A stretch of DNA of 64,000 nucleotides, from NCBI GenBank assembly GCA_003559765.1, contig PWKH01000184.1:12857-76856 (forward strand). Reading direction: 5' to 3'. The notes below the pieces were generated by a model. That model did no database searches and was not told the DNA's origin. It worked only from the letters and a program-made list of their open reading frames with translations. This DNA comes from Spirochaetaceae bacterium. Lineage in GTDB: Bacteria; Spirochaetota; Spirochaetia; PWKH01. Positions 1 through 64,000 of the stretch are shown piece after piece. The first letter of the stretch is position 1; each line of letters starts with the position of its first letter. A program made the translations under genes and the position numbers.

Positions 1-567
1 CTGCTGGGCAGTTTCCAGAGCGAAAACTGCGCCATGGCCCTCGCCATGCTGGATCAGCTTCATTTGATAACCGCACCTGAGGCCAGAAAACAGGCTATAA
101 CAGGAATTTCCGCGACGATGCTCCCGGGAAGGATGGAGCTGCTGACCAATTCGGTGAACATAGTCATTGACGGAGCCCATACCCGGCGCTCAATCGATCG
201 GGTGATCACTTCATACCGCGAACTGTTTCCCAGGGGAGGTTCGGTAATATTCGGGGCCGTTTCCGGAAAAGACCATACCGCCATGGCTGAATCCATTCTT
301 CGGCATTTTGACCGGATTGTGGTCTCCACCCCGGGTACCTTCAAGCCCAGCAGTCCCCGGGAGCTCTACGAACTGTTTACCAGCACCGCCCATGTCATGC
401 TTGCTGAAGGAGAGCGTCAGTCCCCTCCGATTGTGCTTTTCGAGCCGGATCCCGGTGAGGCGGTAAAACGCGCCTCGGATCTGATTTTCGATGGTGAAGG
501 GATTCTCGTTACCGGTTCCTTCTACATGGCCGCAGAAATCCGGGACCGGTACATACAGGGAGGGTAG
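1..567 (+). CDS. folC: Folylpolyglutamate synthase/dihydrofolate synthase (Mur-ligase C-terminal part; 5' end outside window)
   Basis: Frame continuous from nt 1; C-terminal Mur ligase/FolC-like sequence (GRMELL...IDGAHT); ends TAG 565-567 immediately before next gene. Confidence 0.7.
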   Translation: MLGSFQSENCAMALAMLDQLHLITAPEARKQAITGISATMLPGRMELLTNSVNIVIDGAHTRRSIDRVITSYRELFPRGGSVIFGAVSGKDHTAMAESILRHFDRIVVSTPGTFKPSSPRELYELFTSTAHVMLAEGERQSPPIVLFEPDPGEAVKRASDLIFDGEGILVTGSFYMAAEIRDRYIQGG

Positions 568-570
568 CAT

Positions 571-1134
571 ATGACTGAACTGATACCTGAGAAATTCTAT
601 GTCTGTACCGGAGATATCACCAAAATCCAGGCGGATGCGGTGGTCAACGCTGCGAATTCGTCCCTCCTCGGAGGCGGCGGGGTTGACGGTGCGATCCATG
701 CGGCAGGGGGCAGAACCATTCTGGCTGCCTGCAGACAGCTGAGGGAGATCCGGTATCCCGACGGACTTCCTCCAGGCGCCGCAGCGGCAACCACCGCCGG
801 TCGGCTGAGAGCTACCTGGGTGATCCACACCGTAGGTCCGGTATGGAAGGACGGCACCCGCGGAGAGCCTGAGCTGCTGGAATCCGCCTACCGCAGCAGC
901 ACAGCCGAGGCACAGCGGCTCGGCTGCGGCACCGTCGCATTCCCGGCAGTTTCCACGGGGGCCTACGGGTTTCCGAAGAAACTGGCTGCAGAGATTGTCT
1001 GGAGGACTCTGTCGGAAATTATCACCGAAAACCCCGGAAGCATCAGGAAGATATATCTCGTATTCTTCGCCGCAAAGGACGAGGAGCTCTTCGTGAAAAC
1101 CGTCCGGTCACTGGGAGGATACGCATGTCCCTGA
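571..1134 (+). CDS. Macro domain protein (O-acetyl-ADP-ribose deacetylase-like)
   Basis: Motif ITKIQADAVVNAANSSLLGGGGVDGAIHAAGG typical of macro/YmdB family; RBS GGGAGGG before ATG. Confidence 0.85.
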   Translation: MTELIPEKFYVCTGDITKIQADAVVNAANSSLLGGGGVDGAIHAAGGRTILAACRQLREIRYPDGLPPGAAAATTAGRLRATWVIHTVGPVWKDGTRGEPELLESAYRSSTAEAQRLGCGTVAFPAVSTGAYGFPKKLAAEIVWRTLSEIITENPGSIRKIYLVFFAAKDEELFVKTVRSLGGYACP

Positions 1135-2555
1135 ACTGGCGGGAAATCGATTTGATCCTCAATGAACTTCATCTCGAAGGCGCCCGAATCCAGAAGGTGC
1201 AGCAGCCTGATTTCCATACCCTGCTGCTTGAACTCTATCATCCCGAACCGGGACGGTACACCCTGCTGATAGATCTCTCCCAGCAGGGCTGCCGTCTTCA
1301 TCGGCTCCACCACCGCAAGCAGGCAACGATCCGGCAGAAGCATCAACGCTACGTGCAGCTGCTCCGGTCGAAAATCACCGGGGGGAAGATTACCGGAGCT
1401 GAACAGATCCACCAGGACCGGATTGTGCAGTTCATTATAGAACACCGGGGGACGGTCTACTATCTCTATGCCCGTCTCTGGGGGAGCGCAGCGAATATGC
1501 TGCTGTGCAGCCGGGACCATACCATCCTGGATGCCTTCTATCGGAGACCGGGGAAACATGAGCAGTCCGGTGACTCCTATAATCCCCGAAAGGAGGCGCA
1601 GCCGCATCACAAGCAGGAGTTCACTCCCCGGGAACGCAGTGACGGCGAGTCCTTCAATGAGCAGATTTCCCGGGAGTATTATGAGAAGGAGCTTCGGGAG
1701 CATATCCGCCGGCTCAGCACCCAGGCTGAATCCTACCTCGGAGGCAAGGAGTCAAAGCTGCTCTCCCGGCTTTCGGGGATGCAGCGGCAGTCGAGCATTG
1801 AAGGAGGCGAGCGGACCCGGGAGCTTGCTGATCTGCTTGCGGCGAATATTCACCGAATTGAGCCGAAGAGCACCTCAGTGACGGTGGAGGATTTCTATCA
1901 CGGGAACAGGCCTGTTGAAATCCCCCTTGACCCCTCTGTTCCTGCGGGAAAGCAGGTTGAAGCGCTCTATCAGCAGTTCCAGAAGGAGCAGCGGACCCGG
2001 GAGCACCGGGAACAGGAGCTGGGAAATCTCGAGCGGCAGCTTGACGATTTAGCCGCCCAGCGGACCTTTCTGCTGGAGGAGTGGGAGAATCTTGAGGCCC
2101 AGCGGGAGGCCTTAAGCACCTTTATTGCCTCTGAATCCGGAGTTTCCACCGTTACCAGGGCGGGCGAGCGCATCCCGGGACTTCAGTTCCGCTCCGGTCC
2201 CTTCGTGATCCTGGTGGGAAGAACTGCCAGGGAGAACGATGAACTGCTGAGAAACTACACCCGGGGCAATGACTACTGGCTCCACGCCCGGGATTATCCC
2301 GGGGGATATGTGTTTATAAAATTTCTGAAGGGGAAAACCGTTCCACTGGACACCCTCCTGGATGCGGGGAACCTCGCCCTTTACTTTTCCAAAGCAAAGA
2401 AAAGCGGAAAAGCGGATCTCTATGTCGCCCAGGTGAAGCACCTGCGGCGGGCGAAGCACGGGAAGCTGGGCACGGTGATCCCTACCCAGGAAAAGAATCT
2501 TTTTGTCGAGCTTGATCACACACGGCTGAAGCGGCTGCTGGGAGGCACTCCATGA
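1125..2555 (+). CDS. NFACT/DUF814 family protein (RqcH/FbpA-like)
   Basis: C-terminal GPFVILVGRTARENDELL...YWLHARDYPGGYVFIKF resembles NFACT-R/DUF814; coiled-coil middle; start overlaps upstream stop. Confidence 0.65.
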   Translation: MSLNWREIDLILNELHLEGARIQKVQQPDFHTLLLELYHPEPGRYTLLIDLSQQGCRLHRLHHRKQATIRQKHQRYVQLLRSKITGGKITGAEQIHQDRIVQFIIEHRGTVYYLYARLWGSAANMLLCSRDHTILDAFYRRPGKHEQSGDSYNPRKEAQPHHKQEFTPRERSDGESFNEQISREYYEKELREHIRRLSTQAESYLGGKESKLLSRLSGMQRQSSIEGGERTRELADLLAANIHRIEPKSTSVTVEDFYHGNRPVEIPLDPSVPAGKQVEALYQQFQKEQRTREHREQELGNLERQLDDLAAQRTFLLEEWENLEAQREALSTFIASESGVSTVTRAGERIPGLQFRSGPFVILVGRTARENDELLRNYTRGNDYWLHARDYPGGYVFIKFLKGKTVPLDTLLDAGNLALYFSKAKKSGKADLYVAQVKHLRRAKHGKLGTVIPTQEKNLFVELDHTRLKRLLGGTP

Positions 2556-3334
2556 ATCACATTCCCCTCGGACCTGACATGTTCTATCCGGCTGATCCGG
2601 AGATTCTCCGGAGTCTCGTTTCCCGGCAGCTGAACACATATCCCCGGGGAACCTCCCCGGCAGTCATAGTACCCCACGGCCAGTATGAGATCACCGCACC
2701 GGTGCTGGCGGCCGCATGGGCGGCCGCAGCGGATTTTCAGCCCCGGCAGCTGGTTCTGCTGCTTCCGGTCCACACCCCTGAAAGCCCCGAGGAACAGGGA
2801 ATCTATCATCCGGGAATTGAGGTGATCAATTCCCCTCTGGGTTCCCACCGGGTAATCGGGAGTGACCTGGCGCCTATCCGCGGGCGGTATCTTGAGGAGG
2901 AGCCCGCTCTGGATAACTCCCTCCCCTTTATATCCCTGCTCTTCGGTGATGTTCCGGTGCTTCCGCTGTTTGTCAGCGGAAGCACCAGCAGGATCGCAGA
3001 CAGACTTGCAGAACTGCTCAGGCAGTTCCGTCAGGAAAAAACCCTCTTTGCAGTCAGCACAAATCTCACCGGGCTGGCTGACGAGGACATCGCAAACCGG
3101 CAGGCGGAGGAGATCAGCAGGCTGCTGACGGCTCCCGGAGAGAGCAAGCCTCACCTGCCCCTCCTGGAGCCGCTTCGCACCCGGCAGATCGCTCCGTGCA
3201 ATCCCGCAGCTCTGGAAGCGCTGCGCAGAAGCGGAATCACTGATTCTCCTTACCGGCTTGCCGCTCAACAGCCCAGTCAGGACCTGTCGGGTAAGCGGGT
3301 CTGGTACGGAGGATTGTTTCATCCGGAGCGGTAA
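2552..3334 (+). CDS. MEMO1/AmmeMemoRadiSam system protein B-like
   Basis: VIVPHGQYEI...AAAW pattern and about 260 aa size resemble MEMO1 family; ATGA overlap with upstream gene. Confidence 0.45.
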   Translation: MNHIPLGPDMFYPADPEILRSLVSRQLNTYPRGTSPAVIVPHGQYEITAPVLAAAWAAAADFQPRQLVLLLPVHTPESPEEQGIYHPGIEVINSPLGSHRVIGSDLAPIRGRYLEEEPALDNSLPFISLLFGDVPVLPLFVSGSTSRIADRLAELLRQFRQEKTLFAVSTNLTGLADEDIANRQAEEISRLLTAPGESKPHLPLLEPLRTRQIAPCNPAALEALRRSGITDSPYRLAAQQPSQDLSGKRVWYGGLFHPER

Positions 3335-3408
3335 TAAAAACCCGCAGTAGACGATTTCATGAAAATGCATGTATCATACAGTGAGAACAAAAAAAATCGA
3401 GGGCTGAT

Positions 3409-4785
3409 ATGCACGAAAGAACTTTTACCTTTTCCCACGATAACAAAAAAAAGACGGCAATCCCCCTGGCGCCGGATTCAGTTTCCCTTTCCAGGGGCAT
3501 GTTCCAGGGCGGCAAGGTTCCGGGGTATCTGGTCACCGGAGACGGGGTGAGCCCCTGGTACTGGGAAGGCATCCAGACGACAAACGGCATGCGCTGCATC
3601 TACACCGAGACGGAGAACCTGCATCCCCTCTCCATGATATTCGACACCAATCTCTCGGCAGCTACACGGATCGATCTCTATCTGATGCTTCTCACCCGGC
3701 TCGATCAGGCAGCCCGGGAGCTGAAGCATCCCTGGTTTGCAAAGGGATTTCCCCTGTGTTCAATCTGGCTGATTCCGAGTTCAGGAATATTAATTCTGCC
3801 TGAGCCGATTGCAGAGATCATGATGAACTCCGTCTCTGAATCCCGGCGGTATGCTCTCAAGCAGGAGTGGGTCCACCCGAAGGCACCCGCAGGGCAGGAA
3901 TGGCTCTACCAGATGATCACCCTGTTCTACGCCCTGGTTACCAATGTCAGCCCCTTCGCCGATGAGCGCATCAGGGAAGCAGGATATGACCCCCTGCCGC
4001 TGTGGACCCTCCGCCCCTCGGTGAGCGACGATTTTTCCTCAGGCATCATGAGCTGGATTAAGCTGGAGGAGGCCCTGCCCGATGCAGCCGGGCTGGCAGA
4101 ACGGATCCGGGAGGAGAAACCCCGAATTACTGCTACAGCCCCATCAGTCCGGTATGAAGCCGCAGAATCCTGCAGACAGCAGCATCAGCGCAAAGTTGAT
4201 AAACGCTCCAGGCAGCGGGTTTTCTTAAGAAAGCACGGGGTCAAACTGGGGCTGGCCGTCGCGGCGGCGGTCATTATCGGGGCTATGGCGGTAAACTGGA
4301 TCATTGAAGCTGCAAAACCGCCGATTCACGAAGGACTTGAGCCGATTGAGGTGGTGACGCTGTTCTATGACCTCCAGGATGAACTGAGGCTTGATACATA
4401 TCAGCAGCTGTTGACCAAGACAGCAGAAAATGTCCGGGAGAACCAGCTGGTGTATATGCATGTTAGCAATGCCATGCGGCAGGCCTACGGGGGAGGAGAG
4501 TTGCTTCCCGCCAGACAGTGGGTTGCAGACGGGAAGCCGGATCTTCCTCCTGAAACTGCCGTGTACGGCATTACGGATCTGGAAATTGAGCAGATCGGCG
4601 AGCTGGAATTCACAGCTGAGTTCATTCTCTGGCATCCCGATTCCCCGCCTGATGAGGTGACTGAGCCGGAGCATGCCCTGGTGACAGGCATCCAGTTTTT
4701 CGAGCAGCTGCAGCTGGAGGACCACGGATCCTACTACATGATCAGCCGCATCAGTGTTCTTGACCAGGAGCCAGTGATCGAATAG
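3409..4785 (+). CDS. Hypothetical protein with one central transmembrane helix
   Basis: 458-aa ORF with coding-like composition; hydrophobic helix LGLAVAAAVIIGAMAVNWII; no family recognised. Confidence 0.45.
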   Translation: MHERTFTFSHDNKKKTAIPLAPDSVSLSRGMFQGGKVPGYLVTGDGVSPWYWEGIQTTNGMRCIYTETENLHPLSMIFDTNLSAATRIDLYLMLLTRLDQAARELKHPWFAKGFPLCSIWLIPSSGILILPEPIAEIMMNSVSESRRYALKQEWVHPKAPAGQEWLYQMITLFYALVTNVSPFADERIREAGYDPLPLWTLRPSVSDDFSSGIMSWIKLEEALPDAAGLAERIREEKPRITATAPSVRYEAAESCRQQHQRKVDKRSRQRVFLRKHGVKLGLAVAAAVIIGAMAVNWIIEAAKPPIHEGLEPIEVVTLFYDLQDELRLDTYQQLLTKTAENVRENQLVYMHVSNAMRQAYGGGELLPARQWVADGKPDLPPETAVYGITDLEIEQIGELEFTAEFILWHPDSPPDEVTEPEHALVTGIQFFEQLQLEDHGSYYMISRISVLDQEPVIE

Positions 4786-5716
4786 CCTTCCGCTCATCGG
4801 GGTGAAGCCAGTGCACCCCCGGAAGGTTTCGGAAAAAGGTCATCTGCTGTTTTGCGTATCTTTTGCTGTTCTCGGCAATCTCCCGGGCAAGCATCGCGAG
4901 GGACTGTTCCCCCGAATCCCGGAAAACGAAAAACTCCCGGTATCCGATTCCCTTCATCCCCGGCCAGGAAGGGGAGGCCCCCTGGCTCAGAAGCTGCTGC
5001 AGTTCCTGGTAGAGCCCTTCGGCAAACATGCACCGCACCCGTCTGTCTATCCGGGCATGGAGGTCTTTCTGATCCCGCCAAAGGCCGATGGTCACCGGGT
5101 CGATGTGTTCCCGGATGTTCTCTCGGATCCGATACGCCGACAGGGGACGGCCGGAGGAATCATATACTTCCAGGGCCCGCAGAATCCGGTGAGCATCCTC
5201 CGGACTGATGCGGCGGGCGCTTTCAGGGTCTCTCTGCTTCAGCCGCTCAAACATCCGGGGCAGTCCTTCGCGCTCAAGCTCTGCCTGGAGGGTACGCCGC
5301 AGATCGGCATCCGCCTTCGGCGTACCCGGCAGTCCGAAAAGGAAATGCTTGAAGTAGTAGGCCGTTCCTCCTGACAGTATCGGAATATTCCCCCGGCGGG
5401 TTACTGCCTGCATGCATGAGTCGGCCAGACGGACAAAGTCGCCTACCTGAAACTGCTCAAAGGGCTCTCTGATGTCAATAAGATGGTGGGGAACGGCAGA
5501 TCGCTCCCGGGCATCAGGTTTTGCCGTACCGATGTCAAGTCCGCGGTAGACCTGCATGGAATCGGCACTGATCACCTCATACCCGGAAGAAAACTCCTGG
5601 ATTAGGATCTCGGTCTTTCCTACTCCCGTCGGTCCGAAGAGCAGGAGCACCGGGTGCTTGACTTTATTCCGATTTATCGAAAAAGTATTCGACACGATTC
5701 TCCAGCACCTGAGCAA
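4751..5716 (-). CDS. miaA: tRNA dimethylallyltransferase
   Basis: P-loop LLLFGPTGVGKT and DSMQVYRGLDIGTAKP motifs; annotated start is TTG and overlaps rpoZ, so the true start may be the internal GTG (about 5650). Confidence 0.8.
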   Translation of the reverse strand: MLRCWRIVSNTFSINRNKVKHPVLLLFGPTGVGKTEILIQEFSSGYEVISADSMQVYRGLDIGTAKPDARERSAVPHHLIDIREPFEQFQVGDFVRLADSCMQAVTRRGNIPILSGGTAYYFKHFLFGLPGTPKADADLRRTLQAELEREGLPRMFERLKQRDPESARRISPEDAHRILRALEVYDSSGRPLSAYRIRENIREHIDPVTIGLWRDQKDLHARIDRRVRCMFAEGLYQELQQLLSQGASPSWPGMKGIGYREFFVFRDSGEQSLAMLAREIAENSKRYAKQQMTFFRNLPGVHWLHPDERKAIRSLAPGQEH

Positions 5717-5879
5717 TAGAGAGGGAGACTACCTTGAAGTCATGCAGTTCCAGTTCCTCGTCTCCGTACTTGGTGACAAACGCAGCCCGTTTGATGGCAA
5801 CACAGGTAAGCTCATATATATTATCATCCCGGTTGATCAGTTTTTCCAATGGAATTGCCAACGCTGTACCTCCGAACAA
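5664..5879 (-). CDS. rpoZ: DNA-directed RNA polymerase subunit omega (probable)
   Basis: 71 aa; DNIYELTCVAIKRAAF resembles omega motif NRFELV..A.KRARQL; upstream of miaA. Confidence 0.5.
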   Translation of the reverse strand: MFGGTALAIPLEKLINRDDNIYELTCVAIKRAAFVTKYGDEELELHDFKVVSLSIAQVLENRVEYFFDKSE

Positions 5880-5927
5880 GATTTGTATGCAGTATAGATT
5901 ATTTCCTGCAGTCGTGTAAAGCAGGAA

Positions 5928-6464
5928 TCACCCCTGTCTTCCTGTCCGCTGCTCAAACGCCCAGATGATCATCCGGGCGGCATCATGCTGATCGCAGTGG
6001 TCGGTATCGATGATGAGATCAGCGATGCTGAGGTCGGCGGTGTCAATCCCGTAAATCCGTCTGTACCGCCGCTCGTCCCGCTCATCCCGCCGAAGGGTTT
6101 CCTCCAGCTTTTCCTCAAAACTCCCCCCCTCCCGCTTCATTATCCGCCGGGCGCGCACTTCCGGAGAAGCCTTCAGATACACCTTCAGATCAGCATCTTC
6201 AAGCAGCCAGACGGCAAGCCGGGATCCGAGGACGCAGCTGCCGCGGCCTGCTAGCTCCACCTGCCTGCGGTCAAGAAGTTTATCGTAGGAGTCGTCCTCC
6301 TCAGCTCTGCCGGAGAGTTCCTCAAAGGTGAGGCCCAAATCCTCCGCCAGGGTACGGAAGGTGTAGTTGATCATCTCAAATCCGAGCACCTCGGCCACCA
6401 GCCGGCTGACGGTGGTATTTCCGCATCCGCTTCTTCCCGAAATGGCTATTGTATTATTCGACAT
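5928..6464 (-). CDS. cmk: Cytidylate kinase family protein (short archaeal-type CMP kinase)
   Basis: IAISGRSGCGNTTVSRLVAEVLG P-loop; overall match to short Cmk family. Confidence 0.8.
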   Translation of the reverse strand: MSNNTIAISGRSGCGNTTVSRLVAEVLGFEMINYTFRTLAEDLGLTFEELSGRAEEDDSYDKLLDRRQVELAGRGSCVLGSRLAVWLLEDADLKVYLKASPEVRARRIMKREGGSFEEKLEETLRRDERDERRYRRIYGIDTADLSIADLIIDTDHCDQHDAARMIIWAFEQRTGRQG

Positions 6465-7320
6465 TACGCAGCTGCTCCCGAATGTTTTCCAGATGGTCCT
6501 TCATCGCCACCACTGCATGGTTTATTTCCGCCATGGTGCTCTTCGATGCGATGGTATTTACTTCCCGGTTGAGTTCCTGACAGAGAAAATCGAGCCGCTT
6601 CCCCACCGGAGCTCCGCCTTCCATCTGGGAGCAGAACTGACTGAGATGGCTTTCGGTGCGCTGTATTTCCTCATTGATCGAATACTTTACCAGCATTACC
6701 GCCGTCTCAGCATAGATCCGCTGCTGGTCATATTCCTCACCGATGAGCTGGCGGAACCGCTCGGTCAACGCCTCCTGAAGCGACTGCTCAAGCGCATCTG
6801 AGCGCTGTTTCACCTGCTCGAAAGCCCGGGTGAAGGACTCAAGCTGCCCGACAATATCCCTTCGGGTGGCCTTCCCCTCGGTCCTCCGGCTCTCCTCAAA
6901 GGCATCCATCATCTCTTCGGTCATTTCAATAATCTGCCGGTCATGGGGGCTTCCCTGCTGGGGATCAACGGGTTTGAGGATTTCCCCGACGGCAGTAAAA
7001 TGTTCGAGCCGCAGCGCATCGTCAATTCCGGTCTCCTTAATAATCGTCCTGAAGGCCCGGGCATACTGCTGCAGCATATGGTGGTCCACATGAATCAGCT
7101 CGCTGCTTTCCAGACATTTGTACCTGATGGTCACATCCACTCGTCCCCGGGATACCCGCTGCTTTATCATATCACGGAGGGGCGGTTCCAGCGCTCCGAG
7201 CACACCGGGAAGATGAAAGTGAATATCAAGATAGCGGTTGTTGCAGGACTTGATCTCCACCGATGCCTGGAACTCCTCATGGAGCAGCTCCCGGCTGGCG
7301 TAGCCGGTCATACTTTTCAT
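6454..7320 (-). CDS. yicC: YicC family stress-induced protein
   Basis: N-terminal MKSMTGYA signature of YicC/DUF1732. Confidence 0.85.
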   Translation of the reverse strand: MKSMTGYASRELLHEEFQASVEIKSCNNRYLDIHFHLPGVLGALEPPLRDMIKQRVSRGRVDVTIRYKCLESSELIHVDHHMLQQYARAFRTIIKETGIDDALRLEHFTAVGEILKPVDPQQGSPHDRQIIEMTEEMMDAFEESRRTEGKATRRDIVGQLESFTRAFEQVKQRSDALEQSLQEALTERFRQLIGEEYDQQRIYAETAVMLVKYSINEEIQRTESHLSQFCSQMEGGAPVGKRLDFLCQELNREVNTIASKSTMAEINHAVVAMKDHLENIREQLRNVE

Positions 7321-8675
7321 TGATTCCTCTCTTGCATTGCATGCAGCAGGGAAAATCCCAGCTGTCTGTTATCTCCTGCACCGAGGGTGAGCATCACATC
7401 ACCCGGCTGCAGAATCGAATGAAGCCAGTGGAACGCCCCGTCATAATCCGGGAAAAACCGGCTGTTTTCAATCAGGTGTGCAAGATCCAGTCCGCTGAGC
7501 CCGTCGGTGCTGTCCTCCTCCCGGCGGGAGCGGTAGATCTCCTGGATGCACACTGCATCCGCTTTTCTGAGCGCCCCGGCGAATTCCTTCAGGAAAAACC
7601 GGGTCCGGGAGATCGTATGGGGCACAAAATCGACCACCAGCCTCCTGCCCGGGGCATACTCCCGCAGCGATTCAATGACGGCGGAAATCTCCGCCGGGTG
7701 ATGGGCGTAGTCATCCATAAACAGCACACCACCTGCTTCACCCAGGGTTTCAAACCGCCTCACCGCCCCCTGATATGAGCATACTGTCTGGATCACCCGT
7801 TCAAGTTCTTCCCTGGTCAGGGACCTCCCTCTCCGATGCTTCATATGCCCGCAGATCCCCAGAACTGCTGACAGCGCATCCTCCCTGATATGCCGCCCAG
7901 GCACGGCGCACCGCGCCGAAATATTCCAGGGGAGGAACAAGCAGGACCCGTCCTGGCGGTTTACCGCCCGATAGCGCTCTCCCGGCACCAGCAGTTCGGC
8001 GGACGTACCGAGGTCAGCATACTTCGGCAGAACCACCGTATGTTCCGCCCGGCGGGCGAAGGCAAGGAAGGCTTCCTCACAGGAGCTCAGGTCGGGAAAG
8101 CAGTCCACATGGTCGTGGTCCATGGAGGTGATTACCGCTGTCCTGGGGCTGTATGCCAGGAAATGACGGCGGTATTCGCAGGCCTCGACTACCAGCATGT
8201 CTGCAGCAGCCGGCATGGGAACACTGGTTCCAATCAGTCCTGCAGCGGTTATGCCCAGGGCTTTCAGCCCCTGCAGGACCATCACTGAGGTGGTCGTCTT
8301 TCCATGGCTTCCGGCCACGCAGAGTGTATCGTACTGCCTTGTCAGTTCAGCTACGGCCTGGGGATAGGATACAACAGGAATCCCTGCCCTCCGGGCTTCT
8401 GCAAGCTCCACGTTGCTTTCCGGATGGTAGGCGGCGGAATACACCACCCGGACGGGAATTAGCTCCCGGATCCGTTCCCGGCTGAACCCGGCATAGACGG
8501 CAATACCTGCATCCTTGAGCCCTTCGGCAGTATAATAGTCGGTGCTGACATCCGAACCGGCCGTCAGGAACCCCTGGGCGGCATAAAATCGGGCGAGATT
8601 TGCCAGCCCCGTCCCGCAGATCCCAACGCAGTACAGGTCTACCTGATGGCTTTCCGACGTCATGGGCCCTTCCAT
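7317..8675 (-). CDS. murC: UDP-N-acetylmuramate--L-alanine ligase (Mur ligase; MurC/Mpl)
   Basis: GICGTGLANLA nucleotide-binding motif, GSHGKTTT, Mur ligase middle/C-terminal domains. Confidence 0.8.
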   Translation of the reverse strand: MEGPMTSESHQVDLYCVGICGTGLANLARFYAAQGFLTAGSDVSTDYYTAEGLKDAGIAVYAGFSRERIRELIPVRVVYSAAYHPESNVELAEARRAGIPVVSYPQAVAELTRQYDTLCVAGSHGKTTTSVMVLQGLKALGITAAGLIGTSVPMPAAADMLVVEACEYRRHFLAYSPRTAVITSMDHDHVDCFPDLSSCEEAFLAFARRAEHTVVLPKYADLGTSAELLVPGERYRAVNRQDGSCLFLPWNISARCAVPGRHIREDALSAVLGICGHMKHRRGRSLTREELERVIQTVCSYQGAVRRFETLGEAGGVLFMDDYAHHPAEISAVIESLREYAPGRRLVVDFVPHTISRTRFFLKEFAGALRKADAVCIQEIYRSRREEDSTDGLSGLDLAHLIENSRFFPDYDGAFHWLHSILQPGDVMLTLGAGDNRQLGFSLLHAMQERNQ

Positions 8676-8733
8676 AAAAAAAGGACGAGGGAAAGGCTGC
8701 TCCCGTCGCCCTGCTCAGAGATCATGCAGCTGC

Positions 8734-8916
8734 TTATGAAGCCTTTTTTGTGCTGTTTTTCTTAGCCGCATCACACTGCTTGCAGATTTTCAGCTTTTTT
8801 TCGCTGATTTCCCGCTCACGCAGCAGCTTGATGCCAGTTCTTTTACACAGCGGGCAGGTACCTCGTGCTCTGCTTACCTGGTCGCGGATTCCTGTACCCC
8901 TATTGGATTTTGCCAT
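8734..8916 (-). CDS. Small zinc-ribbon protein (CxxC...CxxC), hypothetical
   Basis: 60 aa; two CxxC pairs; strong RBS AAGGAG 5 nt before ATG and TTGACT-17-TATAGT promoter upstream. Confidence 0.45.
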   Translation of the reverse strand: MAKSNRGTGIRDQVSRARGTCPLCKRTGIKLLREREISEKKLKICKQCDAAKKNSTKKAS

Positions 8917-8948
8917 AACTGCTCCTTGTCAACTAAATTACCATCGAA

Positions 8949-8977
8949 ACTATATAAACCGAGGGAAAAAAAGTCAA
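8949..8977 (-). promoter_or_regulatory. Sigma70-like promoter TTGACT-17-TATAGT for the small zinc-ribbon gene
   Basis: Hexamers read on minus strand in divergent intergenic region. Confidence 0.35.
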
Positions 8978-9012
8978 TAACTCCCGGGGATGAAAAAATT
9001 TTCCGTCCCGTA

Positions 9013-9042
9013 TTGACAGCCCGGCAATACATACGGTACTAT
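9013..9042 (+). promoter_or_regulatory. Sigma70-like promoter TTGACA-18-TACTAT for yerC-like/trpB
   Basis: Consensus -35 at 9013-9018 and -10 at 9037-9042, about 30 nt before the ATG at 9074. Confidence 0.4.
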
Positions 9043-9073
9043 CTGTTTCTATAAATAGTAACAAGGACATGTT

Positions 9074-9370
9074 ATGAACGATTTAGATGAAGTGATTGAT
9101 GTGTTTACCCGAACCACCAGCCGGGACCGGATGCAGAAACTCTTTGAAGAGCTGTTCACCATGAAGGAGAAATATGATTTCGCCCTGAGATGGCGTCTGA
9201 TGAAGGACCTCTACCGAGGGGTTCATCAGCGGGACATTGCCCACGACCTGGGAATCAGCCTGTGCAAGATCACCCGGGGCTCAAAAATTCTCAAGCAGGA
9301 AGATTCAGCCTGCAAACAAATTTTCAAGGAGTCAGCATATGAGTATGGAGAACCAGAAACAGACAATTGA
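9074..9370 (+). CDS. TrpR-like YerC/YecD family protein
   Basis: HTH region [22 protein letters not shown] matches YerC/YecD (Trp repressor-like) family; directly upstream of and overlapping trpB. Confidence 0.7.
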
Positions 9371-10562
9371 GTATCAGATGCCCGATGAACAGGGTTTTTT
9401 CGGTCCCTACGGAGGCAGTTACGTGCCCCCGATGCTGGAACCGGTACTGAAGGAAATAACCGAAGCATATGCAGCCTGCCGCAGGGATCCATCCTTCCTG
9501 TCGGATCTGGCCTATTACTATACCCACTATGTGGGACGGCCTTCACCAATCTATCATGCCAAGGAGCTCTCGCTGCAGCTGGGAGGAGGACAGATTTATC
9601 TCAAACGGGAGGATCTCAACCACACCGGCGCCCACAAGATCAATCACTGCATCGGAGAAGCGCTGGTGGCGAAATACATGGGCAAGCAGAAGCTGATCGC
9701 TGAAACCGGAGCCGGACAGCACGGCGTCGCCCTGGCCACAGCCGCGGCTCTGCTGGGTCTTGAATGCGACATCTATATGGGGGAAGTGGATGTCCGCAAG
9801 GAGCATCCCAATGTGATTCGAATGGAGATCCTCGGTGCCAGAGTGATCCCGGTTGACCGGGGGACAAAGACCCTGAAAGATGCAGTGGATGCGGCCTTCG
9901 AAGCCTATCTGGGGGACACCCAGACCCAGATGTACGCCATCGGCTCCGTGGTGGGCCCCCATCCCTTTCCCATGATGGTCCGGGACTTCCAGTCCGTGGT
10001 AGGCCGGGAGGCCAAAGAGCAGTTCAGAGAACGTACCGGAGGCCTGCCGGATTACCTGGTGGCCTGTATAGGGGGAGGATCCAACGCCATCGGGCTGTTC
10101 CAGGAGTTTCTGGAGGACCGGGAAGTTGATATCTACGGAGTGGAGCCTGCCGGGAAAAGCTTCTCCGTCGGGGAGCATGCAGCCACCCTCACCCTTGGAA
10201 AACCCGGGGTGATCCACGGATTTGCCTGCTACCTGCTTCAGGATGACCAGGGAGATCCTCAGCCGGTGTATTCCCTGGCCAGCGGCCTGGACTACCCGGG
10301 GGTGGGACCGCAGCACAGCTATCTGAAGGACACCAAGCGGGTGAACTACGTCACCATTAACGATCAGGAAGCAATTGACGCTTTCTACGTGCTCTCCAGA
10401 AGGGAGGGGATTATTCCCGCCCTTGAGTCAGCCCATGCGGTGGCATACGCCATGAAGCTCGCTTCACAGCTGCCAAAGGACCGGAGCATCCTGATAAACC
10501 TGTCCGGTCGGGGAGATAAAGATATTGATTACGTGGTGGAAACCTACGGGCTGCCGAAATAA
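9339..10562 (+). CDS. trpB: Tryptophan synthase beta chain
   Basis: [21 protein letters not shown] (PLP lysine), [16 protein letters not shown] motifs; start ATG 9339 with AAGGAG RBS; the listed ORF start at 9237 is an upstream extension. Confidence 0.9.
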
Positions 10563-10589
10563 TGATTTCGGCAGCTGTACGGAGTACTG

Positions 10590-11684
10590 CTAGAAGACAA
10601 ACCCTGCTGAGATACCGAAGCGGGGTTCATCCTTTTCGTCAGTGAAGAGCTCCTTGGCAGGCATCGTATAGGAAGCCTGGAGCGACAGTGCGGTAATCTC
10701 CAGCCCGGCACCTACAGTGACGGTTCCCTGGGAGGGGTTGATCGCCCCGAACATCAGATCCTGTATTCTCGGCATATGCTCTTTGTATCCTGCCCGCAGT
10801 ACGATGCGATCGCTGTCGGTAAAGTATATCCCGGATTCAACGCCCATGCGCAGCATCCGGTGATCGTCGCAGCCGATATGATCAACGTCCAGAGCACCGA
10901 GAAACCGGAGGATATTCCTTCGTCCGTACCGGTCCAGCCGGGGATTCCTGACGGAAACTCCCACATAGATATCCTTCAGCAGGTCCTCCAGGACCGGAAG
11001 GTCCTGGTGCTGGGACCACGCCATGACATCAAGGATTTCATCGTGGTGGGCGCCAAGGGCAAAAATACCAGTGTCGAAGAGCAGTCCTGCCCGAAGCAGG
11101 ACCGATTCTCCCTCTTCATGGTTATTCCCGTTGTAGTCATTCAGAAACACCTGCTGAAAGAAATCGGCAAAAAAATCACTCTGCCCCGGGTCCGATATGT
11201 TCACATTTGAGGCTTCAGTAATCTTTGATGCGTGGATTGCTGCCCCGGCGGAAAACATCCCCAGGTTCACCCCGAATCCCAGATCAACATTGTTGATCTT
11301 CGATATGGTGTATATCCGGTCCTCGTCGTCACCGCCGTTCTCCAGGTTGAGGTCATAGATTGAGGAAATGCTTATTCCCCATCCCGAGCCGGTAAAGAAA
11401 AACTGGGGCATCACGATCGGCTCATAAAACTGGGCTCCGGAGGACTGATGCAGGTCCGTATAATGGATCATCGTTCCGATGGTACCGGTCTGCAGCATTC
11501 CCAGGCCGGCGGGGTTGCGGAACAGCGTATTGTGATCATTCGCTACAGCGGTATATGCTCCGGCCATTCCGGCAAGGCGCATGTCTCCAATATACCCGTC
11601 GGTCTGATGGGCGGCAAAAGCCCCCGAAGCGGTATATATATATATGATAATAATAAGTGTTACGGTCTTTCTCAATGCGGACAA
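10590..11684 (-). CDS. Putative outer-membrane beta-barrel protein
   Basis: Signal peptide LIIIIYIYTASGAFAA, alternating beta-strand pattern, C-terminal Phe (GFVF); TTG start with AGGAGA RBS. Confidence 0.45.
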   Translation of the reverse strand: MSALRKTVTLIIIIYIYTASGAFAAHQTDGYIGDMRLAGMAGAYTAVANDHNTLFRNPAGLGMLQTGTIGTMIHYTDLHQSSGAQFYEPIVMPQFFFTGSGWGISISSIYDLNLENGGDDEDRIYTISKINNVDLGFGVNLGMFSAGAAIHASKITEASNVNISDPGQSDFFADFFQQVFLNDYNGNNHEEGESVLLRAGLLFDTGIFALGAHHDEILDVMAWSQHQDLPVLEDLLKDIYVGVSVRNPRLDRYGRRNILRFLGALDVDHIGCDDHRMLRMGVESGIYFTDSDRIVLRAGYKEHMPRIQDLMFGAINPSQGTVTVGAGLEITALSLQASYTMPAKELFTDEKDEPRFGISAGFVF

Positions 11685-11772
11685 ACTGATCTCCTGTCTT
11701 TCGGTTCTAAGAGCTAAACTTACTCTGGATCACTACGTTACACCTGTTTGCAAAAAAAGTCCAGATTATCCG

Positions 11773-12741
11773 TCAGCGGCTTCTGCCGGTAAGCCGATCC
11801 AGCAGCCGCCCCAGCATAACTGAGGCCTCACCTGCAGGAAGCCGGCTCAGCTCCCGACGGGCTCTCCGGTGGTAAGCCTCAGCGATCGACTCGGCCTCTG
11901 CCGGCCCGCCCAGCCTCAGCACCATATCGCAGGCTTCATCCGCACGTACCGGATGACTCTTGAGCAGCTGCGCCAGTGCTCCCGAGGAATCGTTCTGCAG
12001 AGCGCACAGCAGCGGAAGGGTCGCAATCCCTGCCTGGAGGTCCCGAGCAGTCTCCTTTCCGAGATGCCGCTCATCTCCCCGATAGTCCAGGATGTCGTCC
12101 TGGATCTGAAAGGCCATGCCGAGGGTGTAGCCGAATCGCGACAGACGATGCTGCTGCAGCCGGCTCAGATTGGATGAAGCGGCCCCGAGATAACAGCTGA
12201 GGGAAAACAGCGCGGCGGTCTTCCCGCCGATGCGGCGGAGATAATGGCCGATGGATATGGAGAAATCTCCCATTTCCCCGTCCTGGTCAATCTCGCTTTC
12301 GCACAGCCTCCCGATCCGGTCTGAAACCACCTGCGGGCGGATCCGGTCGGCAGGGACGCTGGAAAACAGCGAGAAGGCCTTGGCCATCAGATAGTCCCCG
12401 GCAACCACCGCTTTTCGGTTGCCGATTCTGCTGTGAAGAGTTGACTCTCCCCTCCTCAGGGGGGCCTCATCAATGATGTCGTCATGAATTAATGACGCCG
12501 TATGGATCAGTTCCACTCCGGCGGCCAGATCCGCAGTTTCATCTTCATCAGCAGCGGCCCCTTCTGCCCGTGAGGATAACAGCACACAGGCAGGCCGCAG
12601 CATTTTTCCCTGCTGCGTAAGCAGCTGCTGGAGATAGGGCCGTATAAATCCCCTGGCTCCGGAGACTGTCTGCTCGATGCGTGACTGCACCTGCTCAAGT
12701 CCCCGGGAGACAAGGGGTTCATCCTTCCAGAAATTGTTCAC
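11773..12741 (-). CDS. Polyprenyl diphosphate synthase (trans-isoprenyl diphosphate synthase, IspB/HepT-like)
   Basis: First and second Asp-rich motifs LIHDDIIDEAPLRRG and FQIQDDILDY. Confidence 0.85.
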   Translation of the reverse strand: MNNFWKDEPLVSRGLEQVQSRIEQTVSGARGFIRPYLQQLLTQQGKMLRPACVLLSSRAEGAAADEDETADLAAGVELIHTASLIHDDIIDEAPLRRGESTLHSRIGNRKAVVAGDYLMAKAFSLFSSVPADRIRPQVVSDRIGRLCESEIDQDGEMGDFSISIGHYLRRIGGKTAALFSLSCYLGAASSNLSRLQQHRLSRFGYTLGMAFQIQDDILDYRGDERHLGKETARDLQAGIATLPLLCALQNDSSGALAQLLKSHPVRADEACDMVLRLGGPAEAESIAEAYHRRARRELSRLPAGEASVMLGRLLDRLTGRSR

Positions 12742-12755
12742 CGGTGGTTCCGTCC

Positions 12756-14687
12756 TTATTGCTTTTTCCTCCGCCTGATCACCGGTTCATCCAGATAGAG
12801 ATGGGTCTTCTTCGCCAGGGAACATCTGTTCCAGAGCTTCTTGATCCACGGCATCACCCAGTGATCCAGACCAAAGGCCTTACCGGCACCGCCGAGCATT
12901 ACGATCGACACAGCAATATACCACAGTATCTCCTGGCTTGCCAGTGCTCCCATCAGCAGCATCACCGACAGGGCAATTGATGCAATTGCAGCGGGAAAGG
13001 TAAACAGTCCAACCAGAAAGGCGAGACCGAGGCCAATTTCTCCGAGCACAATGCTCAGCTGGAACAGGTAGGGAGCCTGGGCAACGAAGGTCTCATTGAC
13101 CCACTGGAACAGCGCCGTCGGTTCGTCCAGAAGCGGCGGTGCAAATTCAGCGACAGCCTCCTCGGCCGCGGCCTCTCCGTTTTCAGCCGCCGCCTCCTCC
13201 CAGGGAGTTGCACTGGTGCCTGCACTGACCGCTTCTGCAGTCTCCTCGCCGTTGCCGCCGTTTTCCCACGGGGTAGCCCCGGTGCCGTCATCGCCCCAGT
13301 AGACGTAGCTTCCGGTGGTGTCGGTCAGCCAGGCGGGGACCTTCTTCAGACCTTCAACCAGCCACATCGCCCCGAGGAACATCCGCAGAAACGTCATCCA
13401 GTAGGAGGCAAGTTTCTCCGCAGCCAGTCCCCGTATAAAGGAGCGTTTGTCCTTGATGTCGAATATTTCGTGCTTCAGGTACCGGGCCCATCCGTTGAAC
13501 CCGCAGACGGTATGCTGATAGTACATATTTATCAGATGCTTCAGTCCCATGGCGAAAAAGCCGGACATGGATACGCCCATGGTATGAGAGACGCCGTATT
13601 TCCCGCCGATGGAGACCATGTATCCGTGAAAGTTCGACTGAAACGGTTTCGGCTCCTTGGCAGAGCAGGAGAGCTCCCGGCAGATTTTGTAGATGATCCC
13701 GTCAGCGGCTGTTGCAGCAGTCTGCTCGGCAGCTTCAACAGTCTGCGGGAGGGGCCGTTCTTCCTCCAGAAACCATACGGCGTCTCCGGCAAAGTAGACC
13801 CGATCATCATCGGGGCTCTGCATGTACTCATCGACCCGCTTGCGTCCCATCTTGCCGGTCTCAAGGGGAAGTTTTTCAGCAAATTCGCTGCCCTTGATGC
13901 CGCAGGTCCAGATCACCGTGTCGGCAAGAATCTCCGTTCCGTCCTTAAGGGTGATCTTCCCGTCATCAGCCTGCACGATGAAGGAGTTGAGCTTGATTTC
14001 CACCCCGTTTTTCTCAAGATAGCGCACCGCCTTCTTCCTGGGCTTTTCAGGCCAGGTATTGAGAACCTGTCCGAGTCCTTCCACGGTAATCAGCCGCACT
14101 TCATCGGGATCAACCTTATGCTGCTCGCAGAGAATGGGCACCCATTCAATAAGTTCGCCGATCATCTCAATACCGGTAAAACCGCCGCCGGCGACGACAA
14201 AGGTGAGTTTCTCCTTGCGCCGCACCGGATCCTTCTCAAAGGCCGCGTCGCGCACCATCGTCTCCACATGCTCCCGAATCCGCACTGCGTCCTTGAGACC
14301 CCACAGCGGCAGGGCATGTTCCTGTATCCCGGGAATACCGAAATAGGAAGGCTCAGCCCCGGTTGCAATCATCAGATAATCGTAGGGATAGCTGTCGGTA
14401 TCGGAGGTGAGCACCTGCTTTTCGAAGTCGATATCGGTGATTTCTTCACGGACCACTTCCACGGATGTGCCGGCAAATATCCGGTCATAAGAAATTTTCA
14501 CCGACTCCTCAGGCACCCTGCCCCCGGCAAGTTCATGAAGCTCAGTCATCAGCACATGATGGGGATTTTTATCGATCAAGGTGACGGTCACCTTGTCGCG
14601 CATCTTCTTGAATTTTTTATAAAGCCGTTTCGCCGCATGCACCCCGGCATATCCGCCGCCGAGGATCACAATATTTTTTCTATCCAT
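12756..14687 (-). CDS. ndh: Type II NADH:quinone oxidoreductase (NDH-2) fused to a C-terminal DoxX-like membrane domain
   Basis: N-terminal GGGYAG FAD motif and second Rossmann AGGGFTGIE. After about 400 aa there is an acidic ATPWE-repeat linker, then 3-4 TM helices (LVGLFTFPAAIASIALSVMLLMGALA...). Confidence 0.85.
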   Translation of the reverse strand: MDRKNIVILGGGYAGVHAAKRLYKKFKKMRDKVTVTLIDKNPHHVLMTELHELAGGRVPEESVKISYDRIFAGTSVEVVREEITDIDFEKQVLTSDTDSYPYDYLMIATGAEPSYFGIPGIQEHALPLWGLKDAVRIREHVETMVRDAAFEKDPVRRKEKLTFVVAGGGFTGIEMIGELIEWVPILCEQHKVDPDEVRLITVEGLGQVLNTWPEKPRKKAVRYLEKNGVEIKLNSFIVQADDGKITLKDGTEILADTVIWTCGIKGSEFAEKLPLETGKMGRKRVDEYMQSPDDDRVYFAGDAVWFLEEERPLPQTVEAAEQTAATAADGIIYKICRELSCSAKEPKPFQSNFHGYMVSIGGKYGVSHTMGVSMSGFFAMGLKHLINMYYQHTVCGFNGWARYLKHEIFDIKDKRSFIRGLAAEKLASYWMTFLRMFLGAMWLVEGLKKVPAWLTDTTGSYVYWGDDGTGATPWENGGNGEETAEAVSAGTSATPWEEAAAENGEAAAEEAVAEFAPPLLDEPTALFQWVNETFVAQAPYLFQLSIVLGEIGLGLAFLVGLFTFPAAIASIALSVMLLMGALASQEILWYIAVSIVMLGGAGKAFGLDHWVMPWIKKLWNRCSLAKKTHLYLDEPVIRRRKKQ

Positions 14688-14784
14688 GCTTTACTCCAAA
14701 CAATACTAAACTTGTAATCATTATAAACGTATAGCCCAATAAAACAGTTGTCAAGATGTTTATTTTTCTTCATATTGCTTTTAT

Positions 14785-15882
14785 ATGAAATCAAAGCACT
14801 TTTTCCGAATATTTGTAATTATTCCGTTCATAACTGCTGCATTATTGATCACCGCTTCCTGCGGCAGTTCAGATGCTGAAGATACGGCCTCCCATGAGCC
14901 GGTTGCCGAAAACCACCTTGCTCTCGGCACGGTCTCCAGAATCACCATCTATGATCAGCCGGCAGACCGCGCCCGAGAGATCATTCAGGCGGCCTTTGCC
15001 CGGGTAGATGAAATTGAAGAGGCCATGAGCCTTTATAAACCCGGCAGCGAAGTGGACCGGGTGAATGATCAGGCCGGGAAGCAGGCCGTCGAGATATCCC
15101 GGGAGATCTTTTCAGTCCTTGCCATGGCCAAGGAAGTGGCCGTCTCAAGCGACGGGGCCTTCGACCCCACCGTGGGGGCGTTAGTGACAGCATGGGGTAT
15201 CGGCACCGACAATCCCTCAATACCCGGAACTGAGCAGCTTGATGAGCTGATCAACCTGGTGGACTACTCCCAGCTGGAGCTCACCGATCACAACGGTTCG
15301 CGGTATGAGGCAAAGCTGCTGAAAGAGGGCATGCAGATTGATCTGGGCGGAATAGCCAAGGGGTATGCCGCCGATGAGGTGAAGCGGATCATTACTGAAA
15401 TGGGCTCCTCCAGCGCCTTAGTAAACCTCGGGGGCAACATCATGCTCGTGGGGACGAAGCCCGACGGCACGGACTGGAGAATCGGGGTCCAGGATCCCGG
15501 AAGCGGCAGGGGGGATTATGTCATGATCGTATCCCTCGAGGAGGGCACGGTGGTCACCTCAGGGATTTATGAACGGTTCTTCACCCGGGAGGGTGAGCAT
15601 TTTCACCATATCCTTGATACGAAAACTGGGTTTCCAGCAGAGAATGAGCTGGAAAGCATTACCATCATCGCGGAGAACTCCGCCTTTGCCGATGCCCTTT
15701 CCACTGCCGCCTTCGTGCTGGGACTCGAGCAGGGCCTGCAGTACATGGAAGACATCCCCGAAGCTGAGGCAGTGTTTCTGACGAAGGACAAAAAGATCTA
15801 CTACACTTCGGGAATCGGCTCACCGGGGCTTACCTACCGGATCGTCAGCCAGGACTACGAGGTTATAACAGGGGGGCCGTAG
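14785..15882 (+). CDS. apbE: FAD:protein FMN transferase (ApbE) lipoprotein
   Basis: Lipobox ITASCGS; DLGGIAKGYA ApbE signature; divergent from ndh. Confidence 0.9.
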   Translation: MKSKHFFRIFVIIPFITAALLITASCGSSDAEDTASHEPVAENHLALGTVSRITIYDQPADRAREIIQAAFARVDEIEEAMSLYKPGSEVDRVNDQAGKQAVEISREIFSVLAMAKEVAVSSDGAFDPTVGALVTAWGIGTDNPSIPGTEQLDELINLVDYSQLELTDHNGSRYEAKLLKEGMQIDLGGIAKGYAADEVKRIITEMGSSSALVNLGGNIMLVGTKPDGTDWRIGVQDPGSGRGDYVMIVSLEEGTVVTSGIYERFFTREGEHFHHILDTKTGFPAENELESITIIAENSAFADALSTAAFVLGLEQGLQYMEDIPEAEAVFLTKDKKIYYTSGIGSPGLTYRIVSQDYEVITGGP

Positions 15883-16396
15883 CGTAGATTACCCAGAACG
15901 CCGCAGCAGCTGCGGCGGCGGGAATCCAGCCGACGCTCCCGGCGGCCTGAAACCGGTCCCCAGGATCTCCCCGGTGCTCCTCAAGCTGAAACAGCAGCTC
16001 ATCGAGACGCTGTATGAACTGCTTCGGGTTCACCTTGAGTCCGCTGTTGAGAAACCCTTCATAGTAGGAGAACTGCAGTGAAAGCAGATTCCCAAGCCTT
16101 CCGGGAAACGCCGGGCGCTGGGAAATCATGAACTGGGAGAGGTAGATCAGCGCAATGAGCTTCAGCGAACGGACCAGTCCGATCCGCAGAGCTCCCAGGG
16201 TTATCTCGAATCCCGCAATTTCATAGAGCACCTGTCCGTGGGCCTGAAGCAGGTTCACGGCAGTAATGGTCACGATCATCATGAGGTTTGTCTTTACCCT
16301 GATTCTGCCTCCCTGCAGCAGTCTGATGATGATCAGCAGCCCCAGCTGCAGCAGCAGCGGCAGGAGATCAAACTGAAACACCAGAGCCGGCAGCAT
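15863..16396 (-). CDS. Hypothetical Leu-rich polytopic membrane protein (possible transporter component)
   Basis: ORF immediately downstream of Gx-transporter-like gene on same strand; several hydrophobic helices; start chosen at internal ATG after upstream stop; no family recognised. Confidence 0.35.
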   Translation of the reverse strand: MLPALVFQFDLLPLLLQLGLLIIIRLLQGGRIRVKTNLMMIVTITAVNLLQAHGQVLYEIAGFEITLGALRIGLVRSLKLIALIYLSQFMISQRPAFPGRLGNLLSLQFSYYEGFLNSGLKVNPKQFIQRLDELLFQLEEHRGDPGDRFQAAGSVGWIPAAAAAAAFWVIYATAPLL

Positions 16397-16430
16397 GCAC
16401 AGTCCGGCGATAAGGGGAATATTTCTCCGG

Positions 16431-16976
16431 TCAGTCACGCCGCACCCCCTCCTGTTTTGCCGCAAGCCAGCGGGAACTGAGGACAAACTGCTGAGTAAAG
16501 AGCCCGAGCACTACCGCGGTGATCAGCCCGGTGATGAGAAAGGGGGGAGCAATCAGCCAGGCCCCTTCCCCGAAGAGAAACACCCGGGCAAGAAACAGCT
16601 GAGCCATGTTGCTGGCAAATGCCCCGATAACTGCAATTCCGACGAAGGTCACATGCCTGCCTGCCAGGCGGTAGGCAATCAGCATCATTACCACGCTGGC
16701 GGCACTTCCCCCGAGGGAAAAGAGAAAGACATAGGAGAACAGTGTTCCGTGGATAATTCCCTGGCCGAAGACCTTCAGGAAGGCCAGCAGAGCATACTCC
16801 CGGGTGGTGAGGAAGGTTAGACCGATCATCACCGGAAGATTGGCCAGCCCGATGCGCATAAAGGGCACCGGCTTGGGAATCACATATTCGACAGTTGCCA
16901 GAAACAGGGCAAAGGCCCCCAGCATGGCAATCTCATGGATCCGGACGGCCCGGCCGCTGCTAGAAAGCGACATCAT
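16431..16976 (-). CDS. Gx transporter family protein (Hpre_diP_synt_I-like membrane protein)
   Basis: Pattern PKPVPFMRIGLANLPVM...SLGGSAAS...GAFASNMAQL matches Gx/heptaprenyl-diphosphate-synthase-component-I-like family. Confidence 0.65.
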   Translation of the reverse strand: MMSLSSSGRAVRIHEIAMLGAFALFLATVEYVIPKPVPFMRIGLANLPVMIGLTFLTTREYALLAFLKVFGQGIIHGTLFSYVFLFSLGGSAASVVMMLIAYRLAGRHVTFVGIAVIGAFASNMAQLFLARVFLFGEGAWLIAPPFLITGLITAVVLGLFTQQFVLSSRWLAAKQEGVRRD

Positions 16977-17337
16977 CCACCTCCCCGTCCTCAGGCAGTG
17001 CTCCCTCTATTCTTACGAATACATCATTGGGCAGACAGATGATCCACTGTCCGGTACGCTGGATTTTTCCGGTGGAGACGCAGATTTTATTGGTGCAGGG
17101 GGAATCGGGTATATGGACATGCCCGTCTTCGATCACCACCTCAGTATGTCCCAGAGGTCCTGGAATAAAAAGCTGATCATTCTGGTCGACGGGATAGATC
17201 CACTGCCTTCCCGCAGCGTCGATTCTCACCAGGGCGGCATCTGACCCGTTGCGGTAAATCTGGAAGGACATGACGCCGATGATCACTGCTGCAGCTATGA
17301 GGATCACCGCATCGGCACGTTTCATGATCTGCTTCAT
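16960..17337 (-). CDS. NusG domain II-containing membrane-anchored protein
   Basis: N-terminal TM then CxxxxC...IICLPN pattern typical of NusG_II (PF07009-like) small proteins. Confidence 0.65.
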   Translation of the reverse strand: MKQIMKRADAVILIAAAVIIGVMSFQIYRNGSDAALVRIDAAGRQWIYPVDQNDQLFIPGPLGHTEVVIEDGHVHIPDSPCTNKICVSTGKIQRTGQWIICLPNDVFVRIEGALPEDGEVDDVAF

Positions 17338-17418
17338 GGGAGGGACTATAGCACAAAAACATTTGGTGGGAAAAGCCTGATTTCTATAAGGAATTATCCT
17401 TATTTAAAAAAACAGATA

Positions 17419-17447
17419 TTGCCTTACTCATTTGATAACCTTATACT
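17419..17447 (+). promoter_or_regulatory. Sigma70-like promoter TTGCCT-17-TATACT upstream of FMN-binding lipoprotein gene
   Basis: -35 at 17419-17424 and -10 at 17442-17447, AT-rich region, RBS AGGAGG before ATG 17478. Confidence 0.35.
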
Positions 17448-17477
17448 GTACCAAAAGAATATATATTAGGAGGAAAT

Positions 17478-18725
17478 ATGAAGAAACTAGCCGTATTGGG
17501 GATAATTATGCTTGCCGCATTTGCTCTGATCAGCTGCGGTCAGGAGGAAGAACCTGCAGCAGCACAGGCTCCGGCAGAGGAAGCAGTCGAACCGGCAGCC
17601 GCCCCGAGTGAATCTGAAGACGGTATTTATTTCGCGCAGGAAGATGAATTTTCCGGCAGCGGTTGGAAATATGTGGTGTCCTTTGAGATCGAGAACGGTG
17701 AATTTGTCTGGGCAGACTGGAACGGCGTGCACCGTGACTCCGGCCCCGACAAGAAAACCCTTGACAGGATGGGGCTCTACGGCATGGTGGCCCGCGGAGG
17801 CGCCCTGGCTGAATGGTATGAGCAGGCTGAACTGGTCGAAGCCTACCTGCTGGAGACTCAGGATCCGGCAGATATTCCCTACGGAGATGACGGGAAGACC
17901 GATGCGGTCTCCGGGGTGACTATCACCATCAGCAGTTTTGCGGAACTGGCGCAGCAGGCGCTGGCTGAAGGCCCCGTCGGCCGAGGGCCCTATGAGGACG
18001 GTCTGCATTTTGCAGCCCAGCGGCCCGACGGAGGCTGGACCTACACCGTGGCAATGAACGTGATCAGCGGGTATATCGCAGGGGTGAACTGGAGCGGATT
18101 CAACGAGGACGGACAGGACAAGAAGACGATAGACCGTGCCGGGGAATACCAGATGGTTGAACGGGGCGGCGCCCTGGCTGAATGGTATGAGCAGGCTGAA
18201 CTGGTCGAAGCCTACCTGCTGGAGACTCAGGATCCGGCAGATATTCCCTACGGAGATGACGGCAAGACCGATGCGGTCTCCGGGGTGACCATCACCATCA
18301 GCAGTTTTGCGGAACTGGCCCGGCAGGCCCTTGATGCAGGACCTGCTGCTGATGTGGTCTACGAAGACGGGACCTATTACGCTGAGGCCGATGAGTTCGG
18401 TTCTTCCGGGTGGAAATATTTCGTAGATATCATGGCGGTCAACGGTTTTATCGTCGATGCAGACTGGAACGCAGTCAACGAAGACGGTGAAGACAAAAAA
18501 TCCGTGGATAAGGCCGGCGACTACCAGATGGTTGCCCGAGGGGGAGCAATCGACGAATGGCACGTCCAGGCTCAGCGGGCTGAGGAGCATCTGCTCCACA
18601 CCCAGGATCCCCGGGCCATCGAACTGGACGACAGCGGCAGAACCGATGCCGTCTCCGGGGTGACCATCACCGTCAGCGAGCTGGTCGCTCTGGCCGACAA
18701 GGCTCTTGAGGATGCCCGAAAGTAA
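17478..18725 (+). CDS. Lipoprotein with three tandem FMN-binding (FMN_bind) domains; predicted ApbE flavinylation substrate (PplA-like)
   Basis: Lipobox LISCGQ; three copies of ...DKK..D...G.Y.MV.RGGA..EW......AE..L....DP....DD.G.TDAVSGVTIT[IV]S with the D..SG.T flavinylation motif. Confidence 0.8.
   Translation: MKKLAVLGIIMLAAFALISCGQEEEPAAAQAPAEEAVEPAAAPSESEDGIYFAQEDEFSGSGWKYVVSFEIENGEFVWADWNGVHRDSGPDKKTLDRMGLYGMVARGGALAEWYEQAELVEAYLLETQDPADIPYGDDGKTDAVSGVTITISSFAELAQQALAEGPVGRGPYEDGLHFAAQRPDGGWTYTVAMNVISGYIAGVNWSGFNEDGQDKKTIDRAGEYQMVERGGALAEWYEQAELVEAYLLETQDPADIPYGDDGKTDAVSGVTITISSFAELARQALDAGPAADVVYEDGTYYAEADEFGSSGWKYFVDIMAVNGFIVDADWNAVNEDGEDKKSVDKAGDYQMVARGGAIDEWHVQAQRAEEHLLHTQDPRAIELDDSGRTDAVSGVTITVSELVALADKALEDARK
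17799..17950 (+). repeat. Intragenic direct repeat copy 1 (152 nt, near-identical to 18168-18319)
   Basis: ggcgccctggctgaatggtatgagcaggctgaactggtcgaagcc... repeated with 2 mismatches, offset 369 nt (one domain). Confidence 0.8.
18168..18319 (+). repeat. Intragenic direct repeat copy 2
   Basis: See copy 1; differs only at gacgggaag/gacggcaag and gtgactatc/gtgaccatc. Confidence 0.8.
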
Positions 18726-18749
18726 CATTCTGCTCACCAAGCAGTATCA

Positions 18750-18780
18750 GCAGCCGGCGTAACGCCGGCTGCTTTTTCTT
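18750..18780 (+). terminator. Rho-independent terminator (gcagccggcg-taa-cgccggctgc + TTTTT)
   Basis: Perfect 10-bp GC stem, 3-nt loop, T-run, 25 nt after stop of FMN-binding lipoprotein. Confidence 0.7.
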
Positions 18781-18815
18781 GACGAAACCCTCTGAATCAT
18801 CCATGATGAACCGGT

Positions 18816-19853
18816 ATGTTTTGGCGACGGAGAAAAAAGCGGACAGTTTCCATCCTCTCTATCGACGGCGGCGGGATCCGGGGAATCATCCCAATCACCG
18901 TTCTGCTTGCTCTCCAGCGGGAGCTTGCCCGCTTCGATATTGATGATCCCCTGCACACCTGCTTCGACCTGATCGCCGGCACCTCAACGGGAGGTCTGAT
19001 CTCTCTCGGTCTGGCCGCCCCGGCAGAGCCTGCAGGAACTGATCCGGAATCAGGCAGGAGCAGCCCCCTGCTTCCAGCGATGACTTTGGAATATATTCTC
19101 TCCCTGTACGAACAGCGCAGCAAAGAAATATTCTCCAAGGGATCCCTCGGACAGCTGAGATCTCTCGGACAGATGTTTCTGGAAAAATACGATGAGGAGT
19201 CCCTGGTAAGGCTGCTGCAGGAGGTCTTTGGAACCTTGAGCATGTCAGATGCGATGGTTCCCCTGGCGATAACTTCCTATGAATGTCTCCATGGAGAGCC
19301 CTTCCTGTTCACCTCCTACGATCCGGCTCCCTATCTGATGTGGGAGGTCGGCAGAGCCACCACCGCAGCCCCCTCCTATTTCCCCCCTGCCTTTATAAAC
19401 TCCCCCAGGACCGGGAAAAAGCTGTGCTTCATCGACGGCGGGGTGGCGGCAAACAATCCGGCGCTCTACGGCTATCTGGAAGCCCGCAGGCTCTATCCCG
19501 AGGCGGAGCAGTTCAGCATTTTCTCTATCGGTACGGCGGGCAGCCGCTTTTCCCTGCCCCTCCAGGGACTGCAGCGGATGGGCCTGATCGACTGGATTTC
19601 TCCCTCAAAAGGAGTGCCGCTGTTCCATGTCTATACCTCCGGCCAGTACCATACCGCTGAACGGGTGCTCAACACCCTGCCGGATGTGCAGTACTACCGG
19701 ATCGCCGGGAACACCGGAGACCGCTCCATTCCCATGGACGATGTGAGCAGCAGCAACATCATGAAGCTCAAACGGGTGGCCAACTATATCTGCGAGACCC
19801 ATCTGGAGGTAATCCGGGAATACTGCCGGTCAGTCATCCTGCCGAGGAAGTAG
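18816..19853 (+). CDS. Patatin-like phospholipase
   Basis: GGGIRG oxyanion motif and GTSTGG serine hydrolase motif, DGG near C-terminal half. Confidence 0.8.
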
Positions 19854-20507
19854 CGCAGCTCGGCAGAGAATGCGGGATATCTTGGCCAGATAGCGGGATA
19901 AATGCTTCACCCGCCGGTGCGCATCATCGGATACCGCCTTCATCACCACCAGATCAATTCCCCTGATCCTGCATGCCGCGGCTACCGAGAAGGTTTCCAT
20001 ATCGCAGACTGCCTGCTCCCCCGGCGGGAATCTCCCTGCCAGTGACAGCCGCTGCTCCCCGGTAACAAAGCCGTCCCCCGTGGCAATCCCTCCCTGGAGA
20101 TGCACCTTCCCGCCTCCGGCGGCCTGCCGCAGGGAATCTCCGTATGCTTCCCGCCGGGGACTGTTCAGTTCAATCCGGTCAAACGCGAAAGCCCCGTTCC
20201 TGTCGGTGCGGCTGAAGGGCAGCGGGCCCAGATCGTGCTGCACCGTCCAGCTCGGCAAGATGAATTCTCCCGCAGACACGCCGGGAGTCAGCCCTCCGCA
20301 GATGCCGATATGGACCACCCGTTCGGGCCGACAGCGCTCCAGCAGTTCCCCGATCCTGCAGGCGCTGAGCACCGTTCCGATACCGATGACCGCCGCACAG
20401 ACCGAATACTCCCTGATCACCGCTTCGGGAAATCCGCTGCCGGTGTATTGCTCCAAGGGAAGCAGCTCCTGCAGCTCCTCGGCCATGGCCGCGGTCACCA
20501 GGATCAT
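19830..20507 (-). CDS. mtnN: 5'-methylthioadenosine/S-adenosylhomocysteine nucleosidase
   Basis: [12 protein letters not shown]-terminus, DMETFSVAA motif; start chosen at internal ATG giving ATGA overlap with pdxK stop (ORF track extends to GTG 20528). Confidence 0.8.
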
Positions 20508-21385
20508 AGGGATGCGGCCTCCTCGCACCGAAGGGCCACCGGTCCGCAGGAGAGCCTGGCGAGAACCGGTTCAATGAGCAGTCCCTCCCGCTGGGGCACC
20601 CGGTCCCGAAGCGCTTCTGAGATTGCCTGCTGCACGCAGTCACCGGCTTTCGCTACCGCTTCGGGAAAGGATTCGTCCTGGAGAAGTGCGCCGGTGAGCA
20701 CCGAGGCGAACATGTCCCCGGACCCCGGATATTTCGCCGGAAGCAGGGGACTGTCCAGCCGGTAGATCACCCCGGCTTCAGCATCCCCGGCATAGACCAT
20801 ACAGCGCTCTGGCATCCCGGCAACCGGCACGCTGGTGATCACCGCCTGCTTCGGCCCCAGTTCAAGCAGCCGGGCTATCCAACTGAACACCCGGTCCTCG
20901 CCGACTTTTTCGGGAAAGGGCTCATCAAGGAGCAGACAGGTTTCGGTCACATTGGGGGTAATGACCCGGGCATGGGAGACCAGATCCCGCATCCCCCGGA
21001 TAAGCTCCTGTGAGATCGGACCGTAGGGCTGACCGTCATCCCCCATCACCGGGTCCACCACCACCAGGGTGTCCTCAAGGGCAAACTCCCGGATGAACTC
21101 GGTGACGCAGGATATCTGCCGGGCGGAGCCGAGAAATCCGCTGTAGATCCCCGCAAACTGAAGCTCCAGGGACTTCCAGTGCCGGATGATTTCGTGCATG
21201 TCCTCAGTAAGGTCCCGGTAGTGGTAACCGCTGAATCCACTGGTCTGGGTGGACAGCAGGGCTGTCGGCAGGGGACAGGTCTGCACCCCCATCGAGGCGA
21301 GCACCGGCAGGGCTACGGTGAGCGACGCCCTGCCGTATCCTGAGAGATCATGGACGGCGGCGGCTTTCGGTACAGGTCGTTTCAT
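20504..21385 (-). CDS. pdxK: Pyridoxal/pyridoxamine kinase (PdxK/PdxY family)
   Basis: AVHDLSGYGRASL and ribokinase-like fold motifs, C-terminal GSGDMF. Confidence 0.8.
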   Translation of the reverse strand: MKRPVPKAAAVHDLSGYGRASLTVALPVLASMGVQTCPLPTALLSTQTSGFSGYHYRDLTEDMHEIIRHWKSLELQFAGIYSGFLGSARQISCVTEFIREFALEDTLVVVDPVMGDDGQPYGPISQELIRGMRDLVSHARVITPNVTETCLLLDEPFPEKVGEDRVFSWIARLLELGPKQAVITSVPVAGMPERCMVYAGDAEAGVIYRLDSPLLPAKYPGSGDMFASVLTGALLQDESFPEAVAKAGDCVQQAISEALRDRVPQREGLLIEPVLARLSCGPVALRCEEAASL

Positions 21386-21448
21386 ACGTTCATGATATAC
21401 AAAATCGGGGGTTTCTGCTATCCTTTTTCTCCCAAGGAGGTATCTGAT

Positions 21449-23281
21449 ATGGCAGCAGCTGCGGTAAGCAGAGAGGAAGTCCGCGCTTCCTTCCGGTCCA
21501 TGATCCTGTCAGCTTCAGGCTGGAGGAAGGTTTTCGCCGAAGACGGGGATGAGTCAAGCGGCACTCCCCGGATACAGCCGGCGGATGCTGTAATTGCCTG
21601 CGCCGCAGCCGCGGTGTTTTCCCGCTTCATGCAGGAGACCTATCCTGGGGCGGACACCCTGGTAATTGCCTCCGACTCCCGCCCGACGGGGGAAGCCTTG
21701 GCCCTTCCTATGCTCTCTCTCCTGCTTCGCGACCGCTGGAAGCTGCAGTCTCTCGGCATTGCCGCAATCCCTGAGGTTATCGCCTACAACATAATGCACG
21801 CCGAGATTCACGGAGGAGTCTATATATCTGCAAGCCACAACCCCGTGGGCCACAACGGGCTGAAGTTCTTCAGCACGGCAGGGGTTATCGGCGGTGAGCA
21901 CTCCCGCAGGCTGATTGATTCCATGGTACAGCTGATAAACGACGATCACGCGCTTCAGCAGATCATTGAGCAGACGGTAACTGAGCAGACCGAAGCTGTC
22001 ACTGAAATCAAGGAGGCCGCAGCTGCCTGCAAGCTGAAAGCAGAAGATGCCTACCGGCAGTTCATCGGAATCACCGCATCGGACAGCTCCTGCATCTGCG
22101 GTCAGGATGACCTCTACAGCCGGATCCGGGAAGGATTGGCCCGGCAGCCGCTTTCGGTGGTGATTGACTTCAACGGCAGCGCCAGGGCAGCTGGTATCGA
22201 CCGTCAGTTCCTGACAAGCCTCGGAGCTGGGGTGATTCCCATGCATGAGACCCCCGGTGATATCGCCCACGGCATTCTCCCGGAGGGAGACAACCTCCTT
22301 CCCTGCTGCCGCAGGCTGGAGGAAGCCTGGCGGAGGGATCCCTCCTGCTGCATCGGCATGGTGCCGGACAACGACGGCGACCGGGGAAATATCGTGTATA
22401 CCCGGGAGGATACCGGCCGGGCAGTCATGCTCCAGGCGCAGGAGGTGTTCGCCCTGGTGGTCATGGCGGAACTGGTGCATCTCTACACCAGAAGCCCCGG
22501 AGAGATGGAACGGACTGCAGTTGCGGTAAACTGCGCAACCTCCATGCGGATAGACGAAATTGCCCGACGCTTCGGTGCGAAGGTGTTCCGCGCGGAGGTG
22601 GGGGAAGCGAATGCGGTCACCCTGGCGGAAGAGCTGCGCAGAACGGGATATGTCGTCCGGGTGCTCGGCGAGGGTTCCAACGGAGGCAACATCACCCACC
22701 CTTCAGTGGTCCGGGATCCGCTGAACACCCTGATGTCAATCATGAAGCTCCTGACGATTCAGGACACCCCCGGTCAGCCCGGTCTGTTCCGGCAGTGGCT
22801 CAGGCTCTCGGGAAGGGAGGAGTCCTTCCGGGCAGGATTCACCCTTGAGGACGTGTTAGCCTCGCTGCCGTGCTATTCCACTACCGAAACCGCTGATCCC
22901 CGGGCGCTCGTCCGGCTTTCCTGCGGGGACCAGGGGGCATTCAAGCTCCGGTATGAACAAGCTTTTCTCGAGGCATGGAACCGGGACCGGGACACCCTGT
23001 TCAGACAGCTCAATATCGCCTCATGGCGGGAGTTCAACACCGAGGGAAGCAGCTGCACCGAGGGAACAGGAGCCGCATCCAGGTCTGCAAAAGCCTCCGG
23101 AGGTCTGCGCATCGTCTTCTATGATCCGGAGGGCACACCGACGGATTTCATCTGGATGAGGAAATCCGGCACCGAACCGGTATTCCGCATTATGGCTGAC
23201 TCCCGAGGGAACAATATGCAGCGGTGCTCCCGTCTTCTGGCATGGCATCGGGAGATTATCAGCGAGGCGGAGAACGGATAA
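21449..23281 (+). CDS. Alpha-D-phosphohexomutase family protein (phosphomannomutase/phosphoglucomutase-like)
   Basis: Active-site SASHNP motif, four-domain size about 610 aa; start ATG 21449 after AAGGAGG RBS (the ORF track start at 21350 is an extension). Confidence 0.8.
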   Translation: MAAAAVSREEVRASFRSMILSASGWRKVFAEDGDESSGTPRIQPADAVIACAAAAVFSRFMQETYPGADTLVIASDSRPTGEALALPMLSLLLRDRWKLQSLGIAAIPEVIAYNIMHAEIHGGVYISASHNPVGHNGLKFFSTAGVIGGEHSRRLIDSMVQLINDDHALQQIIEQTVTEQTEAVTEIKEAAAACKLKAEDAYRQFIGITASDSSCICGQDDLYSRIREGLARQPLSVVIDFNGSARAAGIDRQFLTSLGAGVIPMHETPGDIAHGILPEGDNLLPCCRRLEEAWRRDPSCCIGMVPDNDGDRGNIVYTREDTGRAVMLQAQEVFALVVMAELVHLYTRSPGEMERTAVAVNCATSMRIDEIARRFGAKVFRAEVGEANAVTLAEELRRTGYVVRVLGEGSNGGNITHPSVVRDPLNTLMSIMKLLTIQDTPGQPGLFRQWLRLSGREESFRAGFTLEDVLASLPCYSTTETADPRALVRLSCGDQGAFKLRYEQAFLEAWNRDRDTLFRQLNIASWREFNTEGSSCTEGTGAASRSAKASGGLRIVFYDPEGTPTDFIWMRKSGTEPVFRIMADSRGNNMQRCSRLLAWHREIISEAENG

Positions 23282-23376
23282 ACTGCAGCCGAAAAGCTAT
23301 ACTTTTCTCATAATTTTCGATATACTTTAATTATCTAAAAAAGTAAAAGGACGGGTTTTGTCCTTGAGGAAGAGAT

Positions 23377-25593
23377 ATGGAGACCTGCCGTTCCAGCATT
23401 TGGACAACCGTTGAAAAGCTGTCACAGCAGCTGATGACAGACCCCCGGAGCAGTGCCGAACAGGCGGAAAAGCTGCTGGAAGACCTTGAAGCCGAAGATT
23501 TTCCCCTTGAAACAGCCTGCCTTACATACATTTTATCAGTCGGACAGTATTATCAGGCTCAGTTACCCAAGGCAGTCAAGGGGCTGGAAAGCGCGGAGCA
23601 CACCCTCTGCGGGCTGCGTTCGACCGAAAAACGGGCAATGGAGTGGCTGCTCCGGGTAAAAACCTATCTGGGCATCTGTTATGCCGCTTTGGGAGACTGC
23701 GCCCAGGGAATCTATCAACTGCTGGAAGTCAAGGAGCAGTCCGTCAGGCTCAACGATGTATATAATTACGCCTACGCTCATATTTATCTCGGAAACCTCT
23801 ACGGGTCAGTAGGAAAACATGAGCTGGCCCTGCAGTATCTGACCGCCGGGCAGGAAGCGGCAGCGGTAACCGGAAGCGTGCACCAGCAGGGAATGGTCAA
23901 CCTCTATCTGGGAAGCATATACAGCAGGCTCAATGATTTCAAAAAAGCTCTGGAATGCCTGGGCAGGGCCCTGGAACTCTTTGACCGGCACCGGCTGGCG
24001 GACACCCCGGAGGTGCTTACCACCATGGGGGCGATCTATCTCGCTCAGCAGGACCATATCCGGTCCGAACAGTTTCTCTCCATTGCTCTTGAGCAGGCCC
24101 GGGAAAAGGGCACCCCTTCAGCAGAAATAGAAGCGCTGATCCAGAAAGCTGAAGTCTCCCGCTCAAAGGACAAAGCGTCAGAGGCGGAGGATCTGCTGAA
24201 GCACGCCCTGCACCTTGCAGAAACCCATAACCTTGACCGCTACACCCTTCCCTGCGCGAAGAAACTGCTGGAACTGAAGGAATCCGCCGGGGACTACCGC
24301 GGCGCCTGCCTGTATACCAGGATGGTGATGGACCTCAATGAGGAGATCATCCACCAGTCAACTCTGTCGGAGCTTCAGACAATTGAACTTTCCCATAAAC
24401 TGGAGCAGACCGAAGCGGAACGGGATTTCCTGAAGAAGCGCAGCAGCCATCTGAAACGCTCCTTTGAGCAGATCAATGCAGTCAGCAGGCTCGGCACTGA
24501 GGCCAACGCGCTTTTGGATCTGAACCTGATCATCGATTCCATGTATACGACCCTCAGCACCATATTCCCGGTCGACTCCTTCAGCATCCTGCTGACAAAC
24601 GAACAGGGGGATGAACTGATCCCCCAGAGCCGAATCATTTCCAACCAGTACATCAGCACCGCTGCAATACCGACGGCATCAGTCAGACATATTGAAGCGT
24701 ATGCGGCCAGGAACCGGCAGGACATACTCATCAGGGATATCGAAGCAGAGGGAGCTCAGTACCGAAGCGGTCCGACAGCAGAAGCTGACACCGACTACCG
24801 GTCCTGGGCGCTGCTTCCGCTGGAAGCCCGGGGAAAGCTTCTGGGAATACTGCAGCTGCAGTCGAAACAGAGCGAAGCGTATTCAGTCCAGGATATGGAT
24901 ATTTTACGGATACTCGCAAACCAGACAGCAGTCACCCTCTCAAATGAGCGGACCCTGAAGGAGATGCAGCAGACCAATGAACAGCTCAGTCTGGAGCGGG
25001 AGCGGCTCCAGCTGGCGAACAGACAGCTGCAGGATGCCCACACCAGAATTGAGCAGCTGGCAATTTACGATGACCTGACGGGGCTTCCCAACCGTCATCT
25101 GCTCTTTGAGCGGGCGGTTCCGATGCTCCATCTTGCCCGCAGAAACCAGAGCCCCTTTGCCGTCTGCTTCATTGACCTGGACAATTTCAAGCAGATCAAC
25201 GACTCCCTCGGACATTGGGCCGGGGATGAAGCACTGAAAATGCTCGGCCGACGGATTTCGAAGACCCTGAGGAAATCAGACCTGGTGGCACGCCTCGGGG
25301 GGGACGAATTCGTAGCGGTGTTCAACGACCTGAAGTCCAGTGATGCAGTCACGGTGATCCTGGAGAAAATGCTGAATGAGTTTGCCCAGCCCCTGGAAAT
25401 CGGCAGCCGCACCTTTTTCGTCGGAGCAAGTATCGGGGTGAGCCTGTATCCCGACGATGCCTTCGAGTTCAATGAGCTGCTCAACCTTGCGGACAAAGCC
25501 CAGTATGCCGCCAAACATACCGGCAAGCAGCGCTACTGCTTTTACCGCCAGCTGGCAGACCGGCAGGAAAAGACCGGTTCAGACATATCCTAG
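23377..25593 (+). CDS. TPR-GAF-GGDEF diguanylate cyclase
   Basis: N-terminal TPR-like repeats, central GAF-like region, C-terminal GGDEF with intact GGDEF and RxxD I-site (RKSD...RLGGDEF). Confidence 0.85.
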   Translation: METCRSSIWTTVEKLSQQLMTDPRSSAEQAEKLLEDLEAEDFPLETACLTYILSVGQYYQAQLPKAVKGLESAEHTLCGLRSTEKRAMEWLLRVKTYLGICYAALGDCAQGIYQLLEVKEQSVRLNDVYNYAYAHIYLGNLYGSVGKHELALQYLTAGQEAAAVTGSVHQQGMVNLYLGSIYSRLNDFKKALECLGRALELFDRHRLADTPEVLTTMGAIYLAQQDHIRSEQFLSIALEQAREKGTPSAEIEALIQKAEVSRSKDKASEAEDLLKHALHLAETHNLDRYTLPCAKKLLELKESAGDYRGACLYTRMVMDLNEEIIHQSTLSELQTIELSHKLEQTEAERDFLKKRSSHLKRSFEQINAVSRLGTEANALLDLNLIIDSMYTTLSTIFPVDSFSILLTNEQGDELIPQSRIISNQYISTAAIPTASVRHIEAYAARNRQDILIRDIEAEGAQYRSGPTAEADTDYRSWALLPLEARGKLLGILQLQSKQSEAYSVQDMDILRILANQTAVTLSNERTLKEMQQTNEQLSLERERLQLANRQLQDAHTRIEQLAIYDDLTGLPNRHLLFERAVPMLHLARRNQSPFAVCFIDLDNFKQINDSLGHWAGDEALKMLGRRISKTLRKSDLVARLGGDEFVAVFNDLKSSDAVTVILEKMLNEFAQPLEIGSRTFFVGASIGVSLYPDDAFEFNELLNLADKAQYAAKHTGKQRYCFYRQLADRQEKTGSDIS

Positions 25594-26894
25594 GGGTTCT
25601 GCAGCCCCGCCACCGCCGCACCGAGGACCGGCGCGTTGTCAACATGGATCATGTCGTAATACCGGTTATGCTGGTCCACCAGAAACTCGTCGAGATACGC
25701 CCGGGTATACTTCATCAGATTGTGGGTCTTCAGGAAGGTGGTGCCGTCGGCATTGATGCACACCGGGTGTGCCGGATCAGTTCCTGCACCGGTCTTCATC
25801 ACCGCTGCGGAGAGATTCACCGCAGAGAGCCTGGCAGCACGTTCAATCAGCCGGTCGACAATCTGGTACATCAGGGAGCGGTCCTTCAGGTTGTCGCCGC
25901 AGACATCATGCAGCACCGAGGGCTGTTCCGGGGTATGCATGAGGTCATCCATTTCAATCGTAGACAGCCCCTTCAGTTCTTCCAGCCGCCCGCAAACCGG
26001 TTCGCTGAAGATTCCCTCAGCGCAGGCCTGGCTGAGCACATGGAGCACGTAGGGACCGAGGTAGCCGCCTGAGACAATTTTCTCAAAATGATAGGTCCCG
26101 GGATTTTTGGTGGTTTCATAGAATTTTCGGTCCAGATCACTGAGATCCACCGCAAATCCGCCGCTTTCCACGTTGACAATCTGATTCTCTTCCTGAAAGC
26201 CGATGCCGGCGGTCTTTCCGATACGGCTGCACTGCTCGACGTAGGAGGTGTTGGTTCCGGTTCCCAGAATGAAACCGATATACCCGCTGTAGGGCTTCTC
26301 CGCGGCAATCTTGCCCGCAAGCAGGGTTGCTGCGGTATCGTTAAGAATACAGCAGCGGTAGGAAGCTTCGCTGTCATATTCCCGCAGCGCTTCGATAAGG
26401 CTGGCACCAACCAGCTCACCGAGAGCTTCCTGAGCCTGGATCTCCTTGGAGAAATGCAGAATCCTGCCGTCTCGCTGAGGGGTGTTCTCTGTCGGGTAGG
26501 AAAAACAGAACCCGATGAGGCTGCTTGCTCCCATCAGAGGCCTGGTGTATGCCGCCATCTGACGGAAGAACGCTTCCCTGGACATCGATCCCCTGCTGCC
26601 GGGCATGGGGTTTTTCGAATAACTGCTGATCTGCGGGGTGAGAGAATCATCGAAGGTGACCAGGCAGCTGCGGAAGTTTGTTCCCCCCGCATCCAGAACA
26701 ATGACTGAAGTATCGGCGGGTATCTCCTCCTTCACTGATACGAAGGTGGGAAGCATGGCAAGGGAAGAGGAATCTCCTCTGAGTCCGGCGTTCATCTCCT
26801 TGATGAACCGCTCGCAGAGCATGTGCATATCCACCTGGTCCGGATGAATTCCATGGGAAATGAGAAAATCCTCGGCAGTGCGTGAGAACAGCAT
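25590..26894 (-). CDS. Hexokinase family protein
   Basis: LDAGGTNFR sugar-kinase motif; start at internal ATG with AAGGAG RBS (the ORF track extends to 26996). Confidence 0.8.
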   Translation of the reverse strand: MLFSRTAEDFLISHGIHPDQVDMHMLCERFIKEMNAGLRGDSSSLAMLPTFVSVKEEIPADTSVIVLDAGGTNFRSCLVTFDDSLTPQISSYSKNPMPGSRGSMSREAFFRQMAAYTRPLMGASSLIGFCFSYPTENTPQRDGRILHFSKEIQAQEALGELVGASLIEALREYDSEASYRCCILNDTAATLLAGKIAAEKPYSGYIGFILGTGTNTSYVEQCSRIGKTAGIGFQEENQIVNVESGGFAVDLSDLDRKFYETTKNPGTYHFEKIVSGGYLGPYVLHVLSQACAEGIFSEPVCGRLEELKGLSTIEMDDLMHTPEQPSVLHDVCGDNLKDRSLMYQIVDRLIERAARLSAVNLSAAVMKTGAGTDPAHPVCINADGTTFLKTHNLMKYTRAYLDEFLVDQHNRYYDMIHVDNAPVLGAAVAGLQNP

Positions 26895-26959
26895 AGAAGA
26901 CTCCTTTTTGTGTGTTAGGTAAATTCTACTGAAGAATGCAGTATTTGTCCAGAATATGC

Positions 26960-27003
26960 CTGAGTGAGAAAAGGCCCATACACCGGTAAAGAGCATATGG
27001 GCC
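26960..27003 (-). terminator. Putative rho-independent terminator after the HhH-GPD glycosylase gene
   Basis: 8-bp stem ggcccata/tatgggcc with 15-nt loop followed on minus strand by TTTTCT. Confidence 0.4.
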
Positions 27004-27190
27004 GATCTTCCCCGGACCGGGTAAGCCCGGGTCGGATAAGTCGGAGCAGATTACTGCTCCGATGTTCCAGGAAATTGCAGGGTTCTTTTTTTATACCTGA
27101 ATGTTGTGCAAATTTCAATACTCATAATTCAAACTTTTGTGAATAATTCATAATCCTGTTAAGCATTTAAGGACAGCAATGAGGAAAAAA

Positions 27191-28135
27191 CTATGGAATA
27201 GAAACAATCCGGCGGTCGCAGTTTCCGCTGAAGGAGGGGGTATGCTCTGCGGCGGCATCCCCGTAATCCGAAATCTGGACCATTCCCTCCCGGCAGAGCT
27301 GATCCATAGCCTTCAGCACCCGCTCCCGAGGGAAGGAGACCAGTCCAGCTAACTCCTCCACTGAAGCCGGTCCCTTCTCATTGAGCACCAGCAGTATGCT
27401 GCCGCGAACCTGCCGGTTTGAGTCTGCAAAGGGGGCCTGCTTCGCATAGTGGGCGCTGCGCCTGTTGGGGTTTTCAACAGCCTGTCTGAGAAACACTCCG
27501 TAGTCCATCAGGGCATAGTACCAGCGGCGGGGGTCTTCCTCATCAACCAGCTGCGAGAGCAGCCGGTAGAGCTGCCGGTCTGTCACCCGGTCCTGCTGCC
27601 GGAAGAACACATGCAGCAGTACCCGCCTGATGTTGGTTTCAAGATAGAGGGCCGGACGTCCCCAGGCAAACGCCTGCAGCGCCGCCGCAGTCGCAGGTCC
27701 CACCATCGGAAGCTTCAGCAGATCCTCCTCTGCATCCGGAAGAATTCCCCCGGTCTCCCGGGCAATCCGGTGGAGCGCCTGTGCCCGACGGTTGTATCCC
27801 AGTCCCTGCCAAAGTGAGAACACCTCAGAAAGTGCAGCATCCGCTACATCCCGGAGATCAGGAAATCGGAGGAGAAACTGACGGTATTTCGGCAGCACCC
27901 GGGAGGTCTGGGTCTGCTGGAGCATCATCTCCGAGAGCAGAATCCGGTAGGGATCATCGGTCTGTCTCCAGGGAAAGCTTCTGCCCCAGTGCCGGTAATA
28001 ATCGTAGATTCCCCTGCGGAAGGCTGAAGTTTTTGCAGGGGTTATCTCACCGGTGCCGCTCAGCGGCTCAATCAGGAAGCTCAGCTGCTCCTTGATTTTC
28101 TGGCTTTTTCCGCTTTTCTGCTGATTTTGTTCCAT
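27191..28135 (-). CDS. HhH-GPD base-excision glycosylase (MutY/Nth-like, apparently lacking Fe-S cysteines) with C-terminal extension
   Basis: [12 protein letters not shown] and HhH-GPD motifs (LP.VGP.TA.A); no CX6CX2CX5C cluster seen. Confidence 0.6.
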
Positions 28136-29133
28136 ACCCCTGAAAGCCCCATTGCCTTTTTCATGAGCTGAAGCGTCTCTCCGGCCTCCTGCCGGGCCTT
28201 GAGGGTTCCCTCGTAGATCACTTCGTCAACATACCCTGAAATCTCAGCAGCCCGTTCCCGCCGCTCCCTGATGGGATCAAGGAAGGCATTCAATGCCCCT
28301 ACGAGCTTCTGCTTCACTTCGACATCGCCGACAGCCCCCTTCCGGTAGCGTTCCTTCAGATCGGCAATCTCCTCTCGATCGGGGTTGAAAGCGTCATGGT
28401 AGACGAACACCGGGTTGCCCTCCACCCTGCCGGGGATGTCTGCGCGGACCCGGTTGGGGTCGGTATACATGCTCATGACCTTCTTCTCAACGGTCTTCGG
28501 AGAATCCGAGAGGTAGATAGCATTGTTCAGGGATTTCGACATCTTGGCGCTGCCGTCGGTGCCCATGAGTGAACCGACCTCCCCCACCATGACGTCGGGC
28601 ACCGGAAAGACTTCCCCGTAGAGGTAGTTGAACCGGCGGGCGATTTCTCTGGTCAGCTCAACGTGGGATTCGTTGTCCTTGCCCACCGGCACCAGGTGAG
28701 CCCTGGGCATGAGAATATCAGCAGCCTGGAGAATCGGATAGCCAAGAAGACCGAAGGGCATTTCCGTTAGCTCCGCCGATCTTGCCATATCCTTCAGACT
28801 CGGGATGCGCTGAAGCCTGGGAACGGTCACCAGCATCTCGAAGAGAAGGTTCATCTCATAGACCTCGTGCACCGCAGACTGCAGGTAGATGGGAGACACA
28901 TCCGGATCAATTCCGCAGGCGATGTAGTCAAGCACCAGTTCTCTGGTGTTCCCGGCAATCGCTTCGATATAGTGCTTCTCAGGCTGGGTGGTCATGGTAT
29001 GCAGATCCGCGATGATGAAAAAGCATTCATACTCATGCTGCAGTCTGACCCGGTTCTGAATTGAACCGACGTAATGTCCCAGATGAAGCTTTCCCGTTGG
29101 ACGGTCCCCCGTCAGAATTCGGCGTTTTTCCAT
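28081..29133 (-). CDS. trpS: Tryptophan--tRNA ligase
   Basis: TGKLHLGHY (HIGH-class) and KMSKS motifs; start ATG with AAGGA RBS verified (the ORF track start 29295 is an extension). Confidence 0.9.
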
Positions 29134-29197
29134 TTCGTACGTTCCTTGTGAGTGATCTTGTGCAGTATAGCGATGTTCAGGATCTATGAAAAGAGAG

Positions 29198-30373
29198 TCA
29201 GCGGGACTTGTTCTGTTTTTTCTGTTCCCGGCGCTCCTCGCGCATGCGTTGGAAGCGCGCCTTGCGTCTGCGCTCCTCCTCCCGGATCTGGGCACGGTAG
29301 CGCTTGCCGCTGCTGATAAACACGGCGATCGGCCGCAGGCTTTTCACGTTGGTGCAGAATATCTGGACGATCGACATGATCGGCACGGCAAGAAACATCC
29401 CCATGATGCCCCAGATGTACCCCCAGAACGCCAGGGATACCAGGATGATGAAGGGAGAAAGATTGAGCTGATTTCCCTGGAACCGCGGATCCAGGATATT
29501 TCCCATCACCAGCTGGATCATGCTCATGATCAAGGCTACGTAGATAATCCGGGCGAAGTCGGGAAAAAACTGGAGGAAGGACATGCCCACCACCAGGAAG
29601 GTGATGATAATCGAACCGATGTTGGGGATAAAGTTGAACAGCACCGCCAGCACCCCCCAGATTATCGCGAAATCAAGACCGACTGCCAGGGAACCGAGAT
29701 AGAAGAGCACACCGGTGACCAGACTGATGATTGATTTCACCACCAGATAGCGGGAGATCTGCCGGTTGATCCGTTCGAACATGATGGCCACCCGCATCCC
29801 GCTTCGGCTCGGCAGGGCAACCTTGAATTTCGGAATCAGGGACTGCCGTTCAAGCAGCAGAAAGAGCACAAAGATGAAAATCAGCACCGACATGGATATG
29901 AAGTTTACCAGTGATCCGGAGACCGAAGTCACCAGGTTGATAAAAATGGACCGCCAGTCAAGCATCTCCGAAAGCCCCGTTCCCGGTGTGAGGCCCAAGG
30001 CCGGCCCGATGGTCTCCCCCAGACCTCCGAAGATATCATCAAACCGGGTGAAGTATTTCGGCACCTGGTTCACGAAGGAGTTGATGGTGACCGACAGGAA
30101 GAAAAACAGCAGCACGAAAAAGAATATCAGAATCAGAATAGCAAACAGGATCGCAAGCCACCGGGGAACCCGGTGCTGCTCCATTTTATTGACCATGGGA
30201 TTAAGGATGAGGAACAGAAAAAAGGATATGGCAAGTGGAAGGGTAATGCTGCTGGCCGCTTTGAGCACAAAGGAAATCAGCACAAACAGCGCTATGCTGA
30301 CGGCAATACGTTTCGTACGGTCAGTTTTTTCCGCATCTGATGTTTCACCAATCATGGGTTCAATATAATTCAC
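29198..30373 (-). CDS. AI-2E family transporter (UPF0118)
   Basis: Eight predicted TM helices; typical AI-2E pattern and Lys/Arg-rich C-terminal tail. Confidence 0.8.
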
Positions 30374-30405
30374 CTTTGCTAAAGTGGCAATACACGATAT
30401 ACTGC

Positions 30406-31140
30406 ATGACCATGATAACCGAAGATAATCAGCTCAACCGAGTCCAGATCGTACTGGTGGAGCCTCAGGACGGGGCAAACATCGGCTCGGTGTGCCGGGC
30501 GATGAAGACCATGGGGTTCTCCAACCTCTGCATTACCGGAGACAGAGAATATGACCGGCAGCGCATCCGCACCCTCGCCATCCATGCCTACGACGTGTAT
30601 GAACATCACCGCAGAACTGCCGACCTGCAGTAGGCGCTGGCCGGAGGCATATTCAGCGTCGGATCGACCCGCAGACGGGGAAAGTTCCGAAAATACTTCT
30701 CTTTCCTCCCGGAGCAGCTTGCTGAACACGTCAGCACCCTCGGAGAGGGAACCGTCTCGGTGGTCTTCGGCCGGGAGTCAGACGGACTGACCGACGAAGA
30801 ACTCAATCTCTGTGACGCCGCAGTCCGCATCCCCGCCAATGACCAGTTCCCCAGTCTGAATCTTGCCCAGGCAGTCCAGGTGCTCACCTACGCGCTCCGG
30901 TGCGGCCTGAAGCCCTCCGCCGGATACAGCACCGTCACCAGGAAGGAACTTGACGGACTGGTCACGGTGCTGATGGAAGGCTTTGAGGAGATCGGATTCT
31001 TCAAGCTTGATGAACGGGAGGAAGTGCACCGGTTCTACCGGGACATTTTTGCCCGGTCAGGCCTGAGCAGGCGGGAGAGCGAACGGCTGAGAAAGATGTT
31101 TGTTAAAATACCGAGACTGAAGCACAGAGAGGAGAAGTAA
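30406..31140 (+). pseudogene. trmJ: tRNA (cytidine/uridine-2'-O)-methyltransferase TrmJ (SpoU/TrmH class) interrupted by a single in-frame TAG at 30631-30633
   Basis: N-terminal part RVQIVLVEPQDGANIGSVCRAMKTMG and downstream ALAGG..VGSTRRRG...VVFGRESDGLTDEEL...SLNLAQAVQVLTYAL are in the same frame, separated only by TAG; collinear with E. coli TrmJ with no length change. Confidence 0.6.
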
Positions 31141-31144
31141 GGCT

Positions 31145-32065
31145 ATGCATGCGAAATTTTCCAACGGAAAAACTGCCGAATACATACACCGCATCATTGA
31201 AAGCTATGACGAGACATCGGGGACCAACTTCATCGATGTGAAGCAGCTTCCCGACAAGAAGGGAATCCGTACGGTCCTGGAGCATCTCCAGGAGATTCTC
31301 TTCCCGGGATATTCAGGGGAGCGCGAGATCACCCGGGAGAATATGCTCTACGTGATCGGCGACCTGGTTACCCAGACAGTCTGGGAGCTCAAGGAGCAGA
31401 TCCTCCACGCCTACCGGCATGAATGCCCCCTGCAGGACTGCAGCGACCCGACCTGCAAAGAGCAGACTGATCAGGCGGTGGACACCCTGTTCAGCAGCCT
31501 TCCGGAAATCCGGGAGATTCTGAAGACCGATGTCAAGGCGGCCTTTGACGGGGACCCTGCGGCAAAGTCAGAGGAGGAAATCGTTATCTGCTATCCCGGC
31601 CTCAGGGCCCTGACGATTCATCGGATCTCCCACATTCTCTACCGGCTGAAGGTTCCCCTGATTCCCAGAATGATGAATGAGATCGCCCACAGCGAAACCG
31701 GCATCGATATTCATCCGGGGGCTTCCATCGGCGAGGGACTGCTCATTGATCATGGAACCGGCGTGGTCATCGGCGAGACCACAGTCATCGGGCAGGATGT
31801 GAAAATCTACCAGGGTGTCACCCTGGGTGCTCTGAGCTTTCCCAAGGATTCCTGCGGAAACCTGATCAAGGGGCAGAAGCGTCATCCCACCATCGGCGAC
31901 CGGGTGACCATCTACGCCCACGCCACCATCCTCGGGGACATCACCATCGGAGATGATTCACTCATCGGCAGCAATTCATGGCTGAAGGAGGACGTGCCCG
32001 CCAGGACCCTGGTGGCCATGGAGGACCCGAAAACATCCTTCCGCTCCCTGAAGAAGCGGAGCTAA
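31145..32065 (+). CDS. cysE: Serine O-acetyltransferase
   Basis: Hexapeptide repeat DIHPGASIGEGLLIDHGTGVVIGETTVIG and N-terminal SATase domain. Confidence 0.9.
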   Translation: MHAKFSNGKTAEYIHRIIESYDETSGTNFIDVKQLPDKKGIRTVLEHLQEILFPGYSGEREITRENMLYVIGDLVTQTVWELKEQILHAYRHECPLQDCSDPTCKEQTDQAVDTLFSSLPEIREILKTDVKAAFDGDPAAKSEEEIVICYPGLRALTIHRISHILYRLKVPLIPRMMNEIAHSETGIDIHPGASIGEGLLIDHGTGVVIGETTVIGQDVKIYQGVTLGALSFPKDSCGNLIKGQKRHPTIGDRVTIYAHATILGDITIGDDSLIGSNSWLKEDVPARTLVAMEDPKTSFRSLKKRS

Positions 32066-33411
32066 CTGGAGACCGACAGCCGGGAGATGAGCAGCGAGGG
32101 AGCAGAAAATCTTCTGAAGGTGTCATCCCGGCGGTCGCATCCGCGGGCTGTGATGCCTGAAAGCAGCTCAAAGAGATTTCCCGCAACGGTGCACTGTCCC
32201 AGAGGCTTTCCCTGTCTGCCCCGATGAACCACGAATCCCCGGGCGGAAAGGGAGAAGCTTCCCGTCACCGGATCAAGCCCTGCATGAAGCCCGTCAAGCT
32301 CGGTTATATATACCCCTTCCCGGCAGGAATCCAGCAGCTCTTCAGGCTCAGCCTCGCCGTTGGCCAGACAGGGTGCATGGAGACCGGTGGACACCGCTCC
32401 CCGGTATCCTCCTCTCAGACTGTGCCCCGTCGGTGCAGTCTTCTCCCGGCAGGCGGCGGAAACCGAATAAGCAAGTCCGGTGACTGTCCCCTCCCGGATG
32501 AACATCTGCTTCGCTGACGGAACCCCTTCATCGTCAAACATCCGGGCAAAGGGGGTGTTCCCCCGGGGATTGTCGTAGATGGTCACTTCCCGGGAGGCAG
32601 CCTGCTTCCCCGGCGCAAAGCGGGACTGGCCCTTCAAGGCGTTTTCCGCATACAGGTGGGAATGGGGCGAAAGAAAGAACGCCCCGAGCAGCTTGGAGGC
32701 GGCCTCCTGAGAGAGCACCGCCGGATAGCTCCCCGACTCAACGGGTTTGGGATTCATCTTCTCCAGCACCCCCAGGACCGCCTCCTGAGCGAGTCTGAGG
32801 GGGGACAGGGCGAAAAAGGATTCGGAGGCGGCGTTCACCGTAAAGGTATGGGTCTGACGGCCCTTTTTTGCGGTCACCTGCAGCACCGCCCCGCAGAAGG
32901 ATGCGGCTTCACTTTTTTTCAGACCGCTGGTGGTCACCACCGTCACAGTTCTGTGGTATTCCGCATACTTCGCCTGGGGAACAGTAATGATCTTCTTATC
33001 CAATGCCCGGGCTGCCCGCTCGAGCTTCCTGGTGAAATCCTGCTTCTGTTCCAGGGGTGTTTCCGCCATATCCCGGCGGTACCGGGAGCTGTCGAAAAGC
33101 TCCCCCGTCCCCGGATAGATCACCGCCCCTTCATCAGGAGGAAAAAAGCCGCACTGTCCGAGGGCACTGCTGAGGGCGGAATCGACTGCATCCGGGGCAA
33201 CCCGCTCGCTGAAGAAGCTTCCCATCCGCCGGTCCCGGAGGGTCCTCACGGCGAATCCCTCCCGTTCCGCCCGGGTGCACCCGGTGATTTCCTCCTCAAA
33301 ACAGGTGATATCCAGCTGTCTGACCCGCTGATGAAACACCTCCGCTGATTCCGCCTGTGATGCGCCGAGACGCTGTTCGAACATCTGCGCCAGTTCCCGT
33401 TCTCCGGTCAT
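32062..33411 (-). CDS. pmbA: TldD/PmbA family metalloprotease (PmbA-like)
   Basis: PmbA_TldD family C-terminal pattern; paired with tldD with a 4-nt overlap; start at internal ATG. Confidence 0.75.
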   Translation of the reverse strand: MTGERELAQMFEQRLGASQAESAEVFHQRVRQLDITCFEEEITGCTRAEREGFAVRTLRDRRMGSFFSERVAPDAVDSALSSALGQCGFFPPDEGAVIYPGTGELFDSSRYRRDMAETPLEQKQDFTRKLERAARALDKKIITVPQAKYAEYHRTVTVVTTSGLKKSEAASFCGAVLQVTAKKGRQTHTFTVNAASESFFALSPLRLAQEAVLGVLEKMNPKPVESGSYPAVLSQEAASKLLGAFFLSPHSHLYAENALKGQSRFAPGKQAASREVTIYDNPRGNTPFARMFDDEGVPSAKQMFIREGTVTGLAYSVSAACREKTAPTGHSLRGGYRGAVSTGLHAPCLANGEAEPEELLDSCREGVYITELDGLHAGLDPVTGSFSLSARGFVVHRGRQGKPLGQCTVAGNLFELLSGITARGCDRRDDTFRRFSAPSLLISRLSVSS

Positions 33412-34793
33412 GTGCGTCCTCCTACCAGCAGCTGTGATACCAGGACTGCAGGCTGGCCCACCCCTGCAGGAACTGCCCCTGATACGGACCCGCACATGCC
33501 GGCTCCGATGGAGAGATCCTTTCCCACCATTTCGATTTTTTTCAGCACGTCCGGCCCCTTTCCGATCAGGGAGGCGCCCTTGACCGGCCGGGTGATTTTC
33601 CCATGCTCGATCAGATAGGCCTCGTTTACTGCGAAGTTGAATTCCCCGGTGGAAGGGTGAACCGAACCGCCTCCCATTTTCCGGCAGTACAGCCCGTAGT
33701 CGATCCCTGATACCATCTGATCGAAGGTGCTTTTCCCCGCTTCAATGAAGGTATTGCTCATCCTGGAGGCCGGGGGATAGGCATAGAACTCCCTTCTGCC
33801 GCTGCCGGTGAGGGGATGATCCAGCTTCCGGGCGCCGATTCTGTCTGTCAGGAACGAGACAAGCTTACCCCGGCGGATCAGCTGAGTTCTCTCTGCCGGC
33901 ACCCCTTCATCATCCACATGGTAGGATCCCCATTCGTTAGGCAGGGTGGCATCATTGCTGGCGGAGATCTTTGCCGATGCGATCCGTTTTCCCATCCGGT
34001 CATGGAACTGGGAGGCCTGCTTGGCTACATTGGCAGACTCCAGGGCATGTCCGCAGGCTTCATGAAATATGACGCCGCCGAATTCATTTGCCAGGACGAC
34101 CGGCATCACTCCCTGGGGAGGATAATCCGCATCAAGGAGCAGACAGGCGCTTTCTGCTGCCTTCAGAGCAGTAAACTCCGGAGGGAAGGAGTCGAAGAAC
34201 TCAAATCCCATGGCCTTTCCCGGGGCATAGCCGGAACGTTCCATCTGATCCCCCTTTCGGGCTATGCAGTTCACCGACAGACGAGTGCGCACCCGCCTGT
34301 CGGCGGCGTAGGTCCCGTCGGAGCAGGCAATAGTAACCCGCTGCTCAACGTCGGTCAGGGTGATCAGGGCATCCTGTATCTGCGCTGAGTACTCCCGGGC
34401 GGCCGTATCCGCCCTCCGGATGTATTCCAGCCGTTCGGCGATATCCGCAGCGGCAGGATCCCGTTCAATCCGATGCACCAGCTGGGGGGTGCAGTCCTCC
34501 AGAGAACGCAGCTGCACCTCCCTTCCCTCCCCGGATGCCCGGGAGGCCTCAGCGGCAAGAGAACGCAGAGCCGCTTCGGTGGGATTGGACCGGTAGACAT
34601 ATGCATAGCTGTCCCCGGTGATGACGCGGATTCCCGCCCCGCAGATTTCTCCGGCGTGGATGTCCCGGAGGGTTCCCGACTCCCAGCGCACCGAGGAGGA
34701 GTCAGTCTGTTCAATGAAGATATCAGCAAAATCGCCGCCTCCGGACAGGGAGGTTCGAAGCACTTCCTCAAGCAGTTCCCGGTCAAATTCCAC
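33408..34793 (-). CDS. tldD: TldD family metalloprotease
   Basis: HEACGHALE zinc-binding motif, GxC...GGG pattern; GTG start. Confidence 0.85.
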   Translation of the reverse strand: MEFDRELLEEVLRTSLSGGGDFADIFIEQTDSSSVRWESGTLRDIHAGEICGAGIRVITGDSYAYVYRSNPTEAALRSLAAEASRASGEGREVQLRSLEDCTPQLVHRIERDPAAADIAERLEYIRRADTAAREYSAQIQDALITLTDVEQRVTIACSDGTYAADRRVRTRLSVNCIARKGDQMERSGYAPGKAMGFEFFDSFPPEFTALKAAESACLLLDADYPPQGVMPVVLANEFGGVIFHEACGHALESANVAKQASQFHDRMGKRIASAKISASNDATLPNEWGSYHVDDEGVPAERTQLIRRGKLVSFLTDRIGARKLDHPLTGSGRREFYAYPPASRMSNTFIEAGKSTFDQMVSGIDYGLYCRKMGGGSVHPSTGEFNFAVNEAYLIEHGKITRPVKGASLIGKGPDVLKKIEMVGKDLSIGAGMCGSVSGAVPAGVGQPAVLVSQLLVGGRT

Positions 34794-34918
34794 AGCGTCT
34801 CTCCTTATTACTTCCGCAGTATACTCGATTCAGCCCGATCCTTCCAGAGGAATTCCCAAAATCAGAAGGAGCCGTCCGGGGGATTGCATTTTCCCGGCGC
34901 CGCCGCTAGAGTACGTCT

Positions 34919-35716
34919 ATGGTACATCCCTTCTTCTCGTCATCCCCCAGGGCCTTCGCCCATCGGGGAGACTCCCGGCATTACCCTGAAAACACCCTGC
35001 CGGCATTCCGCAGCGCCGCAGAAATGGGGGCCGACTGCATTGAAACCGATGTCCACCTCACCTCGGACGGTCAGATCGTCATCTGCCATGACGAAGCAAT
35101 CACCCAGGAAAAGGACTGCAGAAGGGTGATCGCCTCCCATACACTGAAAGAACTCAGAGACATGGATGCAGGTTACCATTTCACACCGGATGAAGGAAAA
35201 ACTTTTCCCTTTCGGGGCAGCGGCATCAAGGTGACTACCCTTGATGAAGCCCTGGAGGCGCTTCCCGATATGAAGTTCAATGTCGATTTGAAACCGAGGG
35301 ACCCGGAGCTGGTCCGCCGGTTTGCCGCCTGTCTGCAGCAGCACCGGGCGCTGGATCGGGTGCTGTGCGCCAGTTTCCATGATTCCAATCTCAGGATTTT
35401 TCGCGAACTGGTTCCCGACGGAGTGACCAGCTGCGGCAGATACGAAGCAGCAGGGGTTATTCTGCAGGCACATACAGGAACGCTCTTTCTCAAGCGCTCG
35501 ATGCCGGCAATGGCCCTGCAGGTGCCCCCAAGTTTTGGCATTCTGCCGGTCATTGAGCCGCCCCTGCTCCGGCGGTATCACCATGCAGGACTGTATGTGC
35601 ATGTATGGACCGTCAACAGCCGGGAGCGTATGGAGGAGCTCTTCGATATCGGCGTGGACGGGATTATGACCGACCAGCTTGATGTGCTGCTGGACGTGCT
35701 TGCTCAACGGGAATAG
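34919..35716 (+). CDS. ugpQ: Glycerophosphodiester phosphodiesterase
   Basis: FAHRGDS...ENT and E.DVHLT.DG GDPD catalytic motifs. Confidence 0.85.
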   Translation: MVHPFFSSSPRAFAHRGDSRHYPENTLPAFRSAAEMGADCIETDVHLTSDGQIVICHDEAITQEKDCRRVIASHTLKELRDMDAGYHFTPDEGKTFPFRGSGIKVTTLDEALEALPDMKFNVDLKPRDPELVRRFAACLQQHRALDRVLCASFHDSNLRIFRELVPDGVTSCGRYEAAGVILQAHTGTLFLKRSMPAMALQVPPSFGILPVIEPPLLRRYHHAGLYVHVWTVNSRERMEELFDIGVDGIMTDQLDVLLDVLAQRE

Positions 35717-37724
35717 CCAGCAGGGCCTTCAGAGTTTCTGCAGTCTGCACATAATGCTCCAGCCTTGATTTCATCTGCAGAATTGCCGGGTTTTCTTCCA
35801 GTGCTCCGTTAACCGCGTCAAAATCATCCCGCCGCACCTGTGCATCCGCGCCGGGATACGCGCCGTACCCGCTCATGGCGGCTTCGCCGAACTCCTTTCC
35901 GGCATCCTGAAACCGACGCACATACAGCGCCTGCTCAGCCTCCTGCCACCGGGAGAACAGCTTCCTGAGTTCTTCATGGCTGAATTCAGCCAAAGGTTTT
36001 CCATGAACTGATGCTATGTATGAGAGACACCAGGACAGTTCATCCTTCGGGAAACAGGATGCAGTTTCCTGAATCGCAGCGTTGATCTGATCCGAGGTGT
36101 TCAGCCTTCCGGATTCAATCTGGTCAATCAGGCTGGTGAGCCGAATCTCCGGAATAATCAGCCCGCCGAGATCCGTCCAGGGGCCTTTTCCGGGTTCCGC
36201 TTCATTTCCCTCCGGCGTTATGATGCTCAATCTCCGGTTAACAGAAAGCTCTCCGGTTTCTGCCAGCGCTTCCATGACGACGCCTCCGATATAGCTGCTG
36301 AGCAGCTGCTCATACAACCGGATTCCCTCACGGCGGTCTTTTTCATTGATTACAAAGGTGTCGAAGTCATAGCTCTGCTTGATGCCCTGTTCTTCAAGGC
36401 TTTTCAGAAACTCCGCTCCCTCGGTCAGCGCCTCCATGGTCATGGGATTGAGGAGGTTGAAGTTCAGGCTGTCACGGATCACCGCGCCCTTTCTGACATC
36501 CCGGTTTTTCCACTTTTCCATGTCCCTGACCATGCCGATGGTGGCGATATTTCTTCCCGGATAAAGGACGCTGCGCTGCTGGATCTCAACGAGGTACGAA
36601 AAGGGGAACCGATGCAGATCACAGGGAGTCACATGCTCCCCCATAATGACCGTGGCCGCACCGATTCGCTTCGGCCAGCGCAAATAGACATTTGAGGAGG
36701 TCTTGCATCCCCGCTCCATCAGCCCCTGGCTGTTGGGCCCCAGCTTGTACATGTGGTTGCTCATGTTCGTACCGCTGCCGGCATTGAAAAAAGACAGTGC
36801 GCAGGCGATCAGCAGAGTTCCCTTATGGTGGCTCACCGAAAAGGGGCCTGCGAATACCGATGCGATTTCCCCGTGTCCGAATTCAGAACCGGCAAAGGCC
36901 GCCGAATCCACCGAGGAGAACTGCTTCTCAATTTTCACCGACTGTCCGATAAAGGAGTGCTCCAGACTGGATCCGTATCCGACTGAGGAGCCCTCCTGGA
37001 TAATAAAGTGCTTCGCGTATACGTTCACCCCCAGCGTGACGGGCATGTCCTTGCTGCTTAAAATCGTTCCGTCTATCAGGGCGGAGGAACCGTCAATGCT
37101 GCTGTAGGGGCCGATATTCACATTCCTGACAATCTTCGTGTGACGAAGCGAGGCAAAGGCGCCGATTTTTCCGGGAACCTGGGAGACCTCCTCAGCTCTT
37201 TGATGTGCCATGTCCTGCAGGGCAGCTACCAGTTTCGGGCGGTGACGGAACGTGGTCTGGAGATATGCAGTATGGGAATTCATGGAGTCGAATATCCGTA
37301 TCATCCGGCCGCCGTTTTCATTGACCGTCTTCACCCCGACTCCGTTTCCGAAGGTACAGCCGTTTTCGGTAATCAGCTCGCCTACATGGTCAATCACTGC
37401 GTGATGCTCAATATGGTATCCGCTGATGCGGCTGCCGATTTTATAGATGAATACATCATCCTCAACCGTGACTGTATCAAGGATTGCATGATGGATTCCT
37501 GAGTCGATATACCCGGTGTTCGGTACGTACACCCTGCCGGTCAGCGCTCCGAGAAAATTCTCTCCCTTGAATGCGACATGGGTCAGCCTGTGGGGATTGA
37601 ACTGGGCCACCACCCGGATCTTTTCCCAGGACTCAGCCCGGCATCCGTTTGTTTCCAGCAGCAGAATTTCCTTTTCGGTCAGTCTGCGGTATGTTCTCTT
37701 GGGTCTGGAGTCTGTATGCCTCAT
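35664..37724 (-). CDS. Large hexapeptide/beta-helix-like hypothetical protein (DUF4954-like)
   Basis: 686 aa with repeated I/V-G-x-x-x-x hexapeptide-like segments; family assignment from memory only; converges on and overlaps ugpQ 3' end by 52 nt. Confidence 0.45.
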   Translation of the reverse strand: MRHTDSRPKRTYRRLTEKEILLLETNGCRAESWEKIRVVAQFNPHRLTHVAFKGENFLGALTGRVYVPNTGYIDSGIHHAILDTVTVEDDVFIYKIGSRISGYHIEHHAVIDHVGELITENGCTFGNGVGVKTVNENGGRMIRIFDSMNSHTAYLQTTFRHRPKLVAALQDMAHQRAEEVSQVPGKIGAFASLRHTKIVRNVNIGPYSSIDGSSALIDGTILSSKDMPVTLGVNVYAKHFIIQEGSSVGYGSSLEHSFIGQSVKIEKQFSSVDSAAFAGSEFGHGEIASVFAGPFSVSHHKGTLLIACALSFFNAGSGTNMSNHMYKLGPNSQGLMERGCKTSSNVYLRWPKRIGAATVIMGEHVTPCDLHRFPFSYLVEIQQRSVLYPGRNIATIGMVRDMEKWKNRDVRKGAVIRDSLNFNLLNPMTMEALTEGAEFLKSLEEQGIKQSYDFDTFVINEKDRREGIRLYEQLLSSYIGGVVMEALAETGELSVNRRLSIITPEGNEAEPGKGPWTDLGGLIIPEIRLTSLIDQIESGRLNTSDQINAAIQETASCFPKDELSWCLSYIASVHGKPLAEFSHEELRKLFSRWQEAEQALYVRRFQDAGKEFGEAAMSGYGAYPGADAQVRRDDFDAVNGALEENPAILQMKSRLEHYVQTAETLKALLAIPVEQARPAAHQAGRS

Positions 37725-37919
37725 ATGCGTTATTATATCGGAGAGCCCGCAGATGAAAAGGGCAAACCGTCACATTTTTCCGGTTTTTTCTCATCAGGCT
37801 GCTGCGGGTATGTTTTCACGATACAAACACCCTGCACCTGAAACCGATCTGCCGGTCGCAGCTTTCCTTCAAACCCAGGGATTGATAAAATAAAGTTCAA
37901 AAAGGTTCACTCTTTTGTG

Positions 37920-37948
37920 TTGACAGACTATAGTTGCCGTAATATGGT
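37920..37948 (+). promoter_or_regulatory. Candidate promoter TTGACA-17-TATGGT in long ugpB upstream region
   Basis: Consensus -35; would give a leader of about 330 nt containing an inverted repeat and a G9 tract. Confidence 0.25.
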
Positions 37949-38286
37949 ACATATATGAACATTAAAAACAAAAAACATTCATAGCAATGCTAAGGGGTGT
38001 CAGCCGGCAACAGTGAAGACGGAGCTTTTTTTGAACATCCTGTTCAATTTAAAGGCTGGACTGCCGGAAAAACCCGTGATAGCCTGGAATTTTTGGGGGG
38101 GGGAGTGATGATTCGCCGTCGGTTTGTCGCCGACATCTCAATTTATTCCGTATTGATGCAGCTGAAGCAGCCGGGCATGCATGGACACAGCCAGTGCAGC
38201 GGCCCTTCTGATGAACACCCGAGGTGCGTGCAGATTTGGCCGGATAGACCGGTCATAAATTATTTACTATTTTAAGGAGGTGCAAT

Positions 38287-39627
38287 ATGCAGAAGCTATT
38301 GCTCGCAGTTGGATTCATGTTACTGGTTCCCGGACTGATCTTCGCAGCCGGAGCACAGGAGGCGGAACCGGAGTATCCAGTCGAAATTGAAATGTGGATC
38401 GGTCTTGGAGGGGAACTCGGTGAACGCATCGAGGACATGGCCGGCGATTTCAATGCGATGCAGGATGAGTTTGTAGTCAGCATTGTGGAGGTCGGCGACT
38501 ACGAAGAAGCCATGACCAGCGCTATTACCGCCTTCCGCGCCGGAAACCAGCCGCATATCATACAGGTGTATGAAGTCGGTACCGGTACGTTCATGGGCAA
38601 CCCCGAAGTTATTTATCCGGTGTATCAGCTGATGGAGGACATGGGACGGCCCTTTGATACAGATGACTATTTAGAGCAGGTTACCGGCTACTATTCCGAT
38701 CTTGAAGGAAACATGATCTCCTTCCCCTTCAACAGTTCAACTCCGATTTTCTACTACAACGCAGAAGCATTTGAGGAAGCAGGTCTTGATCCGAATGACC
38801 CGCCGCAGACCTGGCCGGAAGTTGAAGAATATGCCCGGGTTCTGATGGATACCGGAAACTATTCCGCCGGATTCACCTTCCAGTGGCCTTCCTGGACACA
38901 GATAGAAACCTTTTCCGCTTGGCACGACGTTCCCCTGGGCACCCAGGCAAACGGCATGCTCGGATGGGATGCTGAACTGGTATTCAACGACGACGTCCGA
39001 ATTCGACATATTCAGACCCTTGCTGACTGGGCTCAGGAGGGACTGTTCGAATACGGCGGCCGGCGCGGTGATGCAGGTCCTCTGTTCACCTCCGGTGACG
39101 TGCCCATGTACATCGCTTCCTCCGCAGCCTACGCAGGTGTTGCGGCAACTGCTGGTTTCGACTTCAAGGCTTCCTTCCTGCCCTACTGGCCCGATGTGGA
39201 CGGAGCTCCCCAGAACTCAATTATCGGCGGCGGATCTCTGTGGGTAATGGACGGCCACACCGATGCCGAATACGACGGAGTTTCGGCATTCTTCGAATAT
39301 CTCTCTTCTGCTGAAGTTCAGGCTGAATGGCATCAGTTCAGCGGCTATCTGCCGATCACCTATGACGCTTGGGAACTGTCAAGAGAACAGGGGTTCTACG
39401 ATCGGGTTCCCATCCACAATACCGCAATTGAACAGATCACCCTGAATCCGCCGACAGACAACTCCCGGGGACTTCGCTTCGGCATGTTCCCGCAGGTTCG
39501 GAACGTGATCCTTGACGGAATGGAAGCCGCCTTTGCCGGCGATATGTCCGCAGAGGATGCGCTGAACCAGGCGGTTGAACGCGGCAATGCCCTGCTGAGG
39601 GAATTTGAGCGGACCGTAGCCCGGTAA
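38287..39627 (+). CDS. ugpB: sn-glycerol-3-phosphate/glycerophosphodiester ABC transporter substrate-binding protein
   Basis: Signal peptide, family-1 SBP pattern; RBS AAGGAGG; followed by ugpA and ugpE. Confidence 0.85.
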   Translation: MQKLLLAVGFMLLVPGLIFAAGAQEAEPEYPVEIEMWIGLGGELGERIEDMAGDFNAMQDEFVVSIVEVGDYEEAMTSAITAFRAGNQPHIIQVYEVGTGTFMGNPEVIYPVYQLMEDMGRPFDTDDYLEQVTGYYSDLEGNMISFPFNSSTPIFYYNAEAFEEAGLDPNDPPQTWPEVEEYARVLMDTGNYSAGFTFQWPSWTQIETFSAWHDVPLGTQANGMLGWDAELVFNDDVRIRHIQTLADWAQEGLFEYGGRRGDAGPLFTSGDVPMYIASSAAYAGVAATAGFDFKASFLPYWPDVDGAPQNSIIGGGSLWVMDGHTDAEYDGVSAFFEYLSSAEVQAEWHQFSGYLPITYDAWELSREQGFYDRVPIHNTAIEQITLNPPTDNSRGLRFGMFPQVRNVILDGMEAAFAGDMSAEDALNQAVERGNALLREFERTVAR

Positions 39628-39702
39628 GAACATCAATCCTATGCTTAATTCCGCCGGCCTGTCTGAAGCAGGCCGGCGAACCTTCAAGGAGGCTTGAGCT
39701 GC

Positions 39703-40590
39703 ATGGTACGTGGAAAACATGTCGTCTACAAAAATAAAGTGCTTCCCTATTTTCTCGTAGCACCGGAGATGATTCTGGTGCTGATATTCTTCATCTGGCC
39801 GGCGGCGCAGGCCCTGCTGCAGTCGCTGTACCGGGAGGATGCCTTCGGCATCACCAGGACATTCGTCGGTCTTGACAACTTCCGCAGGGCTCTCACGGAA
39901 CCGCTGTATGTCCGATCTATCGGCACCACCCTCGCCTTCGCCCTGACTGTGGCGGTTTCCACCATGGCAATCGCGCTGTTTTTATCTACCCTGGCAAACA
40001 ATATCGGGAAAAAAGCCCTGGCATACCAGACAGTGATTATTTCTCCCTATGCTGTCGCTCCCCTGGTGGCAGGGGTCCTGTGGTTCTTCCTCTTCAGCCC
40101 TGCTGTAGGTTACATATCATACAATCTGAGATTCTTCGGGGTCAGGTGGAACCATACGATTGTTCCCGGCCAGGCGTTTTTCCTGGTCGTACTGGCGGCA
40201 TCATGGCAGCGGATCGCCTACAACTTCCTTTTCTATCTCGGGGGGATGCACCAGATACCCGATTCATTCATTGAAAGCGCCGCCATCGACGGCGCCACCC
40301 CGATAAAGCGGTTCTGGAAGATTGTCTTCCCGCTGCTGTCGCCGACAACCTTCTTCCTGCTGATCATGAACTTCATTTATACGTTCTTCGAAACCTTCCC
40401 GGTAATTCACCAGCTGACCAGGGGAGGTCCGAGCAACGCGACATCCACCATGGTCTACCGGATCTATCGTGACGGATTTATCGGACTGGATTTCGGAGGA
40501 TCCGCTGCCCAGTCAGTCATCCTCATGGCATTCGTCATCACCTTCGTGGCCCTGCAGTTCAGACTTGTTGAACGCAAGGTTTACTACTAA
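39703..40590 (+). CDS. ugpA: ABC transporter permease UgpA
   Basis: MalF/UgpA-type permease with EAA loop (FIESAAIDGATPIKRF); start ATG 39703 after AAGGAGG. Confidence 0.85.
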   Translation: MVRGKHVVYKNKVLPYFLVAPEMILVLIFFIWPAAQALLQSLYREDAFGITRTFVGLDNFRRALTEPLYVRSIGTTLAFALTVAVSTMAIALFLSTLANNIGKKALAYQTVIISPYAVAPLVAGVLWFFLFSPAVGYISYNLRFFGVRWNHTIVPGQAFFLVVLAASWQRIAYNFLFYLGGMHQIPDSFIESAAIDGATPIKRFWKIVFPLLSPTTFFLLIMNFIYTFFETFPVIHQLTRGGPSNATSTMVYRIYRDGFIGLDFGGSAAQSVILMAFVITFVALQFRLVERKVYY

Positions 40591-40601
40591 GGGAGGCGGT
40601 C

Positions 40602-41459
40602 ATGATAAAAGATCCTGTACGAACAAGAATATTTCGGCATTCCTTCCTGATACTCGGGTGCCTCATAGTTGTCTTTCCGATTTACATGGCCTTTGTCGCA
40701 TCAACCCTGAGTCTGGCCGAGATATTCCAGCGTCCCATGCCGGTGCTGCCGGGAAGCCAGTTTTTCCAGAACTACTACCAGGCAATTTTTATCGGAGGAC
40801 GGGGACTCGGCGGAGAACGGGCTATCGGCGCTTTAGTGATGGCACGCAACAGCATGATCATGGCGGTGGGAATCACCGTCTCGAAGATCATCATCTCGCT
40901 GCTGTCATCCTTCGCCCTGGTGTTTTTCCGGTATCCCGGCAGAAGCATCTTCTTCTGGCTGGTGCTGCTTACCCTGATGCTTCCGGTGGAAGTGCGTATT
41001 GTTCCCACATACCAGCTGGTTTCCGATTTCGGCATGCTCAACAGCTTCCCCGGACTGATTATTCCCCTGGCGGTGTCTGCAACAGCAACATTTCTCTTCA
41101 GGCAGTACTTCCTCACTATCCCGGATGAGCTGGTGGAGGCTGCCAAGATTGACGGGGCCGGCCCGATGCACTTTTTCCGCACCATCCTGATCCCCATGGC
41201 CAGAACTCCCATCGCCACCCTGGTGGTTATTCAGTTCGTCTACGGCTGGAATCAGTATCTCTGGCCGCTGATCGTCACCACCGAGCGAAAATACTATACC
41301 CTGATGATCGGGCTCAGCCGCATGCTCGCAACTGCGGATCACCAGGCGGACTGGCACGTGATTATGGCTATTACGATTATCGCCATGGTTCCCACGATGA
41401 TCCTGGTGCTCACCATGCAGCAGCAGTTCGTCAAGGGACTGACTGAATCAGACAAATGA
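40602..41459 (+). CDS. ugpE: ABC transporter permease UgpE
   Basis: MalG/UgpE-type permease with EAA loop (LVEAAKIDGAGPMHFF). Confidence 0.85.
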   Translation: MIKDPVRTRIFRHSFLILGCLIVVFPIYMAFVASTLSLAEIFQRPMPVLPGSQFFQNYYQAIFIGGRGLGGERAIGALVMARNSMIMAVGITVSKIIISLLSSFALVFFRYPGRSIFFWLVLLTLMLPVEVRIVPTYQLVSDFGMLNSFPGLIIPLAVSATATFLFRQYFLTIPDELVEAAKIDGAGPMHFFRTILIPMARTPIATLVVIQFVYGWNQYLWPLIVTTERKYYTLMIGLSRMLATADHQADWHVIMAITIIAMVPTMILVLTMQQQFVKGLTESDK

Positions 41460-41465
41460 CCCTAT

Positions 41466-41527
41466 GCCCCGGGAAGGCGCTTCGCCCGTCCCGGGGCATA
41501 AAAAAAGCTGTCTCCAAAGAGACAGCT
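41466..41527. terminator. Two adjacent hairpins forming a bidirectional terminator region (ugpE on plus strand, tRNA-Asp on minus strand)
   Basis: gccccggga...tcccggggc 9-bp stem; agctgtctc-caaa-gagacagct stem preceded by A7 (a T-run on the minus strand). Confidence 0.5.
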
Positions 41528-41530
41528 CGT

Positions 41531-41604
41531 CGGGAGTGACGGGGATTGAACCCGCGATCTCCGGCTTGACAGGCCGGCGCGATAACCATCTTCGCTACAC
41601 CCCC
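41531..41604 (-). tRNA. tRNA-Asp (GTC)
   Basis: Manual fold: acceptor GGGGGTG/CACTCCC (one G-U), D-stem GCGA/TCGC, anticodon stem CCGGC/GCCGG with loop CTGTCAA, T-arm GCGGG-TTCAATC-CCCGT; 74 nt, no encoded CCA. Confidence 0.8.
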
Positions 41605-41746
41605 GTAACGAATGCAAAAATGCACTATTTACCGGTTTTTGTCAATACCCCGGCAGAAATAATTTACAAGCTTTTTCCGCCCTTTCTGTATTGACGCATC
41701 CGCCTGCCCTCCCCCATAATCACGGTAAACACAGGGGGAGAGACTG

Positions 41747-42394
41747 ATGAAGTTTTCCAGATACAAGGGCATGCTTTTGGCGGTCATACTGATTTCAGCT
41801 GCAGCCACACTGGTGCTGCTGGAGCAGCTTCCGGAAACTATTGCCACCCGATGGACCCAGAACGGCGAGGTAACCGCCGAAGGGCCGAGAATGCTTGCCG
41901 TGCTTACCTCCCTGCTGCCCCTGCTGGCCTGGTGGCTGATCAGACAGGCTCCCTCGGTATCATCTGATCAGGGAGATCAGGTAAAACATCCCCGGGCCTA
42001 TGCAGTCACCATTGTGTTTTTTCTGCTGCTGCTTATCGGGATACACTGGCTGATCATGCTGTACAATCTGGGCGTGGTCATCCGCAGCGACGGGCTGATC
42101 AAATTCGGAATCGCTGCAGCCCTGTTTCTCCTGGCACGGGTGCTTCCTTCCATCAAATACGGTCACAGCGTCGGCATCAGGACCCCCTGGAGCATAGCCA
42201 GTGAATCAAACTGGCGCAGGACCCACCGGTTCGCATCAGTTCTGTTCTATCTCACCTCGGCGGCATTCCTCGCAGCCCTTCCGGCAGGAGGCCGCAGCTC
42301 CTTCTGGATCGGCATCGGAGCGCTTCTGCTCACCGTCATGGCGGTATACCTCTATTCCTACTTCATTACCCCGAAGGAGGAGCGCTCCGCCTAG
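41747..42394 (+). CDS. SdpI/YhfL family membrane protein
   Basis: GIRTPW motif and about 6 TM helices typical of SdpI/YhfL immunity-protein family. Confidence 0.6.
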   Translation: MKFSRYKGMLLAVILISAAATLVLLEQLPETIATRWTQNGEVTAEGPRMLAVLTSLLPLLAWWLIRQAPSVSSDQGDQVKHPRAYAVTIVFFLLLLIGIHWLIMLYNLGVVIRSDGLIKFGIAAALFLLARVLPSIKYGHSVGIRTPWSIASESNWRRTHRFASVLFYLTSAAFLAALPAGGRSSFWIGIGALLLTVMAVYLYSYFITPKEERSA

Positions 42395-44967
42395 GAGCGT
42401 TTCCGCTTTTTCGGGGCTGATTTCCTGATAAGCTTCTCGGCCTGCTCCTTGGTGATCTGTTTTGCCTGCTCTTCGTCCTTCATATCATCAGGGAGCGTGA
42501 TGTTTTTTGCCCCATGCTTGATGTAGGGCCCGTACTTTCCGTTATAGACCGATATCTTCTTTCCCGTTGATGATGTGCCGAGATCCTTAATCTGCATGGA
42601 CCCTCCCCTTCCGCGCTTCGGCTTGGCCAGCAGTTCCAAGGCACGCTCAAGGGAGATTTCATACACATCATCGGTTTTCGGGACGGACCTGAACTCGCCG
42701 TCATGGCTTACAAAGGGTCCGAATCGCCCGATATTCGCCACAACCTCCTTGCCGGTATCAGGATGAGCTCCCAGCACCTTGGGAAGACTCAGCAGCCGCA
42801 GGATCTCATCCAGCTCCAAGGATTCAGGGTCCCTGCCTCGGGGGGCGCTCGCCCGTTTCGGCTTCGGCCGCTCTTCGGTACGCTCCCCGAGCTGAAAATA
42901 AGGTCCGTATCTGCCGGTGAGCAGATACACCGGCTCTCCTGACTCGGGATCCCGCCCGATCGGTTTCGGCCCCTCCTTCTGGGTCCGGATCAGCTTATTG
43001 ATGTCCTCATCCGTCAAGTCCGCCGGCGGAATATCCTCGGGGATGGATGCATGGATTTCCTCATTCTTCGCCTCATCACGGACCATGACGTAGGGGCCGA
43101 ATTTCCCGATCCTGATCCCTTCAATACTGGTGATCTGGGGCAGCTTTACAATTCTGCAGACCGCAGGATCAATTTCATCCTCCCGCTGCTCCACCCGGGA
43201 TTTCAGTCCTGATTCACCCAGGTAGAATTTCTTGAGGTATTCCAGCCGGTCCACAGCTCCCTCGGCAATTTCGTCAAGATTCTCCTCCATTGAGGAGGTG
43301 AAACTGTATTCGATCAGCTCCTGGAAATGCTGCTCCAGCAGCTGAACTACCGCAATACCGGTAAACGTGGGCACCAGGGCGTTTCCCATTGTCCGGATGT
43401 ACCCCCGCTGATACAGGGTATTGATGATTGAGGCATAGGTGGAAGGCCTTCCGATACCCAGCTGCTCAAGCTGCCGCACCAAGGTCGCTTCGGTAAAGCG
43501 GGCCGGAGGCTTGGTCTCATGGGACAGGGCTTCCAGGTCCTTCACAGACAGCTCCATGCTCTCCCGGAGCTTCGGAAGCCAGCTTTCCCGGTCGTCCAGA
43601 GCCGCCTCCGGATCATCCTTACCTTCAACGTACACCCTGATGAATCCGGGAAAAAGGATTCGGGTGCCCGATGCACTGAACACCGCCTCCCCTGCGGATA
43701 TCTTCGCGGTGGTGGTCATCTTAATCCCCTCGGCCATCTGAGCGGCAAGGGTCCGCTTCCAGATAAGCGAATAGAGGGCCGCATCGCGCCCGGTGAGTCC
43801 GGTCTCCTCCGGCCGGCGGAAAACTTCACCAGCAGGGCGGATCGCTTCATGGGCTTCCTGGGCTCCCTTCGATTTCGAGGCGTACTGCCGGGATTCCTTC
43901 GACAGATATTCCTTTCCGAAATAATGCTCCACCGCAGCTCTGGCTGCGGCAATCCCCTCCTGACTGAGCATCGGCGAGTCAGTACGCATGTAGGTAATGA
44001 ATCCCTGCTCATAAAGCCGCTGGGCGCTCTGCATGGTCTGCCGGGCGCTGAGCTTCAGCTTCCGGTTTCCCTCCTGCTGCAGAGTGGAGGTAATAAAGGG
44101 AGGAGCCGGCCGGGTTTTACTTTCCCGTTCCTGCACCGAATCCACAGTCCAGGGCAGCCTCCTGATCTGATTCATCACCTCCTGCGCCTGGTCAGCTTCA
44201 AGCAGCAGGGTCTGCTTTTTCCCTTTATATGCGCCGGTAATCGAGTCGAAATCCTTGCTGCCGGCAATGCGCCTTCCCTGGAGGCTCTCAAGCTTCGCCT
44301 CAAAGGCTCCTGCTTCACCGTCCTCCGGGCGGTAGAGCTCCGCCCTGGCATCCCAGTATACCGTCCTGGTAAAGACGATCCGCTCCAGCTCACGGTCTAC
44401 GATCAGCCGCAGTCCGGGAGACTGCACCCGTCCGGCAGAAAGCCCGTAGGCGATCTTCTTCCAGATCAGGGGGGACAGGGTATATCCGTAGAGCCGGTCA
44501 AGCACTCTTCTGGTTTCCTGGGCATTAACCAGGTCCATATCAATATCTCTTCCGTGCTCCAGAGCATAGGTGATCGCCCGTTTGGTAATTTCATGGAACA
44601 CCATCCGTTCTGCCGGCACAGCGGGCTTGAGCACCTGTATCAGGTGCCAGGAGATGCTTTCTCCCTCCCGGTCCTCGTCCGTAGCCAGAAGCACCCGGTC
44701 GGATTCCTTCACCCGCCGCTTCAGCTCGTTGATGACCTTTCCCTTTCCCCGGGGGGTGACAAACAGCGGGGCGAAACCGTTTTCAATATCGATGCCGAGT
44801 TTCGCCCAGGGCTCCTGCTTCAGAGATTTGGGAATTTCCGAGGCGTTCTGGGGAAGGTCCCGTACGTGCCCGACGCTTGCTTCGACGGTGTAGCCCTTGG
44901 GCAGAAATCGTTTTATCGTTCGTGCTTTTGTAGGTGACTCGACGATTACGAGGACCTTTTCACTCAT
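42391..44967 (-). CDS. topA: DNA topoisomerase I
   Basis: TOPRIM N-terminus LVIVESPTKARTI, active-site region, C-terminal Lys-rich repeats; RBS AGGAGA. Confidence 0.9.
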   Translation of the reverse strand: MSEKVLVIVESPTKARTIKRFLPKGYTVEASVGHVRDLPQNASEIPKSLKQEPWAKLGIDIENGFAPLFVTPRGKGKVINELKRRVKESDRVLLATDEDREGESISWHLIQVLKPAVPAERMVFHEITKRAITYALEHGRDIDMDLVNAQETRRVLDRLYGYTLSPLIWKKIAYGLSAGRVQSPGLRLIVDRELERIVFTRTVYWDARAELYRPEDGEAGAFEAKLESLQGRRIAGSKDFDSITGAYKGKKQTLLLEADQAQEVMNQIRRLPWTVDSVQERESKTRPAPPFITSTLQQEGNRKLKLSARQTMQSAQRLYEQGFITYMRTDSPMLSQEGIAAARAAVEHYFGKEYLSKESRQYASKSKGAQEAHEAIRPAGEVFRRPEETGLTGRDAALYSLIWKRTLAAQMAEGIKMTTTAKISAGEAVFSASGTRILFPGFIRVYVEGKDDPEAALDDRESWLPKLRESMELSVKDLEALSHETKPPARFTEATLVRQLEQLGIGRPSTYASIINTLYQRGYIRTMGNALVPTFTGIAVVQLLEQHFQELIEYSFTSSMEENLDEIAEGAVDRLEYLKKFYLGESGLKSRVEQREDEIDPAVCRIVKLPQITSIEGIRIGKFGPYVMVRDEAKNEEIHASIPEDIPPADLTDEDINKLIRTQKEGPKPIGRDPESGEPVYLLTGRYGPYFQLGERTEERPKPKRASAPRGRDPESLELDEILRLLSLPKVLGAHPDTGKEVVANIGRFGPFVSHDGEFRSVPKTDDVYEISLERALELLAKPKRGRGGSMQIKDLGTSSTGKKISVYNGKYGPYIKHGAKNITLPDDMKDEEQAKQITKEQAEKLIRKSAPKKRKRS

Positions 44968-45234
44968 GTATTATTCTCCTTATGCCGGTAACATTGCCCT
45001 CTATTTAGCTATGAATGATTCAGCTCGTCAAGGGAATATGCTTTTTTTCAGCAGAAAAACCGAGGGCTCTTTCATATTTCCTCATTTACGCCTGGTAAAT
45101 ATCTGGCAGTGCTGTCTGCACAGCAGTTTCCCTCCGGAAACTTCAGGAAGGCTTTTCCGTGATGTCGACGGCCCGCTTTTTTTCCGTTATACTTGCACTG
45201 ATTCCTGCTATGACTGAAGCAGTACTGCGGAGGA

Positions 45235-45915
45235 ATGTTCATGCTTGAAGCAATACTCACCCAGCTTGCACCGGCGTCGGTTGTGCCCTTTGATCTGCAG
45301 GACCGTCAGGCGGTTGTGTTTGATTTCACTGAATCCAGCGAAGCTGTGCAGAGCATAGATCCCGCTGAAACCTCGAAATTCACGGAATTTATCGAGGGAG
45401 AGCTCAGCAGATGCTGCGCTGAGTTCGGAGTCGGCAGATATAACGAGGATCGGCTGATCTACCGCAAAAGCTCCCTGTTTGCAGGCAGTGAACCCCGGAG
45501 CATTCATCTCGGTATCGACATCCTCGCCCCGGCGGGCACTGCGGTATGCGCCCCGTGCGACGGCAGAGTGCACAGTTTTCAGGACAATCGGGGCTTCGGG
45601 GACTACGGCCCGACAATCATCCTGGAACATACCCAGGGAGGGTTCACCTGGTACACACTCTACGGTCATCTCTCCCGGGAGTCTCTGACACAGCTGGAGG
45701 AAGGGAAAGCAATTGCCGCAGGCAGTGAATTCGCCCGCTTCGGCAGCGAACAGGAGAACGGCCGATGGCCTCCGCATCTGCATTTTCAGATCATCAGGGA
45801 CCTGGAGGGCAGACGGGGGGATTATCCCGGGGTGTGCGCTGCCTCTCAGCGGAGCTGGTATCTGAAGAACTGCCCGGACCCGCAGCTGCTGCTGAACATC
45901 AGATCCCTCGATTAG
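45235..45915 (+). CDS. Peptidase M23 family protein (no signal peptide)
   Basis: HLGIDI.APAGTAV.AP.DG...GDYGPTIILEH...YGHL...PHLHFQI M23 motifs. Confidence 0.7.
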   Translation: MFMLEAILTQLAPASVVPFDLQDRQAVVFDFTESSEAVQSIDPAETSKFTEFIEGELSRCCAEFGVGRYNEDRLIYRKSSLFAGSEPRSIHLGIDILAPAGTAVCAPCDGRVHSFQDNRGFGDYGPTIILEHTQGGFTWYTLYGHLSRESLTQLEEGKAIAAGSEFARFGSEQENGRWPPHLHFQIIRDLEGRRGDYPGVCAASQRSWYLKNCPDPQLLLNIRSLD

Positions 45916-48368
45916 GCTCTGATGAAAAACTCACGGTTCGTCGCCACGGTCATTCCCTCAACCGGGATGACCGGACATCCGTCCTCATCGATTTCCACGG
46001 TTTCTGGCCACTGAAAATCCTCCTGCATGGATGCAAAGAGGCTGAAATCACAGCCGCGGAGCTTCACATGCACCCGTTCTGGTCCGCTTCGGACGATGAC
46101 AGCGGTCAGGTTAAAGTCCGCGTCCCCCAGGGCCGTCCTGATCACATACAGGGGCACCTCCCGTCCGCTCTGATGCCTCCGCAGATGGGTGGCAATGGTG
46201 ATCACCGTCGAGGCGTCCACCGGACGGCTGCGGTTCCACCACTGCTGCACAGGCATGCCGGCAGCATAGAGACTGAACAGCTCAATGCCGATCTGGCGGC
46301 TGTAGTAGCATATCAGCTTCATCTCCTCCTCATGGTCATTGATTCCCGATAGCAGCAGCAGGTTGCAGTAGACTGTTACTCCCGCCGAGGAGAACCGGCG
46401 GATGATCTCACTGTGGAGGGCGCTGAATTCGCTGGAGTGGATGAACTGGGTCTCCATTTCCACCCGAAAAGGATTTGCCGCCCGGAGCTGATTGAGCTTT
46501 ACAATGCGGCCGATCAGCTCTTCATCGAACAGCTGGGGCTCATAGGCAAGTTTCAGACTCCGCAGCCGCAGAGCCTGGACATGGGGGATTGCCCGGAGGC
46601 GGCGGGCAATCATCTCAATTTGATCCAGATGATCAATGCAGTCATCCCTGGCGGCCAGTACCACTTCCCTGATATCCTCACATCCCTTGATGCAGGCAAG
46701 CATCTCCTTCAGGCGTTCATATTCCCCGAGATCCAGTTCAACCCGGGTCTTATGGATTCTGCACACCCCCGCTGTCCCGGTTTCAACGATGCTCTGGGTC
46801 ACCCGCTGGTCCTCCAGCACCTTCAGCTGCACCTCCCGCAGGTCCGCCATATTCAGATCGAAGGGCTGTCCGTCCTGCATGTCGAAATGGCCCAGAAAGA
46901 GCCGGTCATCGCCGATATCCGCCATGAAACGGCTTAAGATGCTGCCGTCATGGTGCTCCCGGGCTTCCTGCAGTACAAAGGAGGGAACAAACTCCTTGAA
47001 ATACTGGTCCGTATAGGGGGTCCGCAGCCAGATGTATCTGGGATCCTGGGCATCCGGCTCGACTGCCCATCCGCTGACGTTCCAGTCGATTTTGCCCACC
47101 TTGCTGGCGGTGCAGAGTATCGGCATAGCCCGGTCGCTGAGATGAGACCGCAGATATGCCGCCGCTCTATGGCCGTCAGACAGGGGCGTCCAGTACACTT
47201 TGTTCCCCTGGATGGGACTGCAGGGAATATAGATGTAATGAATCTCCGAACCCGCCGCCCGGAGCTCCCGGTACAGCTGGGCCAGTTCCTCTCCGGAGTC
47301 GTTGCAGTCCTTCAGAAAGGGTGTCTGGGTATACACGCCGATCCCGCTTTTCACCAGTTCGCTGATGATCTCAAGGCTGTAGACAGAAATTTCATCAGGG
47401 TGGATGAAATGGGTGGCAATTTCAATACGCTTGTTCCGCTGCTGCAGCTCCCGGTTTTTCCCGGTAAGATACTTCAGCCAGAAGGAGTCCTTGTTGGAGA
47501 ACAGCTGAGGATAATAGGAGATGCACCGGGATGCAATCCGGATGGTCTGGATGTGTTCAATCTGCTGCAGCCCTTCAACGGCACAGGTGAGGGTCTCCCG
47601 GTTCAGCAGGGGCTCTACCCCGGTAAGCACGATCTCCTTGATCCGGGGAGAATCGGCGATATGATCAAGGGCCCGGCGGACGTCCTCAATGGTCGGTGCC
47701 GGCTGGTTCCTGCAGTCCTTGTGCTTGCGGAAGCAGAATCTGCAGTATACCGGACAGCTCATATGGAGCACGAATATCGGCCGGTTCTGGTACATCTGCT
47801 CAAGCACTCCCTGGTGGAACTGACCGACCCAGGTATTCTTCAGCCCCGTCGAGTCGAGCTCCTCTGCAAATGGCATGAACTGGTATCCCACAGCCCAGGA
47901 GATCCTCGCCTGCCGCACGGTGTGCATCGAAAGTCTCACCGGATAGGTGTCCAGCACCAGCTGAAGATCATCCCGCCGGTCCTCGGGAACCCTGGTGTTT
48001 GCCGCCGCCTCGTACTGGTCAACCGTGGTGATGCTCATCAGTTCATCCCCGGGAATCACCGCCTCAAGGATCGGAAGCAGCAGCCGCTTCGGCAGAGCAA
48101 CGCCGCTGACCGCAACGTCCCGGGGCTGCTCATGGCTGGACTGCTCCAGCTGCTGCAGAACTGATTCGAAGAATTCCCGGTCAGTGCAGCCGCAGGAGCG
48201 CAGCAGGGCGGCAAAGGGCTCATCCCCCGCGGTCATTTCGGCAAACTCCCGCCCCAGATATGAGGATGCGCCGAATCGGCGCAGAAAGTCATCCAGCCGA
48301 CCGGCCAGCTCTCCGACGGAAATCTCAGTGCCGCCTAACCGGTCATGAAACGTCAGCATATCCTGCAT
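45912..48368 (-). CDS. KamA-family radical SAM protein with internal tandem duplication (lysine-2,3-aminomutase-like, 818 aa)
   Basis: CPVYCRFCFRKH (CxxxCxxC KamA-type) in first half; second half repeats the KamA barrel-like segments (VQALRLRSLKLAYEPQLF..., AGVTVYCNLLLLSGIND...) without the Cys triad. Confidence 0.75.
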   Translation of the reverse strand: MQDMLTFHDRLGGTEISVGELAGRLDDFLRRFGASSYLGREFAEMTAGDEPFAALLRSCGCTDREFFESVLQQLEQSSHEQPRDVAVSGVALPKRLLLPILEAVIPGDELMSITTVDQYEAAANTRVPEDRRDDLQLVLDTYPVRLSMHTVRQARISWAVGYQFMPFAEELDSTGLKNTWVGQFHQGVLEQMYQNRPIFVLHMSCPVYCRFCFRKHKDCRNQPAPTIEDVRRALDHIADSPRIKEIVLTGVEPLLNRETLTCAVEGLQQIEHIQTIRIASRCISYYPQLFSNKDSFWLKYLTGKNRELQQRNKRIEIATHFIHPDEISVYSLEIISELVKSGIGVYTQTPFLKDCNDSGEELAQLYRELRAAGSEIHYIYIPCSPIQGNKVYWTPLSDGHRAAAYLRSHLSDRAMPILCTASKVGKIDWNVSGWAVEPDAQDPRYIWLRTPYTDQYFKEFVPSFVLQEAREHHDGSILSRFMADIGDDRLFLGHFDMQDGQPFDLNMADLREVQLKVLEDQRVTQSIVETGTAGVCRIHKTRVELDLGEYERLKEMLACIKGCEDIREVVLAARDDCIDHLDQIEMIARRLRAIPHVQALRLRSLKLAYEPQLFDEELIGRIVKLNQLRAANPFRVEMETQFIHSSEFSALHSEIIRRFSSAGVTVYCNLLLLSGINDHEEEMKLICYYSRQIGIELFSLYAAGMPVQQWWNRSRPVDASTVITIATHLRRHQSGREVPLYVIRTALGDADFNLTAVIVRSGPERVHVKLRGCDFSLFASMQEDFQWPETVEIDEDGCPVIPVEGMTVATNREFFIRA

Positions 48369-48484
48369 GCAAGCCCCCCCGATATCTCATTTTTCTGCCT
48401 TGGACTGTATCCTATGAGAGAGGAAAAAGTCAAACAGTTTACCCCTGCAGCAGAAAGAATCAGCCCCCGGGGAAGCGTTATTTC

Positions 48485-48513
48485 TTGACAGCATCATGCG
48501 GTTTACCTATGAT
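48485..48513 (+). promoter_or_regulatory. Sigma70-like promoter TTGACA-17-TATGAT for GNAT/M20 operon
   Basis: Perfect -35 and near-consensus -10; followed by a perfect 8-bp hairpin 48532-48551 and RBS GAGGAG. Confidence 0.4.
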
Positions 48514-48565
48514 TTACCTATTAAACCAAACGACTGCCCGACGGGGCAGTCTGAAAGAGGAGCGT

Positions 48566-49069
48566 ATGCCGGACCAGGATGTGGAAATAACGATCCGACC
48601 GATGGATATTGACGATTTGGCCCCAGCCTATCATCTCGGGGAGAAACTGTTCACCCTCAGCGCCTTTCCCAATCTCTACCGCATCTGGGATGAATATGAA
48701 ATCATCGATTTTTTTCATGACAGTTCGGACTACTGCTTCAGCGCCTTTGCCGACAGCAAGCTGGTCGGGTTTCTTCTCGGCACGGTCATCGAGAAGACGA
48801 AGAAGCGGAAATACGGCTATCTGGTCTGGACGGGAGTGGACAGCGACTTCGGCCGCCTCGGCATCGCCTCCCAGCTCTTTGACGCCTTCAAAGAGCTCTG
48901 TGTTGAGGAACAGGTCTCCATGATTATCGTGGACACCCAGGCTGACAACTACACGGCAATCGATTTTTTCACCAGCAAGGGGTTCGGGGACGCCCAGGAC
49001 CATGTATACCTCACCCTGGATCTCAGGCGGGACGATGATCCCCGCCGACCTGTCAGGGAGGGGGAATAA
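48566..49069 (+). CDS. GNAT family N-acetyltransferase
   Basis: Acetyl-CoA-binding region VGFLLG...GVDSDFGRLGIASQLF; start ATG 48566 after GAGGAG. Confidence 0.75.
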   Translation: MPDQDVEITIRPMDIDDLAPAYHLGEKLFTLSAFPNLYRIWDEYEIIDFFHDSSDYCFSAFADSKLVGFLLGTVIEKTKKRKYGYLVWTGVDSDFGRLGIASQLFDAFKELCVEEQVSMIIVDTQADNYTAIDFFTSKGFGDAQDHVYLTLDLRRDDDPRRPVREGE

Positions 49070-49073
49070 GCCT

Positions 49074-50171
49074 ATGCCGGTACAAGAAAAGCGGCTGCTG
49101 CAGCTTACCGCAGACCTGGTGAACATCTACAGCCCGACGGGCAAGGAGCTGGAGGTTGTGGATTTTCTCCGGGAGTATATTTCCGGAAAGGGACTGCCAG
49201 CCGTAATGCAGGATGTAGAGGAGGAGAAGCAGCGGCAGAATCTGCTGATTATGCCCGAGGGAGACACACCTGCCCTGTGCCTCAACGGCCATGTTGATAC
49301 GGTTGCAGCTTCAGACTACGACAGCTATGAGTTGTATGAGGAGGAAGATGAGCTCTACGGTCTCGGCACCAGCGACATGAAGGGGGGCTGCGCCGCCATG
49401 ATTGAAGCCTTCCACGCTTTCTACGAGGACACCGGCAGGCTTCCCGACGCCCTGCTGGCCCTGGTGGTCGGAGAGGAGGAGACCGGCGACGGCAGCAGTG
49501 CCCTGCTTGAAGAGTATAATTTCTCCTGGGCGGTCATCGGAGAGCCGACGGAACTGCTGCCCTGCTTTCAGCACTACGGTTACATTGAGGCGAATTTCCA
49601 TACCCGGGGAAGGCGGATGCATGCATCCATGGCCCGCCGGGAGGTGAACGCTGTCCACGCCATGCTCGGAGCGCTGCTGAACCTGACGGACTATCTCGGA
49701 GCTGAGAAGGAAGACATTATTTTTAATATCCGGGACGTATTCAGCGCCCGTTCGGGATTCGTCGTACCGGACTACTGCGAGGCGTGGCTGGATCTGCATA
49801 TTCCTCCGGAATACCCCGCGGGAACCATTATCTATGAAATTGAAGAATTCGTTCGCAGGATCTTTCCGAAGGAGGATATTGAGGAGATCCTCAATTTCAC
49901 TACCCTCCGGTCCGGGTACTCCCTTCCCGAAAAGGGACCCTTTGCCGAGACGCTCCAGCAGGTGTTCAGCGACTGCGGCAGAACATGGCTCACTTCCCGG
50001 TTTCTCAGCGATTCCGATGCGCTGACTTTCTGGGAGAACGGAGTGCGGCCGGTGATCCTCGGTCCGGGTTCGCTGGAGAAGGCCCATCGGGATGATGAAT
50101 CGGTAAAGCGGGATCAGCTGATTGATGCCGCCAGGGTGTACTACCGTCTGCTGCAGGCGGTTTCATCCTAG
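49074..50171 (+). CDS. M20 family peptidase/deacylase (ArgE/DapE-like)
   Basis: M20 metal-binding pattern HVDTV...GTSDMKGG...EEETG; 4 nt after GNAT stop. Confidence 0.75.
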   Translation: MPVQEKRLLQLTADLVNIYSPTGKELEVVDFLREYISGKGLPAVMQDVEEEKQRQNLLIMPEGDTPALCLNGHVDTVAASDYDSYELYEEEDELYGLGTSDMKGGCAAMIEAFHAFYEDTGRLPDALLALVVGEEETGDGSSALLEEYNFSWAVIGEPTELLPCFQHYGYIEANFHTRGRRMHASMARREVNAVHAMLGALLNLTDYLGAEKEDIIFNIRDVFSARSGFVVPDYCEAWLDLHIPPEYPAGTIIYEIEEFVRRIFPKEDIEEILNFTTLRSGYSLPEKGPFAETLQQVFSDCGRTWLTSRFLSDSDALTFWENGVRPVILGPGSLEKAHRDDESVKRDQLIDAARVYYRLLQAVSS

Positions 50172-50231
50172 CACTTGACTGCTGCCGGTTTCCGCTGCAC
50201 CTTGAAGGTATCAGCAGGAAGGAGGAATACG

Positions 50232-51203
50232 ATGGAATATCGAAAGCTTGGGAACAGTGATCTGGACATAACCACCGTCGGGCTCGGCGCCTGGGCAATT
50301 GGAGGCGGAGCGTACGCCTACGGATGGGGCCCCCAGGACGATGCGCAGTCAGTACGGACCATCCATGCGGCTGTGGACAGCGGGATAAACTGGATCGACA
50401 CCGCACCGGTGTACGGGCTCGGTCGGTCTGAGTCGGTTACCGGGCAGGCGCTGAAGGATAGGAGAAGCTCGGTCGTTCTTTCAACAAAATGCGGTCTCAT
50501 CTGGGATGAACCAACCCGGGAGGTGACCGGTCACCTGAAAAAGGAGAGCGTGTTTCAGGAATGCGAAGCAAGTCTGAAGCGGCTGGATACCGACTACATC
50601 GACCTGTACCATATCCACTGGCCGAGGCCGGAGGAGCAGATAGAGGAAGCCTGGGAGGCGGTCGCCCAGCTGATCAGGGACGGGAAGGTCCGCTTCGGGG
50701 CAGTAAGCAACTTCTCCCCTGAACAGATGGACCGTGTCAGCAGGATTCACCCGGTTACTTCCCTTCAGCCGCCCTACAGCATGCTGGAACGTGGAATTGA
50801 GGATGAGATACTACCCTACTGCCGGGACCACCATATCGGTATAACTGTATACAGCCCCATGCAGGCGGGACTTTTAACCGGAAAACTGACTCGTCATCGG
50901 ATCGAACAGCTTCCTGATGATGACTGGCGCAGACGCAGCAGGCACATGCGTGAGCCGAATTTGACTGCGAATCTGGAACTGGCTGACGCCCTGACGGAAA
51001 TTGCAGCGGACTACGGGAAAACCCCTGGCCAGCTGGCCGTTGCCTGGACTCTCCGGGATCCGGCAGTGACGGCGGCGATCGTCGGTGCGAGAAAGCCGGA
51101 ACAGGCTGCCCAGAATGCGGGAGCCTCAGGCTGGGAGCTTTCCGACATCGTGCTGCAGCGGATCAGCAAGGTTTTGGAGCGGCACCGGCAGGCAATCGGT
51201 TAA
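50232..51203 (+). CDS. Aldo/keto reductase
   Basis: YRKLGNSDL..IS.LGLG.W, DTAPVYG, LYHIHWP AKR signatures; RBS AGGAGG. Confidence 0.85.
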   Translation: MEYRKLGNSDLDITTVGLGAWAIGGGAYAYGWGPQDDAQSVRTIHAAVDSGINWIDTAPVYGLGRSESVTGQALKDRRSSVVLSTKCGLIWDEPTREVTGHLKKESVFQECEASLKRLDTDYIDLYHIHWPRPEEQIEEAWEAVAQLIRDGKVRFGAVSNFSPEQMDRVSRIHPVTSLQPPYSMLERGIEDEILPYCRDHHIGITVYSPMQAGLLTGKLTRHRIEQLPDDDWRRRSRHMREPNLTANLELADALTEIAADYGKTPGQLAVAWTLRDPAVTAAIVGARKPEQAAQNAGASGWELSDIVLQRISKVLERHRQAIG

Positions 51204-51309
51204 ACGGAGTGATTTCTGTCTTGCATCGTATTGACATACTTTGCACTTTCAGTTAGTCTTGGCTAACTACATTACTGAATTCTAACAGCCACACTGGAAG
51301 GCGTTTTCT

Positions 51310-51903
51310 ATGATCATTGCACCGGTTATCGCAAATTTTGAGAAATGGTGTTCCCGGTTTCCCTGGGCTGTACGGCTTTATTCGCTGCCCTACCGGACGG
51401 TCCTTGACCGGGAAATCGGTCTGGCCGGGATCACTGAAGATGATGTGGTCCTGAACATCGGCTGCGGCTCAGTTCCCTTTACTGCCATCTATATTGCCGC
51501 AGTGACCGGAGCTCGGGTCCATGCGGTTGACATTGACGAGTCCGCCCTTATCTGCGCCCGCAGATGCACCGCGGCTGCGGGACTGGATGACCGGGTCACC
51601 TATGAGCATGCTTCGGGGGAAAGTACAAGCTGCCGGGAGTTCACTGCCGCAGTGACTGCGCTTCAGGCAAGACCGAAGGCCGGCATCCTCGCCCATCTGC
51701 TCAGGCAGGGATCTTCGGATGTCCGGATTATTTTCAGAAAGCCCCAGCCCCGTCTGCACAGTCAGTACGATATGATTCCCGGATCCTACCCGATTTCCGG
51801 GGAGGTGATTCAGAACATGAAGACCTTTGTCAGCTCAGTACTCTATACCCATATGCCGGGATACAGCGAGACCTTCTGCCGATCCCTTCAGGAGGCGGAA
51901 TGA
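51310..51903 (+). CDS. Nicotianamine-synthase-like / class I SAM-binding fold protein (short)
   Basis: VLNIGCGSVPFTAIYIA...VHAVDIDESAL resembles the NAS motif GSGPLPLTS...FDIDPSA; stop TGA overlaps next ATG. Confidence 0.6.
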   Translation: MIIAPVIANFEKWCSRFPWAVRLYSLPYRTVLDREIGLAGITEDDVVLNIGCGSVPFTAIYIAAVTGARVHAVDIDESALICARRCTAAAGLDDRVTYEHASGESTSCREFTAAVTALQARPKAGILAHLLRQGSSDVRIIFRKPQPRLHSQYDMIPGSYPISGEVIQNMKTFVSSVLYTHMPGYSETFCRSLQEAE

Positions 51904-52154
51904 TGAAGAAGGCCGGCGCTGCCGCCGCCGCATCTGCGGCTCTCTGCGCCTATGCGTCAGGCATGATGTTCCTGTTTCCCGGGGGGCTCGGAGCCTTTGA
52001 AGCGACAATTGCCCTGGTGCTCCGACCGGCACCCTTCCGGTTTTCTCCGGCGTGTTCAGGAATCTGCGCGCTTTCGCTGGTTTGTGCTCCGTCTCGGAAC
52101 CGGCCTGCTGAGCCGGTTCATTCTGCACCCCTGACACACGAGGTATCCCCATGA
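51900..52154 (+). CDS. Small Ala/Pro-rich hydrophobic protein (84 aa), translationally coupled
   Basis: ATGA overlaps at both ends (51900-51903 and 52151-52154), GGAGG RBS 5 nt upstream; no homology recognised. Confidence 0.35.
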   Translation: MMKKAGAAAAASAALCAYASGMMFLFPGGLGAFEATIALVLRPAPFRFSPACSGICALSLVCAPSRNRPAEPVHSAPLTHEVSP

Positions 52155-52996
52155 CCGAAAAAGTTCAACTCCGCCGTCACCGCCGACGTCGCGGCGCCAT
52201 GAAAGGCGTTGCACGGCCGTCACTGCAGGCAGTTAAGTTTTTTGAGCACCTGAGTTCAAAGCACTCCTTCTTCAGCAGGCAGTATAATCGGCTGTTCTAT
52301 CACCGGCTGGTGCACAGTGAAGTGGCCGCCGCACAGCTGAAGCCCGGAAGCAGGGTGCTGCACATCGGCTGCGGCCCCATGCCCTTCACCTCCTTCGAAC
52401 TGGCCCAGGCAGGAGCAGTTGTAACCGCCGTCGATATTGACCCGCGGGCGGTGGAGAAAGCCCGGCAGGCCGCCGTATCAGCGGGGCTTGCTTCAGAGAT
52501 CACCGTCCTGCTCATGGACGGTATGGATGTTGATCCGAGGCAGTATGACGGGATCTGGGTATCCCTCCATGTATCCCCGAAGGATGAACTCATACCGAAT
52601 CTGCTCAGAAAGATGAGTGACGAATCGGTGCTGGTCTACCGCAATCCGAGGGGATGGCTGAGGCTCTGGTACGGCCGCTGCCGCCAGCCGGTGAGGCAGC
52701 GGGTCGTCAGGCAGTTCCTCGGCAAGGAGAGCATCATCATCCAGAAGCAGGAAGTCACCGAGGAGGTGCCCCTCTCCGAGCTCTATCCGGGAGCCGCAGG
52801 CACCATCGTTCATGTACCGGAACATCCCCTGCTCTCCCCTCTGGGAGTACGGAAGGGCAAGCACATTGCCGTTACCGGCAGGTGCATGCTCGGGGGACCG
52901 ATTGTAGTGGCAGTCGACGGCAGGAGCAGTGCAATACACCGTTCGCTGGCCCAGAATGTGCACATCATACCTGAACACAGCACCAGGACGGCGTAA
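52151..52996 (+). CDS. Nicotianamine-synthase-like domain fused to C-terminal FeoA domain
   Basis: VLHIGCGPMPFTSFELA...VTAVDIDPRAV...DVD...ESVLVYRNPRGW aligns with NAS core; C-terminal LSELYPGAAGTIVHV...LGVRKGKHIAVTGRCMLGGPIVVAVDGRSSAIHRSLAQNVHI is an SH3-like FeoA; 2 nt before feoB. Confidence 0.65.
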   Translation: MTEKVQLRRHRRRRGAMKGVARPSLQAVKFFEHLSSKHSFFSRQYNRLFYHRLVHSEVAAAQLKPGSRVLHIGCGPMPFTSFELAQAGAVVTAVDIDPRAVEKARQAAVSAGLASEITVLLMDGMDVDPRQYDGIWVSLHVSPKDELIPNLLRKMSDESVLVYRNPRGWLRLWYGRCRQPVRQRVVRQFLGKESIIIQKQEVTEEVPLSELYPGAAGTIVHVPEHPLLSPLGVRKGKHIAVTGRCMLGGPIVVAVDGRSSAIHRSLAQNVHIIPEHSTRTA

Positions 52997-52998
52997 CT

Positions 52999-54801
52999 AT
53001 GGATGAATCAGCTTCCCCTCGCGCATCAGTACTGCTGATGGGACCTCCCAATGTCGGCAAAAGCGTTCTGTTCAACCACTTTACCGGCATGGAGGTGAGC
53101 TGCGCCAACTACATCGGCACCACCGTGGAATACTCCACCGGAGAGTTCCGCGGCATGAGCCGGGACACCCTGCTTATCGACGTCCCCGGTACCTACACCC
53201 TGGAGGCTTCAAACGAAGCCGAAGAGGTGGCTGTGCGCATGCTCGCCAACCCCCCGTCAAGCAGAGATGAGATCAGACACAGCTCCTCCCACTGCGAACC
53301 GACGTCGAAACATGACCCCTCCAAACCCTCCGCAGTACTCTGCGTGCTTGATGCAGTGAACCTAGAAAGCAGCCTGTATCTGCTCTCCTATATTCTCGAC
53401 TACCGTCTGCCGGTGGTTGCCGCACTCAACCGCATCGACATCGCGAAGAAAAAAGGAATCCACGTCAGCCACGAAAAGCTCTCCCACATCCTGGGCATTC
53501 CGGTAGTGCCCACCATCGCTCCGACCGGAGCGGGAACAGAGGAACTGAAGCAGCAGCTTGAAAAGCTCCTCTCAGCCGGCGGGCAGGCAGAAACAGCCAG
53601 GCATCAGAGTACTGATCCGCTGCAGCGCTGGAAACGGGTTGAGGATATTGCCGCCCGGGTACAGCACCGGGAAAAGCAGCCTGAACACCGAAGCACCTTC
53701 GATGAACTGCTGATCCGTCCGTGGCCGGGGCTTCCAATTGCGGTGCTGATCCTGCTGGGCTCATTCGGTCTGGTAGTCGGACTCGGCATGGGCCTCCGGC
53801 AGTTTCTCCTGCTGCCGCTGTTCCGGGGATATGTGTTCCCCCTGATTATCTCCGGGGTGGAATCACTGCTGCAGCCGGGGATGCTGCAGCGCATCCTCAT
53901 CGGTGAATACGGGTTTCTCATCAAGGGAATTGAATGGCCCTTCACCCTGGTGTTCCCCTATGTGCTCTCCTTCTATCTCGCCATGGCGGTGCTGGAAGAC
54001 AGCGGATACCTCCCGAGACTCGGGGCGCTGCTCGACGGCCTGTTCAACCGCCTCGGCATGTCCGGAGGCAGCATCATTCCCCTGCTGCTCGGATACGGCT
54101 GCGCGATCCCTGCCATTATGGCCACCAGGGCGCTTCATACACGCAAAGAACGCCTGATAGCAGTATCAATCATCTGCCTCACCATCCCGTGCATTTCCCA
54201 GACCGGTGCGATCATCACCCTGCTGGCGGAGCACTCGGCAGCAGTGGTTTTCGGTCTTGCTGTTTTTTCCCTCATAGCGGTGGCTTCCACGGGGCTGCTG
54301 CTGGAGAAGCTGCTCCACGGCCCCCTCCCTGCTATGGTGATTGAGCTTCCCGAGCTGCTGCCGCCGAGGCCTTCGGTGCTGGGGAAGAAGCTGGCAATCC
54401 GGAGCAAGCGTTTTATATCTGACGGAGCGGTTCCAATGATCGGAGCAGTGGGACTGGCCTCAGTGCTCTATGAATCGGGGCTCATGACAGCGGCGGGACG
54501 GGTGCTCTCACCGCTGGTAACCCTGTGGCTCAGACTGCCTGAAGAGGCCGCTGTTCCCCTGATCCTCGGGATTATGCGCCGGGAGCTTTCCATCCTGCCG
54601 CTGCTGGAAATGGATTTAACTGCACTGCAGCTGTTCACTGGTGCGCTGGTAGGGCTGTTCTATGTACCCTGCATCGCCGTCGTAGTTTCAATCGCCCGGG
54701 AGTTCAAGCTCACCACTGCCCTGCTGATCCTGCTGACGACAAGCACCACGGCTTTTCTGGTCGGCGGAATTGTGGCACAGATCGGAGGACTGCTCATTTG
54801 A
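52999..54801 (+). CDS. feoB: Ferrous iron transport protein B
   Basis: G-domain GPPNVGKS, DVPGTY, NRID; polytopic C-terminal membrane domain with gate motifs. Confidence 0.9.
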   Translation: MDESASPRASVLLMGPPNVGKSVLFNHFTGMEVSCANYIGTTVEYSTGEFRGMSRDTLLIDVPGTYTLEASNEAEEVAVRMLANPPSSRDEIRHSSSHCEPTSKHDPSKPSAVLCVLDAVNLESSLYLLSYILDYRLPVVAALNRIDIAKKKGIHVSHEKLSHILGIPVVPTIAPTGAGTEELKQQLEKLLSAGGQAETARHQSTDPLQRWKRVEDIAARVQHREKQPEHRSTFDELLIRPWPGLPIAVLILLGSFGLVVGLGMGLRQFLLLPLFRGYVFPLIISGVESLLQPGMLQRILIGEYGFLIKGIEWPFTLVFPYVLSFYLAMAVLEDSGYLPRLGALLDGLFNRLGMSGGSIIPLLLGYGCAIPAIMATRALHTRKERLIAVSIICLTIPCISQTGAIITLLAEHSAAVVFGLAVFSLIAVASTGLLLEKLLHGPLPAMVIELPELLPPRPSVLGKKLAIRSKRFISDGAVPMIGAVGLASVLYESGLMTAAGRVLSPLVTLWLRLPEEAAVPLILGIMRRELSILPLLEMDLTALQLFTGALVGLFYVPCIAVVVSIAREFKLTTALLILLTTSTTAFLVGGIVAQIGGLLI

Positions 54802-54909
54802 TCCCTGAATGGATACTGCTCGATGTATTTTTATATTGCATGATGAGTTCATGAGAGTTACACTACTATATGCAAATAGACGGCCGTTACGGCCGAGCGA
54901 GGGGGTTTT

Positions 54910-56373
54910 ATGAACAAAAAAAGATCACATCCGTTAACAACCGTTGCAGGAGCACCGGTAGTCGACAACCAGAACTCAACCACCGCGGGACCGCGGGGTC
55001 CCATGCTGCTTCAGGACGTCTGGTACCTGGAAAAGCTTGCCCATTTTGATCGGGAAGTGATTCCTGAGCGAAGAATGCACGCAAAGGGATCCGGGGCCTT
55101 CGGAACCTTTACCGTTACCCATGACATCACGAAATATACCCGGGCAAAGGTGTTCTCTGAAGTGGAAAAAACCACGGATCTTTTCATCAGGTTTTCCACG
55201 GTAGCCGGCGAGCGCGGCGCCGCCGATGCGGAACGGGATATCCGGGGATTTGCCGTCAAGTTCTATACCGAAGAGGGGAACTGGGACCTGGTAGGAAACA
55301 ATACTCCGGTGTTTTTCCTGCGCGACCCTCTGAAGTTTCCCGATCTCAACCATGCGGTGAAGCGCGACCCCAGGACCAATCTGAGAAGCCCCAATACCAA
55401 CTGGGACTTCTGGTCCTCCCTCCCGGAGGCGCTGCACCAGGTGACCATCACCATGAGCGACCGGGGAATACCGCTTTCCTACCGGCATATGAACGGCTAT
55501 GGAAGCCATGCTTTCAGCATGATCAATGAAAAGAATGAACGGATCTGGGTGAAGTTCCATTTGAAGACTCAGCAGGGAATCAAAAATCTCACCGACCAGG
55601 AAGCAGAAGAGCTGGTGGGGAAAGACCGGGAAAGTCATCAGCGGGATCTCTATGAAAGCATTGAACAGGGAAATTTCCCCCGCTGGACCATGTACATTCA
55701 GGTCATGACCGAAGCGCAGGCCGAGCAGATGCCCTACAATCCCTTTGATCTTACCAAGGTATGGTATAAAAGCGAGTTCCCCCTGATCGAAGTGGGATTT
55801 ATCGAGCTCAATAAGAACCCCGACAACTACTTTGCCCAGGTTGAGCAGGCGGCCTTCAACCCCGCCCATATCGTGCCGGGCATTGGATTCTCCCCGGACA
55901 AAATGCTCCAGGGACGGCTGTTCTCCTACGGGGACGCCCAGCGCTACCGCCTCGGGGTCAACCACCATCAGATCCCGGTCAACGCCCCGAAGTGCCCGGT
56001 CAACAGCTACCACCGGGACGGTCAGATGCGGGTGAACAGCAATGCCGGAAGCACCATCGGGTATGAACCGAACAGCTACAAAAAATGGCAGGAGCAGCCG
56101 GAATTCAGCGAACCTCCCCTGAAGCTCAGCGGAGACGCCTATCACTGGGACTTCAGGGAGGATGACGACGACTACTACACCCAGCCGGGGAAACTCTTCG
56201 CTATGATGTCGCCTGAACAGAAGCAGGTGCTCTTTGAAAACACCGCCAGAAACCTGGGAGACAGCAGTGAGCAGATAAAAATCAGACACATTAAGAACTG
56301 CCTGGCAGCCCATGCCGATTACGGCAAGGGCGTGGCGAAAGCCTTAGACATACCCCTTGAGCAGGTGAAGTAG
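54910..56373 (+). CDS. Catalase (monofunctional haem catalase)
   Basis: RERIPERVVHAKG-like ([12 protein letters not shown]), distal His region, FDRERIPERVVHA family hallmarks, 487 aa. Confidence 0.9.
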
Positions 56374-56385
56374 TTCCCAGAACGC

Positions 56386-56418
56386 AAGAACGCCTCCCAG
56401 AAAGGAGGCGTTCTTTTG
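56386..56418. terminator. Bidirectional rho-independent terminator between catalase and serA
   Basis: aagaacgcctcc-caga-aaggaggcgttctt stem followed by TTTT; convergent genes on both sides. Confidence 0.6.
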
Positions 56419-56422
56419 AGCA

Positions 56423-58012
56423 TCAGTCAAGCTGACAGACATACAGCTCGTTGACAAAACTCAGTTTTTTCAGTTCCGCAAAGGCATCAGGTCCGGGTTT
56501 GCGGTCCAGGCTGATGGCAAGCACCGCCTGCTCCTCCTCTTCGCTTCGTCCCACTCCCATGGTGGCGATATTGAGCTCATGCTTCGCGCAGATCGATCCG
56601 ATGGAACCGATCACCCCGGGCTTGTCGTCATTAAATACCACCATCATGGTCCCGAATGGTGCGGTCTCGCAGCTGAATCCGTCAATCTCCAGCACCCGCA
56701 GTTGGGTTCCGCCGAAGACCGAACCGATCACGGTTCGAGTTACCCGGTCGGTATCCACTCTGGCAGTAAAGCTGCTGCTGATGTCCCCGGCATCGGGGTT
56801 TTTCACCACATCTACGCTGATTCCCCGTTCTTTGGCCATAATCGGCACATTAACGAAATTGAGGGGAAAATCAAAATGCTTCTGCAGCAGACCGATGGAA
56901 AAGGCGGTAGTCACCGGGTCAGTCTGCTTTTCAGCAATCCGTCCGCGGTATTCCACCTGTATTTTTTTCAGTTTTCCCGGAGCTATTTCGCTGAGCAGTT
57001 TGCCGATTCTCCCGGAAAGATCAGCATAATGGGAAACTGATGATGACAGGGCTACCCCCAGAGCCGGTGCATTCACTGCATTCTCCACCGGGCCGTCGGT
57101 TAAGGCCTGGGAAAGAATTTCAGCCGCTTCCAGGGCAACCTCCACCTGGGCTTCCTCAGTGCTCGCCCCGAGGTGCGGGGTTACCAGGGCCCGCTCATCC
57201 TCTACATACCGGTGGTTATCAGGAGGTTCGACGGGAAATACATCCAGAGCGAGCCCTGCGATTTTATTCTCCTTTAATGCATCATAGGCGTCGTTCTCAT
57301 TGATGATGCCGCCGCGGGCGGTGTTGATCAGCCGGACCGAGGGTTTCATCATATCGATCGCCGCCGCATCAATCAGATTCACTGTCTGGTCGTTCTTCGG
57401 CACATGCACGGTGATGTAGTCAGCTTTCCGGAATATCTCCTCAACATCGCCGGTGACCTTCATGCCCATTTCTTCGGCTTCGGGGGGAGCTGAGAAGGGA
57501 TCATACCCCAGCAGCTGCATGTTGAATCCCTTGGCAAATCCTGCCACAGTCATTCCGATCCTTCCGAGCCCGATGACCCCCAGGGTCTTTCCGCTGAGCT
57601 GATTTCCCATGTATTTCTTCCGGTCCCATTTTCCAGCCTTCATACTGGTGCAGGCAGGCACCACATTTCTACTGAGGGCAAGCATCAGCGCCATGGTATG
57701 CTCCGCCGCTGACCGGGTATTCCCTCCGGGGGTGTTCATGACAATGATCCCCCGTTTCGTCGCCTCATATATGTCGACATTGTCCACACCGACTCCGGCA
57801 CGGGCAATTCCCCTGAGCTTGCCGGGACTGCTGAGCACCTTAGCCGTCACCTGAGTGCCGCTTCGGATGATCAGCCCGTCATACGCTCCGATAACTTCTG
57901 CAAGTTCCTCCTCGCTCAGGTCGGTTTTCACTACCGGCTCAACACCTTCCATGCTGTTAAGCAGATCAATTCCTTCCTGTGCAAGTTTGTCGGTAATTAA
58001 GATTTTTACCAT
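56423..58012 (-). CDS. serA: D-3-phosphoglycerate dehydrogenase
   Basis: 2-hydroxyacid DH NAD motif GVIGLGRIG, catalytic R/E/H, C-terminal ACT domain; start ATG with GGAGA RBS. Confidence 0.85.
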   Translation of the reverse strand: MVKILITDKLAQEGIDLLNSMEGVEPVVKTDLSEEELAEVIGAYDGLIIRSGTQVTAKVLSSPGKLRGIARAGVGVDNVDIYEATKRGIIVMNTPGGNTRSAAEHTMALMLALSRNVVPACTSMKAGKWDRKKYMGNQLSGKTLGVIGLGRIGMTVAGFAKGFNMQLLGYDPFSAPPEAEEMGMKVTGDVEEIFRKADYITVHVPKNDQTVNLIDAAAIDMMKPSVRLINTARGGIINENDAYDALKENKIAGLALDVFPVEPPDNHRYVEDERALVTPHLGASTEEAQVEVALEAAEILSQALTDGPVENAVNAPALGVALSSSVSHYADLSGRIGKLLSEIAPGKLKKIQVEYRGRIAEKQTDPVTTAFSIGLLQKHFDFPLNFVNVPIMAKERGISVDVVKNPDAGDISSSFTARVDTDRVTRTVIGSVFGGTQLRVLEIDGFSCETAPFGTMMVVFNDDKPGVIGSIGSICAKHELNIATMGVGRSEEEEQAVLAISLDRKPGPDAFAELKKLSFVNELYVCQLD

Positions 58013-58191
58013 ATTTTCTCCTATACAATTTCCCCGAGGACATTGCCGAAAAAGAGTTGCCCGCGAGTTTGTGTTTCTCTTTACGATACAGCAGCTTCCG
58101 CACTCCAAGGCGATGCACTGCAGAAGCAGACAGCAGGTATGTAGATATAATTGTAGCGATTTTTCCGCAGATACTCAACCCTGCGCGATCT

Positions 58192-59025
58192 CTAGTGTTT
58201 CCGATGGTAGAGAAACATGGTGACAGGGGCGAATACGGCAACCAGCAGGGCTGAAAAGATCATCGACGGAATCAGCACCGAAAGCTGATACATCCCATGC
58301 ATTGACTCCCTGACCGCTGTCACCACAATGGACACCGGATTCACCGCCACAAAGGCCTGCAGCCACGGCGGCATGGTTGCAGGATCGACGAAAATATTAC
58401 TTGCAAAGGTCAGAGGAAACAGGATCATCATGCTTACCCCCATGACTGAATTGGGAGATCTCAGGATCAATCCCAGCATGGTCCATATCCAGGAGAGGCT
58501 GAAGGAGAATATCAGAAGAACCGCAACTCCGACAAGCACTCCCAGCAGTCCTCCACCGGGGCGGAACCCGAGGAGCAGTCCCACCCCGATGGTCAGCACC
58601 GATGCGGCGGCATAACGGAGGCTGTCACCGAGCAGCGCGCCGACAACAGCCGAAGGCTGCCACACCGGCAGACTCCGGAGCCGGTCGAAGAAACCCTTGG
58701 AGATGTCGGTGTTCAGACCGAATCCGGTATACACGGTAACAAACACTACGCTCTGCACCAGTATCCCGGGAAGGAGAAACTGAATGTACTGATCAGTTGA
58801 CCCGGCAAGAGCTCCTCCGAAGAGGTAGGTGAACAGCAGGATAAACATCACGGGAAATACCGTTACGTCCAGAAGCTGCTCAGGAACATGCTTCATCTTC
58901 AGCAGCGCCCGCCATCCGAAAACGAGGGATGCCTTAAGCGGGCTCGGCCTTCGGGGGGTCTCATCGAAGGAGACTGCGGCAAAAAGAGCTTCATGCTCCC
59001 TGCCGGGGGATGTTTTTCTGTTCAT
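58192..59025 (-). CDS. ABC-2 type transporter permease
   Basis: Six TM helices, ABC-2 family pattern; start at internal ATG; overlaps ATPase gene by about 35 nt. Confidence 0.7.
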   Translation of the reverse strand: MNRKTSPGREHEALFAAVSFDETPRRPSPLKASLVFGWRALLKMKHVPEQLLDVTVFPVMFILLFTYLFGGALAGSTDQYIQFLLPGILVQSVVFVTVYTGFGLNTDISKGFFDRLRSLPVWQPSAVVGALLGDSLRYAAASVLTIGVGLLLGFRPGGGLLGVLVGVAVLLIFSFSLSWIWTMLGLILRSPNSVMGVSMMILFPLTFASNIFVDPATMPPWLQAFVAVNPVSIVVTAVRESMHGMYQLSVLIPSMIFSALLVAVFAPVTMFLYHRKH

Positions 59026-60013
59026 GTTCAATATCCTTTGGCGCTCCTGTGAGAGAAAGGAACACCTCGTCAAGGCTGGGTCGGCCGAAGGAGAAACTTG
59101 CAATATGCCATCTGCTTTGAGCCAGAGACCGAAGCGCTTCAGCCGCCGCTTCCGGATCGCTCACCTCAGCGCTGATGCTCAGCGGATCCTCATCCGGGGA
59201 GACTTCAGCTCCAAGGAGCCTGCTGAAGTCCTTCATGGCAGACGCCCTGTCGGAACCGGAAGCAAGCCGTATGTGGATACGGCCTGCCCCGACCCGTTCC
59301 TTAAGCTCTTCGCTGGTTCCTTCTGCAATGATCCGTCCCTGGTCAATGACGGCAATCCGGTCTGCCAGCTGATCAGCCTCATCCAGGTACTGAGTAGTCA
59401 GCACCACTGTAGTTCCGGCAGCCGTCAGGGACCTGATGATCCCCCAGACCTGAGACCTGCTCCGGGGATCAAGGCCGGTGGTCGGCTCATCCAGGAATAT
59501 CAGTTCAGGCCGCACCACCAGACTTGCGGCGATATCGATTTTTCTGCGCATGCCCCCTGAATAGGCTTTCACCTGTTTCCCCGAGGCATCCTGCAGTCCG
59601 AAGGCCTCCAGCAGCTCAGTACTCCGCTGTTTCGCTCTCCTGCGGGTGAATCCCCGCAGCAGCGAAAGCATCACCATATTTTCTGTTCCGGTAAGGTCCT
59701 CATCAACTGAGGCAAACTGTCCGGTGAGGCTGATGAGATTCCGAACCGCATCACCCTGCCGGACCACGTCATACCCGAAGACTCTGGCCTCGCCGCAGGT
59801 GGGACGCAGCAGGGTTGCCAGTATGCGCACCACGGTGGTCTTGCCGGCTCCGTTGGGTCCGAGCAGCCCGTAGACACAGCCGCGGCTGATGCGCAGATCA
59901 ACCCCGTCCACAGCCCTGGTACGCCCGAAGGTACGGACCAGGGAGACGGTTTCCACCGCAGGAGGCTCACCGGCCTGCTTAGAATTTTCCCATGCCCCCC
60001 TCTGATATTCCAT
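58991..60013 (-). CDS. ABC transporter ATP-binding protein (DrrA-like)
   Basis: Walker [10 protein letters not shown], signature YSGGMRRK, Walker [11 protein letters not shown]. Confidence 0.85.
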
Positions 60014-60044
60014 TGGAGCATTGTAGAAAAACTCTCTGCATCTT

Positions 60045-60523
60045 TCAATACTGCTGCCAGCCAGCTAATGTATAGATTCCCGGGTCCCAGGGCCAGTCAT
60101 GTCCCCCCTGGCGGGTCATCACCGAGGTCGATTCCTGCTGACTCACCGTAATGCCGGCATACCTGACAGATCCGGACCACCGAAGAACAGTCAGATCAAG
60201 GTTCCCTTCACCCAACGAGGGAATATCAGTCAGATAGACCCTCGAGGCGTCTTCCTCTACTGCAACCCGGTACTCCACCTCCTGACCCTTTGCAGCCGGC
60301 AGGGGAAATACAAAGTATTCTCCTTTCCCCAGTACTTCCCCCGGAGGTGAAGGGAAACCTCCCAGGTACCGGGACTCTTCTCAAGACTGAATTCTATGAT
60401 CTCACAATCTGACTCCGGTTCATTTGCAAACCATACCTCAAAGTGATCAGATGCCTGTTCACATGAAGCCAGTACTGCAAGCAGCATCAGCACAATTTCG
60501 GCAGTCCCTGCCCGTCGTTTCAT
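60045..60523 (-). pseudogene. Small lipoprotein apparently split by a frameshift into two overlapping ORFs
   Basis: MKRRAGTAEIVLMLLAVLASC lipobox with AAGGGG RBS; the reading frame switches near 60270-60280 into the second ORF ending at 60045; the frameshift site was not resolved. Confidence 0.3.
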
Positions 60524-60951
60524 TTTACGCCCCTTACTGTAAAACTTTACCGCCGACAGCGGCAGATCGCGGTCACAGTCCATCACCATACCCCCGGTGA
60601 TCAGCCGGGGGTATGGAATTACTCAGAAAAATCCGTGTCTTACGGAAGTTTCAGTGCATCACCGACTTTCGTACCGTCAACAAAGTTTTCGTTTACCGAA
60701 GCCGCTGCATCACTAAGCTCACTAGCACTGAAGGAAAAACTTCCGCCTCCAAGCACGAAGTTGGCTTCAGCCAGCACGTCCTCAACGCTCCAGCCTTCAA
60801 AGGTACCGCCGGCAAATACCAGGTCCTTCAGGTTCAGTTCAGATGCGCCGAAGTCCTCATCGTAGAGATCAAATCCCACAGAGAGAGTCAGGGCAAGCAC
60901 CTGTCCTGGAGATTTTCATTTTTTAACATTAATTTGCTGTATAGCGTGAAT

Positions 60952-61896
60952 TTACAATCTGTACCGTCTCAGAGTAAAACCAAAGGAGATGGTGCTGCTT
61001 CCGATGCCGGCTCGTGATCTGAGTACAGCAGGCTCCTGCTGCTTTTTTGTAATCCTGGTATCTCCGCGGCTGACCGGCATGATCTGAGCCCTCATAAACA
61101 GGGCTCCCTCAGTCCTTGCCAACAGCTGAGCCGCCAGTGAAGTCTCCAGGCCGATGAATGTTCCCATCAGGGAAAGGTCCTCATACATCGTTTCCGTCTT
61201 CAGATGGTGGTCCACAGCAAAGGCCCAGACCGCAGGGCTGATAAACACCCCCAACTCCCAGCGCAGGGAGGGGGAACCTGCCGTATAGGAAATCCCCCCG
61301 TAGGGTATCAGCAGGTGCTGCCGGTAGGTGATCATCGGCTCCCCGTCAAAGGAGCCGTACTCATATCCCCCTGTGCCGTCGGAATAGATGTATTCCAGAG
61401 CCCGGTCCTTCCATTCCCAGTAGGCATACCGCACTCCCCCGTGGATCCGGAAGGGTTCTCTCAGCCGGTATGACAGCCGGAGGTCTGCGGCATAGGCTGC
61501 CGGAACCCGCACTTTACTGAGAGACCAGTCGCTCCAGGGATAATCGTATTCACTCAGATCGGTGCCGGGAGGAAAGAAGTCAGTATCGGTCATCTCCCCG
61601 GCGGCTGAGACAAGCGCTGCAGAGAGGCTCAAAGATCCTGTCGTCCGTTCTCCCAGACTTCGGGCTGCCTCGGCATGCAGAAACAGCACAGGAGGGATAT
61701 CCCACAGCAGTTCACTGATCAGCTCCCGGGTATCCTGGCCTGCAAACACCAGTTCAAATCCCCTTCCCTGCACCAGGGAAAAGCCTGCCGCGGTGTAGGC
61801 AGTCAGTTCACCTGCTGATGTGCTCTGCGCCCCTGCTGACAGGAGCAGTAGAAAGAGCACATGCATAGCGCGACGAGTACAGGTAATTCTTTTCAT
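60952..61896 (-). CDS. Putative secreted/outer-membrane protein
   Basis: Signal peptide MKRITCTRRAMHVLFLLLLSAGAQSTSA; Tyr/Gly-rich beta-strand-like pattern; no family confidently recognised. Confidence 0.45.
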   Translation of the reverse strand: MKRITCTRRAMHVLFLLLLSAGAQSTSAGELTAYTAAGFSLVQGRGFELVFAGQDTRELISELLWDIPPVLFLHAEAARSLGERTTGSLSLSAALVSAAGEMTDTDFFPPGTDLSEYDYPWSDWSLSKVRVPAAYAADLRLSYRLREPFRIHGGVRYAYWEWKDRALEYIYSDGTGGYEYGSFDGEPMITYRQHLLIPYGGISYTAGSPSLRWELGVFISPAVWAFAVDHHLKTETMYEDLSLMGTFIGLETSLAAQLLARTEGALFMRAQIMPVSRGDTRITKKQQEPAVLRSRAGIGSSTISFGFTLRRYRL

Positions 61897-62048
61897 CCAA
61901 AAATAACTTACATGCATACCGTCATACAGGCAATAAAAAATCGTATCCGCTGCCCTGTGCTGTTTTATCTGACCAGGCTGTACCGCTTTTCTCCGTACCC
62001 TGCTATAATCACGTGAATACATATCCTTCATCTGCTGTGAGGTGACCC

Positions 62049-63068
62049 ATGGATCCGGTAATCTGGACTGCAATCGGTATCTGTCTTACCCAGTCAGGCA
62101 TGCTCTCAGGTCTGAATCTGGCATATTTCAGCGTCTCCAAGCTCCGGCTGGAGGTGGAGGTGAAAAAAGGCAACCCCCATGCACGGAGAATTCACGCCCT
62201 CAGAGAGGATGCGAATCTGCTGCTGTCTACCATCCTCTGGGGGAATGTGGCGGTGAATGTTCTGCTTTCCCTGCTGTCCAACTCAGTCATGGCCGGCATT
62301 ACCGCATTTTTCTTCTCAACCTTTGTAATCACCTTTGTCGGAGAGATCCTTCCCCAGGCGTATTTTTCAAGAAACGCCATGCGCATGGGAGCTCTCCTGG
62401 CTCCGGTTATCCGCATATACCAGGTCATTCTCTTCCCCCTGGCTAAGCCTTCAGCCCTGCTGCTCGACCGCTGGCTGGGAAAGGAGTCGATCCAGTACTT
62501 CCGCGAGCAGGATGTCAGGGAAATGATCAAACTCCATGCCGACTCCAGTGAAAGCGATATCGATTACGTGGAAGGAAGGGGGGCCGTCAATTTCCTTGCC
62601 TTCGATGATCTGCCGGTCTCTCAGGAGGGTGAGCCGGTGCACCCAGACAGCATCATCAGCATCGAATTCGACAGCGGCAGACCGGTTTTTCCGAAGATCA
62701 CCGAGAATCCTGCCGATGAGTTTCTCATCCAGGTCCAGAAATCAGGACTGAAATGGGTGATTCTGACTGACAGTGAGGAACATCCGAGGCTTGCCCTCAA
62801 TGCCGACAAGCTGCTCCGCAGCGCCCTGTTCGGACCTGATCCAGTGCGGCCTCTCAGCTGCTGCCACCGGCCGATTGTCATCAGAGACAGCCGATCACTC
62901 CTGGGACCGGCGATCAGCAGGCTGAAGGTCAGGCCGGAGCACCCTGAGGACGACGTGATAGACGAAGACATCATCATCGTCTGGGGGGAGGAGCGGCGGA
63001 TTATCACGGGGTCGGATGTCCTCGGCCGACTGCTTCGCGGCATCACACAGCGGATTGCCCTTCCTTAG
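62049..63068 (+). CDS. CNNM/DUF21 transmembrane domain protein (HlyC/CorC-like, CBS region)
   Basis: N-terminal DUF21 helices (LSGLNLAYFSVSKLRLE), then a CBS-like region; the CorC_HlyC C-terminal domain is not evident. Confidence 0.7.
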   Translation: MDPVIWTAIGICLTQSGMLSGLNLAYFSVSKLRLEVEVKKGNPHARRIHALREDANLLLSTILWGNVAVNVLLSLLSNSVMAGITAFFFSTFVITFVGEILPQAYFSRNAMRMGALLAPVIRIYQVILFPLAKPSALLLDRWLGKESIQYFREQDVREMIKLHADSSESDIDYVEGRGAVNFLAFDDLPVSQEGEPVHPDSIISIEFDSGRPVFPKITENPADEFLIQVQKSGLKWVILTDSEEHPRLALNADKLLRSALFGPDPVRPLSCCHRPIVIRDSRSLLGPAISRLKVRPEHPEDDVIDEDIIIVWGEERRIITGSDVLGRLLRGITQRIALP

Positions 63069-63769
63069 TTCTCTGCAGCCTGCTGCTCATCGGGTGTTTC
63101 GCTGATCAGCCGGGTGTGGGTAAAAACCAGGTCCCGGTCACGATAATATCCCCAGTATTCCCGGGGAATCAGCTGGGCCAGCCGGAGCATGATTTCGTCA
63201 GTCAGCTCCTGCCGCAGTTTCGGCGTCAGTCGGCGATCCTTTATCGTGATCACGAAGGGTTCTCCGACGGTTACGTTCACCGGAGTGCGGCGCAGCCGTT
63301 TCAAGTTATGCTTGAATTCATGAAACCCCACGGTGGTGACCGGAAGGATGGGCACCTGCTTTTTAAATGCCAGATATGCCACCCCGGTCTTTCCCGGATG
63401 CAGACATGGATCATCCGTTCTCGTTCCTTCAGGGGCAATGCAGAGGAAATGTCCCGCGTCGAGGGTATCGAAACATCGCTTCATGGAGACCCGATCCAGC
63501 CCCTGCGGCCCCACCGGGACAGCCTGCCACAGCCGCATAATTCGACCTGAAAAAATTCCATTCCATAATCTGCTTTTTGCAAGGGCGATCAGGATTCGCG
63601 GCCGTGCGTACACATAGATCATCGGGCCTTCAAACATTGACGGATGGTTCAGAATGAGGATGTACGGACCTTTTATGGGCAGCTGCTTGAGAGCTTCCCG
63701 GTTGATGCGGAAAAATATTTGAAATAATCTACGAAAAAACGCATTCAGGATGCGCTCTGCAGTCTTCAT
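63065..63769 (-). CDS. plsC: 1-acyl-sn-glycerol-3-phosphate acyltransferase
   Basis: NHPSMFEGP (HxxxxD-like acyltransferase block 1 variant) and APEGTRT block 3. Confidence 0.75.
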   Translation of the reverse strand: MKTAERILNAFFRRLFQIFFRINREALKQLPIKGPYILILNHPSMFEGPMIYVYARPRILIALAKSRLWNGIFSGRIMRLWQAVPVGPQGLDRVSMKRCFDTLDAGHFLCIAPEGTRTDDPCLHPGKTGVAYLAFKKQVPILPVTTVGFHEFKHNLKRLRRTPVNVTVGEPFVITIKDRRLTPKLRQELTDEIMLRLAQLIPREYWGYYRDRDLVFTHTRLISETPDEQQAAEN

Positions 63770-64000
63770 ATAGAGTAATGTACCAGGTGAACGGGAAAAT
63801 GAAAAGCTCTTTTCTCACTGCGTTTCCCCACCATGGAAGCAATTAAAGCGTATTATCACCAGTTTCGGGTTTTGCTTTCACCGCAGATATGCTAAAGTGT
63901 GCATGTATCAGCATGTGCATACCGTGAAAGCGGGAATCTCCTGCCGCTGAAACTTGATGCCGCTGAAAGGAACATTGTATTTATGAGAAAAACCAAACCG

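Follow-up and report, generated by a model that had tools for sequence, protein, structure and literature searches.

The analysed DNA, a 64-kb stretch hereafter called the window, carries seven adjacent genes (positions 11773–18725) that are likely homologous to the Listeria-type system of flavin-based extracytosolic/extracellular electron transfer (FLEET), in a Sphaerochaetaceae-like version. This reading, which we consider probable, draws on the assigned families, the fold similarity, the fusions to EetB, and the conservation of the gene neighbourhood, from which we infer the biochemical function throughout. As a gene set, the locus is an ordinary spirochaete copy of the catalogued Listeria-type flavin-based EET genes. 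Its features are as follows.

11773..12741, minus strand: trans-polyprenyl diphosphate synthase, probably long-chain (DmkB counterpart); polyprenyl_synt, 1e-60
12756..14687, minus strand: Ndh2-type NADH:quinone oxidoreductase, NDH-2 with a C-terminal DoxX/DoxD-like membrane domain; Pyr_redox_2, 1e-39
14688..14784, no strand: divergent intergenic region of 97 nt, gap between ndh2 and apbE
14785..15882, plus strand: lipoprotein ApbE, FAD:protein FMN transferase (FmnB counterpart); ApbE, 1.2e-91
15863..16438, minus strand: 191-aa membrane protein, short ECF-T-like by predicted fold, without family annotation
16431..16976, minus strand: EetB homologue, ECF-S-like membrane protein, proposed FAD-export subunit; PF07456 (Hpre_diP_synt_I), 3.7e-36
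16960..17337, minus strand: EetA homologue, NusG_II domain on an N-terminal membrane anchor; PF07009, 1.2e-22
17338..17477, no strand: divergent intergenic region of 140 nt, gap between eetA and the FMN lipoprotein gene
17478..18725, plus strand: PplA-like lipoprotein with three FMN-binding domains; FMN_bind, DAVSGVT three times
18749..18773, plus strand: intrinsic-terminator-like hairpin 3' of the FMN lipoprotein gene; 11-bp stem with nine G–C pairs, then a T run

The contiguous seven-gene set proposed in the initial annotation stands: an ORF check and profile scoring confirmed all ORFs at the coordinates assigned to them there, and the encoded proteins score as described. According to gaps, strands, and promoter-like sites, the genes form four apparent transcription units arranged as two divergent pairs. 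The gap between ndh2 and apbE holds a promoter-like site at 14748–14776 on the plus strand (a consensus match only), and the gap between eetA and the carrier gene holds one on the minus strand at 17372–17345 and two on the plus strand, at 17419–17447 and 17432–17460. The polyprenyl synthase gene follows ndh2 on the minus strand after 14 nt, and eetA overlaps eetB by 17 nt.

Pleomorphochaeta retains all seven genes with unchanged order and orientation, at a protein identity of only 35–59% and between unrelated flanks; thus, their grouping is not due to chance. The gene content, as distinct from the order, is also conserved in Clostridia and in one Spirochaetota MAG. In S. pleomorpha, the genes for the carrier, Ndh2, and polyprenyl synthase are grouped, with ApbE and EetAB absent within 8 kb of the group. 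S. globosa likewise has orthologues. The PorV-like and patatin genes adjoining the module in the window were considered as possible module parts and rejected, as the module has no such neighbours in Pleomorphochaeta.

The Pfam/HMM scan that the initial annotation had suggested yields matches to FMN_bind (for the whole protein), ApbE, NusG_II, Hpre_diP_synt_I, and Pyr_redox_2, with DoxX just under the cut-off. In Ndh2, residues 1–397 match solved NDH-2 structures (8e-62), and all predicted membrane helices fall into the C-terminal 244 aa, as expected from the earlier description of an NDH-2 with an added C-terminal membrane domain; hydropathy segments are seen only at about 540–605. The membrane domain itself spans residues ~425–620 and includes a variable acidic loop (residues 464–517). 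Taken alone, the C-terminal domain scores 22.5 bits with DoxX, compared to the Pfam gathering cut-off of 23.6, and among Ndh2 homologues DoxX is matched in 36 out of 58 and DoxD in 16 out of 58 (E ≤ 0.01). The same domain aligns with Ndh proteins of Clostridial EET clusters at 34% identity over 240 aa (5e-40), these proteins standing in for Listeria Ndh2 in the comparison. Among the matches listed, more than 100 are full-length homologues with 54–75% identity, mostly from Sphaerochaeta or Sphaerochaetaceae. AF2 modelling gives the NDH-2 domain a pLDDT mostly above 85 and the C-terminal domain one of about 60–75; the loop is modelled as disordered.

The neighbouring enzyme belongs to the polyprenyl synthase family (polyprenyl_synt, 205 bits, 1e-60), as anticipated for a DmkB-like polyprenyl diphosphate synthase. 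Its top NCBIfam match, HepT, reaches 214 bits, far under the equivalog cut-off of 456, and the protein stays below every NCBIfam equivalog cut-off. Small residues (Ala, Ser) occupy positions –5/–4 ahead of the first DDxxD motif, which in this family is a sign of a long-chain product. No DmkA-type (UbiA/MenA-family) prenyltransferase was matched among the scanned ORFs of the window, tblastn with UbiA, UbiD, and UbiX of S. pleomorpha gave no match there, and no men genes or ECF ATPases were found in these 64 kb; DmkA may be encoded elsewhere in the genome.

On the extracytoplasmic side, ApbE scores 307 bits with its Pfam family (cut-off 25.6, E-value 1.2e-91). Its nearest solved relative is Listeria FmnB (7ESA, 1.4e-67), followed by T. 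pallidum Ftp (3e-63), and the N-terminus reads as a hydrophobic segment followed by a lipobox-like ITASC, in line with its previous identification as an FmnB-like lipoprotein ApbE.

The carrier, a protein of 415 aa, has a lipobox LISC and three repeats of about 123 aa with the motif DAVSGVT at 142, 265, and 390, so read from the sequence, and flavinylation is predicted at T148, T271, and T396. Of the initial description of three FMN-binding domains with a flavinylation motif, the three repeats and the motif in each hold, whereas single domains score 18.8, 20.6, and 15.8 bits, each just below the Pfam cut-off of 22; the whole protein reaches 46.3 bits. Two outcomes concerning the carrier had been named as refuting the module, failure to score as FMN_bind and a non-conserved motif threonine; neither occurred, as the whole protein is above the threshold, and the modified hydroxyl residue (Thr or Ser) is retained in every one of the 14 domains examined in relatives with three or two domains. 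With the NCBIfam PplA equivalog NF041941, the carrier scores 75.1 bits and does not reach the cut-off of 325; judged by its sequence, it is PplA-like and not a PplA orthologue by the NCBI criterion. Domain 1 is similar to 2KZX (1.4e-38), a solved but uncharacterised protein that is the nearest to this carrier subfamily. Orthologues that likewise have three domains are present in Pleomorphochaeta, a Peptococcaceae MAG, and S. pleomorpha, the last of these being missed by Pfam.

The genes initially described as Gx-transporter-like and NusG_II proved to belong to the families published as EetB and EetA, respectively. The former matches PF07456 with 124.8 bits (3.7e-36) and the latter PF07009 with 80.6 bits (1.2e-22), both over the full length and above the cut-off. 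Listeria EetB, a protein required for PplA flavinylation, belongs to PF07456, and Data Set S1 of the same study uses the label EetA for PF07009 (Rivera-Lugo, 2023); according to Listeria genetics, FAD for PplA flavinylation is exported by EetB together with FmnA (Rivera-Lugo, 2023). Loss of fmnA or eetB in Listeria leaves the carrier unflavinylated, and externally supplied FAD restores it.

The third gene of this unit had been annotated as a polytopic membrane protein. The ORF is indeed present; its start is GTG at 16438, and hence the protein has 191 aa, whereas the longest ORF would give 207 aa. Two methods predict an ECF-T-like fold, with weak Foldseek E-values (0.02–0.2). At the sequence level, the protein shows no detectable resemblance to EcfT, to CbiQ, or to a Pfam family, searching PDB with the family's sequence gave no match, and no conserved Arg motif typical of ECF-T (Ala-Arg-Gly-type coupling) was recognised. 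The family comprises 728 cluster representatives, and in all eight long relatives tested, the protein is fused to EetB; such fusions occur in other spirochaetes. Compared to known ECF T components (EcfT, CbiQ, Listeria FmnA), the protein is about 70 residues shorter than EcfT, and no ECF ATPase genes are located near its gene. Going by the modelled fold, it is probably an FmnA-like scaffold of the FAD exporter. The one addition to published knowledge is that the spirochaete membrane gene accompanying eetA/eetB probably encodes an ECF-T-like partner of this predicted exporter. In the published eetB literature, a survey reports a recognisable ECF-T gene near eetB in only 291 of eetB-bearing genomes, and annotating the 191-aa family as ECF-T-like may help to account for this figure.

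Taking these assignments together, cytoplasmic NADH would be oxidised by Ndh2, kept at the membrane by its DoxX-like domain, and the electrons would pass to a lipophilic quinone with a side chain produced by the adjacent DmkB-like synthase. The quinol would then reduce the three covalent FMNs of the membrane-anchored periplasmic lipoprotein, and these would deliver electrons to a periplasmic or external acceptor. For maturation of the carrier, cytoplasmic FAD would be exported by the ECF-S-like EetB with the 191-aa ECF-T-like protein and EetA, and the lipoprotein ApbE would move FMN onto Thr148, Thr271, and Thr396. The module, if active, would provide a respiratory-like NADH outlet for an otherwise fermentative spirochaete, and could account for the Fe(III) reduction reported in Sphaerochaeta.

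The window encodes a PorV-like protein and an omptin, that is, outer-membrane proteins; hence the organism is diderm, and therefore the lipoprotein carrier by itself does not reach an extracellular acceptor. It is possible, though we would not call it probable, that the same machinery mainly feeds periplasmic flavinylated reductases with soluble acceptors of the fumarate, urocanate, or acrylate type, serving anaerobic respiration or NAD+ regeneration in the diderm periplasm rather than minerals or electrodes. Besides the envelope, this agrees with the arrangement in Marispirochaeta, where the trio of an unannotated membrane protein of about 212 aa, EetB, and EetA adjoins a lipoprotein with the domains FMN_bind+FAD_binding_2 that is listed as a urocanate reductase, and with the observation that flavinylated fumarate and urocanate reductases draw electrons from chain parts encoded elsewhere (Meheust et al., 2021). 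However, there is no FAD_binding_2 or other reductase gene among the scanned ORFs of the window, and Fe(III) oxide reduction by Sphaerochaeta species is stated in a secondary source. A more elaborate version of extracellular transfer is, in our estimate, unlikely as a whole: a diderm flavin-EET chain with the three-flavin lipoprotein as a periplasmic wire, through which cytochrome-free fermentative Sphaerochaeta-like cells would reduce extracellular Fe(III) or flavin shuttles, the carrier being matured by a dedicated FAD exporter made of EetB and a miniature, hitherto unannotated ECF-T-like subunit, fused to EetB in some lineages and perhaps lacking canonical coupling motifs.

Iron could also be the object of assimilation, with the module acting as a ferric reductase whose flavinylated lipoprotein reduces periplasmic Fe(III) chelates for Fe(II) uptake. 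Flavinylation genes colocalise with iron transporters according to Meheust et al. (2021), and the window does encode a FeoA-domain protein and FeoB; yet a distance of about 34 kb, occupied by housekeeping genes, separates feoAB from the module, no iron transporter adjoins the module either here or in Pleomorphochaeta, and a dedicated NDH-2 with a quinone synthesis gene is a better fit to bulk electron disposal, which makes this role distinctly unlikely. We regard it as highly improbable that two unrelated functions are simply neighbours here, with general flavoprotein maturation (e.g., for RNF) served by ApbE, EetAB, and the FMN protein, and with NDH-2 and the polyprenyl synthase unconnected with them. 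The four apparent transcription units, the colocalisation of eetB with Rnf in many Clostridia known from the eetB literature, and the separation in S. pleomorpha of the carrier–ndh2–polyprenyl synthase group from ApbE and EetAB would suit such a split, but in that same genome the carrier stays beside ndh2 and not beside ApbE, no rnf genes are present among the scanned ORFs of the window, and NDH-2 with a membrane domain, polyprenyl synthase, ApbE, EetA/B, and the FMN lipoprotein recur together in Spirochaetota, Clostridia, and Bacilli.

The FLEET reading also agrees with the published delimitation of EET systems, where an NDH-2 (K03885 type) with a TM helix is encoded at most five genes from a signal-bearing or lipidated ApbE or FMN_bind gene (Meheust et al., 2021): here, Ndh2 adjoins ApbE and is four genes from the FMN lipoprotein. 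Homology, synteny, and this placement uphold the initial functional reading as a flavin-based EET-type module. At the same time, its description as a distinct variant has to be abandoned, since the same gene sets and NDH-2 with DoxX are already catalogued and three-domain carriers already described; neither the NDH-2::DoxX fusion nor the three-domain carrier is peculiar to this genome, the former being recurrent in published tables and the latter conserved in Sphaerochaetaceae. Ndh proteins of 623–626 aa labelled “Pyr_redox_2 + DoxX” are found among EET clusters (Meheust et al., 2021, Supplementary file 1), and three-domain “beads-on-a-string” FMN carriers have been described (Meheust et al., 2021; Huang et al., 2024; PMC10339131). 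The carrier of the window shares with such multi-flavinylated FMN_bind proteins the secretion or lipidation, more than one FMN_bind domain, and the motif in each, and does not differ from them in substance, its subfamily lying at the detection edge of PF04205.

Our literature searches brought up no study devoted to a flavin-EET locus of Sphaerochaeta or of any other spirochaete. Compared to the Listeria locus, described in 2018 (as summarised in PMC8906456 and PMC9973259), six window genes match DmkB, Ndh2, FmnB, EetB, EetA, and PplA, and the carrier, like PplA, is a lipoprotein with [S/T]GA[S/T]-like motifs. The differences are that DmkA is absent from the window, the place of FmnA is held by the 191-aa protein, ECF-T-like in predicted fold only, the carrier has three domains instead of two, the host is a diderm spirochaete, and the genes form two divergent pairs of units, unlike the arrangement in E. 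faecium and Listeria. Two spirochaetes, Clostridia, and E. faecium have matching clusters that carry the label EET (Meheust et al., 2021, Supplementary file 1). The cluster of Sediminispirochaeta bajacaliforniensis comprises an unannotated 206-aa protein with four TM segments, Hpre_diP_synt_I, a 93-aa protein, lipoprotein ApbE, a 695-aa Ndh (Pyr_redox_2+VKG_Carbox+DoxD), and polyprenyl_synt; its listed neighbourhood has no FMN_bind gene, and orthologous carriers can escape Pfam. That of an Alkalispirochaetaceae MAG contains polyprenyl_synt, a 648-aa Ndh, an FMN_bind lipoprotein, and NusG_II, and that of Clostridiaceae UBA701 contains ApbE, two FMN_bind, Ndh, NusG_II, Hpre_diP_synt_I, and polyprenyl_synt (Meheust et al., 2021). 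In UBA701 and S. pleomorpha, UbiX-UbiA-UbiD genes lie beside the cluster, in contrast to the window, which lacks them. The module is an expected extension of the published surveys, and not a new principle.

The ORFs of the module were compared against Pfam and NCBIfam. The seven contiguous genes described in the initial annotation were confirmed at 11773–18725, and the scan that it had proposed matched Pyr_redox_2, ApbE, Hpre_diP_synt_I, NusG_II, FMN_bind and, weakly, DoxX:

11773–12741, − strand: polyprenyl diphosphate synthase, 322 aa (polyprenyl_synt, 1e-60)
12756–14687, − strand: NDH-2 fusion, 643 aa (Pyr_redox_2, 1e-39; weak DoxX match)
14785–15882, + strand: ApbE, 365 aa (ApbE, 1.2e-91)
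15863–16486, − strand: membrane protein, 207 aa as the longest ORF (without family)
16431–16976, − strand: eetB homologue, 181 aa (Hpre_diP_synt_I, PF07456, 3.7e-36)
16960–17337, − strand: eetA homologue, 125 aa (NusG_II, PF07009, 1.2e-22)
17478–18725, + strand: FMN carrier, 415 aa (FMN_bind, 46.3 bits for the whole protein)

At the N-terminus of the carrier, a hydrophobic stretch runs up to LISC; the protein has three repeats, each approximately 123 aa long and bearing DAVSGVT (residues 142, 265, and 390). FMN_bind is the only family matched; single domains score 18.8, 20.6, and 15.8 bits, slightly below the Pfam cut-off (22 bits), the NCBIfam PplA model gives 75 bits, below its cut-off of 325, and domain 1 matches the solved protein 2KZX (1.4e-38). 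Relatives are located in Pleomorphochaeta, a Spirochaetaceae MAG, a Peptococcaceae MAG, and several Clostridia, the Clostridial two-domain proteins having a degenerate domain 1. The residue with the modified hydroxyl, on whose conservation the initial reading hinged, is kept as Thr or Ser throughout the 14 domains read in three- and two-domain relatives. FMN domains 1 and 2 are nearly identical in their C-terminal halves (17799–17950 and 18168–18319): over approximately 150 nt there are only two mismatches, 95 consecutive nt agree fully, and the same 52 residues are encoded. Elsewhere the two domains have diverged, a pattern suggestive of a recent gene conversion or a partial duplication within the gene.

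Residues 1–397 of the NDH-2 fusion match solved NDH-2 enzymes (4NWZ, YjlD, and S. aureus NDH-2; 8e-62 to 1e-40), and the predicted membrane segments are confined to the remaining 244 residues, which also hold an acidic loop with 13 Asp/Glu and no Lys/Arg. More than 100 full-length homologues are among the matches listed (54–75% identity), mainly from Sphaerochaeta or Sphaerochaetaceae, including S. pleomorpha Grapes. The C-terminal domain alone matches Clostridial proteins (34% identity over 240 aa, 5e-40); in 58 homologues, it matches DoxX in 36 and DoxD in 16. The best solved relative of ApbE is Listeria FmnB (7ESA, 1.4e-67), with T. pallidum Ftp ranking behind.

Listeria EetB is by definition PF07456, and PF07009 is labeled EetA in Data Set S1 of the same study (Rivera-Lugo et al., 2023; PMC9973259); therefore, the genes initially described as Gx-transporter-like and NusG_II are homologues of eetB and eetA, respectively. 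The same work showed EetB to be ECF-S-like and, like the ECF-T protein FmnA, necessary for exporting the FAD that FmnB needs to flavinylate PplA (PMC9973259).

The true start of the adjacent membrane protein gene is GTG at 16438, which overlaps with the stop codon of eetB (GTGA); NCBI calls this same 191-aa product. This protein has no sequence match in Pfam, NCBIfam, or PDB; a profile search among 1.84 billion representatives yielded 728 relatives at E ≤ 0.001. Approximately 20 of the best 150 are 380–466 aa long, with the C-terminal half matching, and PF07456 occupies the N-terminus of each of the eight long relatives tested, which are hence EetB fusions. Those with names are annotated as Spirochaetota or Spirochaetales, and one sits in a cluster of EetA, EetB-fusion, ApbE, Ndh2, and polyprenyl synthase genes. 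For the AlphaFold2 model (55-sequence alignment, mean pLDDT 83.6), the top seven Foldseek hits are all ECF-T chains (probability 0.94–1.0, E 0.02–0.2). No conserved Ala-Arg-Gly-like coupling motif was found in the family, and no ECF ATPase genes lie within the 64-kb window. On the evidence of a predicted fold, and with moderate confidence, we regard the protein as a putative short, divergent ECF-T-like partner of EetB in place of FmnA, a minor new annotation.

Pleomorphochaeta retains all seven genes, their order and orientation unchanged (35–59% identity), between flanks unrelated to those of the window. In Anaerovorax and another Clostridium, the polyprenyl synthase gene, eetB, eetA, and ndh2 share one strand, with the carrier gene and apbE opposite. 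In the window, ndh2 and the synthase gene are spaced by 14 nt, eetA/eetB and eetB/191-aa gene overlap by 17 and 8 nt, respectively, and apbE and the carrier gene are each solitary across a divergent intergenic region (97 and 140 nt, respectively); the carrier gene is followed by a strong hairpin resembling a terminator. The conserved neighborhood argues for a functional link among these four apparent transcription units.

In S. pleomorpha Grapes (CP003155.1, locus L008), the carrier orthologue (6278–7579, − strand; 433 aa, three domains, 50% identity) has the motifs DDIAGVS, DDIAGVS, and DDIGGAS and adjoins ndh2 and the polyprenyl synthase gene; UbiD, UbiA, UbiX, and an NMT1-type ABC transporter precede it, the whole set lying at 875–10924. 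None of these four was found in the window, nor was a DmkA-type gene, instead of which S. pleomorpha has UbiA, UbiD, and UbiX. The same set recurs in a published Clostridiaceae EET cluster. This hints that the lineage makes its dedicated quinone from an imported aromatic precursor through UbiA, UbiD, and UbiX, and not through a MenA-type DmkA. In a 7.9-kb Peptococcaceae MAG contig (L002, 1942–7620), genes for a three-FMN carrier, ApbE, EetA, and EetB precede those for a 4Fe-4S dicluster protein, whose N-terminus is twin-arginine-like, and an NrfD-family membrane protein; the contig has no Ndh2, and this pair would give the same carrier type another point of entry at the membrane.

Two outer-membrane proteins, a PorV/PorQ-family-like barrel (10590–11684, − strand; under the NCBIfam cut-off) and an omptin-family protein (60952–62073, − strand), indicate an outer membrane and are consistent with a diderm host. 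The PorV-like gene borders that for the polyprenyl synthase, and a patatin-like phospholipase gene (18816–19853, + strand) lies directly downstream of the module; neither position is kept in Pleomorphochaeta. The phospholipase scores 167 bits against the CBASS cGAMP-activated lipase model (cut-off 200), and has no cyclase gene beside it, the next gene encoding a PNP_UDP_1 phosphorylase. At 52151–56373 (+ strand), iron uptake adjoins an oxidative-stress enzyme in a probable anaerobic fermenter: FeoB comes after a fusion of a nicotianamine-synthase/methyltransferase-like protein with a FeoA domain, and a haem catalase comes next. ORFs 3409–4785 (+, 458 aa), 2516–3370 (−, 284 aa), and 963–1703 (−, 246 aa) have no Pfam family, and an 818-aa protein (45912–48368, − strand) has only a short radical SAM match.

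The eetA/eetB families and the FmnB-like ApbE lend good homology support to the initial reading of a flavin-based electron-transfer module. By homology, the most likely path would start with NADH oxidation by Ndh2, which would pass electrons to an isoprenoid quinone, from there to the lipoprotein with its three covalent FMNs, and on to an acceptor; EetB, the ECF-T-like protein, and EetA would export FAD, and ApbE would attach FMN. According to a secondary source, Sphaerochaeta reduce Fe(III) oxides. A role in feeding periplasmic reductases is a serious alternative, given that in Marispirochaeta a flavinylated reductase adjoins the exporter genes.

As for the electron-transfer reading, six genes of the Listeria EET locus have clear counterparts in the window, and the module falls under the published definition of an EET system, in which an NDH-2 bearing a TM helix is encoded within a cluster associated with flavinylation (Meheust et al., 2021; PMC8238504). 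In Supplementary file 1 of that study, the EET label is already given to one cluster from Sediminispirochaeta (unannotated 206-aa protein with 4 TM, Hpre_diP_synt_I, 93-aa protein, lipoprotein ApbE, 695-aa Ndh with DoxD, polyprenyl_synt) and one from Alkalispirochaetaceae (polyprenyl_synt, 648-aa Ndh, FMN_bind lipoprotein, NusG_II), as well as to Clostridia and E. faecium clusters with Ndh annotated “Pyr_redox_2 + DoxX” (PMC8238504). The S. pleomorpha carrier has no Pfam FMN_bind match at E ≤ 0.001, and thus PF04205-based surveys miss this carrier subfamily, which may explain the published Sediminispirochaeta neighborhood lacking a carrier. The same survey counted 2081 multi-FMN_bind proteins (Meheust et al., 2021; PMC8238504), and three-domain “beads-on-a-string” models have been shown (Huang et al., 2024). 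Hence, the NDH-2::DoxX fusion and the three-domain carrier do not make the module the distinct variant initially suggested; it is a further member of an already catalogued EET type.

What the first reader, a model, noticed from the sequence alone, without database searches (positions are those of the whole stretch)
51204..54801. Tandem nicotianamine-synthase-like proteins, a coupled 84-aa peptide and a NAS-like::FeoA fusion directly upstream of FeoB
Four ORFs are chained by ATGA or 2-nt junctions (51900-51903, 52151-54, 52994-52999), so they are almost certainly one translationally coupled operon. ORF 1 and the N-terminal 190 aa of ORF 3 both carry the nicotianamine-synthase hallmark (G-C-G-[SP]-[VM]-P-F-T, then V.AVDID...A, then D.DV...VL...R..G). 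NAS is the family that makes aminobutyrate-based metallophores (nicotianamine, staphylopine-type xNA via CntL). ORF 3 ends in a bona fide FeoA SH3-like domain and FeoB follows 2 nt later. A metallophore-type synthase domain covalently fused to FeoA is not an arrangement I know. It suggests either local synthesis of a small Fe(II) ligand handed to FeoB, or a SAM-sensing regulatory FeoA. An aldo/keto reductase (50232-51203) immediately upstream and a catalase downstream fit a metal/redox theme. No CntM-type opine dehydrogenase is present.
Basis: partly seen in the sequence, partly recalled or inferred. Interest (0 to 1): 0.8.

Follow-up and report, generated by a model that had tools for sequence, protein, structure and literature searches.

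The report
Nicotianamine-synthase-like enzyme pair wired to FeoB
A ferrous-iron importer (FeoB) is encoded together with two shortened relatives of the enzyme that makes the metal chelator nicotianamine, one of them fused to the FeoB partner FeoA; the module recurs in many phyla of soda-lake anaerobes, I found no paper describing it, and it probably makes an iron ligand right at the transporter.

Summary
ORF1 (51310-51903), ORF3 (52151-52996) and FeoB (52999-54801) form a tightly packed operon. ORF1 and the first ~200 residues of ORF3 are paralogous, truncated NAS-type proteins. Their best sequence and fold matches are MtNAS and CntL, and the catalytic Glu/Tyr positions are invariant. ORF3 ends in a true FeoA domain.

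The fusion is not an artefact. It recurs in 38 of the 150 best family representatives and in about 15 loci. Unfused versions (B, then FeoA, then FeoB) and other fusions (A::B::FeoA, TM::B, TM::B::FeoA) also exist.

The "84-aa coupled peptide" is wrong. It is the relic of a ~300-aa MprF-flippase-like membrane gene (PF03706) that is intact in relatives.

The module (A, ±TM, B, FeoA, FeoB) occurs across bacterial phyla and methanogens, mostly from soda lakes. It often has a Fur box upstream.

The aldo/keto reductase and catalase neighbours are lineage-specific.

Best reading: a Feo-tethered pair of SAM aminocarboxypropyl transferases makes a nicotianamine-like Fe(II) ligand. The chemistry and product are inferred, not shown. 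New variant of a known kind; interest 0.72.

The parts
51231..51236 (+). Putative -35 hexamer TTGACA of the operon promoter
   Evidence: Invariant in the alignment of the upstream regions of the window, L001 and L007. The generic promoter scan did not call it because the -10 is weak (TAGTCT after a 17-nt spacer). Inferred, not shown.
51251..51268 (.). Palindromic operator candidate AGTTAG-N6-CTAACT overlapping the presumed -10
   Evidence: Perfect 6+6 inverted repeat. It is conserved at the same place in L001 and L007 and occurs only once in the 64-kb window. It is not a Fur box (10/19 matches). The regulator is unknown.
51310..51903 (+). ORF1: 'mini-NAS' paralog A (197 aa), a stand-alone truncated NAS-like SAM-binding protein; candidate catalytic Glu11 and Tyr28 (also Tyr24, Glu35)
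51900..52154 (+). ORF2: 84-codon relic of a PF03706 (LPG_synthase_TM, MprF-flippase-like) membrane protein gene; keeps the old start, the FPGGLGAFE motif region and the old stop overlap
   Evidence: Pfam PF03706 gives 19.7 bits, below the 33.4 cut-off, matching only profile positions 239-288 of 302. BLASTP to the 301-aa gene at the same position in L001 aligns aa 10-41 with 218-249 at 47% identity. tblastn with 12 intact homologues hits only this stretch, and there is no other copy in the window. The closest relative L011 has no ORF here at all.
52151..52750 (+). ORF3 N-terminal domain: 'mini-NAS' paralog B (aa 1-~200); candidate catalytic Glu32 and Tyr50 (also Tyr45, Glu57); basic tail RRHRRRRG at aa 8-15
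52766..52966 (+). ORF3 C-terminal FeoA domain (aa 206-272), in the same reading frame as paralog B
   Evidence: Pfam FeoA 42.1 bits against a cut-off of 23. The profile hits FeoA structures 2k5i and 3e19. The model shows a small all-beta domain with pLDDT above 90. The same fusion is found in 38 of 150 family representatives.
52999..54801 (+). FeoB (600 aa), Fe(II) permease with N-terminal GTPase; G1 GPPNVGKS, G3 DVPG, G4 NRID read from the sequence; Cys/His-rich insertion at aa ~84-110
   Evidence: Pfam FeoB_N 139.6 bits and Gate x2 99.5 bits. TIGR00437 gives 285.6 bits, slightly below its 315.65 cut-off. Identity to the FeoBs of the same module in other phyla and in archaea is 45-79%, against 25% for the second FeoB of Methanocalculus. 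Insertion.

Best explanation
The operon encodes a ferrous-iron uptake module. Two paralogous, N-terminally truncated nicotianamine-synthase-type enzymes work together with FeoA and FeoB: A is ORF1, and B is the first ~200 residues of ORF3.

Shown:
- Both paralogs sit on the NAS/CntL branch by sequence profile and by fold.
- Both keep the SAM-binding G-x-G-x-x-P-x-T motif and the Glu/Tyr positions that NAS enzymes use to deprotonate the acceptor amine.
- Both are under purifying selection.
- B is covalently joined to FeoA here. Elsewhere B is joined to A (A::B::FeoA) or to an MprF-flippase-like membrane protein (TM::B, TM::B::FeoA).
- The gene set travels with its own FeoB clade across phyla and domains.
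- Many copies carry a Fur box.
- Most known hosts are soda-lake anaerobes.

Inferred:
- A and B (probably as a heterodimer) transfer 3-amino-3-carboxypropyl units from SAM to an amine acceptor. The product would be a nicotianamine-like polyaminocarboxylate ligand for Fe(II).
- The FeoA domain docks this synthase on the cytoplasmic N-terminal domain of FeoB. Ligand would then be made where Fe(II) leaves the permease. That would keep Fe(II) soluble and unreactive in an alkaline cytoplasm.
- In the full ancestral module the TM protein moves the product, which may be lipid-linked, to the outer face.
- In this window the TM gene has decayed to the 84-codon ORF2, so only the inner-face function can remain.
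- Expression is probably metal-controlled through the conserved palindrome over the promoter.
For: NAS affiliation:
- Pfam NAS is above threshold for ORF3.
- PDB profile searches rank MtNAS and CntL 5-10 orders of magnitude ahead of any methyltransferase for both families.

Catalytic positions:
- MtNAS Glu81/Tyr107 and AtNAS1 E77/Y106 are the catalytic pair (PMC10491745, PMC10248798).
- ORF3 Y50 and ORF1 Y28 align with Tyr107.
- ORF3 E32 and ORF1 E11 align with CntL Glu84, the residue mutated in PDB entry 7c9k.
- E, Y, Y, E, GxG, P, D, R and Y are invariant across 32 A and B sequences.

Functional coupling:
- Gene order A-(TM)-B-FeoA-FeoB, or permutations of it, holds in about 30 loci.
- Fusion proteins link the parts: B::FeoA in 38 of 150 representatives, TM-containing fusions in 4 of 150, A::B::FeoA (P0088, followed by FeoB) and TM::B::FeoA (P0101).
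- FeoA is known to bind and stabilise GTP-bound FeoB (PMC8980893).

Iron link:
- Sites matching at least 14 of 19 positions of the Fur consensus lie within 150 nt upstream in 10 of 27 loci. The rate is 0.7% in control windows, and shuffles predict 0.22 loci.

Selection: dN/dS is 0.14-0.19.

Habitat: 22 of 36 species-level genome hits carry Kulunda soda-lake sample codes, and further hits are named natronophiles.
Against: - No product, acceptor or activity is known for any member of this family.
- The first ~80 residues of the NAS N-terminal domain, which help enclose the reaction chamber in MtNAS, are missing (Pfam match covers only positions 107-235 of 276). The acceptor may therefore be something quite different, or the proteins may not be catalytic alone.
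- The alignment of the Glu to CntL E84 has low per-column confidence. It could not be checked against MtNAS Glu81 in three dimensions.
- No opine dehydrogenase, exporter, MTA-salvage gene or ligand-uptake receptor is consistently linked.
- FeoB is generally thought to carry free Fe2+.
- The TM gene is dispensable: it is lost here and in about half of the loci.
- This window's own promoter has no Fur box (10/19).
- Three deltaproteobacterial loci lack paralog A.
Confidence: 0.5

Rival explanations
1. Lipid modification, by MprF logic. B (with A) adds aminocarboxypropyl groups to the amine of a membrane lipid headgroup on the inner leaflet. The PF03706 protein flips the modified lipid outward, giving a membrane-anchored Fe(II)-binding surface beside FeoB. 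In the window the flippase is lost, so the modified lipid would stay on the inner leaflet.
For: - TM::B and TM::B::FeoA fusions (L033, P0101, P0172) have the same layout as MprF: an N-terminal PF03706 flippase followed by a cytosolic lipid-modifying domain (PMC8131360, PMC4324311).
- The characterised PF03706 protein I could document, MprF, handles lipids.
- Loss of the NAS N-terminal lid would open the active site to a bulky acceptor.
- The basic linker at the ORF3 N-terminus resembles the TM-B linker in P0101.
Against: - The TM gene is absent or decayed in about half of the loci, including this one, while A, B and FeoB stay under selection.
- No NAS-family enzyme is known to act on lipids.
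- The known lipid aminocarboxypropyl transferase BtaA is unrelated (PMC10491745).
Confidence: 0.15
2. A and B are SAM-dependent methyltransferases, or carry out some other SAM chemistry. They act on a small molecule or on FeoB/FeoA itself and only resemble NAS by descent.
For: - The fold is the class I methyltransferase fold.
- Generic Pfam methyltransferase models also pass their thresholds (Methyltransf_25: 35.8 and 27.3 bits against 27).
- The best NCBIfam hit for ORF3 is a putative methyltransferase family, CpaM (47.5 bits, far below its 180 cut-off).
Against: - Profile searches prefer the two characterised aminocarboxypropyl transferases by 5-10 orders of magnitude.
- The NAS-specific G-x-G-P/A-x-P-x-T motif, the two helices bearing the invariant Glu and Tyr, and the conserved PK and R/Y positions shared with MtNAS are all retained.
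Confidence: 0.15
3. Regulatory pseudoenzyme. The NAS-like domain only binds SAM, MTA or a related metabolite. Through FeoA it tunes FeoB GTPase or transport to the cell's methionine, sulfur or polyamine status.
For: - It is fused to FeoA, a regulatory partner of FeoB (PMC8980893).
- It lacks the N-terminal acceptor-enclosing domain.
- No pathway partners (dehydrogenase, exporter) are consistently linked.
Against: - The catalytic Glu and Tyr positions are invariant in both paralogs over deep divergence.
- A second, unfused paralog is almost always co-encoded, and the two are sometimes fused together. That fits a two-subunit enzyme better than a sensor.
- In many loci B is not fused to FeoA at all.
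Confidence: 0.1
4. The ORF3 fusion is an assembly or frameshift artefact that joins two separate genes.
For: In nine related loci B and FeoA are separate adjacent genes.
Against: - The reading frame is continuous in the window.
- The same fusion, with the same junction, is present in independent assemblies from many phyla and sources.
- The AF2 model is confident across the junction.
Confidence: 0.01

Closest known systems
MtNAS, the thermonicotianamine synthase of Methanothermobacter thermautotrophicus (PDB 3fpe/3fpf/3o31), and plant/fungal nicotianamine synthases (Pfam PF03059)
   Same: - Best sequence-profile and best fold match for both paralogs.
- Same SAM-binding motif (G-G-G-P-L-P-L-T against G-C-G-P-M-P-F-T).
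- Same Tyr (Tyr107) and neighbouring Tyr102 and Glu114 positions.
- Shared 'PK' and 'YR...Y' positions.
- Stand-alone enzyme with no opine dehydrogenase partner.
   Different: - About 190-200 residues instead of about 265-280.
- The first ~80 residues of the helical N-terminal domain are missing.
- Occurs as two co-encoded paralogs.
- One paralog is fused to FeoA, or elsewhere to a membrane protein.
- Always next to FeoB.
- Product unknown.
CntL and the cnt operon (staphylopine, pseudopaline and yersinopine biosynthesis and transport)
   Same: - A NAS-like aminocarboxypropyl transferase encoded in one metal-regulated operon with a metal importer, and sometimes an exporter.
- The family Glu aligns with CntL Glu84.
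- CntL is the best PDB profile hit for ORF1.
   Different: - No CntM opine dehydrogenase and no CntK racemase.
- The importer is FeoB, not an ABC or TonB system.
- The NCBIfam CntL model scores 37 and 23 bits against a cut-off of 350.
- The enzyme is tethered to the transporter's partner protein.
- Hosts are anaerobic soda-lake organisms, not pathogens.
FeoA-FeoB systems, including natural FeoA::FeoB fusions (Bacteroides fragilis FeoAB)
   Same: - A bona fide FeoA SH3-like domain immediately upstream of a FeoB with an intact GTPase.
- There is precedent that FeoA can be covalently fused to a partner and that it acts on the N-terminal domain of FeoB.
   Different: - Here FeoA is fused at its N-terminus to an enzyme-like domain instead of to FeoB.
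- I found no report of FeoA fused to a NAS-like or methyltransferase-fold domain.
MprF (lysyl-phosphatidylglycerol synthase/flippase)
   Same: - The membrane component of the full module is a PF03706 protein.
- The TM::B fusions have the MprF layout: a flippase-like TM domain followed by a cytosolic modifying domain.
   Different: - The cytosolic domain is NAS-like, not the aminoacyl-tRNA-dependent GNAT-fold synthase.
- In this window only an 84-codon relic of the TM gene remains.

Membership tests
Nicotianamine synthase family (Pfam PF03059; MtNAS, CntL, plant NAS) | Scores at or above the Pfam gathering threshold (27.1 bits) | tested here: met
   ORF3 scores 40.4 bits, E 2.8e-10, but the match covers only profile positions 107-235 of 276. 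127 of the 150 best family representatives hit PF03059 at E <= 1e-3.
Nicotianamine synthase family (Pfam PF03059) - ORF1 | Scores at or above the Pfam gathering threshold (27.1 bits) | tested here: not met
   ORF1 scores 17.0 bits. Its affiliation rests on the family profile (CntL 2.4e-15, MtNAS 3.8e-12) and on the fold search.
Nicotianamine synthase family | Rossmann-type SAM-binding domain with the NAS-type motif G-x-G-(P/A)-x-P-x-T | tested here: met
   ORF1 has GCGSVPFT and ORF3 has GCGPMPFT, aligned to MtNAS GGGPLPLT and CntL GSGAYPMT. G, G, P and T are invariant or nearly so.
Nicotianamine synthase family | Catalytic Tyr (MtNAS Tyr107, AtNAS1 Tyr106) | tested here: met
   ORF3 Y50 and ORF1 Y28 align with the Tyr at index 107 of 3fpe in phmmer, hmmsearch and hhalign. 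The position is invariant in both paralog families. The role of this residue comes from PMC10491745 and PMC10248798.
Nicotianamine synthase family | Catalytic Glu (MtNAS Glu81, CntL Glu84, AtNAS1 Glu77) | tested here: met
   ORF3 E32 and ORF1 E11 are invariant. Both align with the CntL Glu that is Gln in the E84Q mutant entry 7c9k. Caveats: per-column confidence is low, and the equivalence to MtNAS Glu81 could not be checked in three dimensions.
Nicotianamine synthase family | Complete N-terminal helical domain (about 100 residues) that closes the reaction chamber | tested here: not met
Nicotianamine synthase family | Transfers the 3-amino-3-carboxypropyl group of SAM to an amine and releases MTA | not testable with these tools
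   Requires an enzyme assay.
CntL (NCBIfam NF033601, staphylopine biosynthesis enzyme) | Equivalog score of at least 350 bits | tested here: not met
   ORF1 scores 37.2 bits and ORF3 scores 22.6 bits.
Opine-type metallophore (cnt-like) pathway | CntM-type opine dehydrogenase encoded with the NAS-like enzyme | tested here: not met
   None in the operon. No opine dehydrogenase family appears among the Pfam-labelled neighbours of the distinct related loci returned. The rest of the 64-kb window was not scanned protein by protein.
FeoA (Pfam PF04023) | Scores above the gathering threshold and has a small SH3-like beta domain | tested here: met
   42.1 bits against 23 for aa 206-272. The profile hits FeoA structures 2k5i and 3e19. 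The model has five beta strands with pLDDT above 90.
FeoB | N-terminal GTPase (FeoB_N) with G1-G4 motifs, plus two Gate domains | tested here: met
   FeoB_N 139.6 bits and Gate 99.5 bits in two stretches. GPPNVGKS, DVPG and NRID were read from the sequence. The NCBIfam equivalog TIGR00437 scores 285.6 bits, just under its 315.65 cut-off.
LPG_synthase_TM / MprF-flippase-like (Pfam PF03706) - ORF2 | Full-length (~300 aa, about 8 TM helices) protein scoring above 33.4 bits | tested here: not met
   ORF2 has 84 aa and scores 19.7 bits, matching only profile positions 239-288. Intact 301-345-aa genes occupy this position in relatives.
Ordinary class I SAM-dependent methyltransferases | Generic methyltransferase-domain models pass threshold, and methyltransferases are the nearest characterised relatives | tested here: inconclusive
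   Methyltransf_25 passes for both (35.8 and 27.3 bits against 27), which only shows the shared fold. The nearest characterised relatives are not methyltransferases but MtNAS and CntL.
CpaM (NCBIfam NF043040, corrinoid protein-associated methyltransferase) | Score of at least 180 bits | tested here: not met
   47.5 bits for ORF3 and 36.0 bits for ORF1. No literature on this family was found.

The most novel reading that the evidence does not exclude
The module is a new kind of iron-acquisition device. A two-subunit minimal nicotianamine-synthase-type enzyme is docked by FeoA onto FeoB, and in the full version onto an MprF-like flippase. It builds an aminocarboxypropyl-based Fe(II) ligand, possibly as a lipid headgroup ('lipo-nicotianamine'), directly at the transporter. 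Synthesis, presentation and Fe(II) import would then be physically coupled. The module would have spread by horizontal transfer among bacteria and methanogens as an adaptation to the extreme scarcity of available Fe(II) in alkaline, carbonate- and sulfide-rich soda-lake sediments. It would also show that FeoA is a general adaptor that recruits accessory enzymes to FeoB.
Probability: 0.2. Interest if true: 0.9.

Novelty: new variant of a known kind. Interest (0 to 1): 0.72.

Why it matters
How FeoB works and what FeoA is for are long-standing open questions. A conserved fusion of FeoA to an enzyme-like domain, together with fusions that tie that domain to a second paralog and to a flippase-like membrane protein, gives a concrete and testable idea: FeoA is a docking module that brings accessory functions to FeoB.

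If the NAS-like pair is active, it would be the smallest known form of the nicotianamine-synthase fold. It would also be the first metallophore-type synthase linked to the Feo system, and a candidate Fe(II)-specific ligand pathway in strict anaerobes.

The strong bias towards soda-lake organisms from many phyla and both prokaryotic domains points to an adaptation for obtaining or handling iron at high pH, a subject on which my literature search found little.

Cultured carriers (Methanocalculus chunghsingensis, Ca. Methanocrinis natronophilus) and compact natural fusions (P0088, P0101) make the hypothesis directly testable.

Tried and rejected
- ORF2 as a genuine small coupled peptide: rejected. 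It is a relic of a PF03706 gene and is not conserved in the closest relative.
- Aldo/keto reductase, GNAT, M20 peptidase and catalase as parts of the system: rejected as general components. They are syntenic only in spirochaete relatives, and the reductase is separated by a conserved promoter/operator, plus a hairpin in L001.
- A Fur or DtxR/IdeR box in the window's own upstream region: not found (10/19 and 13/19 matches). The conserved palindrome there has a different spacing from DtxR boxes, and there is no second copy in the window.
- Exact look-up of the window's ORF3 protein in the contig index: not on record, so the source organism was not identified directly. The closest genome is a Spirochaetaceae soda-lake MAG at about 75% identity.
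- Cluster look-up gave no names or accessions.
- A fold search against afdb50 was not available.
- The MtNAS structure paper (Dreyfus 2009) is not held, so the roles of MtNAS residues other than Glu81 and Tyr107 could not be checked.
- Literature searches for NAS+FeoA, NAS-like+FeoB, FeoA domain fusions and CpaM found nothing relevant.
- The generic promoter and terminator scan gave nothing above chance in the operon.

Full report
**1. What is in the sequence**

Between 51204 and 54801 the + strand carries four ORFs:
- ORF1, 51310-51903, 197 aa
- ORF2, 51900-52154, 84 aa
- ORF3, 52151-52996, 281 aa
- FeoB, 52999-54801, 600 aa

There are ATGA overlaps at 51900-51903 and 52151-52154, and two bases lie between the ORF3 stop and the FeoB start. 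The 106-nt spacer is non-coding.

Pfam gives these scores:
- ORF3: FeoA 42.1 bits (aa 206-272); NAS 40.4 bits, above the 27.1 cut-off, but matching only profile positions 107-235 of 276.
- ORF1: only generic methyltransferase models pass. NAS scores 17 bits, below threshold.
- FeoB: FeoB_N plus two Gate domains.
- ORF2: a sub-threshold hit (19.7 bits) to the end of PF03706, the transmembrane region of MprF-type proteins.

**2. The fusion is real and the operon is under selection**

A search of 5.8 billion proteins with ORF3 found few relatives. Thirteen of them keep the NAS-like::FeoA architecture down to 35% identity. A profile search raised this to 21 fused and about 28 unfused relatives, all unnamed.

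An exhaustive HMMER search of 1.84 billion cluster representatives, using a profile of both paralogs, found 336 representatives at E <= 1e-30. Of the best 150:
- 127 hit Pfam NAS;
- 38 carry FeoA;
- 4 carry PF03706.

Against the closest relative (L011, a Spirochaetaceae soda-lake MAG), dN/dS is 0.19 for ORF1, 0.14 for ORF3 and 0.12 for FeoB. A frameshift or assembly artefact is excluded.

**3. ORF2 is a gene relic**

In a Spirochaetia MAG (L001/L012) the gene order is reductase - A - a 301-aa PF03706 protein - B::FeoA - FeoB - catalase. ORF2 aligns only with residues 218-249 of that protein, the FPGGLGxFE motif region.

Twelve intact homologues hit only this short stretch of the window, and no intact copy exists elsewhere in the 64 kb. 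L007 has a different 66-codon remnant at the same place. L011 has nothing there.

ORF2 keeps the old ribosome-binding site, the old start and the stop overlap. It may still be translated, but it is not a conserved peptide.

**4. The conserved module**

I compared all ORFs of 46 fetched loci with the window proteins by BLASTP and used the gene calls. They show a recurrent set:
- paralog A (ORF1 type, 180-200 aa);
- paralog B (ORF3 N-domain type);
- FeoA, fused to B in about 15 loci and a separate gene in nine;
- FeoB;
- in about 14 loci, a 300-345-aa PF03706 membrane protein (TM). It lies between A and B, after FeoB, or first (order TM-B-A-FeoA-FeoB in L049).

Three deltaproteobacterial loci lack A. 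Everything around the module differs from locus to locus.

Fusion proteins tie the parts together:
- A::B::FeoA (P0088, 592 aa, followed by FeoB);
- TM::B::FeoA (P0101);
- TM::B (P0172, L033).

The module's FeoBs are 45-79% identical across Spirochaetota, Bacillota, Actinomycetota, Thermotogaceae, Acetothermia, Desulfovibrionales and two methanogens. The second FeoB of Methanocalculus is only 25% identical. The module therefore moves as a unit together with its own FeoB.

**5. What the two paralogs are**

Sequence evidence from family profiles against all PDB sequences:
- B type: MtNAS 4.9e-19, CntL 4.4e-14, best methyltransferase 4.6e-9.
- A type: CntL 2.4e-15, MtNAS 3.8e-12, next best 1.2e-7.

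Catalytic positions: NAS enzymes use a Glu and a Tyr to deprotonate the acceptor amine. These are MtNAS Glu81/Tyr107, and AtNAS1 E77/Y106 are essential (PMC10491745, PMC10248798).
- ORF3 Y50 and ORF1 Y28 align with MtNAS Tyr107.
- ORF3 E32 and ORF1 E11 align with the CntL Glu that is Gln in the E84Q mutant entry 7c9k. Per-column confidence is low.

Across 32 A and B sequences the invariant residues, in ORF3 numbering, are E32, Y45, Y50, E57, G73, G75, P78, D95, R164 and Y174.

What is missing is the first ~80 residues of the NAS N-terminal domain. Only two helices precede the Rossmann domain. The proteins are therefore minimal NAS-like cores. They are members of the superfamily but not orthologues of MtNAS or CntL (NCBIfam CntL scores 37 and 23 bits against a cut-off of 350).

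**6. Regulation and habitat**

*Window promoter.* The upstream regions of the window, L001 and L007 share a TTGACA (51231-51236). They also share a perfect palindrome AGTTAG-N6-CTAACT (51251-51268) where the -10 should be. It occurs once in the window and is not a Fur box.

*Fur boxes elsewhere.* In other lineages the same position holds Fur-box-like sites:
- At least 14 of 19 matches to GATAATGATAATCATTATC lie within 150 nt upstream in 10 of 27 loci.
- The rate is 0.7% in 2151 control windows, and 4% in AT-rich control windows.
- Shuffles predict 0.22 loci.
- Examples are GATAATGGTTGTCATTATC in L035 and two TGAnAATCATTnTCA sites in L030.
- An actinobacterial locus has an IdeR-like TTAGGTGTACCTAA.

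Iron-responsive control is therefore likely for the module in general. For this window it is inferred by analogy.

*Habitat.* Of 36 hits among 185,579 species-level genomes, 22 are MAGs whose isolate names carry the Kulunda soda-lake sample codes (CSSed, CSBr, B1Sed, T1Sed, T3Sed). One of these codes, CSSed10, was checked and occurs in PMC6146748 and PMC6704655. Others are Fuchsiella alkaliacetigena and Ca. Methanocrinis natronophilus, and two of the 22 MAGs are assigned to Desulfonatronospira.

**7. How it most likely works**

Shown: homology to aminocarboxypropyl transferases with the catalytic positions kept; physical linkage of B to FeoA, to A and to the TM protein in different organisms; strict genomic linkage to a dedicated FeoB; purifying selection; Fur boxes.

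Inferred:
- A and B act together, probably as a heterodimer that rebuilds the pocket lost with the N-terminal domain. They transfer aminocarboxypropyl units from SAM to an amine, giving a nicotianamine-like Fe(II) ligand.
- FeoA, which binds and stabilises GTP-bound FeoB (PMC8980893), docks the synthase at the cytoplasmic face of FeoB.
- The TM protein, where present, moves the product outward.
- In this window the TM gene is dead, so the ligand would act inside the cell, receiving Fe(II) as it emerges.

From my own knowledge (not checked here): nicotianamine binds Fe(II) well at neutral to alkaline pH and makes it a poor Fenton reagent. That would fit organisms with an alkaline cytoplasm.

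I put this at about 0.5. The rivals are:
- lipid-headgroup modification by MprF logic (0.15);
- methyl transfer or other SAM chemistry (0.15);
- a SAM- or MTA-sensing pseudoenzyme (0.1);
- an artefact (0.01).

**8. Comparison with what is known, and novelty**

The closest systems are MtNAS and plant NAS, the cnt (staphylopine-type) operons, FeoA-FeoB fusions and MprF. Compared with these, the module has four distinguishing features:
- the enzymes are truncated and duplicated;
- there is no opine dehydrogenase;
- the importer is Feo;
- the enzyme is covalently attached to FeoA or to a flippase-like protein.

Full-text searches found no paper linking NAS-like proteins with FeoA or FeoB. None of the family members listed carries a functional name; one is labelled hypothetical protein, and one distant member is labelled an isoaspartate methyltransferase by JGI.

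I classify it as a new variant of a known kind: a metallophore-type synthase coupled to a metal importer. The unusual point is the physical coupling to the Feo system.

**9. Limits**

- No activity, product or acceptor is known.
- The Glu equivalence rests on low-confidence alignment columns.
- The source organism of the window was not identified. The closest genome is a Spirochaetaceae soda-lake MAG.
- The habitat statement rests on record titles.
- The linkage of all 336 family representatives to FeoB was not examined.

Noticed in passing
window 53248-53328 (FeoB aa ~84-110): There is a ~26-residue Cys/His/Ser-rich insertion (PPSSRDEIRHSSSHCEPTSKHDPSK) between the G3 and G4 motifs of the FeoB GTPase. 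Spirochaete relatives (L011, L001, L007) have it too. Desulfonatronospira (L039) has one at the same site with different sequence (CSHCREESDVC). The Firmicutes and archaeal FeoBs of the module lack it. It could be a metal-binding loop.
   Followed up: partly
window 52172-52195 (ORF3 aa 8-15): The N-terminus of ORF3 is very basic (RRHRRRRG) and has low model confidence. The linker between the membrane domain and B in the TM::B::FeoA fusion P0101 is similarly basic (KNRKGKEKREK). It may be a membrane-proximal linker left over from, or mimicking, the fused form.
   Followed up: no
window 48563-51203 and 54910-56373: A GNAT acetyltransferase, an M20 peptidase and an aldo/keto reductase lie upstream, and a catalase lies downstream. 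They are syntenic with the spirochaete relatives (L001, L006, L007) but not with module loci from other phyla. An unrelated AKR also lies 4 kb upstream, on the opposite strand, in L047. This is probably coincidence.
   Followed up: partly
window 45912-48368 (- strand): An 818-aa ORF has only a weak Radical_SAM hit (36.8 bits, aa 204-258, with a CxxxCxxC-type motif CPVYCRFC). It is about twice the length of lysine-2,3-aminomutase-like proteins. It was not characterised.
   Followed up: no
L014 (PWNW01000082.1), same MAG as L011: The closest relative's genome has a second locus with a PF03706 gene followed by a B-type mini-NAS (269 aa). The B-type protein has a C-terminal extension but no FeoA domain, and no FeoB lies downstream within the 4.1-kb contig.
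   Followed up: no
L040, L041 (Candidate Phyla Radiation genomes); P0037: Single-copy mini-NAS proteins (~183-188 aa) occur in Nealsonbacteria, Saccharibacteria and Tagabacteria with no FeoB nearby. They are about equally similar to A and B. The family extends beyond the Feo module: 1345 representatives at E <= 1e-10.
   Followed up: no
L043 10046-12112 (Methanocalculus chunghsingensis): A second, 688-aa FeoB lies 0.5 kb downstream of the module. It is only 25% identical to the module's FeoB. This organism is cultured and carries the full module (A, B::FeoA, FeoB, TM).
   Followed up: no
L001 6430-6460 (between the reductase and paralog A): The hairpin GCCCGG-CATTATT-CCGGGC, followed by a T-rich stretch, looks like a terminator between the reductase and the module. 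It is absent from the window's spacer.
   Followed up: no
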